DNA of 62,384 nucleotides, filler included, from Sphacelaria rigidula (lineage: Eukaryota), in the NCBI GenBank assembly GCA_964200075.2. It is 9 parts of 9 records of this genome, joined end to end, with 100 filler letters (N's around TTAATTAATTAA, not from the genome) between each part and the next. Parts side by side here need not be neighbours in the genome. Positions count along the whole stretch, not along the records: positions 27,773 to 34,615 come from CAXNAA020017809.1; 8 more parts are not named here. The stretch is one strand, 5' to 3'. The notes beneath the pieces are model-generated. The model searched no databases. It was given only the letters and a program-made list of their open reading frames with translations, and was not told the origin of the DNA. Every line of letters starts with the position of its first letter. Position 1 is the stretch's first letter. Of the stretch, positions 1 to 62,384 are shown piece after piece. Both the position numbers and the translations under genes were made by a program.

Positions 1-803
1 GCCCAACTCTAAATGTATAAAAGAGCATGGGCCTGCAAACTTCAAATCCGCCTCTAGGCTGGCCCAGCTCGTAGTTTTGGGTCATTTAACGCTACGTAAG
101 ATTTGATTTTTCGGATGGGATATATGTAACGTAACGTGATATAACGTGTGGTCCTTCGCATGAAACCTCACATTTTTTGGACGGGAAAACTCTGCTTGTT
201 TTAGTGAATATGTCACGTGTCACGTGTCACGGTAAAAAATCACGGAAACAGCCTTTTATTACATACGGAAAACACCAAGAAACACTGCTTCAAGGTCCAC
301 ATATTACATCACGTTATGTTGCATATGTCCCGTCCAAAACATCAAACCTTGCGTAGCGTCAAGTAGCCCAAAGTTACGTTTTTTTCGTTTTTTTCAAATT
401 TGTCACGTGTGTCACGTATCCCTCCCTGAAAAAAAGCATCCCATCCTACCTCTTGTATCATCTTCATTTCCACAAAAAAATTAACATCATGCCCAACAGA
501 GAAGAAGAGCGTTTTGCCCAGGGTGTGAAATACTTCGCAATGTTGAGCGCTTGTTTCCAACGGTGCATCACAGCCATTGGACTTTTGATATCTGGCTAGT
601 ACGACGGTTTTTTGCGCCGCATTTTCGCTCAAAAAAAGCCAAGACTCGTATCATTTCCGATCCTTTTAAGGTCACTTCTTTGAGTCAGAAAACGGGCTCT
701 AGGAAGAATACCCTCTTTGGGCCTTTCATTGCGGATTTTTGGCGGAAAACGAGTCTTGGCGGATTTTGGCCTCCTCTGAGAGTTTTGCTCAAGTATGCCT
801 GCC

Positions 804-1140
804 GCCGCGCCCCGGTGGTGTAAGAGTCCGACTGTCGCCATTAGGGGTGGAGAGAACGAGGGTTCGATTCCCGATGCGTTGGGCTTTTTCTTCGTAGTAT
901 CTGACTTGCACCGTGGAAAGCGTGAGAACATGAGTAGACAAAGTAGTTGACTGAGTTTGTTTGACGTGAGTTGACGTGGTGCGGGAGTGCTAATAGTCAT
1001 GACCCAATCCGCGAGACCAAAATGCAAGGCGTGTACCGGGGAGAGATGGGTTGATCCCTTGAGACCACGGACTCGTCCCGAGGAAGGCGAGGGGTTCAAA
1101 CTGCGACAAAAAAAATACAAATAAAATGAATGAATGAATG
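804..1140 (+). mobile_element. tRNA-derived SINE (family A)
   Basis: Head GCCGCGCCCCGGTGGTGTAA (A box) ... GGTTCGATTCCC (B box), about 200 bp body, tail TGCGACAA-A-rich-(TGAA)n. A full-length homolog lies on the minus strand at 30245-30565. Confidence 0.85.
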
Positions 1141-1246
1141 TATTAATTAATTAAATAATTAAATATTGTTAGAGGATAGACGGTTGGAATGTTGGGGGGT
1201 GGGTTATTTATTATCTGGGAAAAGGGAACACAATAATAGATGGTTT

Positions 1247-1322
1247 ATAGTTGCACTAGACAAGAAATGTCCTGCGTAAAGCCTGTACTTTACGCAGTAT
1301 ATTTCTCGTCTAGTGCAACTAT
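1247..1322. repeat. Small foldback / mini-MITE
   Basis: ATAGTTGCACTAGAC..TGCGTAAAG / CTTTACGCA..GTCTAGTGCAACTAT form a near-perfect hairpin. Confidence 0.6.
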
Positions 1323-2441
1323 TGACGATATATTGTCGAGTGATGCTATGGTAGGGGTACACGAATATTTTTTGAGGCTAGAATTGTTAGGATCCCTTTA
1401 TCTCATCCAAAACACGACTCATGAAAATATGCGAAAGTACGCCAAGATTACTATTAACAATGTTCTGAGATATCCCGAATGAAGCTGCAAACGGAGATGC
1501 CCTGACCCATATTCTTGTGCGTTTAGAATCGTTAGGAGCCCCTGAACCAGACAAATTTCGCGAAAAAAGTGTACCCCTATCGTAGCATTGCTCTGTCCAG
1601 GGTGTAAAGGATTCCCCGGCACCTACAGACGCTCACGATCTGCGTCTGACAGCTGTAGGAGTAGTCGCAGTTCACCGCAGTACAAAGCAGTGTGTACTCC
1701 AGTGGCGTCGGTAGGATGTTGGGAGAGCGGTGGTCATACAGCGTGAAACTTTGTCATGATTATTTTCGTATCAAGTCAGTTTTGAAGTGTCGCATTTCGC
1801 CCAGAAAATAGACAGCGCTGCTTCAGTCAGTTCGTGACTGATTGATCCGAGGCCATACACATTATCAACAGAGTAGATTGAGAACCACGGCTGGACCGTC
1901 GGGCGCAGCGTCTCTCGTGACCAGCGTGTGAAAAACTTTCTGGTCGATGAGTGCTATTTGCCGGTGGTTGTTAACACCCGCCGCGTTTCGTCTCCGTGCC
2001 CTTCAAATTCGCTCTGACCCAGACCGCGCGAAACCAGCAAAGAGGCACTGGATCTCTTCTGCTCTGTGTTTTTTCTTGGTCCTTTTTTTTTCCCCCTTTA
2101 CGTGACCCCTTTCTGTGCCGTCATCTGCAAAAAAAATCTCGAGTGAAATTGTTATGCAACTGGTTGGCTGTAGAGAAGTACTTGATGAGAAACATGTGCA
2201 ACTGGTTGCACGTGAACAACTCTCGGCCAAGTATTGTCGGGAGGTATCGCCGAGAGTAGCCACATGGTGACGCGGATTTGAAATGATAATATTTTCGTCC
2301 TGAGACGGCACGGCGTATGCCTACTAGTAGTTTTGTCGACAACAACTGGATTAAACACCTGCACAGAAATCTGCGCAACTATCAACAGTTGCTCGCAGGC
2401 AACTGTCGGTCGAAAGTAATGCGCAACTTATTACCTATTAA

Positions 2442-2565
2442 CCCTTTGGGAACTAGACCCGCAGGGAGTGCTGATTTTTGTTTTGGTGAATCGGCATCAT
2501 TTTCAACATGATGCCGATTCACAAAGATTCACAAAACAAGAATCAGCACTTGCGTTCCCAAAGGG
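2442..2565. mobile_element. TTAA-flanked mini-MITE (piggyBac-like ends)
   Basis: TTAA|CCCTTTGGGAAC ... GTTCCCAAAGGG|TTAA, with an internal inverted pair GAATCGGCATCA / TGATGCCGATTC. Confidence 0.8.
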
Positions 2566-2849
2566 TTAACAGTCTTGGATGGAAAACTCGTCGTGCAAGT
2601 AGTTTGTGTAGCGGCGACTAGAGCTAAGCAACTACTCAACTAAACACGTTTGGGCACAGGCGCCTCAGGCGTAAAAACAATCGGCATAAAAAAGGTGGTG
2701 TGGGGTGTTTTCCTGGCCGTGAGAAGGATTTTTTTTTTTTTATATACCTGATCTTGCTGGGAGGATGAGGGGGAAACATTTGTTTTCTTGAGCATCATTG
2801 AGCATGATTCAAGCTTTAGCGTGTTCGGCCCGACAGGAAAAAGACAGAG

Positions 2850-2998
2850 CGTTCCACACCCTGGACAATATATCTCTATTGCAAAAAATATTACCGTGTA
2901 CAGTATGGAATCTATTGCCTGTTGCAACAGACACAATAGTCGACAATGTACGCCGTACGCTTTTTGACGGTGTATTCTATTGTCCAGGGTATGGAACG
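2850..2998. mobile_element. MITE with about 21-bp TIRs; related copy at about 5234-5385
   Basis: CGTTCCACACCCTGGACAATA ... TATTGTCCAGGGTATGGAACG. The second copy shares CCACACCCTGGACAATATAT and GAATCTATTGCC. Confidence 0.65.
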
Positions 2999-3750
2999 TT
3001 TTGGAGCGTTTTTTGCTTATTCTTCGTCTTGTCAAGCGGACGACCATTCAATCAGCACGACACGCACAACATATGATGTACATGGTAACGCACGCTTGGT
3101 TACTCTGAACACACGCTGTGTTCAACAGGTTATGTTCAAATTATCCCAAAACGTACATGAATATTTTGCAAAAAATGTCGTACATATATTGCTGAAAACC
3201 GGTCTCCCCGGGTCCCCTGCGCGGACCTCCCCCGCCCCCCATGAGGTTGGGGTCGGTTGGCAACGACGCTGTGAAACACGCCACTCACTGTGTAAGCTAG
3301 GCAACCAGGCTACCGTTTTATTCTGCGCGCTTGCGGGTTTTTTTTGTTGCGGTAACCATGTCGGTGGTCGAGCTAGATCATATTGTCCGAGGTGGGAGGA
3401 GCCTCAACTCCGCTCAATGGGGATGATCATACAACGTAGTGTTGACATGGTGAAACACCCATGAGGCAGTGTGGAACCCGTGACTGTCTCTGGAAGTGGC
3501 GATACCATAAAATGGAGCAAGTCATTGGAGGCTGTCATCCAGATGCAAGATAATCAGTACGCTTCGGGCCGGGCAATCTTAGCAGGATGCAGCTCACTCC
3601 TCATGCGACTCGCCGAACATACCACGGCGCGTCGCTCTTGGTGATTTGAGTGCGAGCCTGGTCCGGCAAAAACCGGGCGTGCTTTGTCCCGGCTTTCTAG
3701 GGATGCGAGGTCAATGGTCATATGACTACGGCATACAAGGTCATGAGTAC

Positions 3751-3788
<38 letters not shown>

Positions 3789-4161
3789 CCGCCACCCCCC
3801 CCCGGGGGGGCGGACCCCCCCCCGGGCCCCNNNNNNNNNNGCGTTTTGTGCTCCGGGTTTGGAGAGGGGGGGAAGAGATGAAAAAACTACGGAGAAGAAC
3901 ACAGTGAAACCTCCCCCCCCCCCCCCCCCCCCCCCTCGACGGATGCCGTCAACGGGATGCCCTGGGGGCGAGTGACCCCCGCTGGGACCCCGGACCGCTG
4001 ATGCCTCCGGCGCCCGTCCCTACGCCAATTTTTCATCTTGTTTCACACGAACGTTGTCTCCTCTGCAAGTAGCTCGCTCATTTTACGCTGCAATCGTCTC
4101 TGCTCCGCTTGTCTTGTGTCTTTGTTGGTTTCGTCATCTTACATGCGTGTACGACGCTCAG

Positions 4162-4244
4162 GAGAGGGGGAATTCCGCGTTCGCTAACAAGCAGTTCGAG
4201 GAGGCGGAGAGCTTTTACTCGCAGGCGATAGATATGCTGGGCAG
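4162..4244 (+). CDS. Internal exon of a tetratricopeptide-repeat (TPR) protein
   Basis: Pyrimidine-rich acceptor region ending CAG|, donor |GTAACT. Translation ERGNSAFANKQFEEAESFYSQAIDMLG matches the TPR pattern GNxxFxxxxYxxAxxxYxxAI. Confidence 0.8.
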
Positions 4245-6843
4245 GTAACTAACTGACTAACCCAGGCGGAGACATGTGATGATTGTGGACTGCCCTGTCT
4301 CGGGAAAAGACAAGCAAAATGAACGATGACATGCAAATATTGTGCACCGCGCTGTCTTGAGAAGATAACAGCAGATGAACTATGTCACAGCAGCAGCAGC
4401 AGCAGCGATGCATGGAAGCATCGCGCATAAACCTCGTCTCAACCATGACAAGTGTTGGTACAAGGGAGTTGTTTCGATGGCTCAAGGGCCATTACTCATT
4501 AGATTGTTGGCAGTTTTTTGCGGCGAACGTGATGGGGGACTCGAAGAGTCAAAATAAGTGTCCGCGAGAAGGAAGAACATGAGTATAAGCCCACTTTTTT
4601 CATTAGCGTGCATGCAGATTGAGCCTCACAAGACCTACGCGAATGTAACAAAAAAAAGCGCAACGCCCTCAGCACGCATCCACCTCTGCACGAGCACCGC
4701 ACTTCTAACTCCGGCGTCCAAGACCACCTTGGTCTGGTTGCGGTGGATGCTTTTCCCTGTCCGTATCGTCTGCACCCTCGAAAACATTTTCAAGACTATG
4801 CAGCTCGGGTGCAGGCGCCTCACGCCCCTCATCCATCATGACGGAGGTGTTGAGTACTGGGATTGCTTTGTTGTTGCAAGCGTTCCGATGATAAGTTTAA
4901 GGGCACTCTACGGTACTCGTCGTGAAGACTAACGCGTGCTGGGCACCGTGCGATCGGTCGTGCCAAGGACAACTTCCAAATTGCCCGTGCTGTTCTAGCT
5001 GCGAATCTCCGCGAACCCGACCTTTGGTGATGGAAAGGCAGCATCAAAATCATCTCTTGGACTGTGCGCGTCATCTGTCGGTGTGCATTTATGATTATCG
5101 AGGCAACCCGCTGCGCTCGCTTTTGTGGCAAGAAATAAAGAGTGCGCGAGGGAGTGGCGAGCCTCGGTGCAACGTTTGGCTTCAAGAAGGAAAACAACAA
5201 GAGACGATGAATTTTAAGATTTTTCACTCTCCACCACACCCTGGACAATATATATAATTTAACAAAAAGTGTACTGCGTACAAGTATCGAATCTATTGCC
5301 TACTTCAAATCGACAACAGATTCCATACTGTATACAGTACATTTCTCGTTCACGTTGTCTCTATTAATAGTCTAGAGTGTGCACTCCATACACGGACAGC
5401 CGCAGAGTACACGGAAATGGTGGCTCTTGTGCCTCCTCTTGAATTGTGATTTCAGGATTTGCGTCGCAAAAAATAAAGCTGCCACTATGAAATGACCTTC
5501 ATTGCTGTGTGCGTTGCGTAGAAGGTCTAATTAGCTCGCCAATGACCGTATTGTGACAACATGTGCACGTTTTTCTGTGGGTCGCGGTCTGGTATTCCTT
5601 TCGGGGGGCTATAAAAAGACATGAGTAAAATAAACACGGCCAGACCGAGTGTATTTCTGGTGTCGTTGGGAGTCGTTGCAAAAACAGAAATACCACCGTG
5701 TTAGGCAGACGGCTTGGACCCTCGAGAGCGAGAAGTAAAGTGAGTCTTTCGGCTTCATACGGTACGTGCGCGTTTGTGCTTCCTTCAGGAGGAGCGATCA
5801 GCGCTGGCCAGTGGTACGTTTTTCGCCCATCTTCGTCCCATGTCCATCGATCACATGGCGCTGTTTTTATTTTTCATTATTTGCTTCTTTCTCAAGTGTT
5901 TTCCTACCTTTTACTGTTTGCGCACGGCACTGCCTTGATGAAAAACACGACAGAACCGCCCAGTCTAGATGGCAGAATACTCGCGTATTCAACTACGGTG
6001 GTACGTAAAATATCAAAACTGCTTCTTCCTCCCTTTTTTATACCACTCGTGTCAAGATCAAAACATTTATTCTGCGCGTGCGTGGGATATGCAACAATCA
6101 GCTGTTCACGCAGTTTCAAGTTATTCCCTGCGTTTCGTCTCATGTGGGTGTCATGATGACCCTATGCGAACCGTCACAGCGACGAAGCACCGCACACCCT
6201 CTTCGGGAACCGAGCTGCGGCGAGATTGAGCTTGGGCAAGCCGGAGGAGGCGCTCGAGGATGCCGAGGTATACTACAGTAGTAGTAGTAGTAGCTGTTGT
6301 TGTTGTAGTAGTAGCTCTACACATCAACCCAATATCTCGAACTCGTGACCACAGACGTAGGCTCGCCTTTCCAGTACCGTCCCTGCCGTTCCTCACACGA
6401 TTTAGAGTGCCCATTGCTTCATTTTCTTAGCTAGCGATACATGCCGACGGGGGCGGGAGTAGTCATAATCTCGCATGCCATAGTCATAAAGCCATTGACC
6501 CTGCATCCCTACAAAGCCAGGACGGAACACGCCAGGTTTTCGCCGAACCAGGCTCGCAGTCTCAAAGCGCGCGCGCGTGGGGGGGAGATTATGTTGATCG
6601 TATCATCGCACATACAATTCATCCATGTCAGTATTATAGTTCAGTGTGCCACTTTAAACGCGTGTCTGAGGCATTCTGGCATATTTTGTGATATCCTTGA
6701 GTCATCCGGAAGTCGAACGTTTGCTTTATCTCTCGAGCAGCATACCGCAGTTTGTTGTGCTTCTTCCCCCTCCCCCCCCCCCCCCCCCCCCCCCCTCCCC
6801 CCTCCTGCCTTGCTCTCTCCCCCCCCCCCCCCGGGAGTGTGGG

Positions 6844-6943
6844 NNNNNNNNNNNNNNNNNNNNNNNNNNNNNNNNNNNNNNNNNNNNTTAATTAATTAAN
6901 NNNNNNNNNNNNNNNNNNNNNNNNNNNNNNNNNNNNNNNNNNN
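6844..6943. other. Artificial contig spacer (N-TTAATTAATTAA-N, 100 nt). Identical spacers at 13787-13886, 20730-20829, 27673-27772, 34616-34715, 41559-41658, 48501-48600, 55443-55542
   Basis: Eight identical N-flanked linkers carrying stops in all six frames, evenly spaced. The intervening contigs are 6843 bp (x6) then 6842 bp (x3), consistent with length-sorted concatenation. Confidence 0.98.
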
Positions 6944-7744
6944 GAAGGGGGGGGCGTGGGGGGGGGGGGGGGGCCGCGCCGGGGGGGGGGGTGGGGGGGT
7001 GCGTGGTGCGGGTTGTGTGTGGGGGGGGGGGGGGGGCATACTCATTTGTTGCTTGCCTTAGTCATTTGACCATTGACCAGGCATCCCTTTCGAGACGGAG
7101 CACTCATTTGTGGGGGGGGGGGGGGTCTAGTGCGCTGTACCGCCAGGCTTGCTGACCCTGACTAGTCCCCAGACGGCAAAGGTCGTAGAGCGATAGAAGA
7201 AACCCACAGGATTTTTCCTCGCAAAATAGCCAACCAATGACACTTCAAGGGTCACTTGAAAAATGAATAGCGTCACAGTCGCGCCTATACAGAATCTATT
7301 GAGTCTGCTTGACATGAAATCATCCTGATGATGTTATGCGTACAGTCTTCGTTTGCACAGGCATTAGGTGGGTCCAATCTCTGCTGGTCCCCCTAAATGA
7401 ACCCCTCTGTAAAGATAGAGGTGCACTTGGCGAGAGAACATCGGAATTGTACCGGTCCGTCCGCCGCTGCAACGTAAAGGCCCTAGCGTGAAGCAATCTA
7501 TAGCATGTCTTTGAACAATACAGTTTCACCGATGTATCTAGCAGTGAACAAGCTGGAAACCGCAGAATGCAGATGAGAACCACATGGTGTTACCGACCAA
7601 AGGAGGCTCTAACTGCTGCCAACCAGCCATTGTTGGCGGCTTGTCGGTGGATTTCGTGTTTTGGCACTGTGCACAACCGTTGACAATTTGATATATTTTG
7701 TATCGTTCATTTTCGGGGCATGATGGATTGCTGCTGAACTGCAG

Positions 7745-10700
7745 GCAAATTGTGATGGAGAAGGAGGTAGAAGACGAGGAAAAACTGGGTACCGTGGTTC
7801 CGTCAGTACGAGTGCACAACTCGCTCACGACCGACGGAGTGTCGATGCCAGTGTACCCTAAGCCGACCAAGCACGACATGCAGGGGTGGCAACCTGCACA
7901 GAAGAAAAATAACCAGGTAAACAACATAACCAAGTGTAGGTTTTCATCCCCCCACGATAGACAACAATCCGTATCTTCAACGCGATGCCTACACGGGTGG
8001 CCACTGGGGTCTGTAACCTGGCCATTTTGGGACCTTACCCACCTTTGGCAAGGTCCGCGGGTTGGGTAGACGACTGAAGAGCATTCGCACAGCATGGACA
8101 GGATCGAAACAAAACATGTCCCAGTCTATAGGCGGGTGACTTCCCTGTAGACTAGGAGATGCTCTGTTTCGAACCTGCCCATGCTGTGCGAATGCTCTTC
8201 GGTTGTCCACCTAATCCGCGGACCTTACCAAATGTGGATAAGGTCCAAAAATGGCCAGGTTACAGACCCCAGTGGCCACCCGTGTACGACAAGAGTATTT
8301 TGATCCTGCTTTACCAATCGCTAACACAAGAGTTCAATTTTTACGCTGACCTCGTGGGGCTGGAGAAGCCCTCCGTTGTGAGCTTTTTGTTCGAAACGTC
8401 TTGCAAACACGGTGACGATAACTTTACTCATGGGCACAGCGGAGAAGAGAAGACAGGGATACCCCACAACGTGTGTTGTTCCGGCGTGTACCCCGTGGAG
8501 CCAGCGGTACCTGAAAAAACTATATTTACAATCGCGCATTGGTCTGTAACGATTCGCATGGACCTACTCTTCTGCGGCCGAAGCAGTCGTCGGGTTATGC
8601 ACATCGATTCAGAGCATAACACGCCAGGCTTCTCAAGCTCTGCGTACCAATAGCTGTTTACTGAGCATCCCCGCTTCCGGCTCGGGACCGATCTTTTCCC
8701 GCTATTATGGGATATCTCGCCGCACCCTGGTGGTCCAAGGGGTACATTGTAAGACCCGTCGAAGCGAAGTACGGGATTATTTTCCCAGAAGATGCAAATT
8801 TTTCGGTGCTGCTTTTTCCCTAGGATCGTCGATTTTCGTCACCAAAAATGTGAGGGTATGAGTAGCAAACAACGTTTGACGAAAGTCGATACGATTCCGA
8901 GGTGCTGACCCAATCCGCGAGGCCAAAATGTCAGGCATATAGCGCGCGGGGGGGTAGGTCCATCCCTCGACACTACGAGCTCGTCCCGGGAAAGCTGGGT
9001 GCTGTAAAGTATGACGCATATTGCTCTTCACCGAGCCACCCACCGCATTTGCTCGTCGCTTCTTTCGCCAATCTTCAGGTATCGTCGGAGACACCTGCGC
9101 ATGGAGGAGCTGTGACGATTCTGTCTCTGTGCACCGACAAAGTCAACATGCACAGCAGGCAAGAGCAAGAGTTCTTGAGACTGCTCACACAGCTTTCCAC
9201 CGAGGAAAGCAAACAGGCAAATGTGAGCGAGGTATATGTTTTTAAGGAAGATAGAAGACGTTCATACCGGCGCAAGTTTCGGCACAGCGGAATAGGGTTG
9301 AAGCCGAATAATATATTCATGTCGCTTCCGTGTCGGCCATCCCAAGTGCCGTGCATCACAAAGATAGTCATCGTCAACGAAACTCTCGTCACCACGCCTG
9401 CCCTAGTGATGTGTTTGACGTTTAACGTGAAAGCGTAAGGCGATCGAACAGTACCATATGAGGCGGATGCCTGCAAAGCCTAACTTCATGGGGGGGGAGG
9501 GGATGCAAATTTTGTTGTGAATCCGACGCCACGAGGGGCAAAGCACGGCTAGCGCGGCACTCAAAAGTACAGCGCTGAGTACTGTCTTTATTGACGTGCA
9601 AAACTCTCAGTGATGTGATACTGTGTTTGCTATCACCTCCATTGTGCGGGACATGTGGATGCCTGTGCTAGTGCCACCTCTGAAATCTTCGTTTGACGGG
9701 TTCAGACTGGCGGAAAATAGGTCCAGCAAATGGTTTATTAAGGTCCAGAACCAACTTCACTCTCGAAGTATGACGATTTACTCGCACGAACTGTCGTCGT
9801 CCTTGGGTGCTTCGATGCATGTTTTGCAGGACATGGCACAGTTGGAGCGACTAATCGAGAATACCAAGTTCAAGACGTTCCTCAAGGGAATAAGCAAGTA
9901 AGCCTTGCTGCGAAACTGGGACACTGGATAACCGATGTTTCCACCAGAGAGCTGCACCTGAATTTGTATGGATGAACGGTCGACAGGGATCGTTTGGTAC
10001 CCGTGTTTATTACAAACCCTTTGTCTTTTTCGTACCCACCACCAAACACAACACCCAAAGCTACCACTGATGTGCCTGCAAGACGGGATCGGCTATCAGC
10101 TTTGCTGTTAGCGCTGCCCGCTTTTCGACGAAAACGAATGTTTCCACTTCGTAAAGATACAAAAAGACCGAGTGGGAACGGTACGAGTAATCAAGACGTC
10201 ACGCGTCGGGACCATGCAGCACTGGAAACTGTCGTGATCCCCAACAAGACGTCACGCGTCGGGACCATGCAGCACTGGAAACTGTCGTGATCCCCAACAT
10301 GATCGTGCAAGCTCCATCCGATACATCGGTATCCATCCGGGACGCTCATTTGGCATCCAAGTTCATCTGGGATGATCTTCTGAGCCTGAGATATCCCAGA
10401 TAGACAAGTATGGGACGTGAACGTTTATGCGGAGCATCCGCCCGAGATCTCAGTTGAATCTGGTGCTTCGCTTGAGACAGGGACGCCCGTGTGAGAATGC
10501 GGCCTCCATTTGACATATGACCATCCACGTAAAATGTCTATTTTGGACCAAGATGTCCGTCTGTGACGTGTGACTACAACGTCCATCTGAGACTTGTGGA
10601 GAATCCATGGGAGCTTAGTCTATGACGGATGGATATTTGTTTGAAATATCGATGCATCTGGGACCTGAGATCGAAGATCTATCCCCAAATGGGTGTTCCA

Positions 10701-11608
10701 GGTATACATCCCAAATAGACGTTCTAGATGTACATCTCAGATGAACGTATCAGGTCGATGTCAACACCCCAGATGGAGGCTGAACAAGAACGTAAGACCA
10801 CGTAGCTGTCGCCAGTGAAAAACGCGCGGCCAAGTCCTCAAAGGGGACCACGTTGTCAACGGGTCTTGCAGTGTTCGATGCACTACAGGCAACACCAATA
10901 GACTGCACAGTAAATGTCCCGCGCTAGTCTACGCGGGAACACGCATATATGAGTGCTTGGAATTTTTGGTGATCGTCAACTTGTGCCTGCCGTTGATACC
11001 AATGAAACTTTGTTGTGCCTAAATATAAATCTACAAACCGTCCTGCAGTAAAGAACCTTCAGTGCTTGGTAGTCCTCGGTTGAAGCTCGACACCTCACCC
11101 GTATGGCGGAGGTGGTTTCCAGGACTGTCCGAGGATGACAATTGGGGAATCGAAAGTTAGCTCGGTAACAATCACTTCACAAACAACTTTACGAAGTGCT
11201 TATAAAGTTGTGCCCGCAGGGAAATATCACGTATCTCGCAGGCCATGAAACAGGTTCAATCGCCGTTTGTTTCTCCGCGTGCGTGATAGGGAGGGCAAAA
11301 AGCGGGCAAAGCGTTCGAGGGAAACGCAGACCAGACCATACTATGGACAAGGACAAGATCCCCACAAGCCTAGTACGGGAGCGGCTGGGAGAAAGAAGCC
11401 TCCCAAGAAGACGAAGGCGAGTCAGCAATCTCGTGTTTACGAACGTGTCCAAACAATATTGCGGGGAACTGTAAGATTGAACCGCGATATGACAAAAACG
11501 TTACGAGTCCAACACCTGGCCTGTGCAGAAGTTGCGACTCAACCTCGAAGCGTTGTACTCGGTCGACCATCGAAAAGCTTCAACGGTGCCCGCCTGCATG
11601 TAGAATAA
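7745..11608 (+). CDS. Partial multi-exon gene of unknown function. Exons 7745-7916, 9079-9231 (or alternative donor after 9222), 9830-9897, 11290-11608
   Basis: Canonical AG/GT sites with compatible phases (0,0,2) join QIVMEKEVEDEEK...KKNNQ | VSSETP...QEFLRLLTQLSTEESKQ | DMAQLERLIENTKFKTFLKGISK | EGKKRAKRSRETQ... No family recognised. Confidence 0.55.
7992..8284. mobile_element. Foldback MITE with TA target duplication (Tc1/mariner-type), intronic
   Basis: TA|CACGGGTGGCCACTGGGGTCTGTAACCTGGCCATTTT ... AAAATGGCCAGGTTACAGACCCCAGTGGCCACCCGTG|TA. The arms pair over almost the whole 293 bp. Confidence 0.88.
8880..9020 (+). repeat. 3' fragment of a SINE related to family A
   Basis: TGACCCAATCCGCGAGGCCAAAATG...CTCGTCCCG matches the 1000-1080 part of the SINE at 804-1140. 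Confidence 0.55.
10192..10297. repeat. Exact 53-bp tandem duplication
   Basis: CAAGACGTCACGCGTCGGGACCATGCAGCACTGGAAACTGTCGTGATCCCCAA occurs twice head-to-tail. Confidence 0.95.
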
Positions 11609-12804
11609 GATTCGTTTCCACCAGCAGCACTCGTAGCATCCACACGAACCTGGGTGTGATGTTATCACAATATTTTTCTGCTGAAATGGGGATTTTCGAT
11701 ATTTTTCGTCGTCGGCGATATTCAAAACGATTTTGCGTGCCGCCGCTTATCCCCATGAACGTTTGATCCCAAAGTTTGGGGATCGGTAGACACTAGGCAT
11801 CTGCTCTACATTCCGAAACCAAATCATGTCCGCACTCAACATTGAACGACTTACGGGCTGACCAGGTTTCGGGGGTCCTGCGACTACCCAACCCCAGGTT
11901 CTGACCCTTGGGTATTTTTGCTTGATTAAAGCAACCCTGATCATTCTCGTGAACGAATAAAAAGGAACGTTATCTTGAATGTTTACCTATTCATTGCGCT
12001 AGATCCGCAAATCTGTGTTTTTTGGACCGTCGGCGGTTGATAACACCCCCTGATAAACGAGGTACGTACCGCGTATCAAACTGACAACATCAATTGAGGA
12101 TTTGTGTACTAAGCATAAACTACTTATTTTCCAAATTTCTATCGACGCTAGGACTTTCGAGTGCCGAGGAAGAATACTGTACGAGGAAATTGAGAAAAGT
12201 ATTCAAAAACGAAAGTTGCCCAACCGAGCTCTGCATAGCACAGGGTGGGGGTGAAACATCCCGATTGCTCTCATGAATAATCTTGGAGACCATTTCACTT
12301 CAGTTCTACCTGTTTATTGCGCTAGAGTCGAAAAGAAATATGTTTTTGTATAACAACGACCAATAACACCCCCCATTAGATCGGCCATCTCTTTCTGCGC
12401 TTTGCTTTTGTTGAATTTTTTTATTATCCTCTCCTTTTTGTTCACATCTCAGTCCACTATGTCGTTCTGTTCGACTTTTTTCCGCTCCTTCTTTTCCTCA
12501 GCGAGTGTTTTAGTTTTGCTTTTGTTGGGTAAGTCTATCGTGCGACCACAGTCGGACCCCTGGGGGGTCAGTTAAAGTGCGACAATCAATCAATCAGTCA
12601 AGTTCAACTCCGCCCGTAAGTCGTCAAGTATTGAGCGCAGAGATGATTCTTGTTTCGGAATGTAGAGCGGATGCCTAATATCTCCCGATCTCTAGACTTT
12701 GAGAGCAGGCCTTCACTGGGATGAGCCGTGGTAAGCGAAAAAACTGTTGGAAATCGGCGACCACGAGAAACTTACCAAAATCCCCGATCCCAGCTGAAAA
12801 CTAC

Positions 12805-13009
12805 CAAGGGTAAGTCGAGTAGAGTATACTCAATTGCGAGGTATTTTGAAAGTTGTACTTAAAGTACACAAATTGGGGGTAAAATTTCAGGAATCGCTTC
12901 TCAGCTACTTTTTGGGTACGACTCCCAACACTGTACCCTAACTTGAGTACCCCAAGTACGTCTTTCAAAATACCCCGCAATTGAGTATACTCTATTCGAT
13001 CTGCCCTTG
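12805..13009. mobile_element. 205-bp MITE with perfect 8-bp TSD (P- or hAT-type)
   Basis: AAAACTAC|CAAGGGTAAGTCGAGTAGAGTATACTCAATTGCG ... CGCAATTGAGTATACTCTATTCGATCTGCCCTTG|AAAACTAC, with imperfect TIRs of about 50 bp. Confidence 0.88.
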
Positions 13010-13886
13010 AAAACTACTATAGTCCGAACGCCAAACTCCGCCCAAGAGTCACCTTGTCACGGTTGTACACCGTCTATTCCTCCTGGGCAAGGGTAGCGTT
13101 CATGGAGGCTACTTGCGTCAGGTCCTCAGCATGTAGTGTCAAGAATACATGCGCTTTGTGGCGAACCCCATCTCATCTACCCCATGCTTTCCAAATAGAC
13201 ATGTTTGGATGGTGTCATCGCACAGCACGTACGTGTTGACGGACCCATCACAGTACAGCTATCACGAAAAAATCGCCATCAGTATAGGTCACCCGTTTGC
13301 GGGGCAGTACCAACCATTGCAAGCAATTTCCCCCCCATAACTATGAACACATACTGTAGGAACCACCACACAGACGGGACAAACTCCCACAAGTGTTTGT
13401 CAAGGTATCACTTTTTCACACTGGCGACACCATGAGATAGATCGTACACTTCCCGAACAGGAGGTCCCGGGTTCAAATCCCTGATCCCACCAAAACGGTG
13501 TAGGTAAAAAAATAACGGTGGTGGATATCCTCTGTAGCAGAGTTCAAAACTGAGGAAAATCTCCTGTGGCGAGTGTTAGCTGGGTCACCGAACACACGAA
13601 AACGATATGTGAATTAAAAATCAAGATTCCAACCGCTAGCCGGCGTAAAAGGATACTCCTCCAAAACCTCCAAGAGGTTCATGAAGGGGGGGGAGGGGGA
13701 GGGTGTACTCATGATGATGCATGCCATAGTCATAAGACCATTGATCTCGCATCCCTACAAAGTCGGGACGGAGCACGCCGGCTTTTNNNNNNNNNNNNNN
13801 NNNNNNNNNNNNNNNNNNNNNNNNNNNNNNTTAATTAATTAANNNNNNNNNNNNNNNNNNNNNNNNNNNNNNNNNNNNNNNNNNNN

Positions 13887-14039
13887 CGAGCTATCGTTGT
13901 CCATGCCCTCTCGGTCTTTATCCCGCCTGAAGTGCCTTACGCTGGCCCGCACGCAGGTGGATTTTATTCTCCTGTTGTCACCAGCGTAAGGCACTTCAGG
14001 CGGGATAAAGACCGAGAGGGCATGGACAACGATAGCTCG
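13887..14039. repeat. Perfect 59-bp inverted repeat with 35-nt loop at the contig start
   Basis: 13887-13945 is the exact reverse complement of 13981-14039. Confidence 0.95.
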
Positions 14040-15029
14040 GGACGGTGCTAGATTCGAGTAGGTAGACGCCACTCTAGGGAGAGAGGCCGGGGACCGGGCA
14101 AATCGTAGGAACAATGGCATGTCGTCAGAGATGCTTGGGGAGCTACAGGAACACGAGACCCCCCGTCCGCGTATCCCAGACACATGCGCTCGTGTTGGAA
14201 GACATCAGCGTAAGCAGGCATGAGGGCATGTCGCGTTCGTAGTTCCAGTGTCCCCACAAGTGAGGGAGCAAGGAGGCCCTAGACACAAGCCGTGCGTGAG
14301 ATGGGATACACGGCACGACTAGATTGGCCGTAGCGCACGCATTACCCCTAGGTGCCGGTAGATTCAACTTGCTCACAGCAGCGACATTTCCTGCATGTGC
14401 GATGTTACGGGAGAGTACGCGGAGGAATAGAGCAGTCCTGGAAATACATCGATAAGCGCGGTACACTACAAACCTTACACATGTTCTCAACCGTACACCC
14501 GTATCGGTGTCTTGCGGAAGGTAATACCATACCCGACAAGCTCGAGCATAATCCACCAATCTAAGGGTGACTTCTGCGCGCTTATCTACACCGACTAAAA
14601 ACCTGCAGGGTCCTTGAAAAAGCTTGAAGAAGAACGCCATCCAAGAAGGAAATTCATCACTCGACAAGAAACATTTCATATAAGAAGGTTACGGAAAAAG
14701 GGAAGAAAGAGAAAACTCAAACGGTCTGGTGGTGATTTAACCCGCGACCAGTTCACCAGAAGTTGTCGACTCTTACTCCTGTCCCTCCTGTCGGTGCGAT
14801 TTCATCTTGTTTTACTTCATAGTGATTTAGAGCTATATATTTGCGCGATATTTGTGTGGGTGATGATGGGAAACCGCAGGAATCTCAGTATTTGCGCGGT
14901 AATTGTTTAGACAGGAATAAGAGGACATGATTTGCTCGGTTACCATATTTTTGGGAACGAGAGAATGCATTGTGCTTGGAAGCGGTTGGCATGATGATGG
15001 TAATTTCGAATTATCCTGGTAACGTCACA

Positions 15030-15440
15030 TTCGAATTTCACAATGTGAGGTTGGTTCCTGCTGCGGGTAAAAAATCGAGTAAGCGGTTTTTCGCGACTCT
15101 ATTCTTGCGATATTTTTTTGCTAGATTTTTCAACTCAAGCCCCCATCGATTTCGGTTTTTTGGGGATAACTTGGTCAAACAGACACCAAAGGCATCCTGC
15201 TCCGAGGGGCACCTGGACACACAGTAGTTGCCGCTGTCTACCTAGTATCATCGTCCAGATCGAAGTCTTAAGTGAGAACGCTCAGCGTATGGTGCCCATG
15301 CACAAGGATGATCTTTTCCAATTTTCAGCATAAAAAATGGTGTTGTCTTGCGCATTTTCTCGTGTCACATTGTTCTCCTTTGACAGAAAAGTTTGGATTT
15401 TTTCAAAACTTTGGTTCCAACGGAGTCGTCCGGTATCATG
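15030..15440. repeat. Interspersed repeat; diverged direct copy at about 17875-18220
   Basis: Shared blocks GTTGGTT(C/T)CTGCTGCGGGTAAAAAATCGA, GCATCCTGCTCC, ATCGAAGTCTT, TGGTGCCCATG and GATGATCT in the same order. Confidence 0.8.
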
Positions 15441-15604
15441 GATAGTACAGTGTGTTACACGGAACACAAGACAGAAGTCCAATAGTGTGTAGTCCAACAG
15501 TGTACTACAGGTCCCAAACGCACAGCAGCAGAGGTAGTGTCGCAGCAGGTTGCTGCTTGTGATGAAATTTCAGCAGCAGTAGCCATGCTGAGTTCAATGT
15601 CATC

Positions 15605-17785
15605 GCCAGCAGTAGCCACGCGTAGGAGACACACTCCACGTGCAAAGCTCCCACATAGAGATGCGCACAATTATATCTCCCAGAACTTCGCGCCGAGTAA
15701 GCGAGCATGGACCCATCGGCGGGTAGTACCTACCAGCGCTGTCCAGCACGGTGGCTTTAACTCGCAAGGTGCGTGGGTGTTGTCGCACGGTCGAAACGCG
15801 CACCGTCTACGACTGAAGAGCAGCAGCAGTAGCATCGGCACCGGCTGATTCAGAGCCACCCCCAACCGTACACATGTACTGGCAATGAATATGCTAGTGC
15901 TGCTGTTACTACCGCTGCTTCTTTTCTCGTGCGGGAGGCGGTCCGCGTTTCGACGTGCGACAATACCCATGCACCTGGCGCGTTATTGCCTCCTCCCTAC
16001 TTGAAATCGACTATAATCTGTTCGCGTGTTGTTACGCTCATTCCAATTTCACAAAGTGTAGTTGGTTTCTCTCCTTCCCTGCGTTCCTCTCCATGGCTCC
16101 CATTATCTATGGCTATCACAATGGGCCACGTTACAGAAAATCTTTGGAGCATGAAATCGTTCTGCCGCAGCTCTGAACTTGAACCCTTGGGCGTCCAGGG
16201 TGGATCATCTGGGTCCTGTTCATATTTCGAATAATATTATCCCAATTCGATATATGCCAACCGAATACTGAAGCTTCGTGGCAGTGTGGAGATGATATGC
16301 AGACGGCAGGCCGCGTGTGGCGGTAAACGTGGACTCTGCGTAACCGAGAAACAGAAGAGCACAAGACAATCACCTGGTGTTGTGTGTTCTAGTACACACC
16401 ACGCTCTCTAACGTGGCCTAGAGCGGCTGAGTGTGCAGCAGCAATGCCTTTCTGTTACTAATTTCCCGGGGTGCATTATACCCTGGCACACTTGTGATTT
16501 TATATTACAAAGATACTCGGATTCACTTCCTCTTCTCCCATTCTGCCCCGCCTCCGTCCCGTCTGCGGGGTTTTGTTTCATTTGCTCTTGTTGGGGATGG
16601 TGGCTTGTTGGGAGTCCATCGATAGCTCCTCAGAGACGATCTCGTCGGCCACATGTGCGATTCGAGCTCTGTTTTTTGCGCTGTGTGTCAAATCACAATG
16701 CATACTGTGATCGCTTCGCTTTCCGGAAACGTCCCACGTTTGGCACACCAGGCGGCAAAAGTATGTTGTTTTGCAAAGCTGCAGTGAACGCTTCAAGACT
16801 TGATAAGAAAGAAAGTTACCTTGCAACGCGTGGCAGGGATGTGTACGTGTACGTGGCGCCTGAACAGGGAGGGCGTCGCTGAAGCGCACGAGTTTCTCGT
16901 TCTAATGATGATCTGTCTCATCAAGAGTATGCACATGGAAAAAAGAAAATGAGGATAGGTTGCCTATGGTCGATAAAATTTCGTCGAACGGCCTGACAAA
17001 ATTCGGGGGCTGACACCCTCCCCGACTCGCATCCCTAGCTGTAGCATTTTCAGACGCATCAATTGTTTCCCCTGTATCGGACGTTGGTATTATTCCCAGG
17101 ACCAGCAGTAGCCACGCGTGCGAGACACAGATTACTCGCAAGGTGCGTGGGTGTTATCGCACCGTCGAAACGCGGACCGTCTACGATGAAGAGCAGCAGC
17201 AGCATCTGCACCGACTGATTCAGACCCACCCCCAGCCGCGTACATTTGCTGGCAAAAAACATGCTGCTGATACTGCTGCTGCTGCTGCTACTACTTATCG
17301 TGCGGGAGGCGATTCGCGTTTCGACGTGCGACAAGACCCATGCACCTGGCGCGTTTTTGCCTTCTCCCTACTTGAAATCGACTACGATGTATTTGCGTGT
17401 TGTTACGTTACCCACATAGCATTTTCAGTACGGGTACAGTACGTATCATTTGTTTTCCCCTGTATTGGACGCTGGCTTTATTTCCATCACCAGCAGTAGC
17501 CACGCGTGCGAGACACACACGACGTGCACAGCTCGCACAGAGAGATGCGCACAGCTATATCGCCCAGCACCTAGCCTAGTGGGGATCCTGGACTCTCAGC
17601 GGGTAGAACGGACGAGCGCCTTCCAGCACGGCGGCTATTACGCGCAAGGTGCATGGGCGCTGTAGCACGATCGAAACGCAAACCGTCTCTCCCATGAGGA
17701 AAAACGGCAGCAGCAGCAGCAGCAGCAGCAGTATCGGCCCCGGCTGATTTAGACCCACCCTCAGCCGCATACATTTACTGGCAGT
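15605..17785. repeat. Three diverged copies of a foldback-containing repeat (about 15605-16036, 17101-17408, 17489-17785)
   Basis: Each starts CCAGCAGTAGCCACGCGT..GAGACACAC. Copies 1 and 2 contain an internal inverted pair GGTGCGTGGGTGTT..TCGAAACGCG / CGCGTTTCGACGTGCGACAA..CCCATGCACC. Confidence 0.8.
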
Positions 17786-20700
17786 CAAGGAGCCCCGGTC
17801 CCGAACAGCTTGTAAATATATATAATGTCTGAGATACTATTCACAGACGACTTTCTTCAGTGCGAAGATTCCAATTTCACGAAGTGAAGTTGGTTTCTGC
17901 TGCGGGTAAAAAATCGACTGACTGGTTTTTGCGCCTCCGTTTTTGCGTCAGGATTCTTGCGACCTGATTCTTGCGATCGGATTCTTGCGATAGTTTTTTG
18001 CTAGATTTTTCCACTCTAAAACCCCTATCGATTTCGGTATTTTTGAGAGTAACTTCGTCAAATTGACACCAAACGCATCCTGCTCCAAGGGGGACCTGGA
18101 CAAACAGCAGTTGCCACTGCCCACCTTGTATCATCCTCCAAATCGAAGTCTTGAGTAAGAACCGCCAGCGTTTGGTGCCCATGTACAAAGATGATCTACA
18201 CCGAGTATCATGCTCCAAAATGTACCTGACAGTAGCAATGCTAGCGGATCCTACGTCCTGACAGTCTGTGAGAGTCTAGCAGCCGGCAAGGTGGTTATGG
18301 TGGTGTCCTTCTAGCGATATCAACTTACAGTACACTGGAGCAGAGCTTCCAGGTGAATACTTCGGCGATGGCCTCACCTGCAGTTCGCCGAGATGTTGCC
18401 CCTGCATAATATATGGAAAACGTACCCAACCGTGGACAAAAGATTTCTACAGTCAGTACGAACACGATGTTGGAAGTGTACTGCGCAAAGTCTGTGTGTT
18501 GTCGTCCCATCTATTCTGGACGCCCGTCTCCACCTTTTGGTATATGTGGGCGCATCAGCCGCGGCTGTGTTACCATACAGCTTCGCCCAATATACAGGCA
18601 GCCATTACAGCGGCGGAGGCGGCCTTTCACTCCTGCGTGCGCCACCTGGGGCAAATGCACGCTGTAGCTGTAACACGGACAGGTTTACAAACTGTACGTA
18701 GCAAAATAGCGCGTGGCGAGGAGGTTTATATCTGCGTACACCTTGGCTGCGATACCACGGCTGCACTCATGATGTGGCGAACTGCATAGGACAACGCGAA
18801 ATAAGTGCAGGAGAGGAATAGACTGAGGATGTGACGTTCTGCGGTGTGCTTTGTCACCCTGCACCCTGCTGCTGTGCAGTGAGCAGGTAGTACCGCCACA
18901 GGCGTCACGCCGCAGTTGGTACACAGTATCGGCTTCACACCCAAAGGGTAACCTCTGCATCGAAATTCAATGAAACGCACTGAATCAAATTACACGGGCG
19001 GAGCGCGTTATTTTCGAGCAGCACGCGCGCTAGCGTTTCCGTGTTGCCGACACCGTGCCAGCGCGCTTGTGCACGAAGGCGCTGTACTCTCCTGTGGCAG
19101 CCCGTAACGGTATCGCTCCTCATGTTTCATGACGCTCTATTCGAAAGGACGCAGAAGAAATGCCAGCGAGTCCATCGTGGTTGCCCTTGCAGGTGTGGTG
19201 TACCAGTTTTTCAATCTAGTACTGCCGCATGCTCCGTGCTGTACGAACTAGTATACCGTACCGGTTCAAAACCGGGTATGCATTATATAAACGCCATCGA
19301 CATGCCGTGGTTATCATGAACTGAACTGTGTACGAGGCGCGGGGACCGTAGTTTTTGTCAAGTAATGCAGTACAGGCATTTTTTTTTGTTCGCATGAAAC
19401 ACGTGATTCGAACGAGACACAAAACGAAGCATTTACATGATACCTGGGCGTTTTGGTACTGAAACGAGTCCACCATTCTCTCTACCACATACCGTAAGGA
19501 GATAAATACTACGTCTAAATACAAGATGAGTTAGCGGCAGACCTTCATACTAGAGTAGAGGGCCCAGCCGAGACCGCTCCGGGTTCACCGCCGAATCCGA
19601 GACGGAAACGTCCCAAATACCGAAATAAATTGAAATTGGAAGCGCCCTGGACACATGGCAATCTATATATATATATAAAGATGAAAACTATCTCCGTACT
19701 GATGTTCATTCGGGACGCCATCTATGTTTTCATCATCGTTGAGGACACTCCTCGATCGTTTAGATGGATCAACCTTCAACTGAAGTGATCATTTCTCAAA
19801 CCCCTTCTGAAGAAGGGTGCAGCGTGGTCCCTGGGGAACATCGCGCTCCGGAAGGCTTGTGCTTTTTTACACACTTGATGGGTACTTGCTCTCTCCGTCC
19901 TGCTCTACATATTATTTTTTGCATCTGTAGACATGGGAGACTCGCAGATGTATTCTCATCTGCCGAGCTCTTCCAAGTAATGAATAGGGAATAATCCCAA
20001 AGAGGTATAAATACGAGCAACATGATAATTTAGTTTCTAGGAAGTGCTTCTGGGGAGAGATCAGGGCGAGCAATGTTGGGGCAAAAAAGCGGTCTGGTGG
20101 GCTCTCACAGTTTTAGAGAAACAAAAGGGCGCGATCGGGCTCGGAATGTAATTTCGGATGTATGTACGATGTTTACGGCACGTCGCGCCAACGCCCAATT
20201 CGAGTAGTCCTCCCAGGTAATGTAGGGTGTTTCAAAAATATTATATTATCCCTTTTGGGACCGGGCCTCCAGAACGACCAATGAGGCTGGTCAGGAATGA
20301 CGTGTCTGGCGTCTAAACGAAACAGTGAAGTGTTGCTGAAAATCCGCGGATGTAACTGCAGGGTTATGACGAAGACCGAGAGTTTCATCCGGTCTGTTTT
20401 CAGGTGCAGGGTGCGCATCAGGTGGGTGTACACCTGATGTAGCAAAAAACAATATGTGTCGCGGTAAGGAGCTTCCAACAGGATGCGGCGACCGGCGGGC
20501 CGCCCGCCACTCGTGGCTTTGGATGAAACGTTTGTCCCCATCACCTTGCCACACAGCCCCCTGTGGCCGGGGCGAGCCGCCATTGCCCCCTTTGTTGCAT
20601 GCGGCAAATTCTCTTTGATGGGTACAGAATAGTACAGTACACTGTAGTACGCCTCTCCCACTGAAGCAGCAGCTGCCGCTGGATACTCACTCCCTTGCAC

Positions 20701-21164
20701 GTTCTGGGCAATTCTCAGGTACCGAGATCNNNNNNNNNNNNNNNNNNNNNNNNNNNNNNNNNNNNNNNNNNNNTTAATTAATTAANNNNNNNNNNNNNNN
20801 NNNNNNNNNNNNNNNNNNNNNNNNNNNNNTCAATGGTCAAACGACTAAGGCAAGCAACAAATGAGTACGCCCCCCCTCCCCCCCCCCTTTCCCCCCCGCT
20901 CACCCGCCCGCCCCAGTCTAGAACAGAACACGCGACTCTGGCACCTTTCACCTTCCAAAAGACCTCGGCTAGTTGCCAGGAGTGCTTCTTGCGTCTTGGC
21001 GATTCCGGCTGTGGTGGCAACCATGTCGTTCACACCACCCGCCAGACTCCGAAAAATTCCCTGGAAGGACGGTAGGCCCATGTACGTGGCCACGTGGGCG
21101 TGAGGAAAGGCAGAGGAAACGTTTCACGTGTCGAACAGCTGAACTGACCATAACTCCAGTTAAT

Positions 21165-22050
21165 TCGTTTTTGTACAACTCGGCGGTGAGCTATACGGTA
21201 TAACTCAGCGGTACCATCTTCCACTGGCTGAGCTGTTCGGTATAACTCAACGGCACCTTCTCCCACTAGCTGAGCTATACGCTTGAATTCAGCAGTACCT
21301 TTCCCCATTGGCTGAGCTGTTCGGTATTAACTCAGCGGTACCTTTCTTCACTGGCTCAGGAATACGGCATAACTTAGCGTTATATGTTGCCACACGGGCC
21401 AATCAACAGATGGAGATAAGCCGCGTGAGTACTTCGATTGTGCTGCTCTACTGTTGTGATTTTCATCTCGAACACACACGCACACAGACATCCGGGCGCG
21501 CGCGTTTCACGAACAGCAAGGAGAATTCAACCGCGTGCGACACACGGCGAACAACGCACGATTGGTTTGTACGGCGTTCGCCATGGCCTCCACCGGTGCA
21601 ATAACTGATGAAGGCAGCAGTGAGCCGAATGACGTGGATCTCATCAGCAAGTCATGGCAGCAGCAGCAGCAGCAGCAGTGGTAGCAACAGGAGCAGCAGC
21701 AAAACAGTGGCCTGGTCAGCCAATGGTATCCGTGTTTTGCTAAGCAAGGTCCGTGGTGCTCGTTCCGAGGTCACCGAGGAGCACTTTACACAAGGATTTA
21801 CGCGTCGGATGACTCAACCCACCTTAACTCGAGGTAACTCATTTTCGGTATACCTCAGCGGTTCCGCTTCCCTCTGGTTGAGTAACATACGGTACACAAA
21901 AGCGATATTTTTCTTCCACTGGCTGATCTGTTCGGTAAAACTTAGCGGTACCTTCTTCGACAGGCTGAGTTATTTGGTATGACTGAGCGGTACCTTTTCC
22001 CACTGACTGAGTTATACGGTATGACTCACCAGTGCCTTATTCCACAGGCT
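21165..22050. repeat. Two blocks (about 21165-21375 and 21825-22050) of a 42-bp self-complementary tandem unit
   Basis: Unit about TATAACTCAGCGGTACCTTCTTCCACTGGCTGAGCTGTTCGG, starting at 21199, 21241 and 21283, with a CTCAGC/GCTGAG stem. A remnant lies at about 25390-25442. Confidence 0.85.
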
Positions 22051-23632
22051 GTGCTTTAGACTCAGGATCCATAGATGGGGATGATGTTGTAGTGAATTAA
22101 ACTATTTGCGCGAAGCGGAAAAACTCGAGGACCCGTTGAAAACCAGGCGAAGCACGAAAACATGGGACATGTCCTGCTTCGCTGTACTGCTGCAAAAACA
22201 CACACGCCCTCTCTCACGCGCTGTAGCTATCACTGTTTCTGTGGCGTGTTTAGACCTTGCGAGGACGGGTTGGTTTCCGCTGGGATTGCCTGAGCTGATG
22301 CATTGTCGTTGTGCTCGTCTCTACAAAAAATAATATCAGTCGGCACACAGAGCTGTTTACACTCTGATTATTGAAAACTCAAGCACTTGGGACTGTGAAC
22401 TGGACCAGTTGACACTGTCGATTGAACCGGAACTGGACTTAAACTGTAACTGGCGACGAGGGCGCCAGTTGTCCAGTTTATTTCAAGGTTGCGGTTACCG
22501 GCTATATTTGACATCAATTTTAAAATATAGGGCAGTTCCACGCTATTCCAGGCCACGTTTCTGAGATATTCGAGTTCGATACATCAGGGAACGAACTCAT
22601 CAAGAGCCCAAAAATTGACAGATGACGCATTGTAATGTAAAAACAACTTTGGTAGGGTGGGATTTGGGCTGGGGGTGCATGGTAGGGCAGGGAAGAAGAA
22701 ATAGCCGTCCCCGGGGGATGCTTTCTACAATGAGCTCATGGATGATATCCATCGTTTTGGCCTATACCGTTCAAATGGCGATACGTTTGGATGACATGAA
22801 GTTTTTTCGGGGTTCTTGAAACACGGAAATAATGAAATATAAACAAAACTCTAATCCTTATCCGGAGATTTGATGTACGCATCTCCCATATCAATTGTCA
22901 CCCGGGTGGTCTCCATCGTTTTGGCCTGTTACACACACGAATGGCGATGCACCTAAAAACACGAGCACATCGATAGAACATGCTAACGATAATGCATTTA
23001 TTCCCGCCCCCCAATTTCTTCTCACCCGGGGGAGAAATGACTCCATCCCGTCTCCAGACACGATGAGGGTGTTATCTACTGTTTTCGCCTGTTACATGGA
23101 TATTCATACACGAATAGCGATGTCCCCAAACACGCGGGGGGCATCGTTACAGCGTATCGACCACATACAATTCCCTTACAACTCCATGTTCCCACCATCC
23201 CTTTTCGCGGGAATGAAACAAATGCATCCCTCCCTGAACGATCTCAGCGACAAGGGAGGGGTGTTATCCGACGTTTGACCCATTGCGGTCGGAGAACAAC
23301 AAATCTGAACGCGTGACAGGTACTGATATAAATCCTACAATCTACCTCAAGTATTGATGAGGCATGTATTTTTCTTAACAGGGCTACAGACACCAACCAC
23401 GAGGAAAATATTGAAGGGAAACCAAGCCACACATGGCATTTGTTTTGTCTCCGGCGACGCTCCCGCGGGGCCCCTCACCAGCCAGGGGGGGGTGGGGGCG
23501 TTGGGGCTCGCGGCTCCGCCGCTCGCTATCGATGTTGTTCCACTTAATCGGCGAAGCCGATGAGTTGGAAACATCGAAGTACTGGCCGCTGACGCCGCCA
23601 CGTTAAACTGAACTGGCCAGAGCCGCCCAGGG

Positions 23633-24290
23633 TTATTCCTTTTCAATAATATGGAGGCGGTATTTTTGGAGATCAAGCGCCCCAACAAAGTAAACCAGGC
23701 ATCTGATGATACTGAAACTTGACGTATGTGTGGACGGAAGCCGCAGGTAGGTGTGGACGCAGCATTTTCGGCGACCCAAGGCGTTTTGTGCGTTGCGTGG
23801 CTTGAAAGAATGATTATTCATGATGCTGCAGTGATTCCGAAAACAAGAACACCTCCTGATGACGATTCAGAGAGGGTAACGATATGAAATTCGCGCGGAG
23901 GCAGGAGTAGATCTTGCCACCTTGTTGTTTACATTGGCCCCCTGTTGGTCGAGGCTGGCACCAAGGCGGGAAATAACCACCAGTTAAGGTTCTCCATACG
24001 TTGGAGGCAGATGCCCTTGAGCTTTATACGCCGTGCCGAGCAAGACGCGGCTGCACAACGCAGCCAAGGAGAAGAGTGTCTTCTGTCAAGGACCACTGCG
24101 GACCTGTTCGGGCAGGGGGCAACTTCTCCTCCCTCACAGTGCCAGACTTAGCGTGGCGGTTACCACGACGATCTGAAAATGACAGGGGCAGTTGCTGTAG
24201 TTTTCTTCTATCAGAGTCAATCGGATATTCTTCGGTGGTGTGCTCCCACGTGAAGATGTTTGCCTTTCTCTGGCAGGCGCGTGATCGCCC
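23633..24290. repeat. About 650-bp interspersed repeat; second copy at 33982-34615 (runs off the contig)
   Basis: Colinear high similarity from TTATTCCTTTTCAATA to GGCAGGCGCGTGATC on two different contigs. No conserved ORF. Confidence 0.88.
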
Positions 24291-27200
24291 TTGTGCAGAG
24301 TTTTCACTTGGTTCCAGAATAGGACAGAGAGCAAGTTGCAATTTTAAATTTCTTCACGGATGGATCACGGGTATTCTAGCCCTGTCCAGGCGTGGCTCGC
24401 ATCCTACGGTCAGCGCTACAGTACTAGTTGTACTGACAATAGAAATACACCGTGTCAACTTCGTCGGGTATTACCGTGCGCGAATAGATGTCGTACAATG
24501 AACGCTTCCCCCTTTCGTCGTGATACGCATCCTTTCCCATCCGGCTGTTAAACGCGCGATGGCTGGCCTGTAGCACCACGAATCCGTGCTGATGTGGAGG
24601 CCTCTCTTCCAAGGACGTCTGCTCCTCTAGTCTCATCATATTTTAGGCCTTAGAGTATGACGGTCTCCAATTGACGCCGCGGATGATGAATTAAAATTCC
24701 AGTATAATGCCTCCATAACATTGAAAAGGAACAACACTGCGCCAGTTCACAGCCCTACAAAAAACCATGGTGTGTTGGTTTTTCGTCCCCCGTAAAAAGA
24801 AGAAGGCGCTACCCGACCCATCATTTGCGCGATACCAAACATGGCTGGGTAAAGACACACAACGGTATACGCCGCTTGACCCGCTGGGCCAGACCCCGTG
24901 CTCCGCTGAAAGGAGCAACCCACAGCAGAGGGCGGGTATACTGCACCGTCATTGTACAAATTGCACCCGGCAACATGGCGACCGCTGCTGCTGGCAGGCG
25001 TCAGGGCTCGCGGCCACGGAAAGGCGTAACCAGCCGTAGTGAGACGGAGATATACTGATATACACGAGCATCGCATGCACCCCCGGCGGAGGCAATGTAC
25101 CACTCGCTGTCTACTTGTCTGCTTGCTGCTTCGTTTCCTTGCTGCTGCTCTGTCCATCCCGGTGCGACTGTACATTCATGCACTGTCTATAGTACGTGCG
25201 CTCCAGGTGTGACTCAACCCTGCGAGCTAATCACAAGCATTTTCCACTCAACAGTTCACTGCAAAAGGTCGCAATTCATCGGCGCTAGCTCCTCCCGGTT
25301 CCCTACTGAAGGGCATCTCATTTGTTGAATTTTTCAGTTGACTACAAACCTACATCCCCTATGCATGGGCATTTCGCCAAGTGATAAAGCATAACTCAGC
25401 GCTACCTTTCCCCCACTGGATGAGTTATGCCACATTACTGAGTCAAATCATGACCTATGCGTGAAATGTTTGAAGCTTTCCAAGGGAAATTTGGTACCGG
25501 CGATAGTTGAAGTAGAGGCTTGGTGAGATTTGCATGTTAACAGTCAGCATCTTCGACCTGGAGTATCCTCAGATGAGCCCCAGGCGCACCACCGAGAACG
25601 GGTTGAGCGCAACCGCTTTCGTTCAAAATATCAAGATGTACTATATTATCTAAATGTGTATGAATCAGGGTTGGGGACCTCGAAATACACGGTATCTTGC
25701 CGTTGGGGATGCTGATCGCAGACAGAGAGGTGCTACTCAGCTGCAGCGGTTCGGTTAGCCGGACATATTGTTCCGCAAAGAGTTCAAAGTGCGACAATCA
25801 ATCAATCCATCCATCAATCGACGAGGTTTGGCGCCTTGAAGTGGGTCAAAGTGTTGTGTGGGTTTCAGTGCGGTGGGTTGCCAAACCTCGTATGACCGCG
25901 AATATTGTGAGCATCCGCATTTAAATGCTCTTTCGCTGTCACTTGATATTAGTATAGCGAATCGGACCTGTAACAAATGGCATCGATCGCACTGTCGTGG
26001 GACCCCGCACTTTAGAAGGCAGGACTGTGCTGGGACCCTCACAGTATCCATTGCACTGACGGGCGATGCGTTGCTCGGATCCACCGTGGCAATACGTCAA
26101 CAGCGGTAAAGTCATGGCATTGAAGTACTTCACGGTGCAGTCGTATCAACCAGGTCGCAACTTTCCACGTTTAGAACGAATCATCACGACTACGAATCAC
26201 TAATTCCACGATTTCTTCGGCCTGATTGCCCAAACGGGAAAAAAAAGTTGACCGCTGGTCCAAGGGGTATCCACGCAACTTTGGCGCCATTCCACGTGTC
26301 TGGGCTGCGTTTGCGTGTACCTGGGTTGCAACGCTGAAAACAAAGCCTAGGGATTGATTCGTACGAGTCGGATCAGTTATACTAAAACAAAGTCATTTCC
26401 AGACACATCAGTATTTGTCCGATCCCTGCAACCTTCCCCCTCGATCCTGCACCATGCATCCTAGTTTTCAGCAGTTTTCACCTGAAGAACGGACCATCCA
26501 GTCAACGCCGTCTTAGCAAAGGTTGAAGCTCTCATTCGTGGGGTCAATACGCGGTGTCTAATTTTTCAATGCGATTACATCCGACCAAGTTTAAGAGTTA
26601 AATCGAATGCTCATGGTCGACAAGTTAACAACTGATATCGATTGCGTCAGTTGGTCGATTTTGAAGACACTGCTGTAGCATCGCCGGATGTTGTCGGTCC
26701 GACGTAGTACCAGACACGTCATATTGTTTCCGCGAGTAGTGGCTTCAACCTTATTTCGGGGTGTACCTGCTGTAAAGTCTGACATTCAGGCTAACCGTAG
26801 AAATTAAAAAGATGGTTCAGGATCTGAAAACAAGGTCATGATTTGGTTTGCACGAGGGTGATATTGTTACTCTTCCTTACGCATGGGTGAAATGTTATTG
26901 TTGCTACTGCTGCTGTTGCTGCTGCTGCTTGTTCTTCTTCTCACATTAGCCCGTTTCCAGAAACCTAGCGCCAGTGGTCACAAAGCCACGGCACAAGAAG
27001 ACAGAATACAAGGCAAAATAAATACTATGCCCACGGACAGAAAACATTGCGCCCGAAAGTACGTGAGCCATAAGAGGGGGGGGGGGAGTCAAATTAGGGA
27101 AACTACATAGGGCGGCAAACCGAGCAAGTCAGAGTGAGAGGAGGGCTAGATTTTAGTATGTGTGTCACGCACTGATGGATTCAAACCGCAGCATGGACAT

Positions 27201-29621
27201 CTCCGGTGTTGTATCACCGTGTAGGTTGTGTGGTAGTGTCCGTGTTGCGTCAACGACACTGTGAATAAATCCCAGTAGTACACGAAACCGCGGACCCCCA
27301 CAATCGGTTTCAACCCCTAGATCAAATCTTTTTAGCGCCCATGAACCAGCACGACGCTTTATTTATTCCTCCGAAGGGGGGTCGGAATGGTTGTTTCGGC
27401 GGAAGACAAGGGGTGGCCCGCTAGGCCCTCTCCTGGTGGTATTTGCCCACCATCAGTAGCTGCTCTGCAATCGTGTGCATCACCGTTGTCGTATGCATCA
27501 ACAGCAACGATAGTAGGGTATGAAAGCGTACAACACGAAGCCATTCTGCTCGCCGCAAGCGCCGCGCAAACGCAAGCTTCATTGTATTATCATTATTATT
27601 CTTGGTTTTAGTCTGGAACCTCGGTCAGTGACTGCTGACCGGGCATATTCCCATCACGGCAACCATTTGTATNNNNNNNNNNNNNNNNNNNNNNNNNNNN
27701 NNNNNNNNNNNNNNNNTTAATTAATTAANNNNNNNNNNNNNNNNNNNNNNNNNNNNNNNNNNNNNNNNNNNNCCCCCCCCCAGCCCGCACCGGCCCCGGG
27801 TGCGGAGCGGAGGAGGGGGCCGGCCGCCGCGGCCGGGGAATTAAACTATGACTCCCCTATATCGGAGCAATTTCGATACACTCTAGAACTCAAGCCATTA
27901 AATCCTACGCTTGACCCAAGTCATACATGCCGAGCACGAGCAATGCGTCCAAAAATAAATCCAACAGGGGATAAATAAAAGTTGATATAGCGACAACTTC
28001 GCTTTCCGCAAAAGCGAAGTTACAGTACCTCTGTCCAACACATACAGACACGAACCCAAGACCAGATTTGACCAGCGTACACATCGGCGATGCTATAGTG
28101 GTCCAGTTGTCAATTCACTTACGCGTGCTGCTAAAACCAAGAGGAATAATAATATTACAGTTTGGGTCAGGATGTTCCCGCCTCGTCGAAGGCATCTGAG
28201 CAAGCACGGGGGTGCGGGCGTATGCACTCGCGCCCGTTCGTACATATTCATCAGGGACACACAGCATCAACACCTACTTCGAAATAAGAGAAGGGAAGGG
28301 AGAGGGGGGGGGGCGTACTCATTTGTTGCTTGCCTTAGTCGTGTGACCATTGACCACGCATCCCTTTCAAACGGAGGGGGGGGNNNNNNNNNTCAGCCTG
28401 GAGCGCCGCAGGGCGCCCGGCACCCGCGGGCCAGGGCGCGGGGGGGGGGGGGGGGGGGGGGTTCACCAAGCCTTCATTAAGTAGGGCCCCCAGCGTATCG
28501 CAGCGGTGGTGGTACATGTTTTCCGTGCCAAGTGCCGGTTCGACCGCGAAATTACCCGGAAAAGATCAAAAGCAATTGCAGGAATAGATGACGACGGCAA
28601 AGCCAGAGTAAGGAGACAGAAACGAACAACGATGACATGAGGGAACCGAAAATGTCTCATCATTCACCAGCGGTGTGCGTGCTGGGCATCCTAGACAACA
28701 CCGCACAAACCATTATTTAAACCCAAATCTCAACATCACAGAACATCTGATGAAACGCTACAGCTCAAGAGCGCGCGGAACGCGCGGAACGCGCGCGGGG
28801 GGGACTACGCGGTATAGGGACCGCGTAAAACGCGGCTGATACTGATCGGAACTAATTACTTGTGGCCTCCATCCGACGTCATGGATCAAGAGACCTGTGA
28901 TGAGTATCCAAACAAGAGCAATCGAAAGGCAGTTCAAGACCTCTTCGTGAAAAATACCCATGGGTATAAAAACACGGCCCTGTCGAAAGCCTTCGAGGTT
29001 ACCAGCACGTGGGCGTCCCAGCTGCCACAAGCAACCGCCACTCCCGAACCTGAACATATCCCCACCGTAGCGGACCACACCGGCACCGACCGTGCCCCAC
29101 CCCGCCTGCCCTCCCATTTACAGCACCAAACTGATACTGCAACGCGTTTGCCTCCTTCCTCAGGAACGCAAGAGCGTAGGTTTAGAGGTCTCCACAACCC
29201 CACTATATCGACTCTTATCAAAATTCTCCCAACGTTGTACAAAATCAGTCCCCTAGCGTGATCGAATGTGATCACCTCGAAAACTGCCAAGTCGAAGGAA
29301 CGTGGAAGTCTAAAAAACAAGCACCTCTTTCCCATGTACAAAACCGCCGTACCGACCCTCCTGCATGTCCCACAACAAGGAAACCCCACACAAAACACTC
29401 ACTATCAACAACATACAAGGCACGCGTCAAAAACCAGCACACACCAACAACATCAATCCTTGGACTGGAGCGCATGGACTTCTAGACGAAATATGGATAA
29501 ATAAAAAAGCAGAAAAACAAGACGATTTTCAACCGAAATGGAACAGGGGAACCGACTCCTCACAATTTCCATCAGTGACTCGTATCTCAAAAGAAAAGAG
29601 GGAAAAAATAAACGTTCGACA

Positions 29622-29900
29622 TCACAACTTGCTCCGCGCTCTCCGCGCCCTGAACGAGATCGCGGCGCTTTTGCCGCGCGCGGCGGCAGCCTCTCTGTCC
29701 CTCCCGTGACCCCTACTGTTCTTACTGAGAGCGCTAGTGGCGCCATTGCCATTATTCTTGTCGAACAGCACGTGCTTCAGGTTTTGATCCACCATCTCCG
29801 CCGGCCGCTTCTCCGTCGCCACGCCCAACACCTTCGCGGGTACACCTGCCGCTGTAGAGTGAGGGGGCAAGTCTCGCAACACCACGGATCCTGCGGCAAC
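29622..29900 (-). CDS. cysE: Serine O-acetyltransferase (CysE/SERAT family), last exon
   Basis: Acceptor CCGCAG|, phase 0, matching the upstream exon. VAAGSVVLRDLPPHSTAAGVPAKV is the final left-handed beta-helix turn of SAT. Ends RARRARSKL-TGA. Confidence 0.9.
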   Translation of the reverse strand, partial: VAAGSVVLRDLPPHSTAAGVPAKVLGVATEKRPAEMVDQNLKHVLFDKNNGNGATSALSKNSRGHGRDREAAAARGKSAAISFRARRARSKL

Positions 29901-30244
29901 CTGCGGAGTTTTCATGTTTAATTGATTTATTCATGGAGGGGGGGGGGGGACGAGGAGGTCAGGGCGGATCAGTCATCCCGCTGCGAGCACAGCAATACTC
30001 CAACTAGTCACGTTTTTTTCGTTGAATAGATCAATGAATCAATCACGACATTCGGTTTGATATTTGGGGTACATACACACAAAGGTTGAATGAAGTCTAC
30101 GAGTATACGGTACAGTAGTAGTAGTTTTTTTTTTTTCCCATAGAGCGAGCGTGAAGTAATGAAATATTGTTCAATCTTTTCTCCAAGGCCGTAACGGTCA
30201 GGAACACACCTCTGTCGAAATCTATTCTGTCTGCATGTGTGGTA

Positions 30245-30565
30245 TTTTTTTCATTTTATTTGTCGCACTTTGAACCCCTCCCCTTCCTCGGGACGAGTCC
30301 CATGGTCTCAACGGGTCAATCCATATCTCCCCGGTACACGCCTTGCATTTTGGTCTCGCGGATTGGGTTATGACTATCAGCACTCCCACATCGCGTCAAC
30401 TCACGTCAAACAAACCCAGTCAACTACTTTGTTTACCCACGTCCTCACGCTTTCCACGGTGGGAATCATACACAACGAAGGAAAATCTCGACGCATCGGG
30501 AATCGAACCGTCGTCCTCTCCACCCTAGTGGCGACAGTCGGTCCATTACACCATCGGGGCGCGGC
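30245..30565 (-). mobile_element. tRNA-derived SINE (family A) inside the SAT intron
   Basis: Reverse complement reads GCCGCGCCCCGATGGTGTAA...GGTTCGATTCCCGATGCG...GGGGTTCAAAGTGCGACAAATAAAATGAA, colinear with 804-1140. Confidence 0.85.
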
Positions 30566-30930
30566 TGTATGGACGCCCTTCACTACGAAGCTTCGAACCA
30601 CACAATCTTTCGAACCCAGTTGAGCCGAAGCCTCGCGGTGCAAAACAACCATCGCACCGCCCATCTACCATCCCCTGCTACACACGCTCAACAAGTTTCA
30701 GTTTCGTCGATTCTCACGTTGTGTGCCGCTCGTGTCCTGACACACTGAAGAGCAAACCCAACTTAACCGAGTTGGAAGGGTATCGTGAGTATTGACCTCT
30801 CGGGCTCGACTGTCGCAACTGACATCGAAGCACGTATGGAAGGACCGCATTACTTTTACACGTCCAACCAAGCTTCAGCTTCATGGGTTCTCAAAGCGTT
30901 GGATTTCACGCGTGTGTTTGAATTCCTTGA

Positions 30931-31048
30931 CCCTTTTGGAATCCACTGACGATTTTTGTTGCAGCGAATCGGCATCATCTTGACTTGGAAATGACTGAAA
31001 ATGATGCCGATACACAAAAACATGAATCGCCAACGGGTTCCAAAAGGG
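30931..31048. mobile_element. Diverged copy of the TTAA-type mini-MITE
   Basis: TTGA|CCCTTTTGGAA ... TTCCAAAAGGG|TTGA, with internal GAATCGGCATCAT / ATGATGCCGA. Confidence 0.7.
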
Positions 31049-33503
31049 TTGACTCAGAAGGCTGAACGGGGTTGTCATCGTACGTCGACGGTACAGCTCG
31101 GGGAAAGGATGCTAGAAGAACCGCTCTGGGCACTGCTGTCCCATTCTATTGACAATGTCTGCGGTTTCATGTTGTGTCCTGTGGTAGAGGTGACCTGCAC
31201 ATATTGCAACACCACGCAGACAGCACACGTACGAGTCTTCCCCGCGTGTACGCGCTTTCACTCCTCTCCTCGGGAGCTTCGTTCCATGTCACTCCCACCA
31301 TGCCCCTCTCTTCTTTCTCTCTCATTTGCTGTACTCGGTGTTAAACTTTGATATGAGCAACAGCGAACTCCAGAATGTTGAAAACAATTGGCATATCTGT
31401 CATGACCGAGAATGGAACTCATGATCCGAGTTGTTTTTGGCGCTCCGCGGCAATTTAGTTTCATCGCCCCAAGGAGTCAAGACCATGGACGTGCACTTCC
31501 TTCACCAGCACATGTACCAAACAAGTGGGGAAAAGGCCGTCTCTAGCGTGTGTGGGTGTTGACAAAACGCAACGCACGAATACGGTGTTGTACTTGAAGT
31601 GTGTAAAGAGAAAATCTCCAAATGGTGAATTAAAATGTGGCATGGCTGACATGTCTAAGGATCGAGCCTTCCAAGCGTGTACGAGTAGAGGGAAAGCTCC
31701 ACATAATCGAAATGAAAAAGTGGTACGACTGGCATGGCCGAGAAATGAACCCATGATCCGACTTGTGTTGAGCGTTCTGTACCAATTGAGCTCACGTGGC
31801 CATGGAAGGCAAGACGATGAAAGTGCAGCCCAAGTACCAACGCATGACCGAACACATCGCAGTAGGGCACCTCTCGCGCGCATTAGTACGCTATTGTACT
31901 GAGTGCTGTACTCAAAAATACGTGCTCGGAGAGGAAACATCCCAGGAGTGAAGAAGTGGCGTGAAAGGCATGCTTGGGAATCGAACCCGTGATGCGAGTT
32001 TGTTCTCACCGTTTGGCAAATTGCTTTTACTGTCCGTCCGTCACGCTTTGATTCATGATTGAATTGTCTTCCCTTCGGCACTTTTCATCGCCGCATTTTC
32101 TGCTGGTGGTTGAACTCGGCCCGCCATCACCGGCTCTATTACACATGAGTGAGCGCGCGCATTTCCAAAGTCGGGACAAGAACTTTCGCGCAGCAAGGCA
32201 TTTTATCATGATTCCGTTCCTTCGAACTCCTACAAACCTCCTCCGCTCTTGGTAGCCCCTGCTCTGCAGCAAGTACACGGCTTCTCCTTTCCAAGCGACC
32301 AACTACTGACACGTGCATGGCATGCCTCGACCAACCGTCCTCCTGCGAAAAGGTGATATTCCTCGACGGACACTCGTGGGATATACATTTTATTTCATGT
32401 GATGGTTTCCACATCACCCCCCCCACCCTTTAATCAGCGTCTTCGCAGGTCCTCTTTGAACAACAGGCTCGTAGGAGTAACCTTTTTTGCCGGCTAACGG
32501 TGAGAATGCCCTACCTGTTTCACGTGCACTTCACGTCAGTTGGGTCCCCGGGCCAATGACCTTCACACAAGAGTTTCCTGTGTGTGAGCTCTGCTTCGAA
32601 ATCACCCACCAGTTGCCTGGTCCCCCACCATTTTCGCGACTTTTTTTGCCCCCCCTTGACTTTTTTCGTCGCCCTTGGTGGGAGCTGGGACCTGAACTCG
32701 GGGTGTTCTGTTCATGAAGCATAGGAGTTATCTCTTGGTATCGCCAATATGAAAAGGAAAATTGATCCCTCGACGGACACTCGCGGGATTTTTTCCCTTC
32801 CATGTGGTGATTCCACCACTTCTCGATACGCCTGAAATCGATACGTAGGTACTCTCGACGCGAAACCCACGTGCTTGCGTCGGGGAGCAAAAGGCCAGTG
32901 CACAAAAGAAAAAATGAACTCTTCCCCTGCGAAGGCAGAGGAAGGGGGGAAGCTTCATTTCGCCCTTCTGCACAGGTTTCTTGCTCTGTGAGACGAACAC
33001 GTGAGTTTTTTTCACCGAGAGTACCTCTCGATTTCAAACGGGTGGGAAAGGAGGACGATTGATTGAGGCATGCGTTGAACGTGTCGGAGTTCAATCAGCC
33101 GAAAACAGGCGCCAGTGCACGCAATACAGACCAGTGGCGAGTGGAAGTGGAGGGGGTTTGACGGGAATCAAAGGAATGGCATAAAGACAAGAGGAATGCC
33201 TCGCTACGCGACAAATTAAAAACGGATCCCGACTCTGGGAATGCGCGCGCTCACCGGAAGGATACCGGCCTCATTTTCGTCGTCACGTCTTTTTTTTCAG
33301 CACCCCTAGCTGGACTACCCGGGTCCGTTCTGTTCTGTTCACGTCAGTACGATTTCTTCCTGTGCATGTTATGAGTATTTTTTTTAATTATTTTTTTGCA
33401 ACAAACGAGGACCCATCAAACAATAATCAATTCAACAAATATCTTCACGAACGAATAAAAAGCTGGCACTTCAATGACACGAACAAACGAAACAAATACC
33501 CAC

Positions 33504-33843
33504 CTTGCAGCCGTCACCGACGTGTATGTTTCCCAAAATCATGGATCCGGCACCAACCAGGATCCCGCACCCCAGCTTCGGGTGCCGATCACCCCGGGTC
33601 TTGCCGGTTCCCCCCAGAGTTACCCCGTGGAGGAACGTGCAGTCATCTCCCACAACCGCCGTTTCGCCAAACACCACCCCGGTAGCGTGATCGATCATCA
33701 CGCCCTTACCCACTTTACAGCCGGGGTGCACGTCCATGCCAAACACTTCTGACACGCGGCTCTGGATAGCCAGAGCCAGAGCCCTTCTTTCTTCCTTCCA
33801 CAGGACGTTGGCGATGCGGCTCGCTTGGAGGCCGAGGTAGCCC
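33504..33843 (-). CDS. cysE: Serine O-acetyltransferase (CysE/SERAT family), penultimate exon; the 5' exons are not in this contig
   Basis: TTCCAG| acceptor and AAG|GTGGGT donor. GYLGLQASRIANVLW...QSRVSEVFGMDVHPG...IDHATGVVFGETAVVGDDCTFLHGVTLGGTGKTRGDRHPKLG carries the diagnostic SAT motifs DxHP, DHATG and GVTLGGTG..RHP. Confidence 0.97.
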
Positions 33844-34744
33844 CTGGAATACGCACGCAACCAAAATAGGACGACGTGGCGTTGGCAGAGGCGGCGACGG
33901 AGAAAAAACGGACCCCGGAATTATGATATGTTGGTATATTTAAATTGACCAGATAAACTGGTGAACTTACCCAATTCAATGTTATTCCTTTTCAATATTA
34001 TGGAGATTAGGCGCCCCAACACAGTACACCAGAGGTCTGATAATACTGAAACTTGACGTATGTGTGGACTGAAGCCGCAGGTAGGTGTTGACGCAGTAGT
34101 TTCGGCGACCCAAGGCGTTTTGTGCGCTGTGACGTGAAGAAATGATTATGCACGATGCTGCAGGGATTCCGAAAACAAGAACACCTTCTGATGACAGTTC
34201 TAGAGGGTAACGGTATGAAATCCGGAGACAGGAGTGGATCTTGCTATCCTCGTTGTTTACATCGCCCCCCTGTTTGTCGAGGCCGGCACCAAGGCCGGAA
34301 AAAAACGCTAGCTAAGCTTCTCCATATGTTAGAGGCAGATGCCTCTGAGTTTTATACGCCGTGCCGAGTAGGACGCGGCCGCGCAACGCAGCCAAGGAGA
34401 CGGGTGTCTTCCGTCAAGGACAACTGCGGATACGCTCGGGCAGGGGGCAATGTCTCCTCCTTCACAGTGCTAGACCTAGCGCGGGCGTTACCACGACGGT
34501 CTGACAATGACAGGGGCAGTTGCCGTAGTTTCTTTTATCAGAGTCGATCAGATATTCTTCCGTAGTGTGCTCCCACGTGGAGATATTTACCTTTTTGGCA
34601 GGCGCGTGATCACCCNNNNNNNNNNNNNNNNNNNNNNNNNNNNNNNNNNNNNNNNNNNNTTAATTAATTAANNNNNNNNNNNNNNNNNNNNNNNNNNNNN
34701 NNNNNNNNNNNNNNNTCATTAGACGATTAATACTATATGCGGAT

Positions 34745-35460
34745 CACGGCCCAACTCGTCTATGTCGATGAGATAATGCTTTTAGAGCTAAAATCCGTTT
34801 TTAGGCTGGCCCAGCTCGTATCTCATTTCGGAAAGTGGGAGGTATGCCTCGTTTTTCCCGATCGATAAACTTCGGGATCAAACGTGCCCAGGGATGAGCG
34901 GTAACACGCGAAAATACTTTCGAATATCACCGACTGCGAAAAAAACTACGAAAATCTCCTATTTCAGATGAAAACTGATGTAACCCTTACTGGGATACCT
35001 TCAACATTTGGGTGCTCATTACGATTTTCTCATACACTCGGACGCTTCTTATAGTCAGAACACGGACTCTCTGATAACTGCCCTTTTTTAACCTTCGATC
35101 ACGGATTTTTGGCGGAATCCGGGCCTTTGCAGATTAGGCTTCCTCTGAAATATTTACCATGCTTTCCAAGAGGGTTGTAGGACATTTTCCCAATTTTTCG
35201 TGCGCCCACTTTTTGGGGGGGAAGCGGATTCCCGATTTTTCTAGTCGCCCCAAAAATCTTCGACTTGTCGGGAAAAAGTAACGTAAGCACGAAAGATCGG
35301 GAAAATGCGCGAGAATCCTCTAGGAAAGCATAGCACATTTTTCAGAGGAGGCCCGATCCGCCGAAGCCCGGATTGCGCCAAAAATCTGCGCCAAAAATTT
35401 ACGGTGAAAAAAGGGGTTTCATAGATTCCGTGTCCTGACTAAAAGAAGCGGCCCTACGAG
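34745..35460. repeat. Fragments of a repeat family shared with 1-800, 11680-11790 and 12690-12800
   Basis: Shared strings GCCCAACTC..TAGGCTGGCCCAGCTCGTA, GTCAGAA..CGG.CTCT, CGGATTTTTGGCGGAA and GGGATGAGC. Confidence 0.6.
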
Positions 35461-38393
35461 ATGAAAAAATATTATTTGGGGAAGGGGGGTGGCGACCAAT
35501 CACAGTGCTCTGGTTGGAAGCGTTTTATCGTCATGTGAACCTCGGGAACGCCAGGGCCGCTATTCGGACGCTAAAAGGACCGACAGCCGTCTGGGGGGGA
35601 AACTCGTACTCGATATTTCTAGAAAAGAGACAACGTCCAGACAGAAAAGGCCGCTGCCATGCATATGCCGAGTGCTATGGTTTTTCATGCAGGAGTAACG
35701 ATCAGCACTGCTTTGCCGTCCAAGGACAACAGTTAATTCATCGCATCAACAGCAGCACATGTAAAAAGTCAACAAATGCAGCTGTTGCTGGACAGCCGGG
35801 CGACCGGGCGCATTTGTTGGGAAGTGCACGTACTGTACGCGGAGGGTGGGGATGTGGTTGGGTGACGTTTCGATTTTACGCGTGAGGGTTACGGAATAAT
35901 AATCTCGCCCACTTTGCCCCCAACGGCCCGCAAAGCAAGACCAGCGCAACTCGACGCTTGACACACACATGAGCAACGCGCATCGAACCTCAGCGGTTAG
36001 CTCATCCCGTCACAACCCCTGCTGCCAGCAACTGCATCCCTATAGTATTTACGCCCCTGTCCCCGAATGCTTCGACAGCAACCGTGGTGGATACGATAGC
36101 AACAGTGGTGGGTAACAAAGGTGTGCGGGGACAGCCATCGTCCCAGCACCACTAAGCCTGTCAGTACGTACAGCTGATCGGTGATGGAGGGCAAAAAAGG
36201 TACAGCCGCGCTTGACTACGGCCAAGTACTGCTGCGCACCAAGAGTCAAACACTGTTTCTGTCCCATAACTCATTTTGCAAAGCTTCTGTCAAGGGTCCA
36301 TGTTCGTCTGACGTCCGTTGACTACAAAAACGTCTTCCGAAACCTCGGGGGGGGCAGCAAGCCCACAAAATCTCGGAACAGCACACCAGGGCGTTCAAAC
36401 GTCCACTCGTTCAGCGCCCACAGGAAACTGGCTGATCTGACAAACTCGCCGATTCCTGGAGGATGGCAGTAGTGAAGGCATGAACGGCCGCTAGTTGGCT
36501 GCTCGGGCACTTGACATAAACTTTTCCCACTCCGGAGTATAATATTTGTCACCAATGCTTGCAAGGGCGAGTCCGGTTTCTGTAGGCTGTGTCTGCCGAA
36601 AGGTCAGTAGCAAATAGCGCCTGATGGAAGCAAAGGTTTGTGGTAAGAACAAGCTCACTGCTGTGATTCCATGCATGTTCCTTGCGTGTGTGTTCGTGTG
36701 TGTGTGCGTGTGCTTCAACACGCGGTCATCGTCGACTGGCTGTTGAGCTTGGGGGGAATCAATTCGCGAACCTGCAACCCAGAATCAAAACACCGCCGAA
36801 CTACACTCGCAAGCAGCACGTGCATATCCCACCAAATGCGCCATGCCTTTCAGCTGTTCAACAACAACCGTCAGTACAGGTGTGTGTGTTGACCACATCC
36901 ATATATTGTGTGCTATTGGCGCAATCACGGCTGCATTATGTGCTTTGAATGTTCGTCACACTTTAGATCCCTTTCTTTCCTCGGGACAGGGCCATGGTCT
37001 CAAGCGATGAAACCATCTTTCCCCAGATTTTCCTCACCAGTCACTTGTACCATTAGAACCCCGCGGTACAGAGGATTTTGCAAGTATCGATTTAAAATAT
37101 GAAACTGCAACGCGTCTCGGGTGCGTCCATCATGTGGCCACGGCTGGATCTCGGGGGGTCAGTAAACGTGCGACAATTAATCAATAATTACACCAACGCC
37201 GCTAGCCCCCGCTAATGCACGAATAGCTGTATCTTACACTGTACTTAGCTACGAATAGCTGTATCTTACACTGTACCGCGCGCACGTGTGTGGCAATGAT
37301 ATTTTGTAGGCGCTATCGCTCTATCAAAAGTAGTTATTCCGAACCCTCAGCTGATGACATAGAATAGAGCTAGTTGGCTGTCGGGCGATCTCTTTCGGCT
37401 TCATGTGCCACCAGGCTGCCTTTTGTCGTCTTCGTCGGGGGTGCAGAATACTTGTTTTTGATGGAGAGAAATGTCATAATAGAATATGTTGTTGTCCCAC
37501 ACATGCCGCGCGTCAAAAGATACACGTGCATGAAGCCGCGGCAAGTGGCTTTGCCGTCTCAGGGCGGTACTTTTCAGAAAGTAGAGGACAGCAGGGAGCG
37601 GTGATCGCGCCAGTAGTACGATAGCACATGCATGTGGTCAGCACACACAGCTGCGGCTGAAGAGCTGAACAGCGTGGGGTATTTGGTGGGGACCTAAGTG
37701 CTGTAGTCGGCACGTGCGGGTGTGATAATGCTGTCCTGATATCATGTGCGGTTTGCGCAAATGTCCTTACCTACCCCTCATTACCACCTGACCAGGACGA
37801 GCACAAGTTGACACCTACACAAGCAACACGCATGAAACCGCAGCGGTGAGCTATCCTTCCATATCTCTGCTGCAAAAGCGGGAGCTCGTGGCGTTGAAAG
37901 TTGGGGAACGAAGGACGTCCTCGATCGGCTTGCGCTTCACATATGAGTTTGAGAAAGAGCCTCACAGTCCCACCCGCTCAACCATGCAAACGAGCCCGGT
38001 TCAATCTTATTGGGCAAGACTGACACTCGCGAGCACTCCATTTCAGCGGCCACTCGACCTACTAGCGGCCATCTACCCCTTTACCATGGCCATCCTCAAG
38101 GACAGGAGGGATTTTCACAGGCCGAATTCTTGCGGGTGCTCAACGAGTTCAAGACACGGCCTAAGGCGCATCTGAACGCTTTCATGCACAACCAAAAGGT
38201 GATCAAACAGTAACACTGAAGATAATGGAAACTGATTTTCACAACCGCAACTATTGATTGTCTTGGAGGACGGACAACCACGGTTTGACGGTATCGCAAA
38301 ATTTGCCCTAATTTCATTTTGCCAACAGTCTGTTCTGCTGTACTCCTGTACTGTTGAATGATGAGCTGTTCGGGTTGAGGAAAGGGTAAATAC

Positions 38394-39772
38394 CTTGGAA
38401 GGCAGGCGATCTTCCAACGGGCCATCGGCGATATCTCCCTCCTCGGCGCCGGCAGCGGTCTGCGGCACCGACGTCAGTGCATCTGTTGCAAGATCCGCAG
38501 CTGGGGATGAACGAAAATAACTTGTGTCGGTAATCGGAACACATTCTTCATTCTTTCTTGGCGCACTAGTTATCGCCCGTGGGATGATCGTCTCCCGTGC
38601 AGCTCCTAGCCTACGTTCTGCGGACAGCGAAAAGTGCAAACTGCTTTGCACACTTGTAACATAGTAGCTGCACTATTGCCCTATTCTGTCCATACATACC
38701 GTTGCCCCTGTACGTGATCATTACCGTGCAACGCAGTTGTTGTTGTTGTTGTTGTTGTCTTCACATTAAAAACCGTTCCGATATCTGCGCGGTACATTGG
38801 TACAGGGCATCTTATGCGGACGCCTTCCGTGGTCACAGGCTAGCAGAAGAAACCAAAATAAAATAAAATAGATCCAGAGCAACGCAGTACAGTGGGGAAA
38901 TAAATTTCAAACTTGAGCAAAATGCACGAAATAGAATTCAACCAACTCGTCCGGATGTACTGTTGTGGCTAGTTGTGGTATGGGGCCAACTCCTTTCGAA
39001 ACAAATTTGTATTGATCAAACACAACCGTGTTCAAGGGGGCGGCGGGAGCCGCGAAACCATTGTTACTGTTGTGTACTCTTGTACTCTACTGCAAATGCG
39101 TGGCATAGTTGGTGTTTACCCAAAACATGTACAGCTGATGTGCAGACGCCGCACCACTGCGGGACAGTACAACTGCCGTTTAGATTTGCATGTGCAAAAA
39201 GAGCAACGGGCGGTGAAACACGATTTATTGCTCAACGGTTATTTGAAAGAGCTGGGGAGCGCTGCCGATACTTTGAGGTTGCCGAGAAGGGTTCATCAGA
39301 TACCGGAACATCGTGCATATATTTTCGACGTGATAGCTCACAAAGGTTTGGGAGTCGATTGAAGACATAGGTAAAGCATGTACCTTCGACGTGTTTCCGT
39401 TTCCTTACAGCGGGGGGAGTCGTGACGAAACCTCGAGAGACGGCATCAACTTTTCGAAAAAAAGGTGTATCTCCCAACTAAAAAAAATGCTTTCATCCAC
39501 CTCTCACGCTGTTACTGACCTACTGGTGGAAAATGCGCCGCCGCTACAGGCTTGGGAATAGGCTTCCGGGCAGCCCTCGGTGCCGCTTTGCGCTTCGGAA
39601 CAGGCTTAGGCTTGGGCGGAGGCGGAGGCAAAGGTTCCGCGTCGTCTCCCTCTCCTCCATCTGCTCCGTAGTCAATAGTTGACGAAAACTGCTTCAAATC
39701 CTCAACAGAGAATTCCGCGGATGCTGCAGCACACATTGGGCAAGTGCAGTCCAGAGATCGTTTGCAATCCAT
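38394..39772 (-). CDS. First two exons (39520-39772, 38394-38500) of a gene; possibly the N-terminus of an XMAP215/CKAP5-like TOG protein
   Basis: ATG at 39772. Donor G|GTCAGT (phase 1) joins acceptor CCCCAG|CT in frame, and the second donor is AAG|GTATTT. Peptide MDCKRSLDCTCPMC...PPPPPKPKP...GPLEDRLPSK; the last motif resembles the LPxEDRLxHK(NWK) start of TOG1. The family assignment is tentative. Confidence 0.7.
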
Positions 39773-40247
39773 GACGCTGACTCACCTCGTCGGTAGAGCA
39801 AAGTGCGTGTGGTATATATTTCCAATTTCAAACCTTTGGCTTTGTCAGCTACCCAGTCGCCGTTGAGCTTCGATACCAAGAGCGTGTAATTCAAACAGTA
39901 CAACAGTACAGTACTTACCACAGTCATTATCACAGTCTGGAAAGGTTTCAGTAAACCTAAACCTTTCCTGTCATGCTCCAACAGTCGTACCAAGGAAAAG
40001 GTACACGAAGCAGGTTTTTGAGGTCTGTTTAGGGTACAGTAAAGCATGCGATTCGCAGTCCCAGCCGTCCTAGCCAATTTCGACTTTCCCACGCTAGCGT
40101 GTTCGACGCTTGGTGATGCTTTGCACCTCGTTGTGTTTTAACTATCTCTAGATTATCGTTGCTCTGTTATCGAGTGCAGAGTTTGCAGTGCCGTGCGCAG
40201 GAAGCTTGGATGTCAATCGTAAACCCAGGCTACTAGTCGTGAGCAGG
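39773..40247. promoter_or_regulatory. Putative bidirectional promoter / 5' UTR region
   Basis: 475 bp between two divergent ATGs (39772 minus, 40248 plus), with no repeat I recognise. Confidence 0.45.
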
Positions 40248-40940
40248 ATGGAGTCGCTCTTGAAAATTGCCGACGACCTGCACGACGGACTCCGACAGGT
40301 GAAGCCGTCACTGACAATACAACAACATGAGCAGATCAATGATCTCTTGCTAAGCGAGGACGGCTTCCTGCTACAGGCGTTGCACCTCAGTGTGGATATG
40401 AGCGAGAGCAAATTGGACGACAGCTGTCGACAGCTGTCGGGCCGGTTAACTATGGACGTTGCTTCCCCGGCGTCTTGGGCAGGGTTCGTTGTCCAGGCCC
40501 TGTCGAGATTGCTAGCTAAGGGTGAATACGACAAAGTGCAATTTATATATCACATCTGGCATGTTGCTCTGGCAGCGGAGGAGACGCATGATGGAGTGGG
40601 GAAAGCTGTCTTAAGGAGGTGTATAAGTAGCCTTGCTTATGGTGAAGATTCACCACGGGAGGCTGGGCTCAAACTGCCTGGCTCGGTGCTACTGGTCCTG
40701 ATGGATTTCGCAGTAACCAGACTTCGTTCAAACGGCAACCCCCCAACTGCCGCGGACCTTGATTTAGATGGAGAAAACGTGGTACTTCCCCCTTCGCGTG
40801 CGGGATTCGCTCTAGCAATAGAAGCGGCAGCTGTCACCATGAGCATGATCCAGCACGAGGAACGACGAACACGTCACAGCATCCAACGTACACAAGCTGG
40901 TGCCGATCATCGTGACTGGCGATGGGATCTCCATGCCGAA
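40248..40940 (+). CDS. Probable first exon (231 aa) of a helical protein of unknown function
   Basis: Long open frame MESLLKIADDLHDG...RWDLHAE with protein-like Leu/Ala-rich composition, ending at a strong donor GAA|GTAAGA. Confidence 0.75.
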
Positions 40941-41694
40941 GTAAGAGTTCTTGATTGAAGCACACGAGTGTTACTGGACTGAAAACTGGACTAAAATTGC
41001 CAGGGATGTGCACGGATTAACCCTTTGGGAACCCTCCCCTCCCGTCCCCGGGCCAGACGCCTCATTATGAGAAGCCCTGACAAAGAAGAAAATATGGAAA
41101 CAGAAAAGACTGACGGCAACCATTTTCACTGTGGAGGACCAAAGAAGATTCCAGACGCACGTACCAAAAATGAAATCCCGGAATGGTCCAGTTGGGTTTG
41201 TCCAATGATAATGATATCACGCGACGGGCGAAGTGTGTCCAATTGTGTGCATCGACGAAACTCTCGCAAAACGGTACAAACTCCTGTACATGTGATTTTC
41301 GTCAGTAAAATCTGTGAAAAACCTCAATTCGAGGTCGGTGCACCAATACGTCACATTAGTATACTTGAAATTAGAGTCGCGCACTATTATACTTGAAATT
41401 AGAGTATTGCACCGTTTCGGCGGGCTGCATCATCAAGAGTCGGCAAGCTTAGGAACCCACACTATACGGCCGGCGACAGTGATATGGCGGAGCACGTGAA
41501 AATCCCGTCGCCCCATGTGGAAGCGCTAAAGAGCGACCCATATGCAATTCACGTTCAGNNNNNNNNNNNNNNNNNNNNNNNNNNNNNNNNNNNNNNNNNN
41601 NNTTAATTAATTAANNNNNNNNNNNNNNNNNNNNNNNNNNNNNNNNNNNNNNNNNNNNAAGCAAAAAATGAGAACGCCCCCCCCCCCCCTATCG

Positions 41695-42700
41695 GAGGAT
41701 GACTCATCTGACAATCAGGACGAGGATGGAGCAGCGTCATGGCATGAGCCACCAGATCCTTCGCTGCCGCCCACGCCTGCAGCCTTCCTTCCATCCACGA
41801 TGCAGCCTTCTTCGGAAACCCCATATTTGGACTGGACCACTCCACCTCTAAATTCTGTAACACCAACCCGAGCGCCAAAAGAGCCGCCATGCACAATGTC
41901 AACAAACTCGGCTTCACTGGATCGTACCGCCGCGGCTTTGTCTTCACCGTGGACGCCCCAGGGTCTGGCTGAACACGCATGGGCTCCACGCGCGCAGGGG
42001 GATCACCCCGCAGCGCACGACGAAACGCGTTGACGCGGCAATGCAATTTGCCGCGCAGGCGCTCCGCTTTTGAGACGCTGAGGTTTTTCGCCCCAGCATC
42101 TGTCACGCTCTCCTCCAGCGCGACTTTCCGAGCGGACTCCTCTTCCGCGGGATCAATGAATATCTCCGGGCCGCGCTCTACCACGCGTTCCACCGCCGCA
42201 TCCCGCTCCTCGGTCACCTGCCCTGCATCCTCCTGAACAGCATCCACCGACAAGCTCACGCGACGACTGCCCAAAACGGCGGGCGTCTCCAAGCGTGGAC
42301 CAGGCGGAGTCATCCGCGTCTTCATGGAGTCCCACAACCGCCGAGCGTTGATTCAATATCCTGAAGCATCGGCAACCCCAGAAGAATAACGCCATCCGAC
42401 CCTGGCATGATCGCAAACGAGATCGGGGGCAACTGCGCCGGCCCCCAGGAACTCATCAAAGTCAGCTGCAGCGGAACAGTGCGCTCTGTGACGTAAACAT
42501 GCTGACCCGACGCGGTAACGGCCTGCCGCGTCCCGAGCGACAACGGAGTGCGCAGCAGCACACCCGGGAGAAGACGCTCCAACATCTCTACAATCTGTAC
42601 CGACAGACTCACATGACCCGTCCAGTGGGCGCCAGAACCTCATATAGCCTGTACCGCAATGGCTCCCCGCGCCCGGGGATTCGGAAGATATATCTCTGCA
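41695..42700 (-). pseudogene. pol: Pol remnant: inactivated aspartic protease plus RT N-terminus fused to the RT/RNase H connection
   Basis: VQAI*GSGA (degenerate LDSGA active site) ... VILLGLPML; then FRRALRGDPPARVEPMRV..KPRRY..WSSP (Gypsy RT start) directly followed by AWAAAKDLVAHAMTLLHP. Confidence 0.8.
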
Positions 42701-42944
42701 GGAATATATTTGCCTTGACACTCAACCGGCACCTGCTCCGCTGACTGATTGTTCGTGATCCCCACTTGGCGTCACGGCTGCGCGTGCGGCGGAGGCAGAG
42801 ACGCCCCCGCTGGGGTCACCGGCACCGCCGGCGGGTACGAAGCCCCGCCCGCAGAACCAAATTGCAGCGGTACTCCGGCCGACGAGCAGCGGATCCAAAT
42901 TTCAGCTGAAATCCGGCCGGCTCCGCAGTGGGCTTCTCGCCTTG

Positions 42945-44024
42945 CTATACTGCCCGCGGCGCCAGCATTGAGCCCGACACTAGAGAGGTCGGTCCGACCT
43001 GCACCGCCCGTTGTGGAGCAGCAGTCCCTGCGGCTGAGCCGGACCCAGAACCGGACCCTTGCTGACGCCGCTGCCCCTGCTGCTGCTGTTGGGAACTCGA
43101 CTGTACACCTCCACCGCTGGAGGATCCACCTCCGCCACCACCCCGATTACCTTTCCTTTCTTTGTGACTGCGAGGGCGCGCGGCACTCGTCTGCCCAGAC
43201 TCCCCCTCAGTAGGCGTTGGGCACTTCCGTGCGATGTGGCCTACCTGGCGACACTGATAGCAAGTAATATTGGCGGCGGCACTGCCTGCGGATTTTGATC
43301 CGCGGTTATGCGAGCTCGAAGACTGCGGCGGCAAAGTGGATGATTTTCCGAATACTTCGACCCGCCGCCATGCCTGAGTTTCAGACACCACGGTATCCAT
43401 AACTAAATACGGGTCTAACTTCCAGTTTGTTTCGTGCTGTAACTGCACAAGCACGGCCTGCTTAAATTCCGCCGGTGCCAGACCCTCCAGCACCGCTTTC
43501 GTGACCACCGCAGCGGGCCCTGGGCGGAATTTCCAATCGGAGGAACGATAAACCATCTCTACGTTGGGGTTTTCCGAAAAATATGTCTCCAACTTACCCA
43601 TGATGGACTCCACCCTATCACGCATGGTCCTCCCCTTGTAGTTCATTGCGACAGCCCTCGCCACGGCGGCGGACGCCTGTGTAAGCTCTACCTCCGCGCC
43701 TGCCGCATGCCCTGCGTGCTTCTTTATCGCTGCGGCCAACTGCAGCGGCGTTATGGTATGATTTTCATGCAGTCTTCTCGCGAAGACGCGTTGGAGGGGG
43801 GTAGGCACGAGTTGCGCCATGGAAACCATCTGATGCCTCACCGCACCCCCCGCATTCGTATATTCCACCCTCTTCTTGTATTCCACGTATTTCGTGTAGA
43901 ACGAACGAGAAGTACCCTCAGAATACATATTCCCGTGACTGGGCGGCCGCAACTCTTCCCTTAGAACGACTGGAGTGACAGTCGCCTCCGCTGGCTCTAT
44001 TGCCGGTACCTCGGTAGTCGACAT
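42945..44024 (-). CDS. gag: Retrotransposon Gag with CCHC zinc knuckle
   Basis: About 360-aa open frame from MSTTEVP, containing CYQCRQVGHIARKC (Cx2Cx4Hx4C) followed by a Gly/Ser/Gln-rich tail. Confidence 0.88.
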   Translation of the reverse strand: MSTTEVPAIEPAEATVTPVVLREELRPPSHGNMYSEGTSRSFYTKYVEYKKRVEYTNAGGAVRHQMVSMAQLVPTPLQRVFARRLHENHTITPLQLAAAIKKHAGHAAGAEVELTQASAAVARAVAMNYKGRTMRDRVESIMGKLETYFSENPNVEMVYRSSDWKFRPGPAAVVTKAVLEGLAPAEFKQAVLVQLQHETNWKLDPYLVMDTVVSETQAWRRVEVFGKSSTLPPQSSSSHNRGSKSAGSAAANITCYQCRQVGHIARKCPTPTEGESGQTSAARPRSHKERKGNRGGGGGGSSSGGGVQSSSQQQQQGQRRQQGSGSGSGSAAGTAAPQRAVQVGPTSLVSGSMLAPRAV

Positions 44025-44589
44025 GCTCGAGCGGAAAATCGAAGATTTCTGAACCTTCTCGAACTTAAAATTCATACCTGCCTTCTCCGCCGCTCCACAC
44101 AGCCCTGGGGTTCCTATTAACACCCGCTGCACGCAGCTCCAGCAAGTCTCCAGTCTGGACCAACCACGGGCCAGCCACCTTTGCAGCTACCTCAGCTTGA
44201 AACCTCCTCACGCGCCCGTGAAGCTATATGCTCGAAGCTCTCACAAGCTGTCCAGATTCCTACCCGCTAAAACATTTCCAGCAGTCTCCTGACGATAGCA
44301 CTCCTAGCACTCCTAGCACTCCTAGCACAAATATCGATATTGTGACGCCAGCAGGTTGCTAGTATTGCAGCGTCTAAATGGTGTTGAGGGACTCCCCAGT
44401 TTCACTGGCCTCAAGGTCTCAGTTGTCAGCCTTCACAGCACCTTATCATTCCCGGAGTAGACAGCTGCAGCTCCGTACCGTCAGGTCTGGGCTACACAGC
44501 AAGGCTCATCATCCACAGGATACCCTTGTCCCCTGGTCATCATCCAGGATCCATTATATACTCAACGTGACGGCGTGATCGCCACACTA

Positions 44590-47500
44590 CCGTAGGTTGC
44601 ATACGATACCTCACTTACATAAGATGCGACACCCCTGTAAAAAATATACACAATACCACACCCGTGTGCTATCTTTTTGGGTGCCGAAATGATCACTTTT
44701 TTATCACACGGTGACTTAAGATATCACACCCCTAGGGTTTAGCCGCATATCATCCACGGATCCCCTGATTTATCACACGGGTGTGATCGCCCCTGAGCAA
44801 GCACACAAACAAGCGAACACAACCTGCGGGCCACGATGGTGGAGACCGGCAATATCATGAAGAGAGATGCAGCATCTAACCCTGCTGAAAGTACCGCGCC
44901 TCACACTGCGGTGGGCCAGACTCCAGCAGCTACTTCACGCTCCATAGCGTCGTTTTTTCAACCCGCTGCACAGGAAAGTGTGCCCCCTGCTGAGAGTGCC
45001 CCAACGACCGTGCATGACACCACATGCACTGGTGAGGCTTGCACATCAGAATCCCCAGCAGCCAATCCGGTAGTACCCGCTGCACCTGCCTGCGCACGGG
45101 CTGCAGAGGCTCGCACAGGAAAACCTACTGCTGCTGAGACTCCTACAGCATCCGCTGCGCCTGCCACCGCACGTGCTGCTGAAATCCCTACACCACCGCC
45201 CACAACGGGGAAGCCGGCCACACCTCCCGCCACCGAATCTACAAGCGCGTCCACAGTTGAGAACTACGCAGCAGCACTCCATTGCGCTGACCCCTCATGC
45301 AGCAGGAAGGCCTTGTGGGCTGAACCAGAAAAGGCGAACCCGGAGTTTTGCGGCGTGCACGCGAACTCTGGTGACATCTACATTCAATCAAGGTGTGCGG
45401 AGTGTCTCTTCTCAGCCGCGTTTCGATGTACTGTATGTCTACCTGTGTGCATATGTGTTTTTGAGTTCACATGGCCTTGGCTGACCGAAATCAATTTCAT
45501 GTGTGATTTTCACATGCTGCTGTCTGGCTCGCATTTTCGCTCTTGTGAACGGTACCAAAGCGACACACTTGGTTACAAGACAAGACTACCGGTATATTAG
45601 CTTGTTCTGTGAGTAAGTGCGTTTTGTGATCTCTCTTTTTGACCTCACCAAAAACAGTGAGAAAACGTTGCAACCACTTGCGCCAGTACCACCTTCAGGC
45701 TTTGCCCCGCTTTGTGCCAGATAATCAGGAGGTGTCGTTAGCTCCCTTATCAGTCTGTATACCTTATTTTCTGGTAATCGTTCTGTGAGCTTTTTGAGTC
45801 CTGTTCGATAATCAACAACTTTCAGCATATCTTGTCTCGTGGTCGTTCAAGCTCGCACATCCGTACACACACTGCACTCCATCGCGTGTGCGTTACTTTT
45901 GTCATTACATCGAAATGCACCCCTTTTTCAGGAGACCACGGCTGCCTCAAGCTTCGACCACAGCAACCCGAGCGGCGCCCGTCGGCGACACTATGTTCCC
46001 TGGAAAGTCTGAAGAGTGGACAGATGGTTTCGGTGGGTCTCTCGACGGCGTGCCGGCGGAGCGCAAAGGCAAGAGGAAAAAGAGCAGCTGGAGATGGAGC
46101 CGCCGGACTTTCCGATTGAGTTTGGTGGTGGCCAGAAGCGCAAGCGGTACGCGTTGGCTTTCAAAGTGAACGCGATTAAGTACGCGACCAAAAAAAGCCC
46201 AGGGGCGCTCGGGCCGGATGTAACTATCGGCATATCGTATGCTACGAGGGTGCTGGGGATTCCTGAGAAGGAGAAGGTCACACTTTCCGCCTGGATAAAG
46301 GACCACGAAAAGTATGAGAAGGAGCTGGAACGGGCGGACAAGCTCGGGGCCAAAGCCGGAGTATTAAGTCGTTGAACACCGGCAGGGTCAGGTCAAACGC
46401 GGAACGTCTGGATCAACGATCTTCGCACCGATGAGACCTCTGCCCGCGTCTCGACAAGGATGATCAAGAGGAAGGCTGTTTCAATCAACCCGCTTTTTTT
46501 CGGCCCGAGTCCTGCAGCGAATGACCTGGAGGGCAGCAAGAAGTACCGCAACAGCCAGACTTACTGGTGCAGGAGGTTGTTGAAGAAGTACCCTGTCATT
46601 GCGGGTGGTCACTCGACAAGGCCAGAAACTACCTTCCGGGTGGCCTGCGATTGCCATAAAGGCGGTGAAAGATTGGAGGGCGCTTCGTCACGGAGGCATC
46701 GACGGGGAAGAGCAGTGTACGGAGGGGGCAGCGAACAGTGGGCCGTCGGAACCACCTCTGCTGTTCTCGGACGAACAGTGTTACAACATGGACGAAACCC
46801 CCCCGTGGATGGAGCCAGCTGCCAAGTCAACGATGGCGGTAAGAACGATGGTGCTGTGTCATACACTTGTGCTCTTCTTTTCACTCTAGCCTCCTGTAAC
46901 TTGTTCTTACCTTCCATCGTTTCCCTTGTCACTGTATGCAGTGGGCATTGTGCCAACATCTTCCTGCCGTAGGACTCAGTGTCCAGGCAGTAGCTCTCGA
47001 TGGCATAGGTTTTGTGCTGTGGCTGCGCGCGAAATCCTTCGACGGCCGCCTGCATCACGACTGTTTTGCGATATCAACACGTTCCCTTGCACATAAAGAG
47101 GTATCATGGCCGATCGACGAATGCATTTTTGTCTTCGCGTTTGCTTTCCATTTTCTCCCCGTTTCTTCTACTTGTTGCAGCACACCGGTGATAAGGAGGT
47201 CGGCATCAAAACCGGTGGCAAGGAAAGGTTGCGCATTACTGCCGTTCTTGAAGCGAACATGAATGTTAAGAAGCTACGGGGGATGCTCATCTTCAAGGGC
47301 AAGGCCACGGCGCCGGGGAAAGCTCCGGCTGCCAACAGCATCGAGCGAGAATTCAAGGTGTACAAGGACAAGAAGGGGAAGGTATACCCGCGGGGTCTTG
47401 TATACGCCGTGGAAGACAAGGCGTGGCACACACAGCGGGTGTTCAAGGACGTTTGGTTGCCCCAAGTGTGGAACCGCCGCCCGGGGCGGGAGGGGGCCGT

Positions 47501-48500
47501 AGGCAACTACCTTCATCAGCCGGACACGCTGCTAGCGTGGGACGACTACACCGTGCACAAGATGGACCTGTGCAAGGTTGCGATGGAAAAGTCAAACACG
47601 ACGCTGTTTCTCATCCCCGGAGGTCTGACGCCCAAGATGCAGCCTTGCGATGGGCTCATCAACAAGCTTTTCAAGTTCAACATGTCCAAGCAGTACGATG
47701 ACTACGTGGCCTCCAACGACGCTGTGCGCAACGACCGCGGTTACCCGGACCCCCCGTCAAGGGGGTTGCTCGCGCAGTGGGTGAAAAAATCGTGGGATGA
47801 GGTGGACACTGAGAGCACCCGTTCGAGCTGGAAGAAGGCTGGTCTGCTTCTTCCCTTCGACGGATCTGAAGACGAGGCGTGGGCCAACATGGAGCTCAAC
47901 GCTGATGCTCAGGGAAGGCCGTTGACAAAAGACGGCGACGCGGCGGCTGCCGGCGGGGAGGAGGCCGGTTCAGCGGACGGGGATAAGCCACCGTTGAAGA
48001 TGGCCGACTTGTTGGAGGTGTTGGAAATTGATGACGATGACAGCACGGGTAGGGGTGCGGACGACAGCAGTGACCTGGAGATTGAAGTCGTGGCAGACTT
48101 GTCGAAGCAAGAAGTTGTTTGCGTAGACTGAGTGTCTTTGTTCGGGTGCGTCCTTTCCACTGCATGTGATGTCAATTTGTGCACACTTTCGTCGAGTGAA
48201 CCACGGCTACGACTGCTGCGGTTTGAGCAACATAGAGCTCAACGGCGTATTTCATCCTTTCTTAAGTTGTTCGGACGGTCCGGTATTTTACCCTTTTTGT
48301 AGGAGGTTGCTAGCTTGGATTGAGCTGTAAGCTCGTCTGACAGGCTTCGTTCATCTTGTTGATTCGTTTATCATGCAATTTGACAAAGTGTTGTAGTTTT
48401 TTCATCGTGCGGATACGGTCGTGCAGTAAACAACAAATTGTGAGAATTGAGGTTTAACTTCGAGATGAGGCTCAAGCCTAAAACAGTGCTTTCCCCACAC
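44590..48500 (+). mobile_element. pogo-superfamily DNA transposon; candidate left end TA|CCGTA, right end not in the contig
   Basis: TA at 44588-89 followed by CCGTAGGTTGC. Subterminal TATCACAC repeats at 44702, 44722 and 44771. A transposase gene lies downstream. Confidence 0.65.
44836..48131 (+). pseudogene. Intron-containing pogo (DDE_1, DD35D) transposase with several frameshifts. Exons 44836-45392, 45932-46838, 47181-48131
   Basis: [17 protein letters not shown] (N-terminal HTH); [38 protein letters not shown] (CENP-B HTH); YNMDETP (D1); splice MA|HTGDKEVGIKTGGKERLRITAVL; LLAWDDYTVH (D2); IPGGLTPKMQPCD (D3, 35 residues after D2). Frameshifts near 46080, 46360-46410 and 46590. Confidence 0.93.
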
Positions 48501-48643
48501 NNNNNNNNNNNNNNNNNNNNNNNNNNNNNNNNNNNNNNNNNNNNTTAATTAATTAANNNNNNNNNNNNNNNNNNNNNNNNNNNNNNNNNNNNNNNNNNNN
48601 AGAACCACACCCACCCCGCGGGGGGGGCTGCCGACCGAAAAGG

Positions 48644-48697
<54 letters not shown>

Positions 48698-50137
48698 GGA
48701 AGGACTGAGCCGGTGGGTGCGCGCTTCCCGTCCTCTGTTGCGGCGGTGTGCCGCCCGTTGTGCGTCCATAATTCGTGAACATGCGAACCATTGCCTGTTG
48801 GCGAGTGACGACGTTCCAATGTATCTACGTAATGTCTTCTTGTGGTCAGCCCGGCGACCGATTTGCCCGGTGTCTTCTCTTCCAAAGGTCGAAACTCTGA
48901 GTGTGCGCCTACGGATCGTACAAAAAATTGCGAACACGGGTGTGGTGAAGGCTTGCGTATACAGTCTCCCCAAGTCGAAACTGCGCTATATTATTGCCTC
49001 GTGCAGGCCTGATTTGTTGGCGAACTGATCGAGTGGTCTATGTTGTTTGTGCCGCATTAGTGACATTTTCGTCTGTAGATTACATGCGAGTGCTTCTTAC
49101 AAATTATTCCTGCCCACGAAGTGATTGTTCATATAGCACATCATCTGCTCATGAGCACTTCCTATGGTGGATCTCTGCTGGTGGGTCACTTGGATGTCTG
49201 TGACTTACCCAGTTTGCCACTGCTCTTCGTACCCGGTTACCACAAACAAATTGGAGCACGTGTGCGGCGCAAACTGTTTGGTGCTCCAATATCCGTTCGT
49301 GCATAGAGCCCAAAACGAGAATGTGCTGTACGTATGCTGTGCACATCCGGCGATACTTGTGAATCCACAACACTATACCAGTTATAACCAGTTACAAATC
49401 GTGTTTAATCTCGAATGGGCTGGAAAATGGAAACACCTTATGGCTCACGCGTGCCTGTAGCCCTCCGGAGTCAGCACGGTGCTACAGCCCCACGACGAAC
49501 ACCGCACACGATAGCAGTGTCGTTGGACCTTTGCTCAGATGTGTACAATACTACACGGTACACACACTGTGCATAACATATATGTGCGCCGATATGTCGC
49601 GTTGTACTGCTGTTTGATCGCGAGATGTATCGTCGGAGCCCAATGATCATGAGTGGCCGGCCATGTGTTAAATCGCGTTGATGTGTTACGGTGTGTGTGC
49701 CTCGCTGAACAAACACTCATCCCTCTTACATATGCATAACGGTGTGCGAGAATTCAGGCGGAGCCGGTACATAGTAGTAGCCCAGTAAAGCCGCCGTGAT
49801 TCAACTCAGTAGTGCTCGCGATGAAAAATAAAGGCAAGCACGGCAGAAGGAAGGTGGAGTACTAAAAACAAAAAAACAAAAAAAATGTGTTGACTTTCCT
49901 TGTGTGTGACCCCGGCTGGTTCGTCCACATATACCGAAAGGTGTAGACCGGGGTCCAGAATAGATTGGACGACAACATACAACACACACAGTGCACGAAT
50001 CGCCGATACCGCACGCGGGTACACCTGAAATGCAAGAGCAAAACATTCAATTCCGTTCCGGCGTGATCGCACGGATCGACGTGATCGCACGTGGGAGCGA
50101 AAAACAAATCCGAATCATTGATGAAACGATTGCACAG

Positions 50138-50413
50138 GGATGGGATGACGCACATACGCACATATTCCCGTGGTTAGCTCAGCGTGGCAACTGTACTGGG
50201 GCCGTTGTGCCTAAACAAGGCACACTGTCCTATGAGATCGAATTTGAATCTTCACTTGTAGTAGACGAATCTGCACAAGCTGCACAAAATTCATCATGTG
50301 GACCAACTCGTGCTGAACATCCGGAGCCCACCATGTCAGAACAAGGTAAAGCTGAAAACGGGCAAGTTCCACACAGCTTTTATACACAAGCTGCACCACG
50401 TGGGCCTGCGGTG
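50138..50413 (+). CDS. Candidate internal exon (92 aa), unknown protein
   Basis: TTGCACAG| acceptor and GTG|GTGAGC donor, phase 0-0, open frame GWDDAHTHIFPWLAQRG...SYEIEFES...RGPAV. Confidence 0.4.
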
Positions 50414-52459
50414 GTGAGCTGATCGTGGTCGTCTGCGCTGTTGCCATGTTGGTAACCCTGAACCAGGCAGGACTTTACTGTGCAAGTCGATTTTAGCTCG
50501 GTCGGCGGACACCGTGCTGCGTCAAAATGAAGATACTGTAGTGAGCAAAGTGTGGCCACCTGCGCAAGTGCTGTTTACGCTTTACGCTTGAATGAGGCAA
50601 AACTACGGGAAAATTTCTGCTGGGTGCACTGTACTATATGGCGCTGAGCTGCGCGAGCCCCACCACGTGAATCTACTGTGGCGAGGTGATCGCGGTCACC
50701 TGCTCTGGTGTATCGATCCCTGGCCAGGCAAAACTGCCGTGTACGGGCTACTTTGTGCTAGGTGCGCTCTTGCGCGAGCCTCAATACGTGCACCCACTAT
50801 AGTGAGCTCATTGTGGTCACCTGTGCTAGTGCCATCTATGCCTGAGCGCGGCAAAAACGTGTGGTGCGGGCCAATTTATGCTCGATTAGCCGTACTGAAC
50901 GGTGTGGTGCTGGGTGAGCCGCACGACGTGGATCTGCTGTAGTGCCAGTTATATCTGAACGAGGTGAAACTACAAACTGAGACTACTGTGGGACCCGATG
51001 GTGCTGGGCGTAGTGGAGCTTACTGCGCCATCCAACTCGAGCTGTACTACGTGGACCGATTGTGATGGCCTGAGAGGGACCCTGTGAACTAAGGCTCCAC
51101 TACATTACGATACGATAGAACGGTGATATACCGGTCGTGCCCACGTGCGATAGTGCCATGTGCTGCTGGACGACGCCACCGTGAATGTGCGAGATGATTC
51201 CCAAAGTCGTGTCAGGCAGGGTATACCCGATACCGGGGTATTTAAAAAATGTCATACTCAGTTCTAAAAAATTTGGGTAGAGCGTTGAGATTATAGTCAA
51301 ACGGCCCGAAGAGTCATCTCCAGGGGCGGGTGCGGAGGAACTTGCACACTAAAATCAGCATTACATCTGGTGGACGCCTCGTTACAAACTATGCTTCACG
51401 TTCGTGAGTTCGAAATATTCTCTAGATATATACCATATATAGAAATATGTATAGGAGCAGAAGCAAACATACACCCCGCGAAGCTCACCAAAATTTTCGG
51501 ATTTTGTCAACGTTCATTGATCAATTTCTTGCAACAAAGTTAACAGAAAATATCCAAAAAATCTGGATAATTTTTGTTATCGAAAAAATGCCCTCCAGCA
51601 TCCGAGGTCATTGGGACAGAACGGGCAAAAAGCAGAAGCAGATACACAAACCCCACAAACCCCACAATATCAGGGTATTCACCATTATATACTTTGCCAG
51701 ACATGTCCGGTCGTAACTTACATTCGTATAAAAGCTTTGAAAACCCCGTATTCGTGTGTCTCCTGATTCTACACAACACAACTTCAATCATCTCTGTTCA
51801 AGTGTTTTTTTGTCCCCACAAGTATAGTTTCGAGACACTGCACACTACCGGAATACCCACTGAACAGACAGTACAATATATATATATATATATATATGTA
51901 TGCGTGGCACCTGTTTGAACACAGCGCAATATATTGTCTGTTGACATCAAGGGCACCTCTAGTTGTACCCTCTCTTTATTTCGCCAATAAACGTGTTAGA
52001 AACCACACGCTACCGCGACTAATACTGTAGACAGTGCGTTCAAGTATGCTGTAGTACAGGACAGGACAAAAGTAGTATACTTACTACATTGTAGTAGTTC
52101 CGGTAGCGTGGTCCGCATTGTCGCTCATTTCCCCTTCACCTGTCAACTCATATTTACGCAACTAGGCCGTGGGCGCTCTATGCTGAAAACCGGGTTTCGG
52201 TCGCAATATGGAGTCAGCATGTCCGGGGCGATGGAACCACACGTTTTTTTGCTGGTGGTCATCCTTCGCCCTCACAGTCAAGGAAGCAGGTTAAGTGACG
52301 TCACGAAGAGTATTGAGATCATAACTAAGAGGTACTTTATACCCGGAATAGCTGAGTATACTTATCCAAATTTTGGGTGAAGTGTACACGACCGTACCCG
52401 ATCTACCACGGTTCAGACATATCAGAATTCATACGGATTGACTCCCCATGAATGTTGAA

Positions 52460-54015
52460 TGTGAATCATGTACCAAGGAGTCATGCCGTATGAGTCACGT
52501 GTAACATTTTATGTTCGTCTACCGCACGAATCACGAGCCCAAAACATGTACGAATGACAATTCCTGTACGAATCACACGTACTAAAGAGTAATCTAGTAT
52601 GAATCACGAACTGGGAACATGTACACTCCAAGTAGGGTCACAAGAATCATGAGTGCAAAACATGTATGAATGACAATTCTGGTACAAATCACTGGTGGAA
52701 ACATGTACATTTCAATAATATTGCATGAATCCCAGATGGAGGACATATACACTTCATTCATCTCGGACGATAGGAAGGTAGGGAACACGAACGCATAATT
52801 CAGGCTGCACAAAAGGAAATCGGAAAAAATGCACGCTTGATTCACCCTGTATGAACGGAAGGTGAGGAACATGTACCCATGATTCTTGCTAAAGGTGCGC
52901 TTGTTTGACTTCGTATGAAAGGAAGGTGGAGGACATAACTCATGATTCACGCTGCACGAGTGCGAAATGGACATGACGTGGATATGCTTCATGCTGCATG
53001 AGCGGAAGGGGAGAAATGTACCTATTATCCATGCCGTACGAATAGCGGGTTTCGAACAACTTTTGTCCATTCGTTGTACAGATTGTACAGTACTATGCTG
53101 TGCTGTACTGTACTGCCCGCTGAAAGCAGTGGGTGCTGCCGGGACGACTCGTGCCGGCGCTTTCTGCTTCGTAGGTGTTCGTGGCATTGTGTACAGTATA
53201 TTTAGGTCATGCGTACCTCAGAACACAACATGAAACCACGAAGGCTGACAATAGCATAGCTCGGAAAATAAGTAGCTAGGAGAAGCGCTGTGGGCACGCA
53301 GATGTGTGTGTTGTACCATTTGATGTGTGTCGCGTGCGAGTACATTTGTTGGGATCTTGGTATATCGTGGATTTGCGTCAGTAAAGGGGTTTGCGACGTG
53401 CACGCTCTTATTTACCTACACCACCTGCAACAAAGTTGCGCCAACGGGCAGTTGCGCCCCATGAAATAACAAGTGTCAAAATCCGCCTAGCTCCTTTTTG
53501 GGCGTAAAACGACCAAGGAGGATAAAAACAGCTTTTTTTCAGGGGGGTTTTGTTTGCCAGAAGGAGCAGCCTCACGATTCACATTATTTGAAAAGGTGGA
53601 GAACATGTCCGTATGATTCATGCTGCATGAATGAAAAGTGGGAAACATGTACATTTGATCCATCTCGTACGAATGGAAGGTGGGGAACATGTAAATGTGT
53701 TGCATGCTGCATGAATGGGAATTGGGAAACACGTACGCTTGATTCACCTTGTATGAAGGGAAGGTGGGGAACATGTACCCACGAGTTATGCTGCGTAAAA
53801 TGAACGGGAGAAACATGCACCTCTGGTTCATAGCGTATGAGTGGAAGGTGGGGAATGTGTGCCCATGGTTCATGCTGGATGAAGGGCGATTTGGAGACAA
53901 GTACATTTGATTCATATCATATGAATGAAAGGAAGGAAAGGTATACCTTAGCCCGTGTACCGTACGAATCACGAACCCAAAACATATGAAATCACAACCC
54001 GTGTACGAATCGTAT
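52460..54015. repeat. Degenerate 42-bp minisatellite in two blocks (about 52690-53045 and 53590-53950) with GTACGAATCAC-type flanking repeats
   Basis: AACATGT at 53602, 53644, 53686 and onward. Unit about GGAAGGTGGGGAACATGTACxxxTGATTCATxxxGxATGAAT. Confidence 0.88.
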
Positions 54016-54290
54016 GATTTTGTACAAATGTTGAATATGATTCTAATCGCGATTTTATCCGTCCGAACCGTGCAACTTACTCAAACCTTGGGTAGAGTAG
54101 ATACGCGAGCATTTTATCCTGGTGCTCTAGAGTCTATACCCTTCCCAACCTGTTGCCCGAATAGTCGCATATGACATGGGCACGGAGAGGGCAAGCAGTA
54201 CTCTTTTTTCCTTCCTCCTTCATTTCTTCTTTATTATAGTATATTTTCATTCGTTTTATTTTGTTTGTATCGCGTCTGTGTAAATTATTT

Positions 54291-54691
54291 CAAGAGCAGG
54301 CCGAGTATGGCCTCAAGCCCTCTACTCAAATTCTGAGTAGTTCGAGTAGAGCCTCAAATACTCTATCCAAATTTTGAGTAGTTCAAGTACGGCCTCAAAT
54401 ACTCAACTCAAATTTTGATTAGATCGAGTACGACCTCAAATACTCTATTCAAATATTGAGTAAGCACTCTCAGTAATACTTGAGCATAGAGTATCACTTG
54501 AGTATGACCTCAGTTCTCAAATTTCGGGTAGATCGAGTACGGCTCATATACTCTACTCAAGAAATTGAAAAGATTGAGTACGGTCTCACATACTCTACTC
54601 AAATTTTGAGTAGATCGAGTACGACCTCAAATACTTCATTCCAATATCGAGGAAGCACTCTCAGTGATACTTGAGTAAAGAGTACCACTTG
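54291..54691. repeat. 41-bp tandem array within a CAAG...CTTG-bounded element; solo unit at about 55243-55289
   Basis: Unit CGAGTACGGCCTCAAATACTCTACTCAAATTTTGAGTAGAT starting at 54302, 54343, 54384 and 54425, with a CTCAAA/TTTGAG palindrome. Confidence 0.85.
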
Positions 54692-55285
54692 GGTGTGGTG
54701 AGTATTCGTGACCGTCGGCGACTTCCTGACGTCACTTCACAGACCATCTTGAATACATGGGCGAACGATGGCCATCAATTAGATGAGTGGTGTTACGTTA
54801 CAGGCTACAAGGGCTGTGGGGGAATTATGGCCATGAAAAAATGAAAAAAGCGTGCAGGTGAACGAACCTACCTCCCCCACCACCCCATCTTACCAGCCCC
54901 CACCCACGGCAGTACATGCTCGATACCTCGCGACGCCTTCTATATCACTTTCAGTACAGAACGCTACTCATCATCATTGAGAAATCAAGTAGACGGGTAG
55001 TGCAGTAGGTATTATCAAAATGGGAGACTCTACTGGCCACACATGTGACTCCTCCGTGGGAGAGTGAGCGGTGGAAACAGTGCAAAACGCGGAAACATCG
55101 GAACAGTCGCCAGAGGAAGCAACAGGAGAAGGCGCGACGGGGTCAGGAGTGATACACTTGATCCCAGAAGAGGCTCCGGCGGTCCGCGTTGTAGAGAAGG
55201 CCCACGTGTACACAAACAACCAACGGAGATGTATACACGGTGTCGAGTACAGCCTCAAATACTTGACTCAAAGTTTGAGTAGGTC

Positions 55286-55326
<41 letters not shown>

Positions 55327-56108
55327 GTCGTTTTATGTATTATTCTGGACGCCGGTGTACACCTTTCGGTATATAATAGTAGTCAGTGTCAGAAGTTTTC
55401 AGAATTCGTAGTCGTCCTTTTTTCTGAGTTTTTCTGGAGTACNNNNNNNNNNNNNNNNNNNNNNNNNNNNNNNNNNNNNNNNNNNNTTAATTAATTAANN
55501 NNNNNNNNNNNNNNNNNNNNNNNNNNNNNNNNNNNNNNNNNNCGATTCATTCACTGATTGACCGCTTTTCACTCTCAATCGTATCATCTACTCTCAATCT
55601 CACTAAAACACTGTTTTTCGCACATCCCCTGGGGAAACGGAAGGCTAGAAACCCCCTGAAATAGTTTTAGGGAGGTCGGGAGGGATGGGGGTGGTCGATA
55701 TCGAAGTAATTCGTCATGAATTTAGGTCAGTGAAAGCGCGGCTTTTGATTTAAACCTCATTTTTTTTTTCAACCCCTTTCTCGAGAATCCACTGTTCATT
55801 CATTACAGTATTATTATACGTATATATTCCCCTTACTTTTTTCGCTTTTTGTTGTTGTGTGTGTTTGTTTGTTCTCACCCATTTATTTGTTTGTTTGTTC
55901 CATCTTCTTGTTGTCCCTCACATTCCTTCAGCGAGCGTTTATTTCCGTGTTGTTTCCATTGGGTACGCCTCTCTTGTGACCATAGCTGTATCCCTCGTGG
56001 ATCAGTTAATAAAGCGCGATGATTAATAATATCTCAGTCAATCAATCTCTCACATTTCGACATCATTCATCGCGGATTGGATCACTCTCGCACCGCTTTG
56101 AGTGTTGA

Positions 56109-56856
56109 CAGTGGATTCTCGAAAATGGGATTAAAAAAAATGAGGTTCAACTCAAAAGCCGTGTTTTCCCCGACCTAAAATCACACACGCGGCCATTTGG
56201 CTACTACACCCCAAAATGCCTCCGATTGGATGCACGGCCCTCCAGGGGGAAAACAAGCCTCCGGAGGCCTTCCATCCCTCTAGAGGAGACCAAAATCTGC
56301 CGACCCGGAGGGCCGCGCATCCCTCCAGACGAATTTGGGGGTATGCGCGGCCCTCCGGAGGCAAGAATAAGCTTCCGGAGGCGTTCAACCCCTCTTCTTC
56401 TGGAGGGAACCAAAACATCTCCTGTGGAGGGCCGCGCACCCCTCCTGAGGCGTTTCATTCATCTGGAGGCTCGAAAAAAGTGTACCCACCTGGAGGAAGT
56501 TTGGAGGTTGCCAAATGGCCGCGTGTGCATGATAAATGACTTTCATATGGACCACCCCATCCCCCCCGACCTCCCTAAAACTATTTCGAGGGAATTATAG
56601 CCTCCATTCCCCCCAATCACATTTTTGCCTCGATTTCGGGATGAAAAAAGGACGTTTTTTGTTCCCAAAATCGTGCTTTCGCACATACCCTTCGGGGGAA
56701 CGGACGGCTAGAAATCCCTCGAAATATATTTAGGGAGGTCGGGAGGGATGGGGTGGTCGATATGAAAGCCATTTGTCATGAATTTACGTCAGGGAAAGCA
56801 CGGCTTTAGAGTTGAACCTCGTATGTTTTTTCAACCCCATTTTCGAGAATCCACTG
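56109..56856. mobile_element. hAT-like non-autonomous element with about 70-bp TIRs; right-end fragment of a second copy at about 55610-55794
   Basis: CAGTGGATTCTCGAAAATGGG ... CCCATTTTCGAGAATCCACTG, flanked by AGTGTTGA / TTTGTTGA (6/8 match). Internal CCTCC(G/A)GAGG repeats. Confidence 0.82.
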
Positions 56857-56864
56857 TTTGTTGA

Positions 56865-57186
56865 TCAAATTTTCTCGACGTATAAACGACGATCAGATAA
56901 TGTTCTGTATGCGCTCGAAGGTAGGTACCTCTGCTCCTTGCATCCTACCGTTTCGACGTTATATTTCACCTGCCTTCTTCGATACCTGCCTTTTTATTTT
57001 CATCGCGAGAGGAGTTCAGCAATCCCTCTCCCTCGTCGACCGCGAAGTCGAATGTTGTGTAGCCACGACATGGTCGCTCTCCACTGTTGAGCATGGTATA
57101 AGAAGAGATCCAAGATCGCTCTGGGATTTGAACCCATGACCCAACGGTCAGAGGGTGTTGAAGTTACCAACTGAGCCACCGGGGCG
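56865..57186 (-). mobile_element. tRNA-derived SINE (family B)
   Basis: Minus strand reads CGCCCCGGTGGCTCAGTTGG (A box) ... GGGTTCAAATCCC (B box). The acceptor stem does not close, and the head is followed by an unrelated body. Confidence 0.7.
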
Positions 57187-58335
57187 AGTGAATGATGGTG
57201 TTCCTAGTGATGATCGTGGTACCAGTAGTGATCGTGAGAGCGCATTATTAGTATATAGTGGTGGCCGTGATGGTGGTATTACAATATAGCGTAGCAATAG
57301 TAATAGTAATAGCAATAATAGTAATAGTAATATAGTAGTAATAGTAGCAGGAGGAGCAGCAGGTGGAGCAGCAAGATATCTGTCAACTGCCTCATTGGTT
57401 ATCTGTCTGCTGCCTTACTTGTCTGCTGACCACCGAAATGCATTCGAGAAAGCCACGGCGGGAAACGGACACCAACCATCGCGGGGGACATACTCGTACA
57501 AGAATCGACCGTGCTCTCAGCGTACTATTTAATATTAGCATTAGACGCCGTCCATGACAGGATATGGGTTGAGTATGAGAGTAATGGAACTAAACAGTGT
57601 CCAGATCAAAAGATCAAAGCCTCATGAGGAAGGGGTGGGCGAAGCCACGATAGTGTTCGTCACATTTTCTGTCGGGCACTTCATCGTACTTTGTTCGGCG
57701 AGGTTGCTGTTCACTTCACTACGTTGTTGATATCTACAATCCAAACAGATAGCCAGGATTACAGCGACTACTATACTGTCTGTAGTATTGTTGTACTCTT
57801 GATAAATTCTCCCTTGTTTAAACAGTTCCACGTCCAAAGCAGAATCGTTTTCAGGTGTGACCGCATCCATACTCGGCTCCTCTCACACGTGCAGCATATC
57901 AATGCCAATGCTGGCCGCTACACGTTCGCTGACCACTGGAATCCCCCGCGAGCTCGCAGCTTGCGCCCGCTCTGACCACACCAGCACGTCATTTGGCCTG
58001 AAAGTAGATTGAATCTTTACAAAAAGATCCATGTTCAGGTATGAAACGACTAACATCTGCTGAAACAGTATTGTTTTCGACCAATTACCGCTCCGCTTGG
58101 GACCGAAACAAATTTGCCTCTTTGGTCTCTTCACCGGGTTTCCATGACTCCCAGATTTGCATCATTTTTGTCTGTCTCGCACTCTCGACCCATCATCATC
58201 TCTCAATTGCCTCACTAGCCGCACTTCTGAGCAGACACACAACTATTCGGTAAGATTACTGCCTTCGTCTCAGCTGGCAAGATTTGCAGAGAGGACCACC
58301 CCACGCACGCACACAGTTGTTGTTTTCTTGTAAGC

Positions 58336-58525
58336 ATGGCGCGTCCTGCGAGAGCTGACGGAGGAGGAGTAGAGGCTGAAGCTGAGGGCGTCTCAGATGG
58401 AACAGGGAAACGTGCGAACCCAGGTCGGCAGCACAAGGGCAAGAGAGGGGCGCCGCAGACGTTTGCCTGGAAGCTGTTTTCAATTTTGGGCGCTGGAACC
58501 GACATTGTAGGATGGAGCGAATCCG
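58336..58525 (+). CDS. Exon encoding the start of an HSF-type (heat-shock factor) DNA-binding domain
   Basis: PQTFAWKLFSILGAGTDIVGWSES(G) matches the HSF pattern PxFxxKLxxxlxxxxxxxIxWsxxG. Donor G|GTGGGT. A candidate later exon at about 59575-59622 (AGHPDLIDKCPR) resembles the GRPDLLxxIxR end of the domain. Confidence 0.75.
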
Positions 58526-61500
58526 GTGGGTGCTCAGAAGACGCTGTCTATCATACGCCTGAACCATCTTTACCGAAGGAGCCACGGGGGGCGCAGCTCG
58601 TTAGCTGTGTCCCCAGTTTCTGCTTCGTTTTTCAGTTTTATTCACCTGTGTGGTTTTTGTTCACATCGGTTTTTTCGGCACAAATGCGTGGTAGTCTAAA
58701 CACAGAGTCCAGAGAACCTCCGCACTAGAAGTATGCAGTCACTGTCGTGGGGCGCTCCAGATGTGAGGCAACTATGATCGATTTACGAAACCAGGCTGTT
58801 TTTATTGTGCCGAGCAAGAAAGGGCGAGGCGTTATGGTAAAAGAGGGAGCGGGCGTAATCGTGCGTTGCGCGTGTGTGGCTTTTCGCATCATCCGTTGCC
58901 TCGCGTATACGCTGTTGCTCTCGTTTGCGCACTCGGATCGGGTCGCGAATAGTCGGTGTCCGCCTAGGGTTGAAAAGGCGGCCCTTTTTTTTGTCATACA
59001 TGGTGAAATTTTTTTGTGTCTATTTTGTTTATTCGACATATTTCACTATACCCTACCGACCCTCCTGCATTATCACAGTTCGTAACGACAGCCCACTATC
59101 CGCCCCTCGCCTCCATTGTACAGACAGTACATTTAAATAGATTCATGCCCACAGGCACTGCAGTCAGTTACAAGTGCATCCTCCACCTCCTCTCACGTGG
59201 GTCAAACCCACGTGATTTGCCGTCCTCGAATCATGGTGTCTTGCGTGGGAACCAGCATTGTACTAGCTCGCATATACTGTATATGCGCCGCATTTGCAAC
59301 TCCTTCATGGCCGGGGGCCACACATGCGTAGTAAGCCAGGCACGAATTTTCGCAACAGGGAGTACTGAGCAATAGTCCAGTACAACATGTCATGTACACG
59401 AACATATTGTAAAGTTTATGTTTCGTGTTTCATTTGGTTGTATCTTGTGTCCTGTATGTACTACAAAAGTACCACGTACGGGCTATTCAACGTACAAGGT
59501 TTGTGACTGGCCGATATTTGTCACACATCTGCCTTCAATTTTTAAACACAGTGCACCCCCCTGTCCTGTTCAAGCTGGGCACCCCGACTTAATCGATAAA
59601 TGCCCCAGGGCCCCGAAGATACCGGTGGCTTGACCCTCGCGTCCGTCCTAACGTAGCAGTCGTATCCCGTACATGTGACCGAAACGCCAGCCGAATATGT
59701 GTATGTATATATGTATATATTTTCGATTTTTTTGCGGAGTATATATACCGACTTGAAGCTTAGGGGCGCCACCAACGATCAAGTTTCAGAAACGTCGATA
59801 ATGTTGGGGCAGGACCAGCCTAATGTACCAACATGTTATATACCGCCCAATATTCAGTCGTCCTTCGCCTCGAAGCTGTTAATCTGGGGCGCTTCAAGGA
59901 CAACCCCAGGTCAGCTTGTGAGGGATAGGCGTGCGTATTTATCTAGGTCGGCAGCAATGCCCAGTGCTTGCAAAAGGCATACATTACAGACGGTACTGTG
60001 ACTTGTATATGAGAATTCACGGGTCTCCCTCTACCCTCCTCTCGGTAAATGCCTACAGCAGCACTCCATCATTCATGATACATGGGTAGTTGGGGGTTCG
60101 TGCAGCACACCTTTTCTACACGAGCCTGGTGACAAAACTTTGAAAACAAGTAATCCACACTCTCCCCCTCGGTGTACTGTGAGCATGAGCTGCCGATGAT
60201 ACTACCGCACCGGACTGTGTAGGACTCGAGTACGCTGCCCCTGCCAAAGAACACCAAACGCCGGGGCGGTTCTCGAATAATATTTCCCTTCCAAAATCTT
60301 CCAACGACATCTTCACATGATCAGCCTTAACTCAACCGGTATACGAAGTATTACCTCAGCAGTTAATCTACAGTGACAAAATGCACCAATATCCCTTGCG
60401 TTTGGCATGCTATACACCACTGTCTACATTCCTGGACAGCTTTTGCTCCTGCGTCACGTGCAGTGCAGACAGTTAAACCTCACTTAGGACTGAACATGGA
60501 TCAAGTGCTCACTGTTGTCTTATCCGGTGCTGTTGTCTGTTGTCCGCGATGTAAAACGAGACAAACTCAGGTGGGACAACTTTCATCATTTTACTGTTCA
60601 GTTTTTTTTAACGTCTTCTCGTACATTCACACATCCACCACACCCCTGCGGGATATATACAATTACGGTATGCACATAGCAGTTTTCTCACATGGAAAAG
60701 TATAAACAGATTTAAACAATTCCACATCCGTGGTCGACTTCGTACTCGCATTGTGCATACAGCATGTACCCCCAAATGCCCGCGCGCCCGCACCATAACG
60801 TTGCCCCTCACCCTACGCGTACGGTCAACCTTGTGGAGCTATAAAAAACAGTAAAGCGCAAGCCAAGCGTCCAAAATCAGCTTATCGGTTAATCGTGTTC
60901 ACCGCGATACCACCCGACGGGATGATCAATCAACATGCTGCTACTCGTACTGGATGCTTTTAGACATGTCTCGGCTCGTCGCTGTTCTCCCGCCCGGTAA
61001 GACACGCCCTTAGGCCCAAATCAACTTGCACCCCGGTGTGAGTAGTCCATCTGGATCATATATACTTTTTTCGGGTGAAATCGATGCCTACGCACCTCAC
61101 GATCAAATTGGTCAGCGAGGATAGGCCATCTGTTGAATCGGCATCAATTTTACTTGGAACTATACATGATCCTCCTCCCGGTCTGAGGGTCAATCCTTAG
61201 ACGGCGATCAGAGGTTATCTTTTGAATCGGCTTCAAAATCACTTGGAAAAAGTACCTATCATCCAGTTCTATACTACCCTGGCCGCCAAGGGGTTGACCC
61301 TTTGACAGGGTTGGTAATCCGTCTGACGAGGCAGTAGTTTTTCAAATGAAGTTGATCCTGATCCTACAGATGACCTAGGCTCGCGGTCCAAGGTTTAGGC
61401 AGTGTCTCGCCGAGACCAAAGACAAGCGGCAGGAGGAGTAAGCACCTAAAATGAGCATTTTGATAAGTCCCCGCAACGGTAGACCCGCCCGGCGATCAAT

Positions 61501-62152
61501 CAGCTTGCTGCTTTCGGATGCTTGTTCCGTTTCCCTCCCTCTTTGGTCACGATATAAGATCGCACAGCCGTTGTGGGGAAACATTAGAGCGAGATTCGTG
61601 ATCTTGTGTGCATAAGATCAAGATTTTGTGTTCTCGAGGAACTGCTCTGCATCACGATGGGTTTTCTTTTCTTTTTTTCCTGTGGTCTTCCTGACCCTTC
61701 TCCATCCTGCCACGGTAACTAGAATGACTGTAAGTTTGTCCTGTACCATGTGTACTGTAATGGGTTCCTTCGGCGGATGTGTCCCGCAGCTGTATGTACG
61801 ATGCTGCAGTTTGTCCGGCTCTCATCTTGTTGCAGCGGCTTGATTCTTGGTTCACGGTTTTAGTTTTGATATTGCATGATATAACGCGATGGCAGTTTCT
61901 GCTTCTGCGCTAAGACGGTAACGGAAAATGTAAGTCGGGAATGGCACGAGACGATGCGATGCGCGACGATCTTCATCACTGGCTTTTCACTGCATCTACA
62001 GTTTGGCTTTCCTCAGTTGTTTGGACGTTCTGACAACAGTACAATGCAACTAATATCTAACATCAGCTTTTACAGCGTTTTACCCACATGAGCGGTGGTC
62101 GGTATGATTTACTGTAAACCGTTATATTTGGATGGTGCAGGGGGTGACTTAA

Positions 62153-62250
62153 CCCTTAGACCGCGAGATCAGTCTTTCTGGATCATACATACTTTTTTTC
62201 ACTTGAAATTGATGCCGATTCAACACAAGACTAACCTCGCGGTCTAAGGG
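62153..62250. mobile_element. 98-bp TTAA-flanked mini-MITE; degraded relatives at about 61050-61400
   Basis: TTAA|CCCTTAGACCGCGAG ... CTCGCGGTCTAAGGG|TTAA (perfect 15-bp TIR), internal GATGCCGATTC. Confidence 0.85.
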
Positions 62251-62384
62251 TTAAATCGTCATCAGTTACTTGGACGGTCAAGGGGTCACAAAGAGACCCC
62301 GTTTCACCGTATTCTAAAAGCAAGTGAATAAGTGCACCTGTCTCAGAGCCTCTGGGAACGATTCTGACAGTCCTGTGTGCCGTG

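Follow-up and report, generated by a model that had tools for sequence, protein, structure and literature searches.

Gene structure and transcript of the locus

The window, that is, the whole stretch of 62,384 nt of Sphacelaria rigidula DNA that was analyzed, covers, on its minus strand, the 3′ half of a brown-algal gene for serine O-acetyltransferase (SAT; EC 2.3.1.30, CysE/SERAT type), and the gene is expressed. The penultimate coding exon (33504..33843, minus strand) was delimited by matches to the profiles NF008349 and Hexapep and by a contig piece, 33502-33843, that ends exactly at 33843; the acceptor AG upstream of it was read from the sequence at 33845-33844 (minus strand). The first base of this exon completes a codon opened in an upstream exon, and the encoded segment finishes the helical domain and supplies the left-handed beta-helix core (GYLGLQASRIANVLW...HVGDGCK). 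An intron of 3603 nt (29901..33503, minus strand), with GT at 33503-33502 and AG at 29902-29901, separates it from the last exon, the coding part of which (29900-29625, minus strand) translates to VAAGSVVLRDLPPHSTAAGVPAKVLGVATEKRPAEMVDQNLKHVLFDKNNGNGATSALSKNSRGHGRDREAAAARGKSAAISFRARRARSKL and is closed by a TGA stop codon (29622..29624, minus strand). The conserved SAT C-terminal region (VAAGSVVLRDLPP...VDQNLKHVLFDKNNGNGA; 29739..29900) runs up to the end of E. coli-type SATs, as placed by the NF008349 alignment and by tblastn to orthologs. It is followed by a basic, low-complexity C-terminal extension (TSALSKNSRGHGRDREAAAARGKSAAISFRARRAR; 29634..29738), which differs in length and sequence among the 18 aligned tails described below, and by the terminal tripeptide Ser-Lys-Leu (AGC AAG TTG; 29625..29633), which is a canonical peroxisomal PTS1 by translation and consensus. 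The 3′ untranslated region covers at least 28471..29621 on the same strand.

The splice was demonstrated by assembled contigs from runs X1, X3, and X7 (three runs, two studies). Each run yielded one contig of 2322-2475 nt connecting 33502-33843 with 28471-29898, and the joint skips 3603 nt that read CT..AC on the plus strand and GT..AG on the gene strand. Depth was near 0 in the intron bins compared with about 200 on the exons. Because the contig is spliced and the intron bins are near-empty, the three runs were taken as RNA, which their records do not state. The pieces 28471-29898 contain no gaps and no other letters, and the contigs run unbroken across the RSKL-TGA end and approximately 1150 nt beyond the stop. 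The first-pass annotation had proposed that the spliced SAT ends in ...RARRARSKL-TGA, and both the translation and the spliced contigs bear this out. A second donor within the extension (CA/GTAAGA; 29724..29725, minus strand), raised earlier as a plausible alternative, does exist in the sequence, but the assembled transcript reads straight through it with no joint at 29725, and the TGA lies inside the unbroken piece; contigs could miss a rare isoform that uses this donor. Run X5, from organism B, gave just two short, low-depth contigs in the 3′ untranslated region.

The locus is rich in repeats. The 3′ untranslated contig halts at a highly repeated element (about 28300-28470), and the intron carries an inverted repeat at 30930-31049 as well as repeated elements at about 30290-30530; the summed depth of contigs is very high at 30063-30520. 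No match was returned by a tRNA scan of 29000-35000, despite tRNA-like stretches in the intron, or by an Rfam scan of 28000-34600.

Family assignment and the N-terminal half

The exon segment 33842-33511 matched NF008349 over profile positions 107-215 (1.1e-45), TIGR01172 (4.7e-42), and Pfam Hexapep (7.8e-08), with scores below the whole-protein cut-offs, as expected for a fragment. Residues 2-51 of the last exon align to positions 221-270 of the 273 positions of NF008349. Four residues (D160, H162, D174, and H175 in the numbering of the Ectocarpus ortholog P0009) were invariant across the 33 sequences of alignment A1. The Asp and His residues of this ...DIHP...DHATG... core, which we take to be the catalytic residues of SAT, are present in the window exon (MDVHPGCKVGKGVMIDHATG). 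The interval 29622..33843 holds only two 3′ exons of the gene, and the N-terminal exons are not in the window.

The missing part comprises approximately 120 aa, including the SATase_N domain (PF06426) that is present in orthologs P0006 and P0009-P0015. No exon encoding SATase_N was found in the 62-kb window by tblastn with three full-length orthologs or by a six-frame search with an HMM built from 10 ortholog N-termini, and weak matches at 36628-36355 were dismissed as chance level. In the spliced contigs, a further 524-670 letters lie 5′ of 33843 and outside 27773-34615. Of the 150 ORFs that reach 95 aa or more, 84 (those at 20294-29398 and 34146-60702) were scanned against Pfam and gave transposon-like or brown-alga-specific matches only; 5′ of the penultimate exon, the DNA resembles a TE-rich intron or intergenic sequence.

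In P0009, residues 24-285 span positions 8-268 of the 273 in the SAT profile, so that a presequence would find no space at the N-terminus. The profile begins at residues 24-26 (profile positions 6-9) in P0009, P0006, and P0014, and the N-terminal overhang of the Ectocarpus orthologs is only about 16 aa. Judged from these alignments, P0009, P0006, and P0014 lack an N-terminal presequence, whereas the window's own protein may still carry a competing N-terminal signal.

The C-terminal tail ends in SKL and lacks the terminal Ile

The extension beyond the canonical SAT end measures approximately 38 aa (last-exon residues 55-92; 29738-29625). An initial estimate of about 55 aa was too long, since the first 51 residues of the exon belong almost entirely to the aligned family profile. 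SKL-TGA is the true end of the ORF in the spliced contigs of all three runs, and the tripeptide agrees with the PTS1 consensus [SAC][KRH][LM] (PMC6203080). Upstream of it, positions -4, -5, and -6 hold Arg, Ala, and Arg, respectively. A basic-nonpolar-basic arrangement at -6 to -4 acts as a PTS1 enhancer (PMC9542071), and the basic residues of the window at -4 and -6 fit this pattern. In the predicted structure of P0009, the tail (residues 287-333) has pLDDT values below 50 and no secondary structure; the tail is thus predicted to be exposed and unstructured.

The residue that SATs commonly carry at this position is absent. The C-terminal Ile anchors the SAT tail in the active site of O-acetylserine sulfhydrylase and is described as highly conserved and essential (PMC9547175). 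In two wider SAT samples, 51 of 120 and 67 of 148 sequences end in Ile; neither the window protein (...RSKL) nor any of the 18 brown-alga-type tails does, confirming the earlier proposal that the Ile had been lost. A canonical PTS1 occurred in just 1/120 and 3/148 SAT homologs of the wider samples.

Conservation of the terminal residues in brown algae

Complete brown-alga-type tails were collected from 18 sequences, the window included; since many come from close relatives (several from Ectocarpus) and most are contig ORFs, the number of independent lineages is below 18. They end in SFL (10), SVL (3), SKL (3), CKL (1), and ARL (1). Leu occupies the final position in all 18 and Arg the -4 position in 17, with S, C, or A at -3 and K, R, F, or V at -2. 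The linker between the canonical SAT end and these residues is roughly 40 aa long, of low complexity, variable in length, and not alignable; the window tail itself differs from the Ectocarpus tail except in the last four residues. An end that is kept while the linker varies beyond alignment is what a short linear motif at the terminus would show.

The tripeptides were compared with those known to work in plants. SKL, ARL, CKL, and SNL are established plant PTS1 tripeptides and SFL is newly verified (PMC9542071, Table 1), whereas SVL is needed for the peroxisomal targeting of maize SK1 (PMC5091354). Each of the five tripeptides in the algal tails is thus a working PTS1 in plants (PMC9542071, PMC5091354), with SFL and SVL validated in plants only and in no stramenopile. 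On these comparisons, the changes among the tails stay within PTS1 tolerance (S/C/A at -3, K/R/F/V at -2, and L), and a PTS1-type end is conserved across brown algae. It had been suggested that orthologs should share such a terminus; this holds for all 18 tails in the broad sense, but the canonical [SAC][KR]L form is confined to 5 of them (SKL in three, CKL, and ARL), the other 13 ending in SFL or SVL.

Related ends were found in more distant sequences. The homolog P0014 ends in RSNL, and the further SATs P0066 and P0244 end in ARSKL and ARSRL, respectively. The Vaucheria-labelled homolog P0015 ends in ...EKKE, and the tag is thus not universal among relatives. A Protein Atlas search with the P0009 tail returned generic bacterial SAT fragments only (at most 0.90).

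Interpretation of the terminal motif

We consider it reasonably probable, from the pattern of the tails, that at least some of the SAT is directed to peroxisomes by the conserved PTS1 and operates outside the Ile-dependent cysteine synthase complex. The peroxisomal interpretation given in the first-pass annotation is, in this respect, partly supported. The SAT would be synthesized in the cytosol and, as suggested by the Ectocarpus orthologs, would carry no N-terminal targeting peptide; it would then fold and oligomerize. The receptor PEX5 may bind the exposed tail, and at least part of the pool may then enter the peroxisomal matrix. There, the enzyme would acetylate serine with acetyl-CoA to give O-acetylserine; catalytic activity, acetyl-CoA source, and fate of the product are all putative. 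O-acetylserine would thus be made outside the Ile-dependent complex. Pex5, Pex7, and Pex14 are present in Ectocarpus (PMC6203080). In its broadest form, the proposal is that brown algae, and perhaps other ochrophytes in view of the RSNL, ARSKL, and ARSRL tails, produce O-acetylserine inside peroxisomes and have given up the Ile-mediated complex for a PEX5 tag; we hold this wider statement only tentatively, at slightly less than even weight.

The same end could serve a different purpose. R-[S/C/A]-x-L-COOH may dock to O-acetylserine (thiol)lyase as a variant peptide in which Leu takes the place of Ile, or may be another C-terminal binding or regulatory motif, in which case the SAT would be cytosolic; we regard this as unlikely. 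The SAT C-terminal tail is a known docking and feedback element, and the partner active site binds a terminal carboxylate and a branched hydrophobic side chain (PMC9547175, PMC13040420), and Leu is invariant in the 18 tails, yet Ile is the highly conserved, essential anchor (PMC9547175) and is found at the end of no brown-alga-type tail. PTS1 signals do not typically have F or V at -2, although all of the tripeptides seen have been validated experimentally as PTS1 in plants (PMC9542071, PMC5091354). The SFL and SVL tails share an extra conserved upstream block (...R-G-I-E...K-R-S-F/V-L), and this RGIE..K block could reflect another binding partner. No requirement for a small residue at -3 and Arg at -4 is known for docking peptides, whereas the tails obey the PTS1 rules. 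The CKL and ARL tails also exclude Ser-phosphorylation, 14-3-3, and class-I PDZ functions. Because these two tails lack Ser, the end cannot be a Ser-dependent motif, and phospho-Ser, 14-3-3 mode III, and class-I PDZ readings of S-x-L-COOH were accordingly rejected.

It is also conceivable, but quite improbable, that the PTS1 works, but only weakly or under certain conditions, so that a mainly cytosolic SAT has a minor or a stress- or stage-dependent peroxisomal pool, or that import takes place only in the SKL, CKL, and ARL lineages and not in those with SFL or SVL. The orthologs do mix strong (SKL, ARL) and weak (SFL, SVL, CKL) tripeptides, and in plants weak tripeptides need the help of upstream residues and target partially or slowly (PMC9542071); against this, Arg at -4 in 17/18 tails together with basic residues at -5/-6 is the reported enhancing context for weak signals. 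That the extension is a functionless, neutral read-through tail left by loss of the ancestral stop, with SKL arising in S. rigidula by chance, is very improbable and already disfavoured: the linker is indeed of low complexity and poorly conserved, and the window tail is unlike that of Ectocarpus save for its end, but precisely these last four residues are kept while the linker diverges beyond alignment, and 18/18 tails carry a validated PTS1 tripeptide compared with the rare canonical PTS1 of the wider SAT samples.

Implications and comparison with known systems

SAT catalyzes the step that limits the rate of cysteine synthesis and at which the pathway is regulated. Plants control it through compartment-specific isoforms, described as cytosolic, plastidial, or mitochondrial, and through its complex with O-acetylserine (thiol)lyase, which depends on the Ile. 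Brown algae need very large amounts of sulfur for their sulfated polysaccharides. If peroxisomal targeting of SAT is true, the first step of cysteine synthesis may occur in brown-algal peroxisomes, adding a fourth compartment to eukaryotic cysteine synthesis and tying peroxisomal acetyl-CoA from beta-oxidation and serine pools to sulfur assimilation. A lineage-wide SAT with a peroxisomal tag in place of the Ile anchor would mean that sulfur assimilation is wired differently in brown algae. The range of metabolism known from stramenopile peroxisomes, which is still sparsely charted (PMC6203080, PMC7710942), would likewise be broadened.

No description of a peroxisomal SAT was found in a full-text search of the main texts of freely accessible papers, and SAT was on none of the peroxisomal cargo lists consulted. 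In PMC6203080, neither "acetyltransferase" nor "cysteine" appears; in PMC7710942, "cysteine" does not appear and "acetyltransferase" appears twice, for histone H4 acetyltransferase and acetyl-CoA acetyltransferase.

The brown-algal enzyme shares its fold and family with plant and bacterial SATs (CysE/SERAT; PDB 4n69, 3gvd, and 1t3d), and residues 25-284 of P0009 align to 4n69 with 4.8e-74. Unlike these enzymes, it has no C-terminal Ile and carries an extension of about 38-43 aa that is predicted to be disordered and ends in a PTS1-type tripeptide; unlike the described plant isoforms, the brown-algal orthologs have no plastid or mitochondrial presequence. In its tail, the enzyme resembles plant and stramenopile PTS1 cargo of the PEX5 pathway, with a [SAC][KRH][LM] or validated variant tripeptide that follows basic residues and closes a flexible, exposed tail, whereas its import, in contrast to that of established cargo, is predicted from sequence. 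The switching of tripeptides among orthologs is also seen in a stramenopile alpha/beta hydrolase (SRL, ARL, and SKL; PMC7710942). A further comparison is offered by the maize UDP-glycosyltransferase SK1, which belongs to an unrelated enzyme family in a land plant and whose location is experimental, whereas that of the algal SAT is proposed from its tail. The non-canonical SVL is required for the peroxisomal location of SK1, the orthologs of which carry SVL, another PTS1 (STL), or none (PMC5091354). Like SK1, the brown-algal SAT may be a pathway enzyme newly recruited to peroxisomes via a C-terminal tag.

Gene Structure of the SAT Locus

Only two 3′ exons of the serine acetyltransferase (SAT) gene were located inside the studied interval, both on the minus strand. 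The penultimate exon (GYLGLQASRIANVLWKEERRALALAIQSRVSEVFGMDVHPGCKVGKGVMIDHATGVVFGETAVVGDDCTFLHGVTLGGTGKTRGDRHPKLGCGILVGAGSMILGNIHVGDGCK; 33843-33504) lies between an AG at 33845-33844 and a GT at 33503-33502, and its translation matched NF008349 (1.1e-45; profile 107-215 of 273) and TIGR01172 (4.7e-42), both serine O-acetyltransferase equivalogs, as well as Pfam Hexapep. The last exon (VAAGSVVLRDLPPHSTAAGVPAKVLGVATEKRPAEMVDQNLKHVLFDKNNGNGATSALSKNSRGHGRDREAAAARGKSAAISFRARRARSKL; 29900-29625) follows an AG at 29902-29901, and its codons run directly into a TGA stop at 29624-29622. The SKL-TGA end reported in the first-pass annotation was thus seen at 29633-29625 and 29624-29622. Residues 2-51 of the last exon aligned with NF008349 positions 221-270 (of 273), which places the canonical SAT end near ...GNGA and leaves the remaining 38 residues (29738-29625, minus strand), beyond the profile alignment, as a C-terminal extension, instead of the roughly 55 residues first proposed.

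The penultimate exon shared 85–93% identity with Ectocarpus spp.- and Discosporangium-labelled proteins and contig ORFs, 84% with a Choristocarpus protein and 76% with a Vaucheria-labelled protein; the window is therefore brown-algal. The enzyme has an ordinary SAT core and is unusual at its ends only. Within the DIHP...DHATG core, the Asp/His columns, which we take to be the catalytic residues, were invariant in alignment A1 (33 sequences) and present in the window exon, and residues 25-284 of the Ectocarpus orthologue P0009 matched the solved SAT structures 4n69 (4.8e-74) and 3gvd (1.9e-72). Some longer, eukaryote-like SAT homologues of ~585 aa, P0016 and P0145 among them, have a pair of EF-hands (PF13499) following the SAT core; such proteins would be calcium-binding SAT fusions, unlike the tail studied here.

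The N-terminal helical domain present in orthologues (SATase_N, PF06426, ~120 aa) was not found in the whole 62-kb window by tblastn searches that used three orthologues as queries, or in any of its six frames with an HMM built from ten orthologue N-termini. The upstream SAT exons would therefore lie at a distance of over 28 kb or on a different sequence. This 5′ DNA is transposon-rich: a domain scan, covering 84 of the 150 window ORFs of at least 95 aa, detected a long transposon-like ORF with a zf-CCHC zinc knuckle (42948-44186, minus strand; 1.7e-05) and another with a DDE_1 transposase domain (47097-48128, plus strand; 2.4e-15). An ORF in the same region (44797-45597, plus strand) gave a weak match to the EsV-1-7 cysteine-rich motif (0.00017, under the cut-off). 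Paired 44-N runs, 12 bases apart, recurred with a period of 6942–6943 bases (6844-6943, 13787-13886, 20730-20829, 27673-27772, 34616-34715, 41559-41658, 48501-48600 and 55443-55542) and resemble regular masking more than gaps in the assembly.

Transcript Evidence

The segment 29350-29900 occurred in ten sequencing runs, which belong to three studies and carry no record of being RNA; contigs were mapped to 27773-34615. Runs X1, X3 and X7, which come from one organism and two studies, each yielded a single contig (2322, 2475 and 2475 nt, respectively) that spanned 28471-29898 with no gaps or mismatched letters and then jumped to 33502-33843, skipping 3603 nt. The skipped segment reads CT..AC on the plus strand, equal to GT..AG on the gene strand, and a four-letter ambiguity at the joint is compatible with boundaries at 29900/33504. 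Contig depth was 0–3 in intron bins 31437-33497 versus ~200–224 on the exons. These contigs behave as spliced RNA, which shows the intron to be as predicted and the exon to start at 33843. Beyond 33843 they continue for 524–670 letters that match nothing in 27773-34615 and whose length would fit an N-terminal domain plus a 5′ UTR. The 3′ UTR measured at least 1150 nt in these contigs; run X5, from a second organism, contributed only a pair of short 3′ UTR contigs at low depth, not enough for a judgement.

An alternative donor at 29725, inside the extension, had been raised as a caveat. Since the contigs run through 29725-29724, this candidate GT (CA|GTAAGA) is unused in the assembled transcripts, which carry the stop codon, although contigs can miss a rare isoform using it.

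Two further segments, at 30290-30530 in the intron and 28231-28470 3′ of the UTR, reached summed contig depths of up to ~20,000 and ~134,000, respectively, in the RNA-like runs, along with numerous copies that diverge from one another, joints and loose ends; they are highly repeated transcribed elements. An intron stretch (~30480-30555) looks tRNA-like by eye, but ARAGORN and Rfam gave no hits. An intronic inverted repeat at 30930-31049 (52 nt, 77% complementary, 16-nt spacer), where the runs also show elevated depth, is a possible MITE-like element.

Conservation of the C-Terminal Tail

Eighteen complete brown-alga-type tails, including the window and extra tails from last-exon searches, were aligned. 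Sequences running into the intron with no last exon (P0004, P0005, P0007, P0008 and P0012), a partial protein ending in the linker (P0013) and a fragment identical to the window (P0126) were left out. Ten tails ended in SFL (P0132, P0134, P0123, P0122, P0135, P0133, P0006, P0009, P0010 and P0011), three in SKL (window, P0125 and P0127), three in SVL (P0124, P0130 and P0131), one in CKL (P0128) and one in ARL (P0129). Arg preceded the tripeptide, at position -4, in 17 of the 18. The linkers joining the conserved ...VDQNL.HV... block to the final four residues were variable in length, rich in G/S/N/R and unalignable between subgroups, and the SFL/SVL group shared an extra conserved (V/M)R(G/T/D)IE..K block. 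The more distant relative P0014 ends in RSNL, and the Vaucheria-labelled P0015 ends in EKKE, with the tag absent.

The loss of the C-terminal Ile, also claimed at first, was borne out: none of the 18 tails ended in Ile, versus 51/120 and 67/148 in wider SAT samples, where it was the commonest last residue. Canonical PTS1 ends were rare in those samples (1/120 and 3/148). Outside the brown-alga group they occurred in P0066 (ARSKL), P0244 (ARSRL), P0263 (RAKL) and P0230 (EAKL), which suggests that PTS1-tagged SAT may extend beyond brown algae.

Predicted Peroxisomal Targeting

The PTS1 consensus is given as [SAC][KRH][LM], and Ectocarpus has been reported with Pex5, Pex7 and Pex14 (PMC6203080). 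SKL, ARL, CKL and SNL are established plant PTS1 tripeptides, SFL is newly verified (PMC9542071, Table 1), and maize SK1 needs its -SVL end for peroxisomal location (PMC5091354); by this evidence, each tripeptide of the clade is an experimentally supported plant PTS1. Weak tripeptides are boosted by basic residues in a basic-nonpolar-basic pattern at -6 to -4 (PMC9542071); these positions read R-A-R in the window and K-V-R in P0127 and P0128. The substitutions seen (S/C/A at -3, K/R/F/V/N at -2, L fixed) all fall among the residues accepted by PEX5. Readings that depend on Ser (phosphorylation, 14-3-3 mode III and class-I PDZ) were excluded by the CKL and ARL orthologues, which lack it. In an AlphaFold2 model of P0009 built from A1 (mean pLDDT 84.5, confident at residues 17-286), residues 287-333 lacked secondary structure and scored a pLDDT below 50, as would fit a tail that is flexible and exposed. 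The SAT profile starts at residues 24-26 in P0009, P0006 and P0014, indicating that these orthologues have no N-terminal presequence. PTS1 is the best reading of the tail, and it seems reasonably likely that at least some of the SAT pool is really imported into peroxisomes. The initial interpretation, that O-acetylserine may be made in peroxisomes apart from the cysteine synthase complex, is supported in part: the PTS1-type end, its conservation in orthologues and the missing Ile held.

In CysE the C-terminal Ile is described as highly conserved and as indispensable for anchoring the tail in the active site of the sulfhydrylase (PMC9547175), and as critical for the complex (PMC13040420). Brown-algal tails end in Leu after a long extension and lack this defining feature of complex-forming SATs. 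Leu might substitute for Ile in docking, which keeps alive the rival of a docking variant or other non-PTS1 C-terminal motif, an unlikely reading. Import that is weak or limited to some lineages is slightly less probable still, and a neutral tail is very improbable.

Comparison with Known Systems

Full-text literature searches, covering articles outside subscription journals and supplements, found no description of a peroxisomal SAT or of O-acetylserine synthesis in peroxisomes. In the available text of two stramenopile peroxisome surveys, supplements aside, neither "acetyltransferase" nor "cysteine" occurred in one (PMC6203080), and the other (PMC7710942) had no "cysteine" and two mentions of "acetyltransferase" for unrelated enzymes. 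What is not described is the combination and the compartment it implies; the enzyme is a known one, and so is the signal.

Follow-up and report, generated by a model that had tools for sequence, protein, structure and literature searches.

The segment at positions 44590-48418 of the window (the whole 62,384-nt stretch of DNA that was analysed) is probably a dead, low-copy transposon of the pogo branch, in which a first exon carrying an EsV-1-7 motif would be spliced to an HTH exon and followed by a catalytic third exon (Table 1). The element would be a cut-and-paste DNA transposon, placed in the pogo branch of the Tc1/mariner group by its DDE_1 transposase, with what appears to be a single gene of three exons, and its host would be a brown-alga-like genome. 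Few domain families of brown algae are as strongly expanded and as poorly understood as EsV-1-7, which also occurs in the giant viruses of these algae and has a tie to development via IMMEDIATE UPRIGHT.

Table 1. Features of the element, with positions counted along the window.
Feature	Position	Strand	Basis
TA, candidate target-site duplication	44588..44589	.	Sequence; directly 5' of left terminus
Left terminus CCGTAGGTTGCATACGATACCTCAC	44590..44614	+	Inverted match in P0016; CCGTA as in TcMar-2_Ec32
Subterminal cluster of TATCACAC[CG][CG] motifs, partly palindromic	44654..44788	.	Pattern count; inverted pair I4
Exon 1: start codon, disordered Ala/Thr/Pro-rich N-terminus, one EsV-1-7 motif	44836..45392	+	Sequence; 6 related ORF products
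RSIASFF (aa 35-41), PIP-box-like	44938..44958	+	Alignment A1; Ectocarpus P0003
Single EsV-1-7 Cys/His motif	45283..45378	+	Core C-X4-C-X16-C-X2-H at 45283-45360; Pfam stretch aa 150-181
Inferred intron 1 (GTGTGC...TTTTTCAG), 539 nt	45393..45931	+	Phase and sites from sequence
Exon 2: linker, internal Met 45993 (MFPG...), HTH/CENPB-type region, first catalytic Asp (NMDETP); broken three times	45932..46838	+	tblastn of P0002, P0004, P0005, P0007
A5 run, 1-nt deletion (frameshift)	46077..46081	+	Other copies A6
In-frame TGA in degenerate, shortened stretch	46373..46375	+	Sequence, tblastn
Second 1-nt deletion (frame 2 to frame 3)	46591..46592	+	tblastn, sequence
Intron 2 (GTAAGA...TTGCAG), 342 nt	46839..47180	+	P0002/P0004 homology ends at 46838, restarts at 47181
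Exon 3: intact DDE_1 catalytic exon (WDDY ... PCDG), acidic tail, TGA stop	47181..48131	+	DDE_1 match
TACGG, candidate right terminus	48414..48418	+	Sequence

Gene structure and decay of the window copy

Exon 3, which would hold most of the catalytic domain, matches Pfam DDE_1 (PF03184) over profile positions 3-177 of 177 (E = 1.9e-15; 57.3 bits, cut-off 22) and is 58-76% identical to 41 relatives. The motifs NMDETP, WDDY, and PCDG are all present, and 34-35 residues separate the second Asp from the third; from the known family pattern, we take the Asp residues of these motifs to be the catalytic ones. Searched by tblastn with Ectocarpus proteins, the copy gives four collinear blocks, which define where the exons and breaks lie and delimit intron 2; this intron starts at 46839 rather than 46841. 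HTH_Tnp_Tc5 is weak in the broken window copy (E = 0.19) and reaches 4.6e-4 and 2.3e-4 in two relatives (P0004 and P0045, respectively), both just under the cut-off.

The window copy is unable to make protein because it carries two 1-nt deletions and a TGA along with a short degenerate stretch. The initial annotation proposed that adding one A to the A-run near 46080 would link exon 1 to the transposase. That frameshift is real: contigs of other copies have an extra A behind position 46076 (three contigs in read set X1, two in X3, and three in X4), and the A6 version restores a reading like that of the Ectocarpus relatives (GKRKKGQLELEPPDF). The gene nevertheless stays broken, and the proposal stands only in part, since one A leaves in place both the TGA and the deletion near 46591-46592, where the window reads K-K-Y-[CC]-L-S-L-R versus Y-R-F-S-V-R in the relatives.

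At the 5' side, exon 1 is 557 nt long (185 codons plus 2 nt, phase 2) and ends at the donor ATCAAG/GTGTGC (45392/45393), while the acceptor TTTTTCAG/G has its AG at 45930-45931. As initially annotated, the phase-2 donor and the acceptor at 45931 do join in frame: the junction codon AG/G encodes Arg, the frame runs without a stop from the acceptor through MFPG into ...GKRKK, and the residues preceding the Met resemble those of Ectocarpus models (AASGDV/MFPG in P0008, KSGNM/MFPG in P0004). We infer from phase and sites that exon 1 is spliced (45392/45932) onto the HTH exon. The four read sets (X1, X3, X4, and X10) behave as DNA, covering both introns with no 45392/45932 joint, and are therefore silent on splicing.

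A rather unlikely alternative is an element of two units, with exon 1 as a separate small ORF (44836-45600, 254 aa, running through the donor) or as a leader inside the transposon, and with Met 45993 as the first residue of a transposase that never carries the EsV-1-7 motif. Two Ectocarpus proteins (P0002 and P0005) start at MFPG, so the transposase could conceivably do without exon 1; the exon-1 frame is also open for 69 codons beyond the donor, the DNA-like reads contain no spliced joint, and PF19114 and DDE_1 occur together in no annotated relative. Against this arrangement, the GT-AG pair is phase compatible and has a strong pyrimidine tract, the in-frame residues ahead of the Met are conserved, and P0003 and P0008 have an N-terminal extension joined to the transposase. 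The published TcMar-2_Ec32 model, as excerpted, likewise has an EsV-1-7 domain in the transposase itself (PMC12477816).

The EsV-1-7 motif and the N-terminal extension

The start codon at 44836, the Ala/Pro/Thr-rich composition of exon 1, and its Cys/His motif, all named in the initial annotation, are borne out: residues 1-149 are 25% A, 15% T, and 14% P, and the peptide CADPSCSRKALWAEPEKANPEFCGVH occupies aa 150-175 (nt 45283-45360) with the exact spacing C-X4-C-X16-C-X2-H, which Macaisne et al. reportedly gave in 2017 as canonical for EsV-1-7. This spacing has a single match in the six frames of the window (124,764 codons). The suggested likeness to EsV-1-7 held up in a profile search, in which EsV_1_7_cys (PF19114), among 24,736 Pfam models, matched aa 150-181 over profile positions 1-32 of 35 (E = 9.9e-5; 1.6e-4 in a repeat Pfam run). 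The score of 22.6 bits lies below the gathering cut-off of 25, though the E value is still significant for a single 35-residue unit. Tandem repetition is absent from exon 1, which has one EsV-1-7 unit only, and the top three results of an Atlas language-model look-alike search, which provides leads only, were EsV-1-7 clusters (scores, 0.83-0.84).

After an unrelated Cys-rich repeat protein (P0011; 1658 aa) was dropped from seven exon-1 matches, six relatives were left. Only two of the six reach the motif: P0013 (CGEPSC) has a C-x4-C start in the same place, P0010 has the first Cys only, and in both, the sequence after the partial motif runs on into terminal sequence. The complete Cys/His motif occurs in none of the relatives or other copies seen; PF19114 matched 0 of 8 and 0 of 19 related proteins, a search of longer proteins with the motif region (aa 140-186) gave no candidate, and no Cys stands at the expected motif position in those Ectocarpus models that have an N-terminal extension. 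That a low-complexity exon produced this Cys/His pattern by chance, with no true EsV-1-7 unit behind it, is very unlikely. Such a coincidence would fit a single unit that scores under the Pfam cut-off and that every relative seen either lacks or keeps only in truncated form, but the E value was obtained against the full set of Pfam models for a family named beforehand, the exact spacing occurs just once in so many codons, the leading Atlas results all agree, and P0013 retains the start of the motif in place. The same domain is, moreover, reported in a similar transposase in the excerpted Ectocarpus account (PMC12477816).

The EsV-1-7 unit would most likely act as an accessory zinc-binding module that gives the transposase an extra DNA or protein contact, which could serve in end or target choice or in tethering to a host factor. 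The further suggestions of the initial annotation, that the element spread the unit or that the unit is a chromatin-targeting add-on, are speculation.

The best-conserved block in exon 1 is RSIASFF (alignment A1), which is shared among copies and, at a weaker level, with Ectocarpus, where P0003 has KEITSFF, likewise at aa 35-41 and at an equal distance from the start. The PIP-box, a PCNA-interacting motif, is described as Qxx[LIMV]xx[FY][FY], with position 1 the most promiscuous (PMC6881253); S-R-S-I-A-S-F-F fits at positions 4, 7, and 8 and has S or P, not Q, at position 1. We treat RSIASFF as a putative PIP-box-like motif and as a side lead. An Ala/Pro/Thr-rich N-terminal extension also stands ahead of the transposase in Ectocarpus models P0003 and P0008, and an hhalign comparison was weak (E = 0.013). 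It is a long shot that exon 1 forms a two-part host interface, with a PIP-box-like tether to the replication clamp and an EsV-1-7 zinc unit choosing chromatin or DNA targets, and that transposon copies scattered single units into brown-algal genes or exchanged them with integrating phaeoviruses.

Bounds and copies of the element

The element is ∼3.83 kb long and is bordered by very high-copy repeats on both sides. Reads of the same organism point to ∼3 to 5 copies at ≥90% identity over 44656-48335; in X1 reads, summed depth is 71-181 in every bin of this interval (29-40 per listed contig) and 10^4-10^5 in the flanks, with sharp shifts at ∼44552-44559 and at 48429, where the high-copy right flank begins. 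Two joints, 44559->48429 (X1) and 44065->48429 (X4), were rejected as empty sites and used only for bounding the element; because two different left sides meet one right repeat, the high-copy repeat beginning at 48429 is their likelier source. Further copies numbered zero within the 62,384-nt window, viral contigs gave no relatives, and metagenome contigs gave none with a DDE alignment and none with exon 1. Matches to a 17-nt terminus pattern at 1 viral and 12 prokaryote loci were discarded as chance (similarity of at most 21 nt, without a DDE match).

The left end reads TA/CCGTAGGTTGCA from 44588 (TA/CCGTA at 44588-44594), and the candidate right terminus is followed by TC rather than TA (TACGG/TC; 48419-48420). 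Aligned locally with the reverse-complemented right end, the left end yielded no inverted repeat; a 25-bp one is absent from the window copy, and the two ends share only CCGTA/TACGG (5 nt) plus an ATCGT block. A deletion derivative elsewhere (P0016) runs from the middle of exon 1 into inverted 44711-44590 and then TA; its residues 108-129 correspond to the minus strand of 44711-44590, and its end GILCNLR/Y reads ...TGCAACCTACGG/TA. By this match, 44590-44614 appears to be a genuine inverted-repeat end of the family. Just inside it, 6 of the window's 16 matches to TATCACAC[CG][CG], including three of the four exact ones, fall within 135 nt and are possibly candidate transposase-binding sites; in read contigs of other copies, 44611-44767 is swapped for 28-32 different letters.

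The initial annotation implied that exon 1 lies within the transposon, and the copies bear this out. The ATG follows the left terminus by 246 nt, that terminus recurs inverted in P0016, a second derivative (P0015) joins exon 1 (44866-45198) directly to the DDE exon (47708-47840) in one 1645-nt contig, and read contigs are ∼93% identical on exon 1 (X1, 44830-45038, 15 differences; X3, 44822-45038, 12 differences; X10, 44805-44953, 6 differences). On these sequence comparisons, exon 1 can be placed inside the element. That it is a fragment of an unrelated neighboring host gene outside the transposon is hardly credible, even with no clear 25-bp inverted repeats bracketing exon 1 in the window copy, and is already contradicted by the left terminus, the derivatives, and a multicopy depth that is uniform across 44656-48335 and changes sharply on either side.

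Comparison with known systems

A fusion of EsV-1-7 and transposase has already been reported for Ectocarpus, according to the excerpted description (PMC12477816). The window adds a second genome and evidence of the 5' exon traveling with the element; the conserved PIP-like motif, which is absent from that description in its excerpted form (PMC12477816), is a further addition. A transposase with one EsV-1-7 unit hints at DNA or chromatin binding by the unit, and it provides a simple test system because the effect of the unit on end binding or excision can be read from versions that have or lack it.

With pogo/Tigger-type elements, the window element shares DDE_1, the Asp residues in NMDETP, WDDY, and PCDG with their 34- to 35-residue spacing between the last two, a putative CENPB/Tc5-type HTH region (weakly scoring in the window copy), and a candidate TA target. 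It differs from them in its two introns and in a ∼205-codon 5' exon that adds an EsV-1-7 unit before the DNA-binding region. Excerpted sources describe EsV-1-7 as a large family in brown algae that also has members in giant viruses (10.1101/2024.02.19.579948, PMC7457493). The window motif has the same Cys/His spacing as EsV-1-7 proteins (e.g., IMMEDIATE UPRIGHT; PF19114) and matches their profile, but it is a single unit rather than a tandem array, is fused to a transposase, and scores under the Pfam cut-off.

TcMar-2_Ec32 from Ectocarpus (Genome Biol 2025) is, in its excerpted description, an autonomous Mariner-Tc1 family of 4378 bp with CCGTA-TACGG termini, a TA duplication, and a spliced gene with an N-terminal EsV-1-7 domain (PMC12477816). 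Set against this description, the window element has the same CCGTA...TACGG termini (44590-44594 and 48414-48418) with TA on the left side, a transposase gene that is probably spliced (intron 1 putative, intron 2 from homology) and would place an EsV-1-7 domain at the N-terminus, a similar size of ∼4 kb, and short nonautonomous derivatives with longer inverted ends. It differs in length (3.83 kb versus 4378 bp), in a right flank of TC, and in 25-bp inverted repeats that are not preserved in the window copy, and its DDE exon is only 71-73% identical to the best Ectocarpus proteins. The window element thus matches TcMar-2_Ec32 in design, as judged by the excerpted published description, and may be its counterpart in another brown alga.

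Transposase exons and their proposed joining to exon 1

Exon 3 of the candidate transposon (47181–48128) matches DDE_1 (E = 1.9e-15). Protein searches with this exon returned 8 longer relatives and 33 of similar length, with 31 to 82% identity where aligned. Those with names belong to Ectocarpus sp. CCAP 1310/34, and the remainder come from ENA and Logan contigs. Among matches spanning the whole exon, the highest identity is 76% (protein P0017), with Ectocarpus proteins reaching up to 73%. Searched against the window with tblastn, Ectocarpus proteins give four collinear blocks, and because these stop at 46838 and resume at 47181, we place intron 2 between them. The initial annotation had proposed a frameshift in an A-run; this part stands, as contigs of other copies in sequencing runs of the same organism carry one more A behind 46076 (X1, n = 3; X3, n = 2; X4, n = 3), and with that A restored the window reading resembles the relatives' GKRKKGQLELEPPDF. 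Lesions 2 and 3 had been missed, and the present copy is a pseudogene. Two further differences between paralogues keep the frame: in other copies, 3 nt are missing at 47513 and 6 nt around 46265–46268 (site 46265–46273).

Features of the transposon-bearing stretch (positions along the window)
Feature	Position	Strand or frame	Details
Gag-like ORF	42945–44186	minus	CCHC knuckle; 413 codons; zf-CCHC E 1.7e-5
RSIASFF then QP	44938–44958		most conserved exon-1 block
Splice donor	45392/45393		ATCAAG/GTGTGC
Splice acceptor	AG at 45930–45931		TTTTTCAG/G
tblastn block 1	45993–46082	frame 3	ends ...GKRKK
Lesion 1	46077–46081		1-nt deletion in A5 run
tblastn block 2	about 46082–46591	frame 2	
Lesion 2	46373–46375		in-frame TGA; stretch degenerate and shorter than relatives'
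Lesion 3	about 46591		1-nt deletion
tblastn block 3	46593–46838	frame 3	first catalytic Asp (NMDETP) at end
Intron 2	46839–47180		GTAAGA...TTGCAG; bounds from tblastn blocks
tblastn block 4	47181–48128	frame 3	
Right-flank repeat	48429–48500		sharp start at 48429; top summed depth of stretch 7

We infer that exon 1 is spliced onto the transposase exon. Sites and phase are compatible, which counts for a fusion; the join gives AG/G (Arg) and the frame stays open through ...GKRKK up to the A5 run. Also favoring fusion, the Ectocarpus proteins P0003 and P0008 have an Ala/Pro/Thr-rich N-terminal extension, the window and Ectocarpus resemble each other in the residues preceding the internal Met (P0008, AASGDV/MFPG; P0004, KSGNM/MFPG), and the P0003 ITSFF block (residues 35–41) falls at the exact position of the window IASFF. 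By hhalign, the E-value is only 0.013. Against this evidence, exon 1 could be a separate ORF or leader within the element, with the transposase translated from Met 45993: P0002 and P0005 begin at MFPG, four runs with DNA-like coverage span both introns and none has a spliced joint, and none of the relatives found has a complete EsV-1-7 motif. We consider this arrangement unlikely.

The EsV-1-7-like motif and a PIP-box-like block

From its ATG at 44836, exon 1 runs for 557 nt (185 codons plus 2 nt), with residues 1–149 Ala/Thr/Pro-rich and residues 150–175 forming CADPSCSRKALWAEPEKANPEFCGVH, an exact C-X4-C-X16-C-X2-H; the initial description of these features and of the splice sites was accurate. 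The suggested kinship with EsV-1-7, a Cys/His motif of brown algae and giant viruses, is supported by a profile match of residues 150–181 to positions 1–32 of 35 in Pfam EsV_1_7_cys (E = 9.9e-5; 1.6e-4 with the read-through ORF as query), though the score of 22.6 bits falls below the gathering score of 25. An Atlas feature search with residues 140–186 placed EsV-1-7 clusters in its top three (0.83–0.84), which serve as leads only. None of the relatives found has the complete Cys/His motif, and PF19114 matched 0/8 and 0/19 related proteins in two sets; among exon-1 relatives, P0013 retains CGEPSC and P0010 the first Cys only, each followed by terminal sequence, and the Ectocarpus extensions contain zero Cys. 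Across all six frames of the whole window (124,764 codons), the arrangement turns up a single time, and a chance pattern seems very improbable.

All five relatives covering the tabulated block have [RK][SE]I[AT]SFF then x-P, with RSKTSFF as the P0015 variant, and P0003 has KEITSFF at the same residue numbers as the window RSIASFF. The block agrees with the PIP-box Qxx[LIMV]xx[FY][FY] at positions 4, 7, and 8, without the Gln. Drosophila pogo transposase binds PCNA. RSIASFF looks like an N-terminal PIP-box minus Gln, a candidate PCNA-binding motif, and is similar to the N-terminal boxes that are quoted for MSH6 and UNG2 in an excerpt of PMC6881253.

Copies, ends, and flanks of the element

The window consists of nine stretches, each about 6843 nt long, with N44-TTAATTAATTAA-N44 linkers between them; stretch 7 (41659–48500) contains the element and has no sequence in common with the other eight. 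Short repeats are common to several of those others. Run reads reach depths of 10^4–10^5 in the flanks on either side. On the left, the transposon adjoins a Gag-like retroelement of very high copy number, whose repeat reaches about 44552–44559; the right-flank repeat has summed depths of 6.5–9.3 × 10^5 in X1, X3, and X4. Many contigs have loose ends at 48429.

Between 44656 and 48335, each of the 20 bins has a summed X1 depth of 71–181, compared with 29–40 for listed single contigs, which points to a family of roughly 3–5 copies with at least 90% identity. Paralogous contigs cover exon 1 in X1 (44830–45038, 15 differences), X3 (44822–45038, 12), and X10 (44805–44953, 6). An exon-1 phmmer search of the whole library gave 7 proteins. 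P0011, an unrelated repeat protein, was dropped; the other 6 are genuine relatives, encoded by short ORFs on other contigs and 45–60% identical. By tblastn, P0015 (1645-nt contig) runs from exon 1 (44866–45198) directly into the DDE exon (47708–47840) and is evidently an internally deleted copy linking the two. P0016 (644-kb contig) passes from mid exon 1 into an inverted copy of window 44711–44590, ending GILCNLR|Y (...TGCAACCTACGG|TA). Because P0016 carries this inverted segment and then TA, we read TA|CCGTAGGTTGCA... at 44588, 246 nt upstream of the ATG, as a true transposon end. Exon 1 thus lies inside the element and recurs in other copies, as initially proposed, and an unrelated neighboring gene is scarcely credible, contradicted by the P0016 end and the P0015 linkage. 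P0010, P0013, and P0016 are deletion derivatives in which exon 1 gives way to terminal-repeat sequence at differing points, two of them breaking inside or just before the Cys motif.

At the right, TACGG lies at 48414–48418, 10 nt inward from where the flanking repeat begins, and is followed by TC, not TA. The two ends of the window copy have only these 5 nt and an ATCGT block in common. The window has 16 matches to TATCACAC[CG][CG]; six of them fall in the interval that separates the left end from the ATG, a cluster that probably represents subterminal binding sites. Other copies have 28–32 different letters in place of 44611–44767 (157 nt; X1 twice, X3 once); in the window copy, a block of TATCACAC motifs has been expanded or inserted there.

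Proposed mechanism and known relatives

Profile match, ends, and linkage support the earlier proposal of a transposon carrying an EsV-1-7 module. The element is probably best read as a pseudogene copy of a pogo-type transposase to which an extra N-terminal exon was attached, whose EsV-1-7 unit would be a putative accessory zinc-binding contact module. According to the available part of the Phaeoexplorer preprint (10.1101/2024.02.19.579948), the EsV-1-7 family has 2018 members in 31 genomes, and a huge transposon orthogroup was set aside while these proteins were collected. A transposase with an N-terminal EsV-1-7 design is already published for Ectocarpus, in the Mariner-Tc1 family TcMar-2_Ec32, whose derived MITEs have longer inverted ends (available text of PMC12477816, Genome Biol 2025). 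Compared by description rather than consensus sequence, TcMar-2_Ec32 and the window element are alike in termini and EsV-1-7 domain, and probably in gene design.
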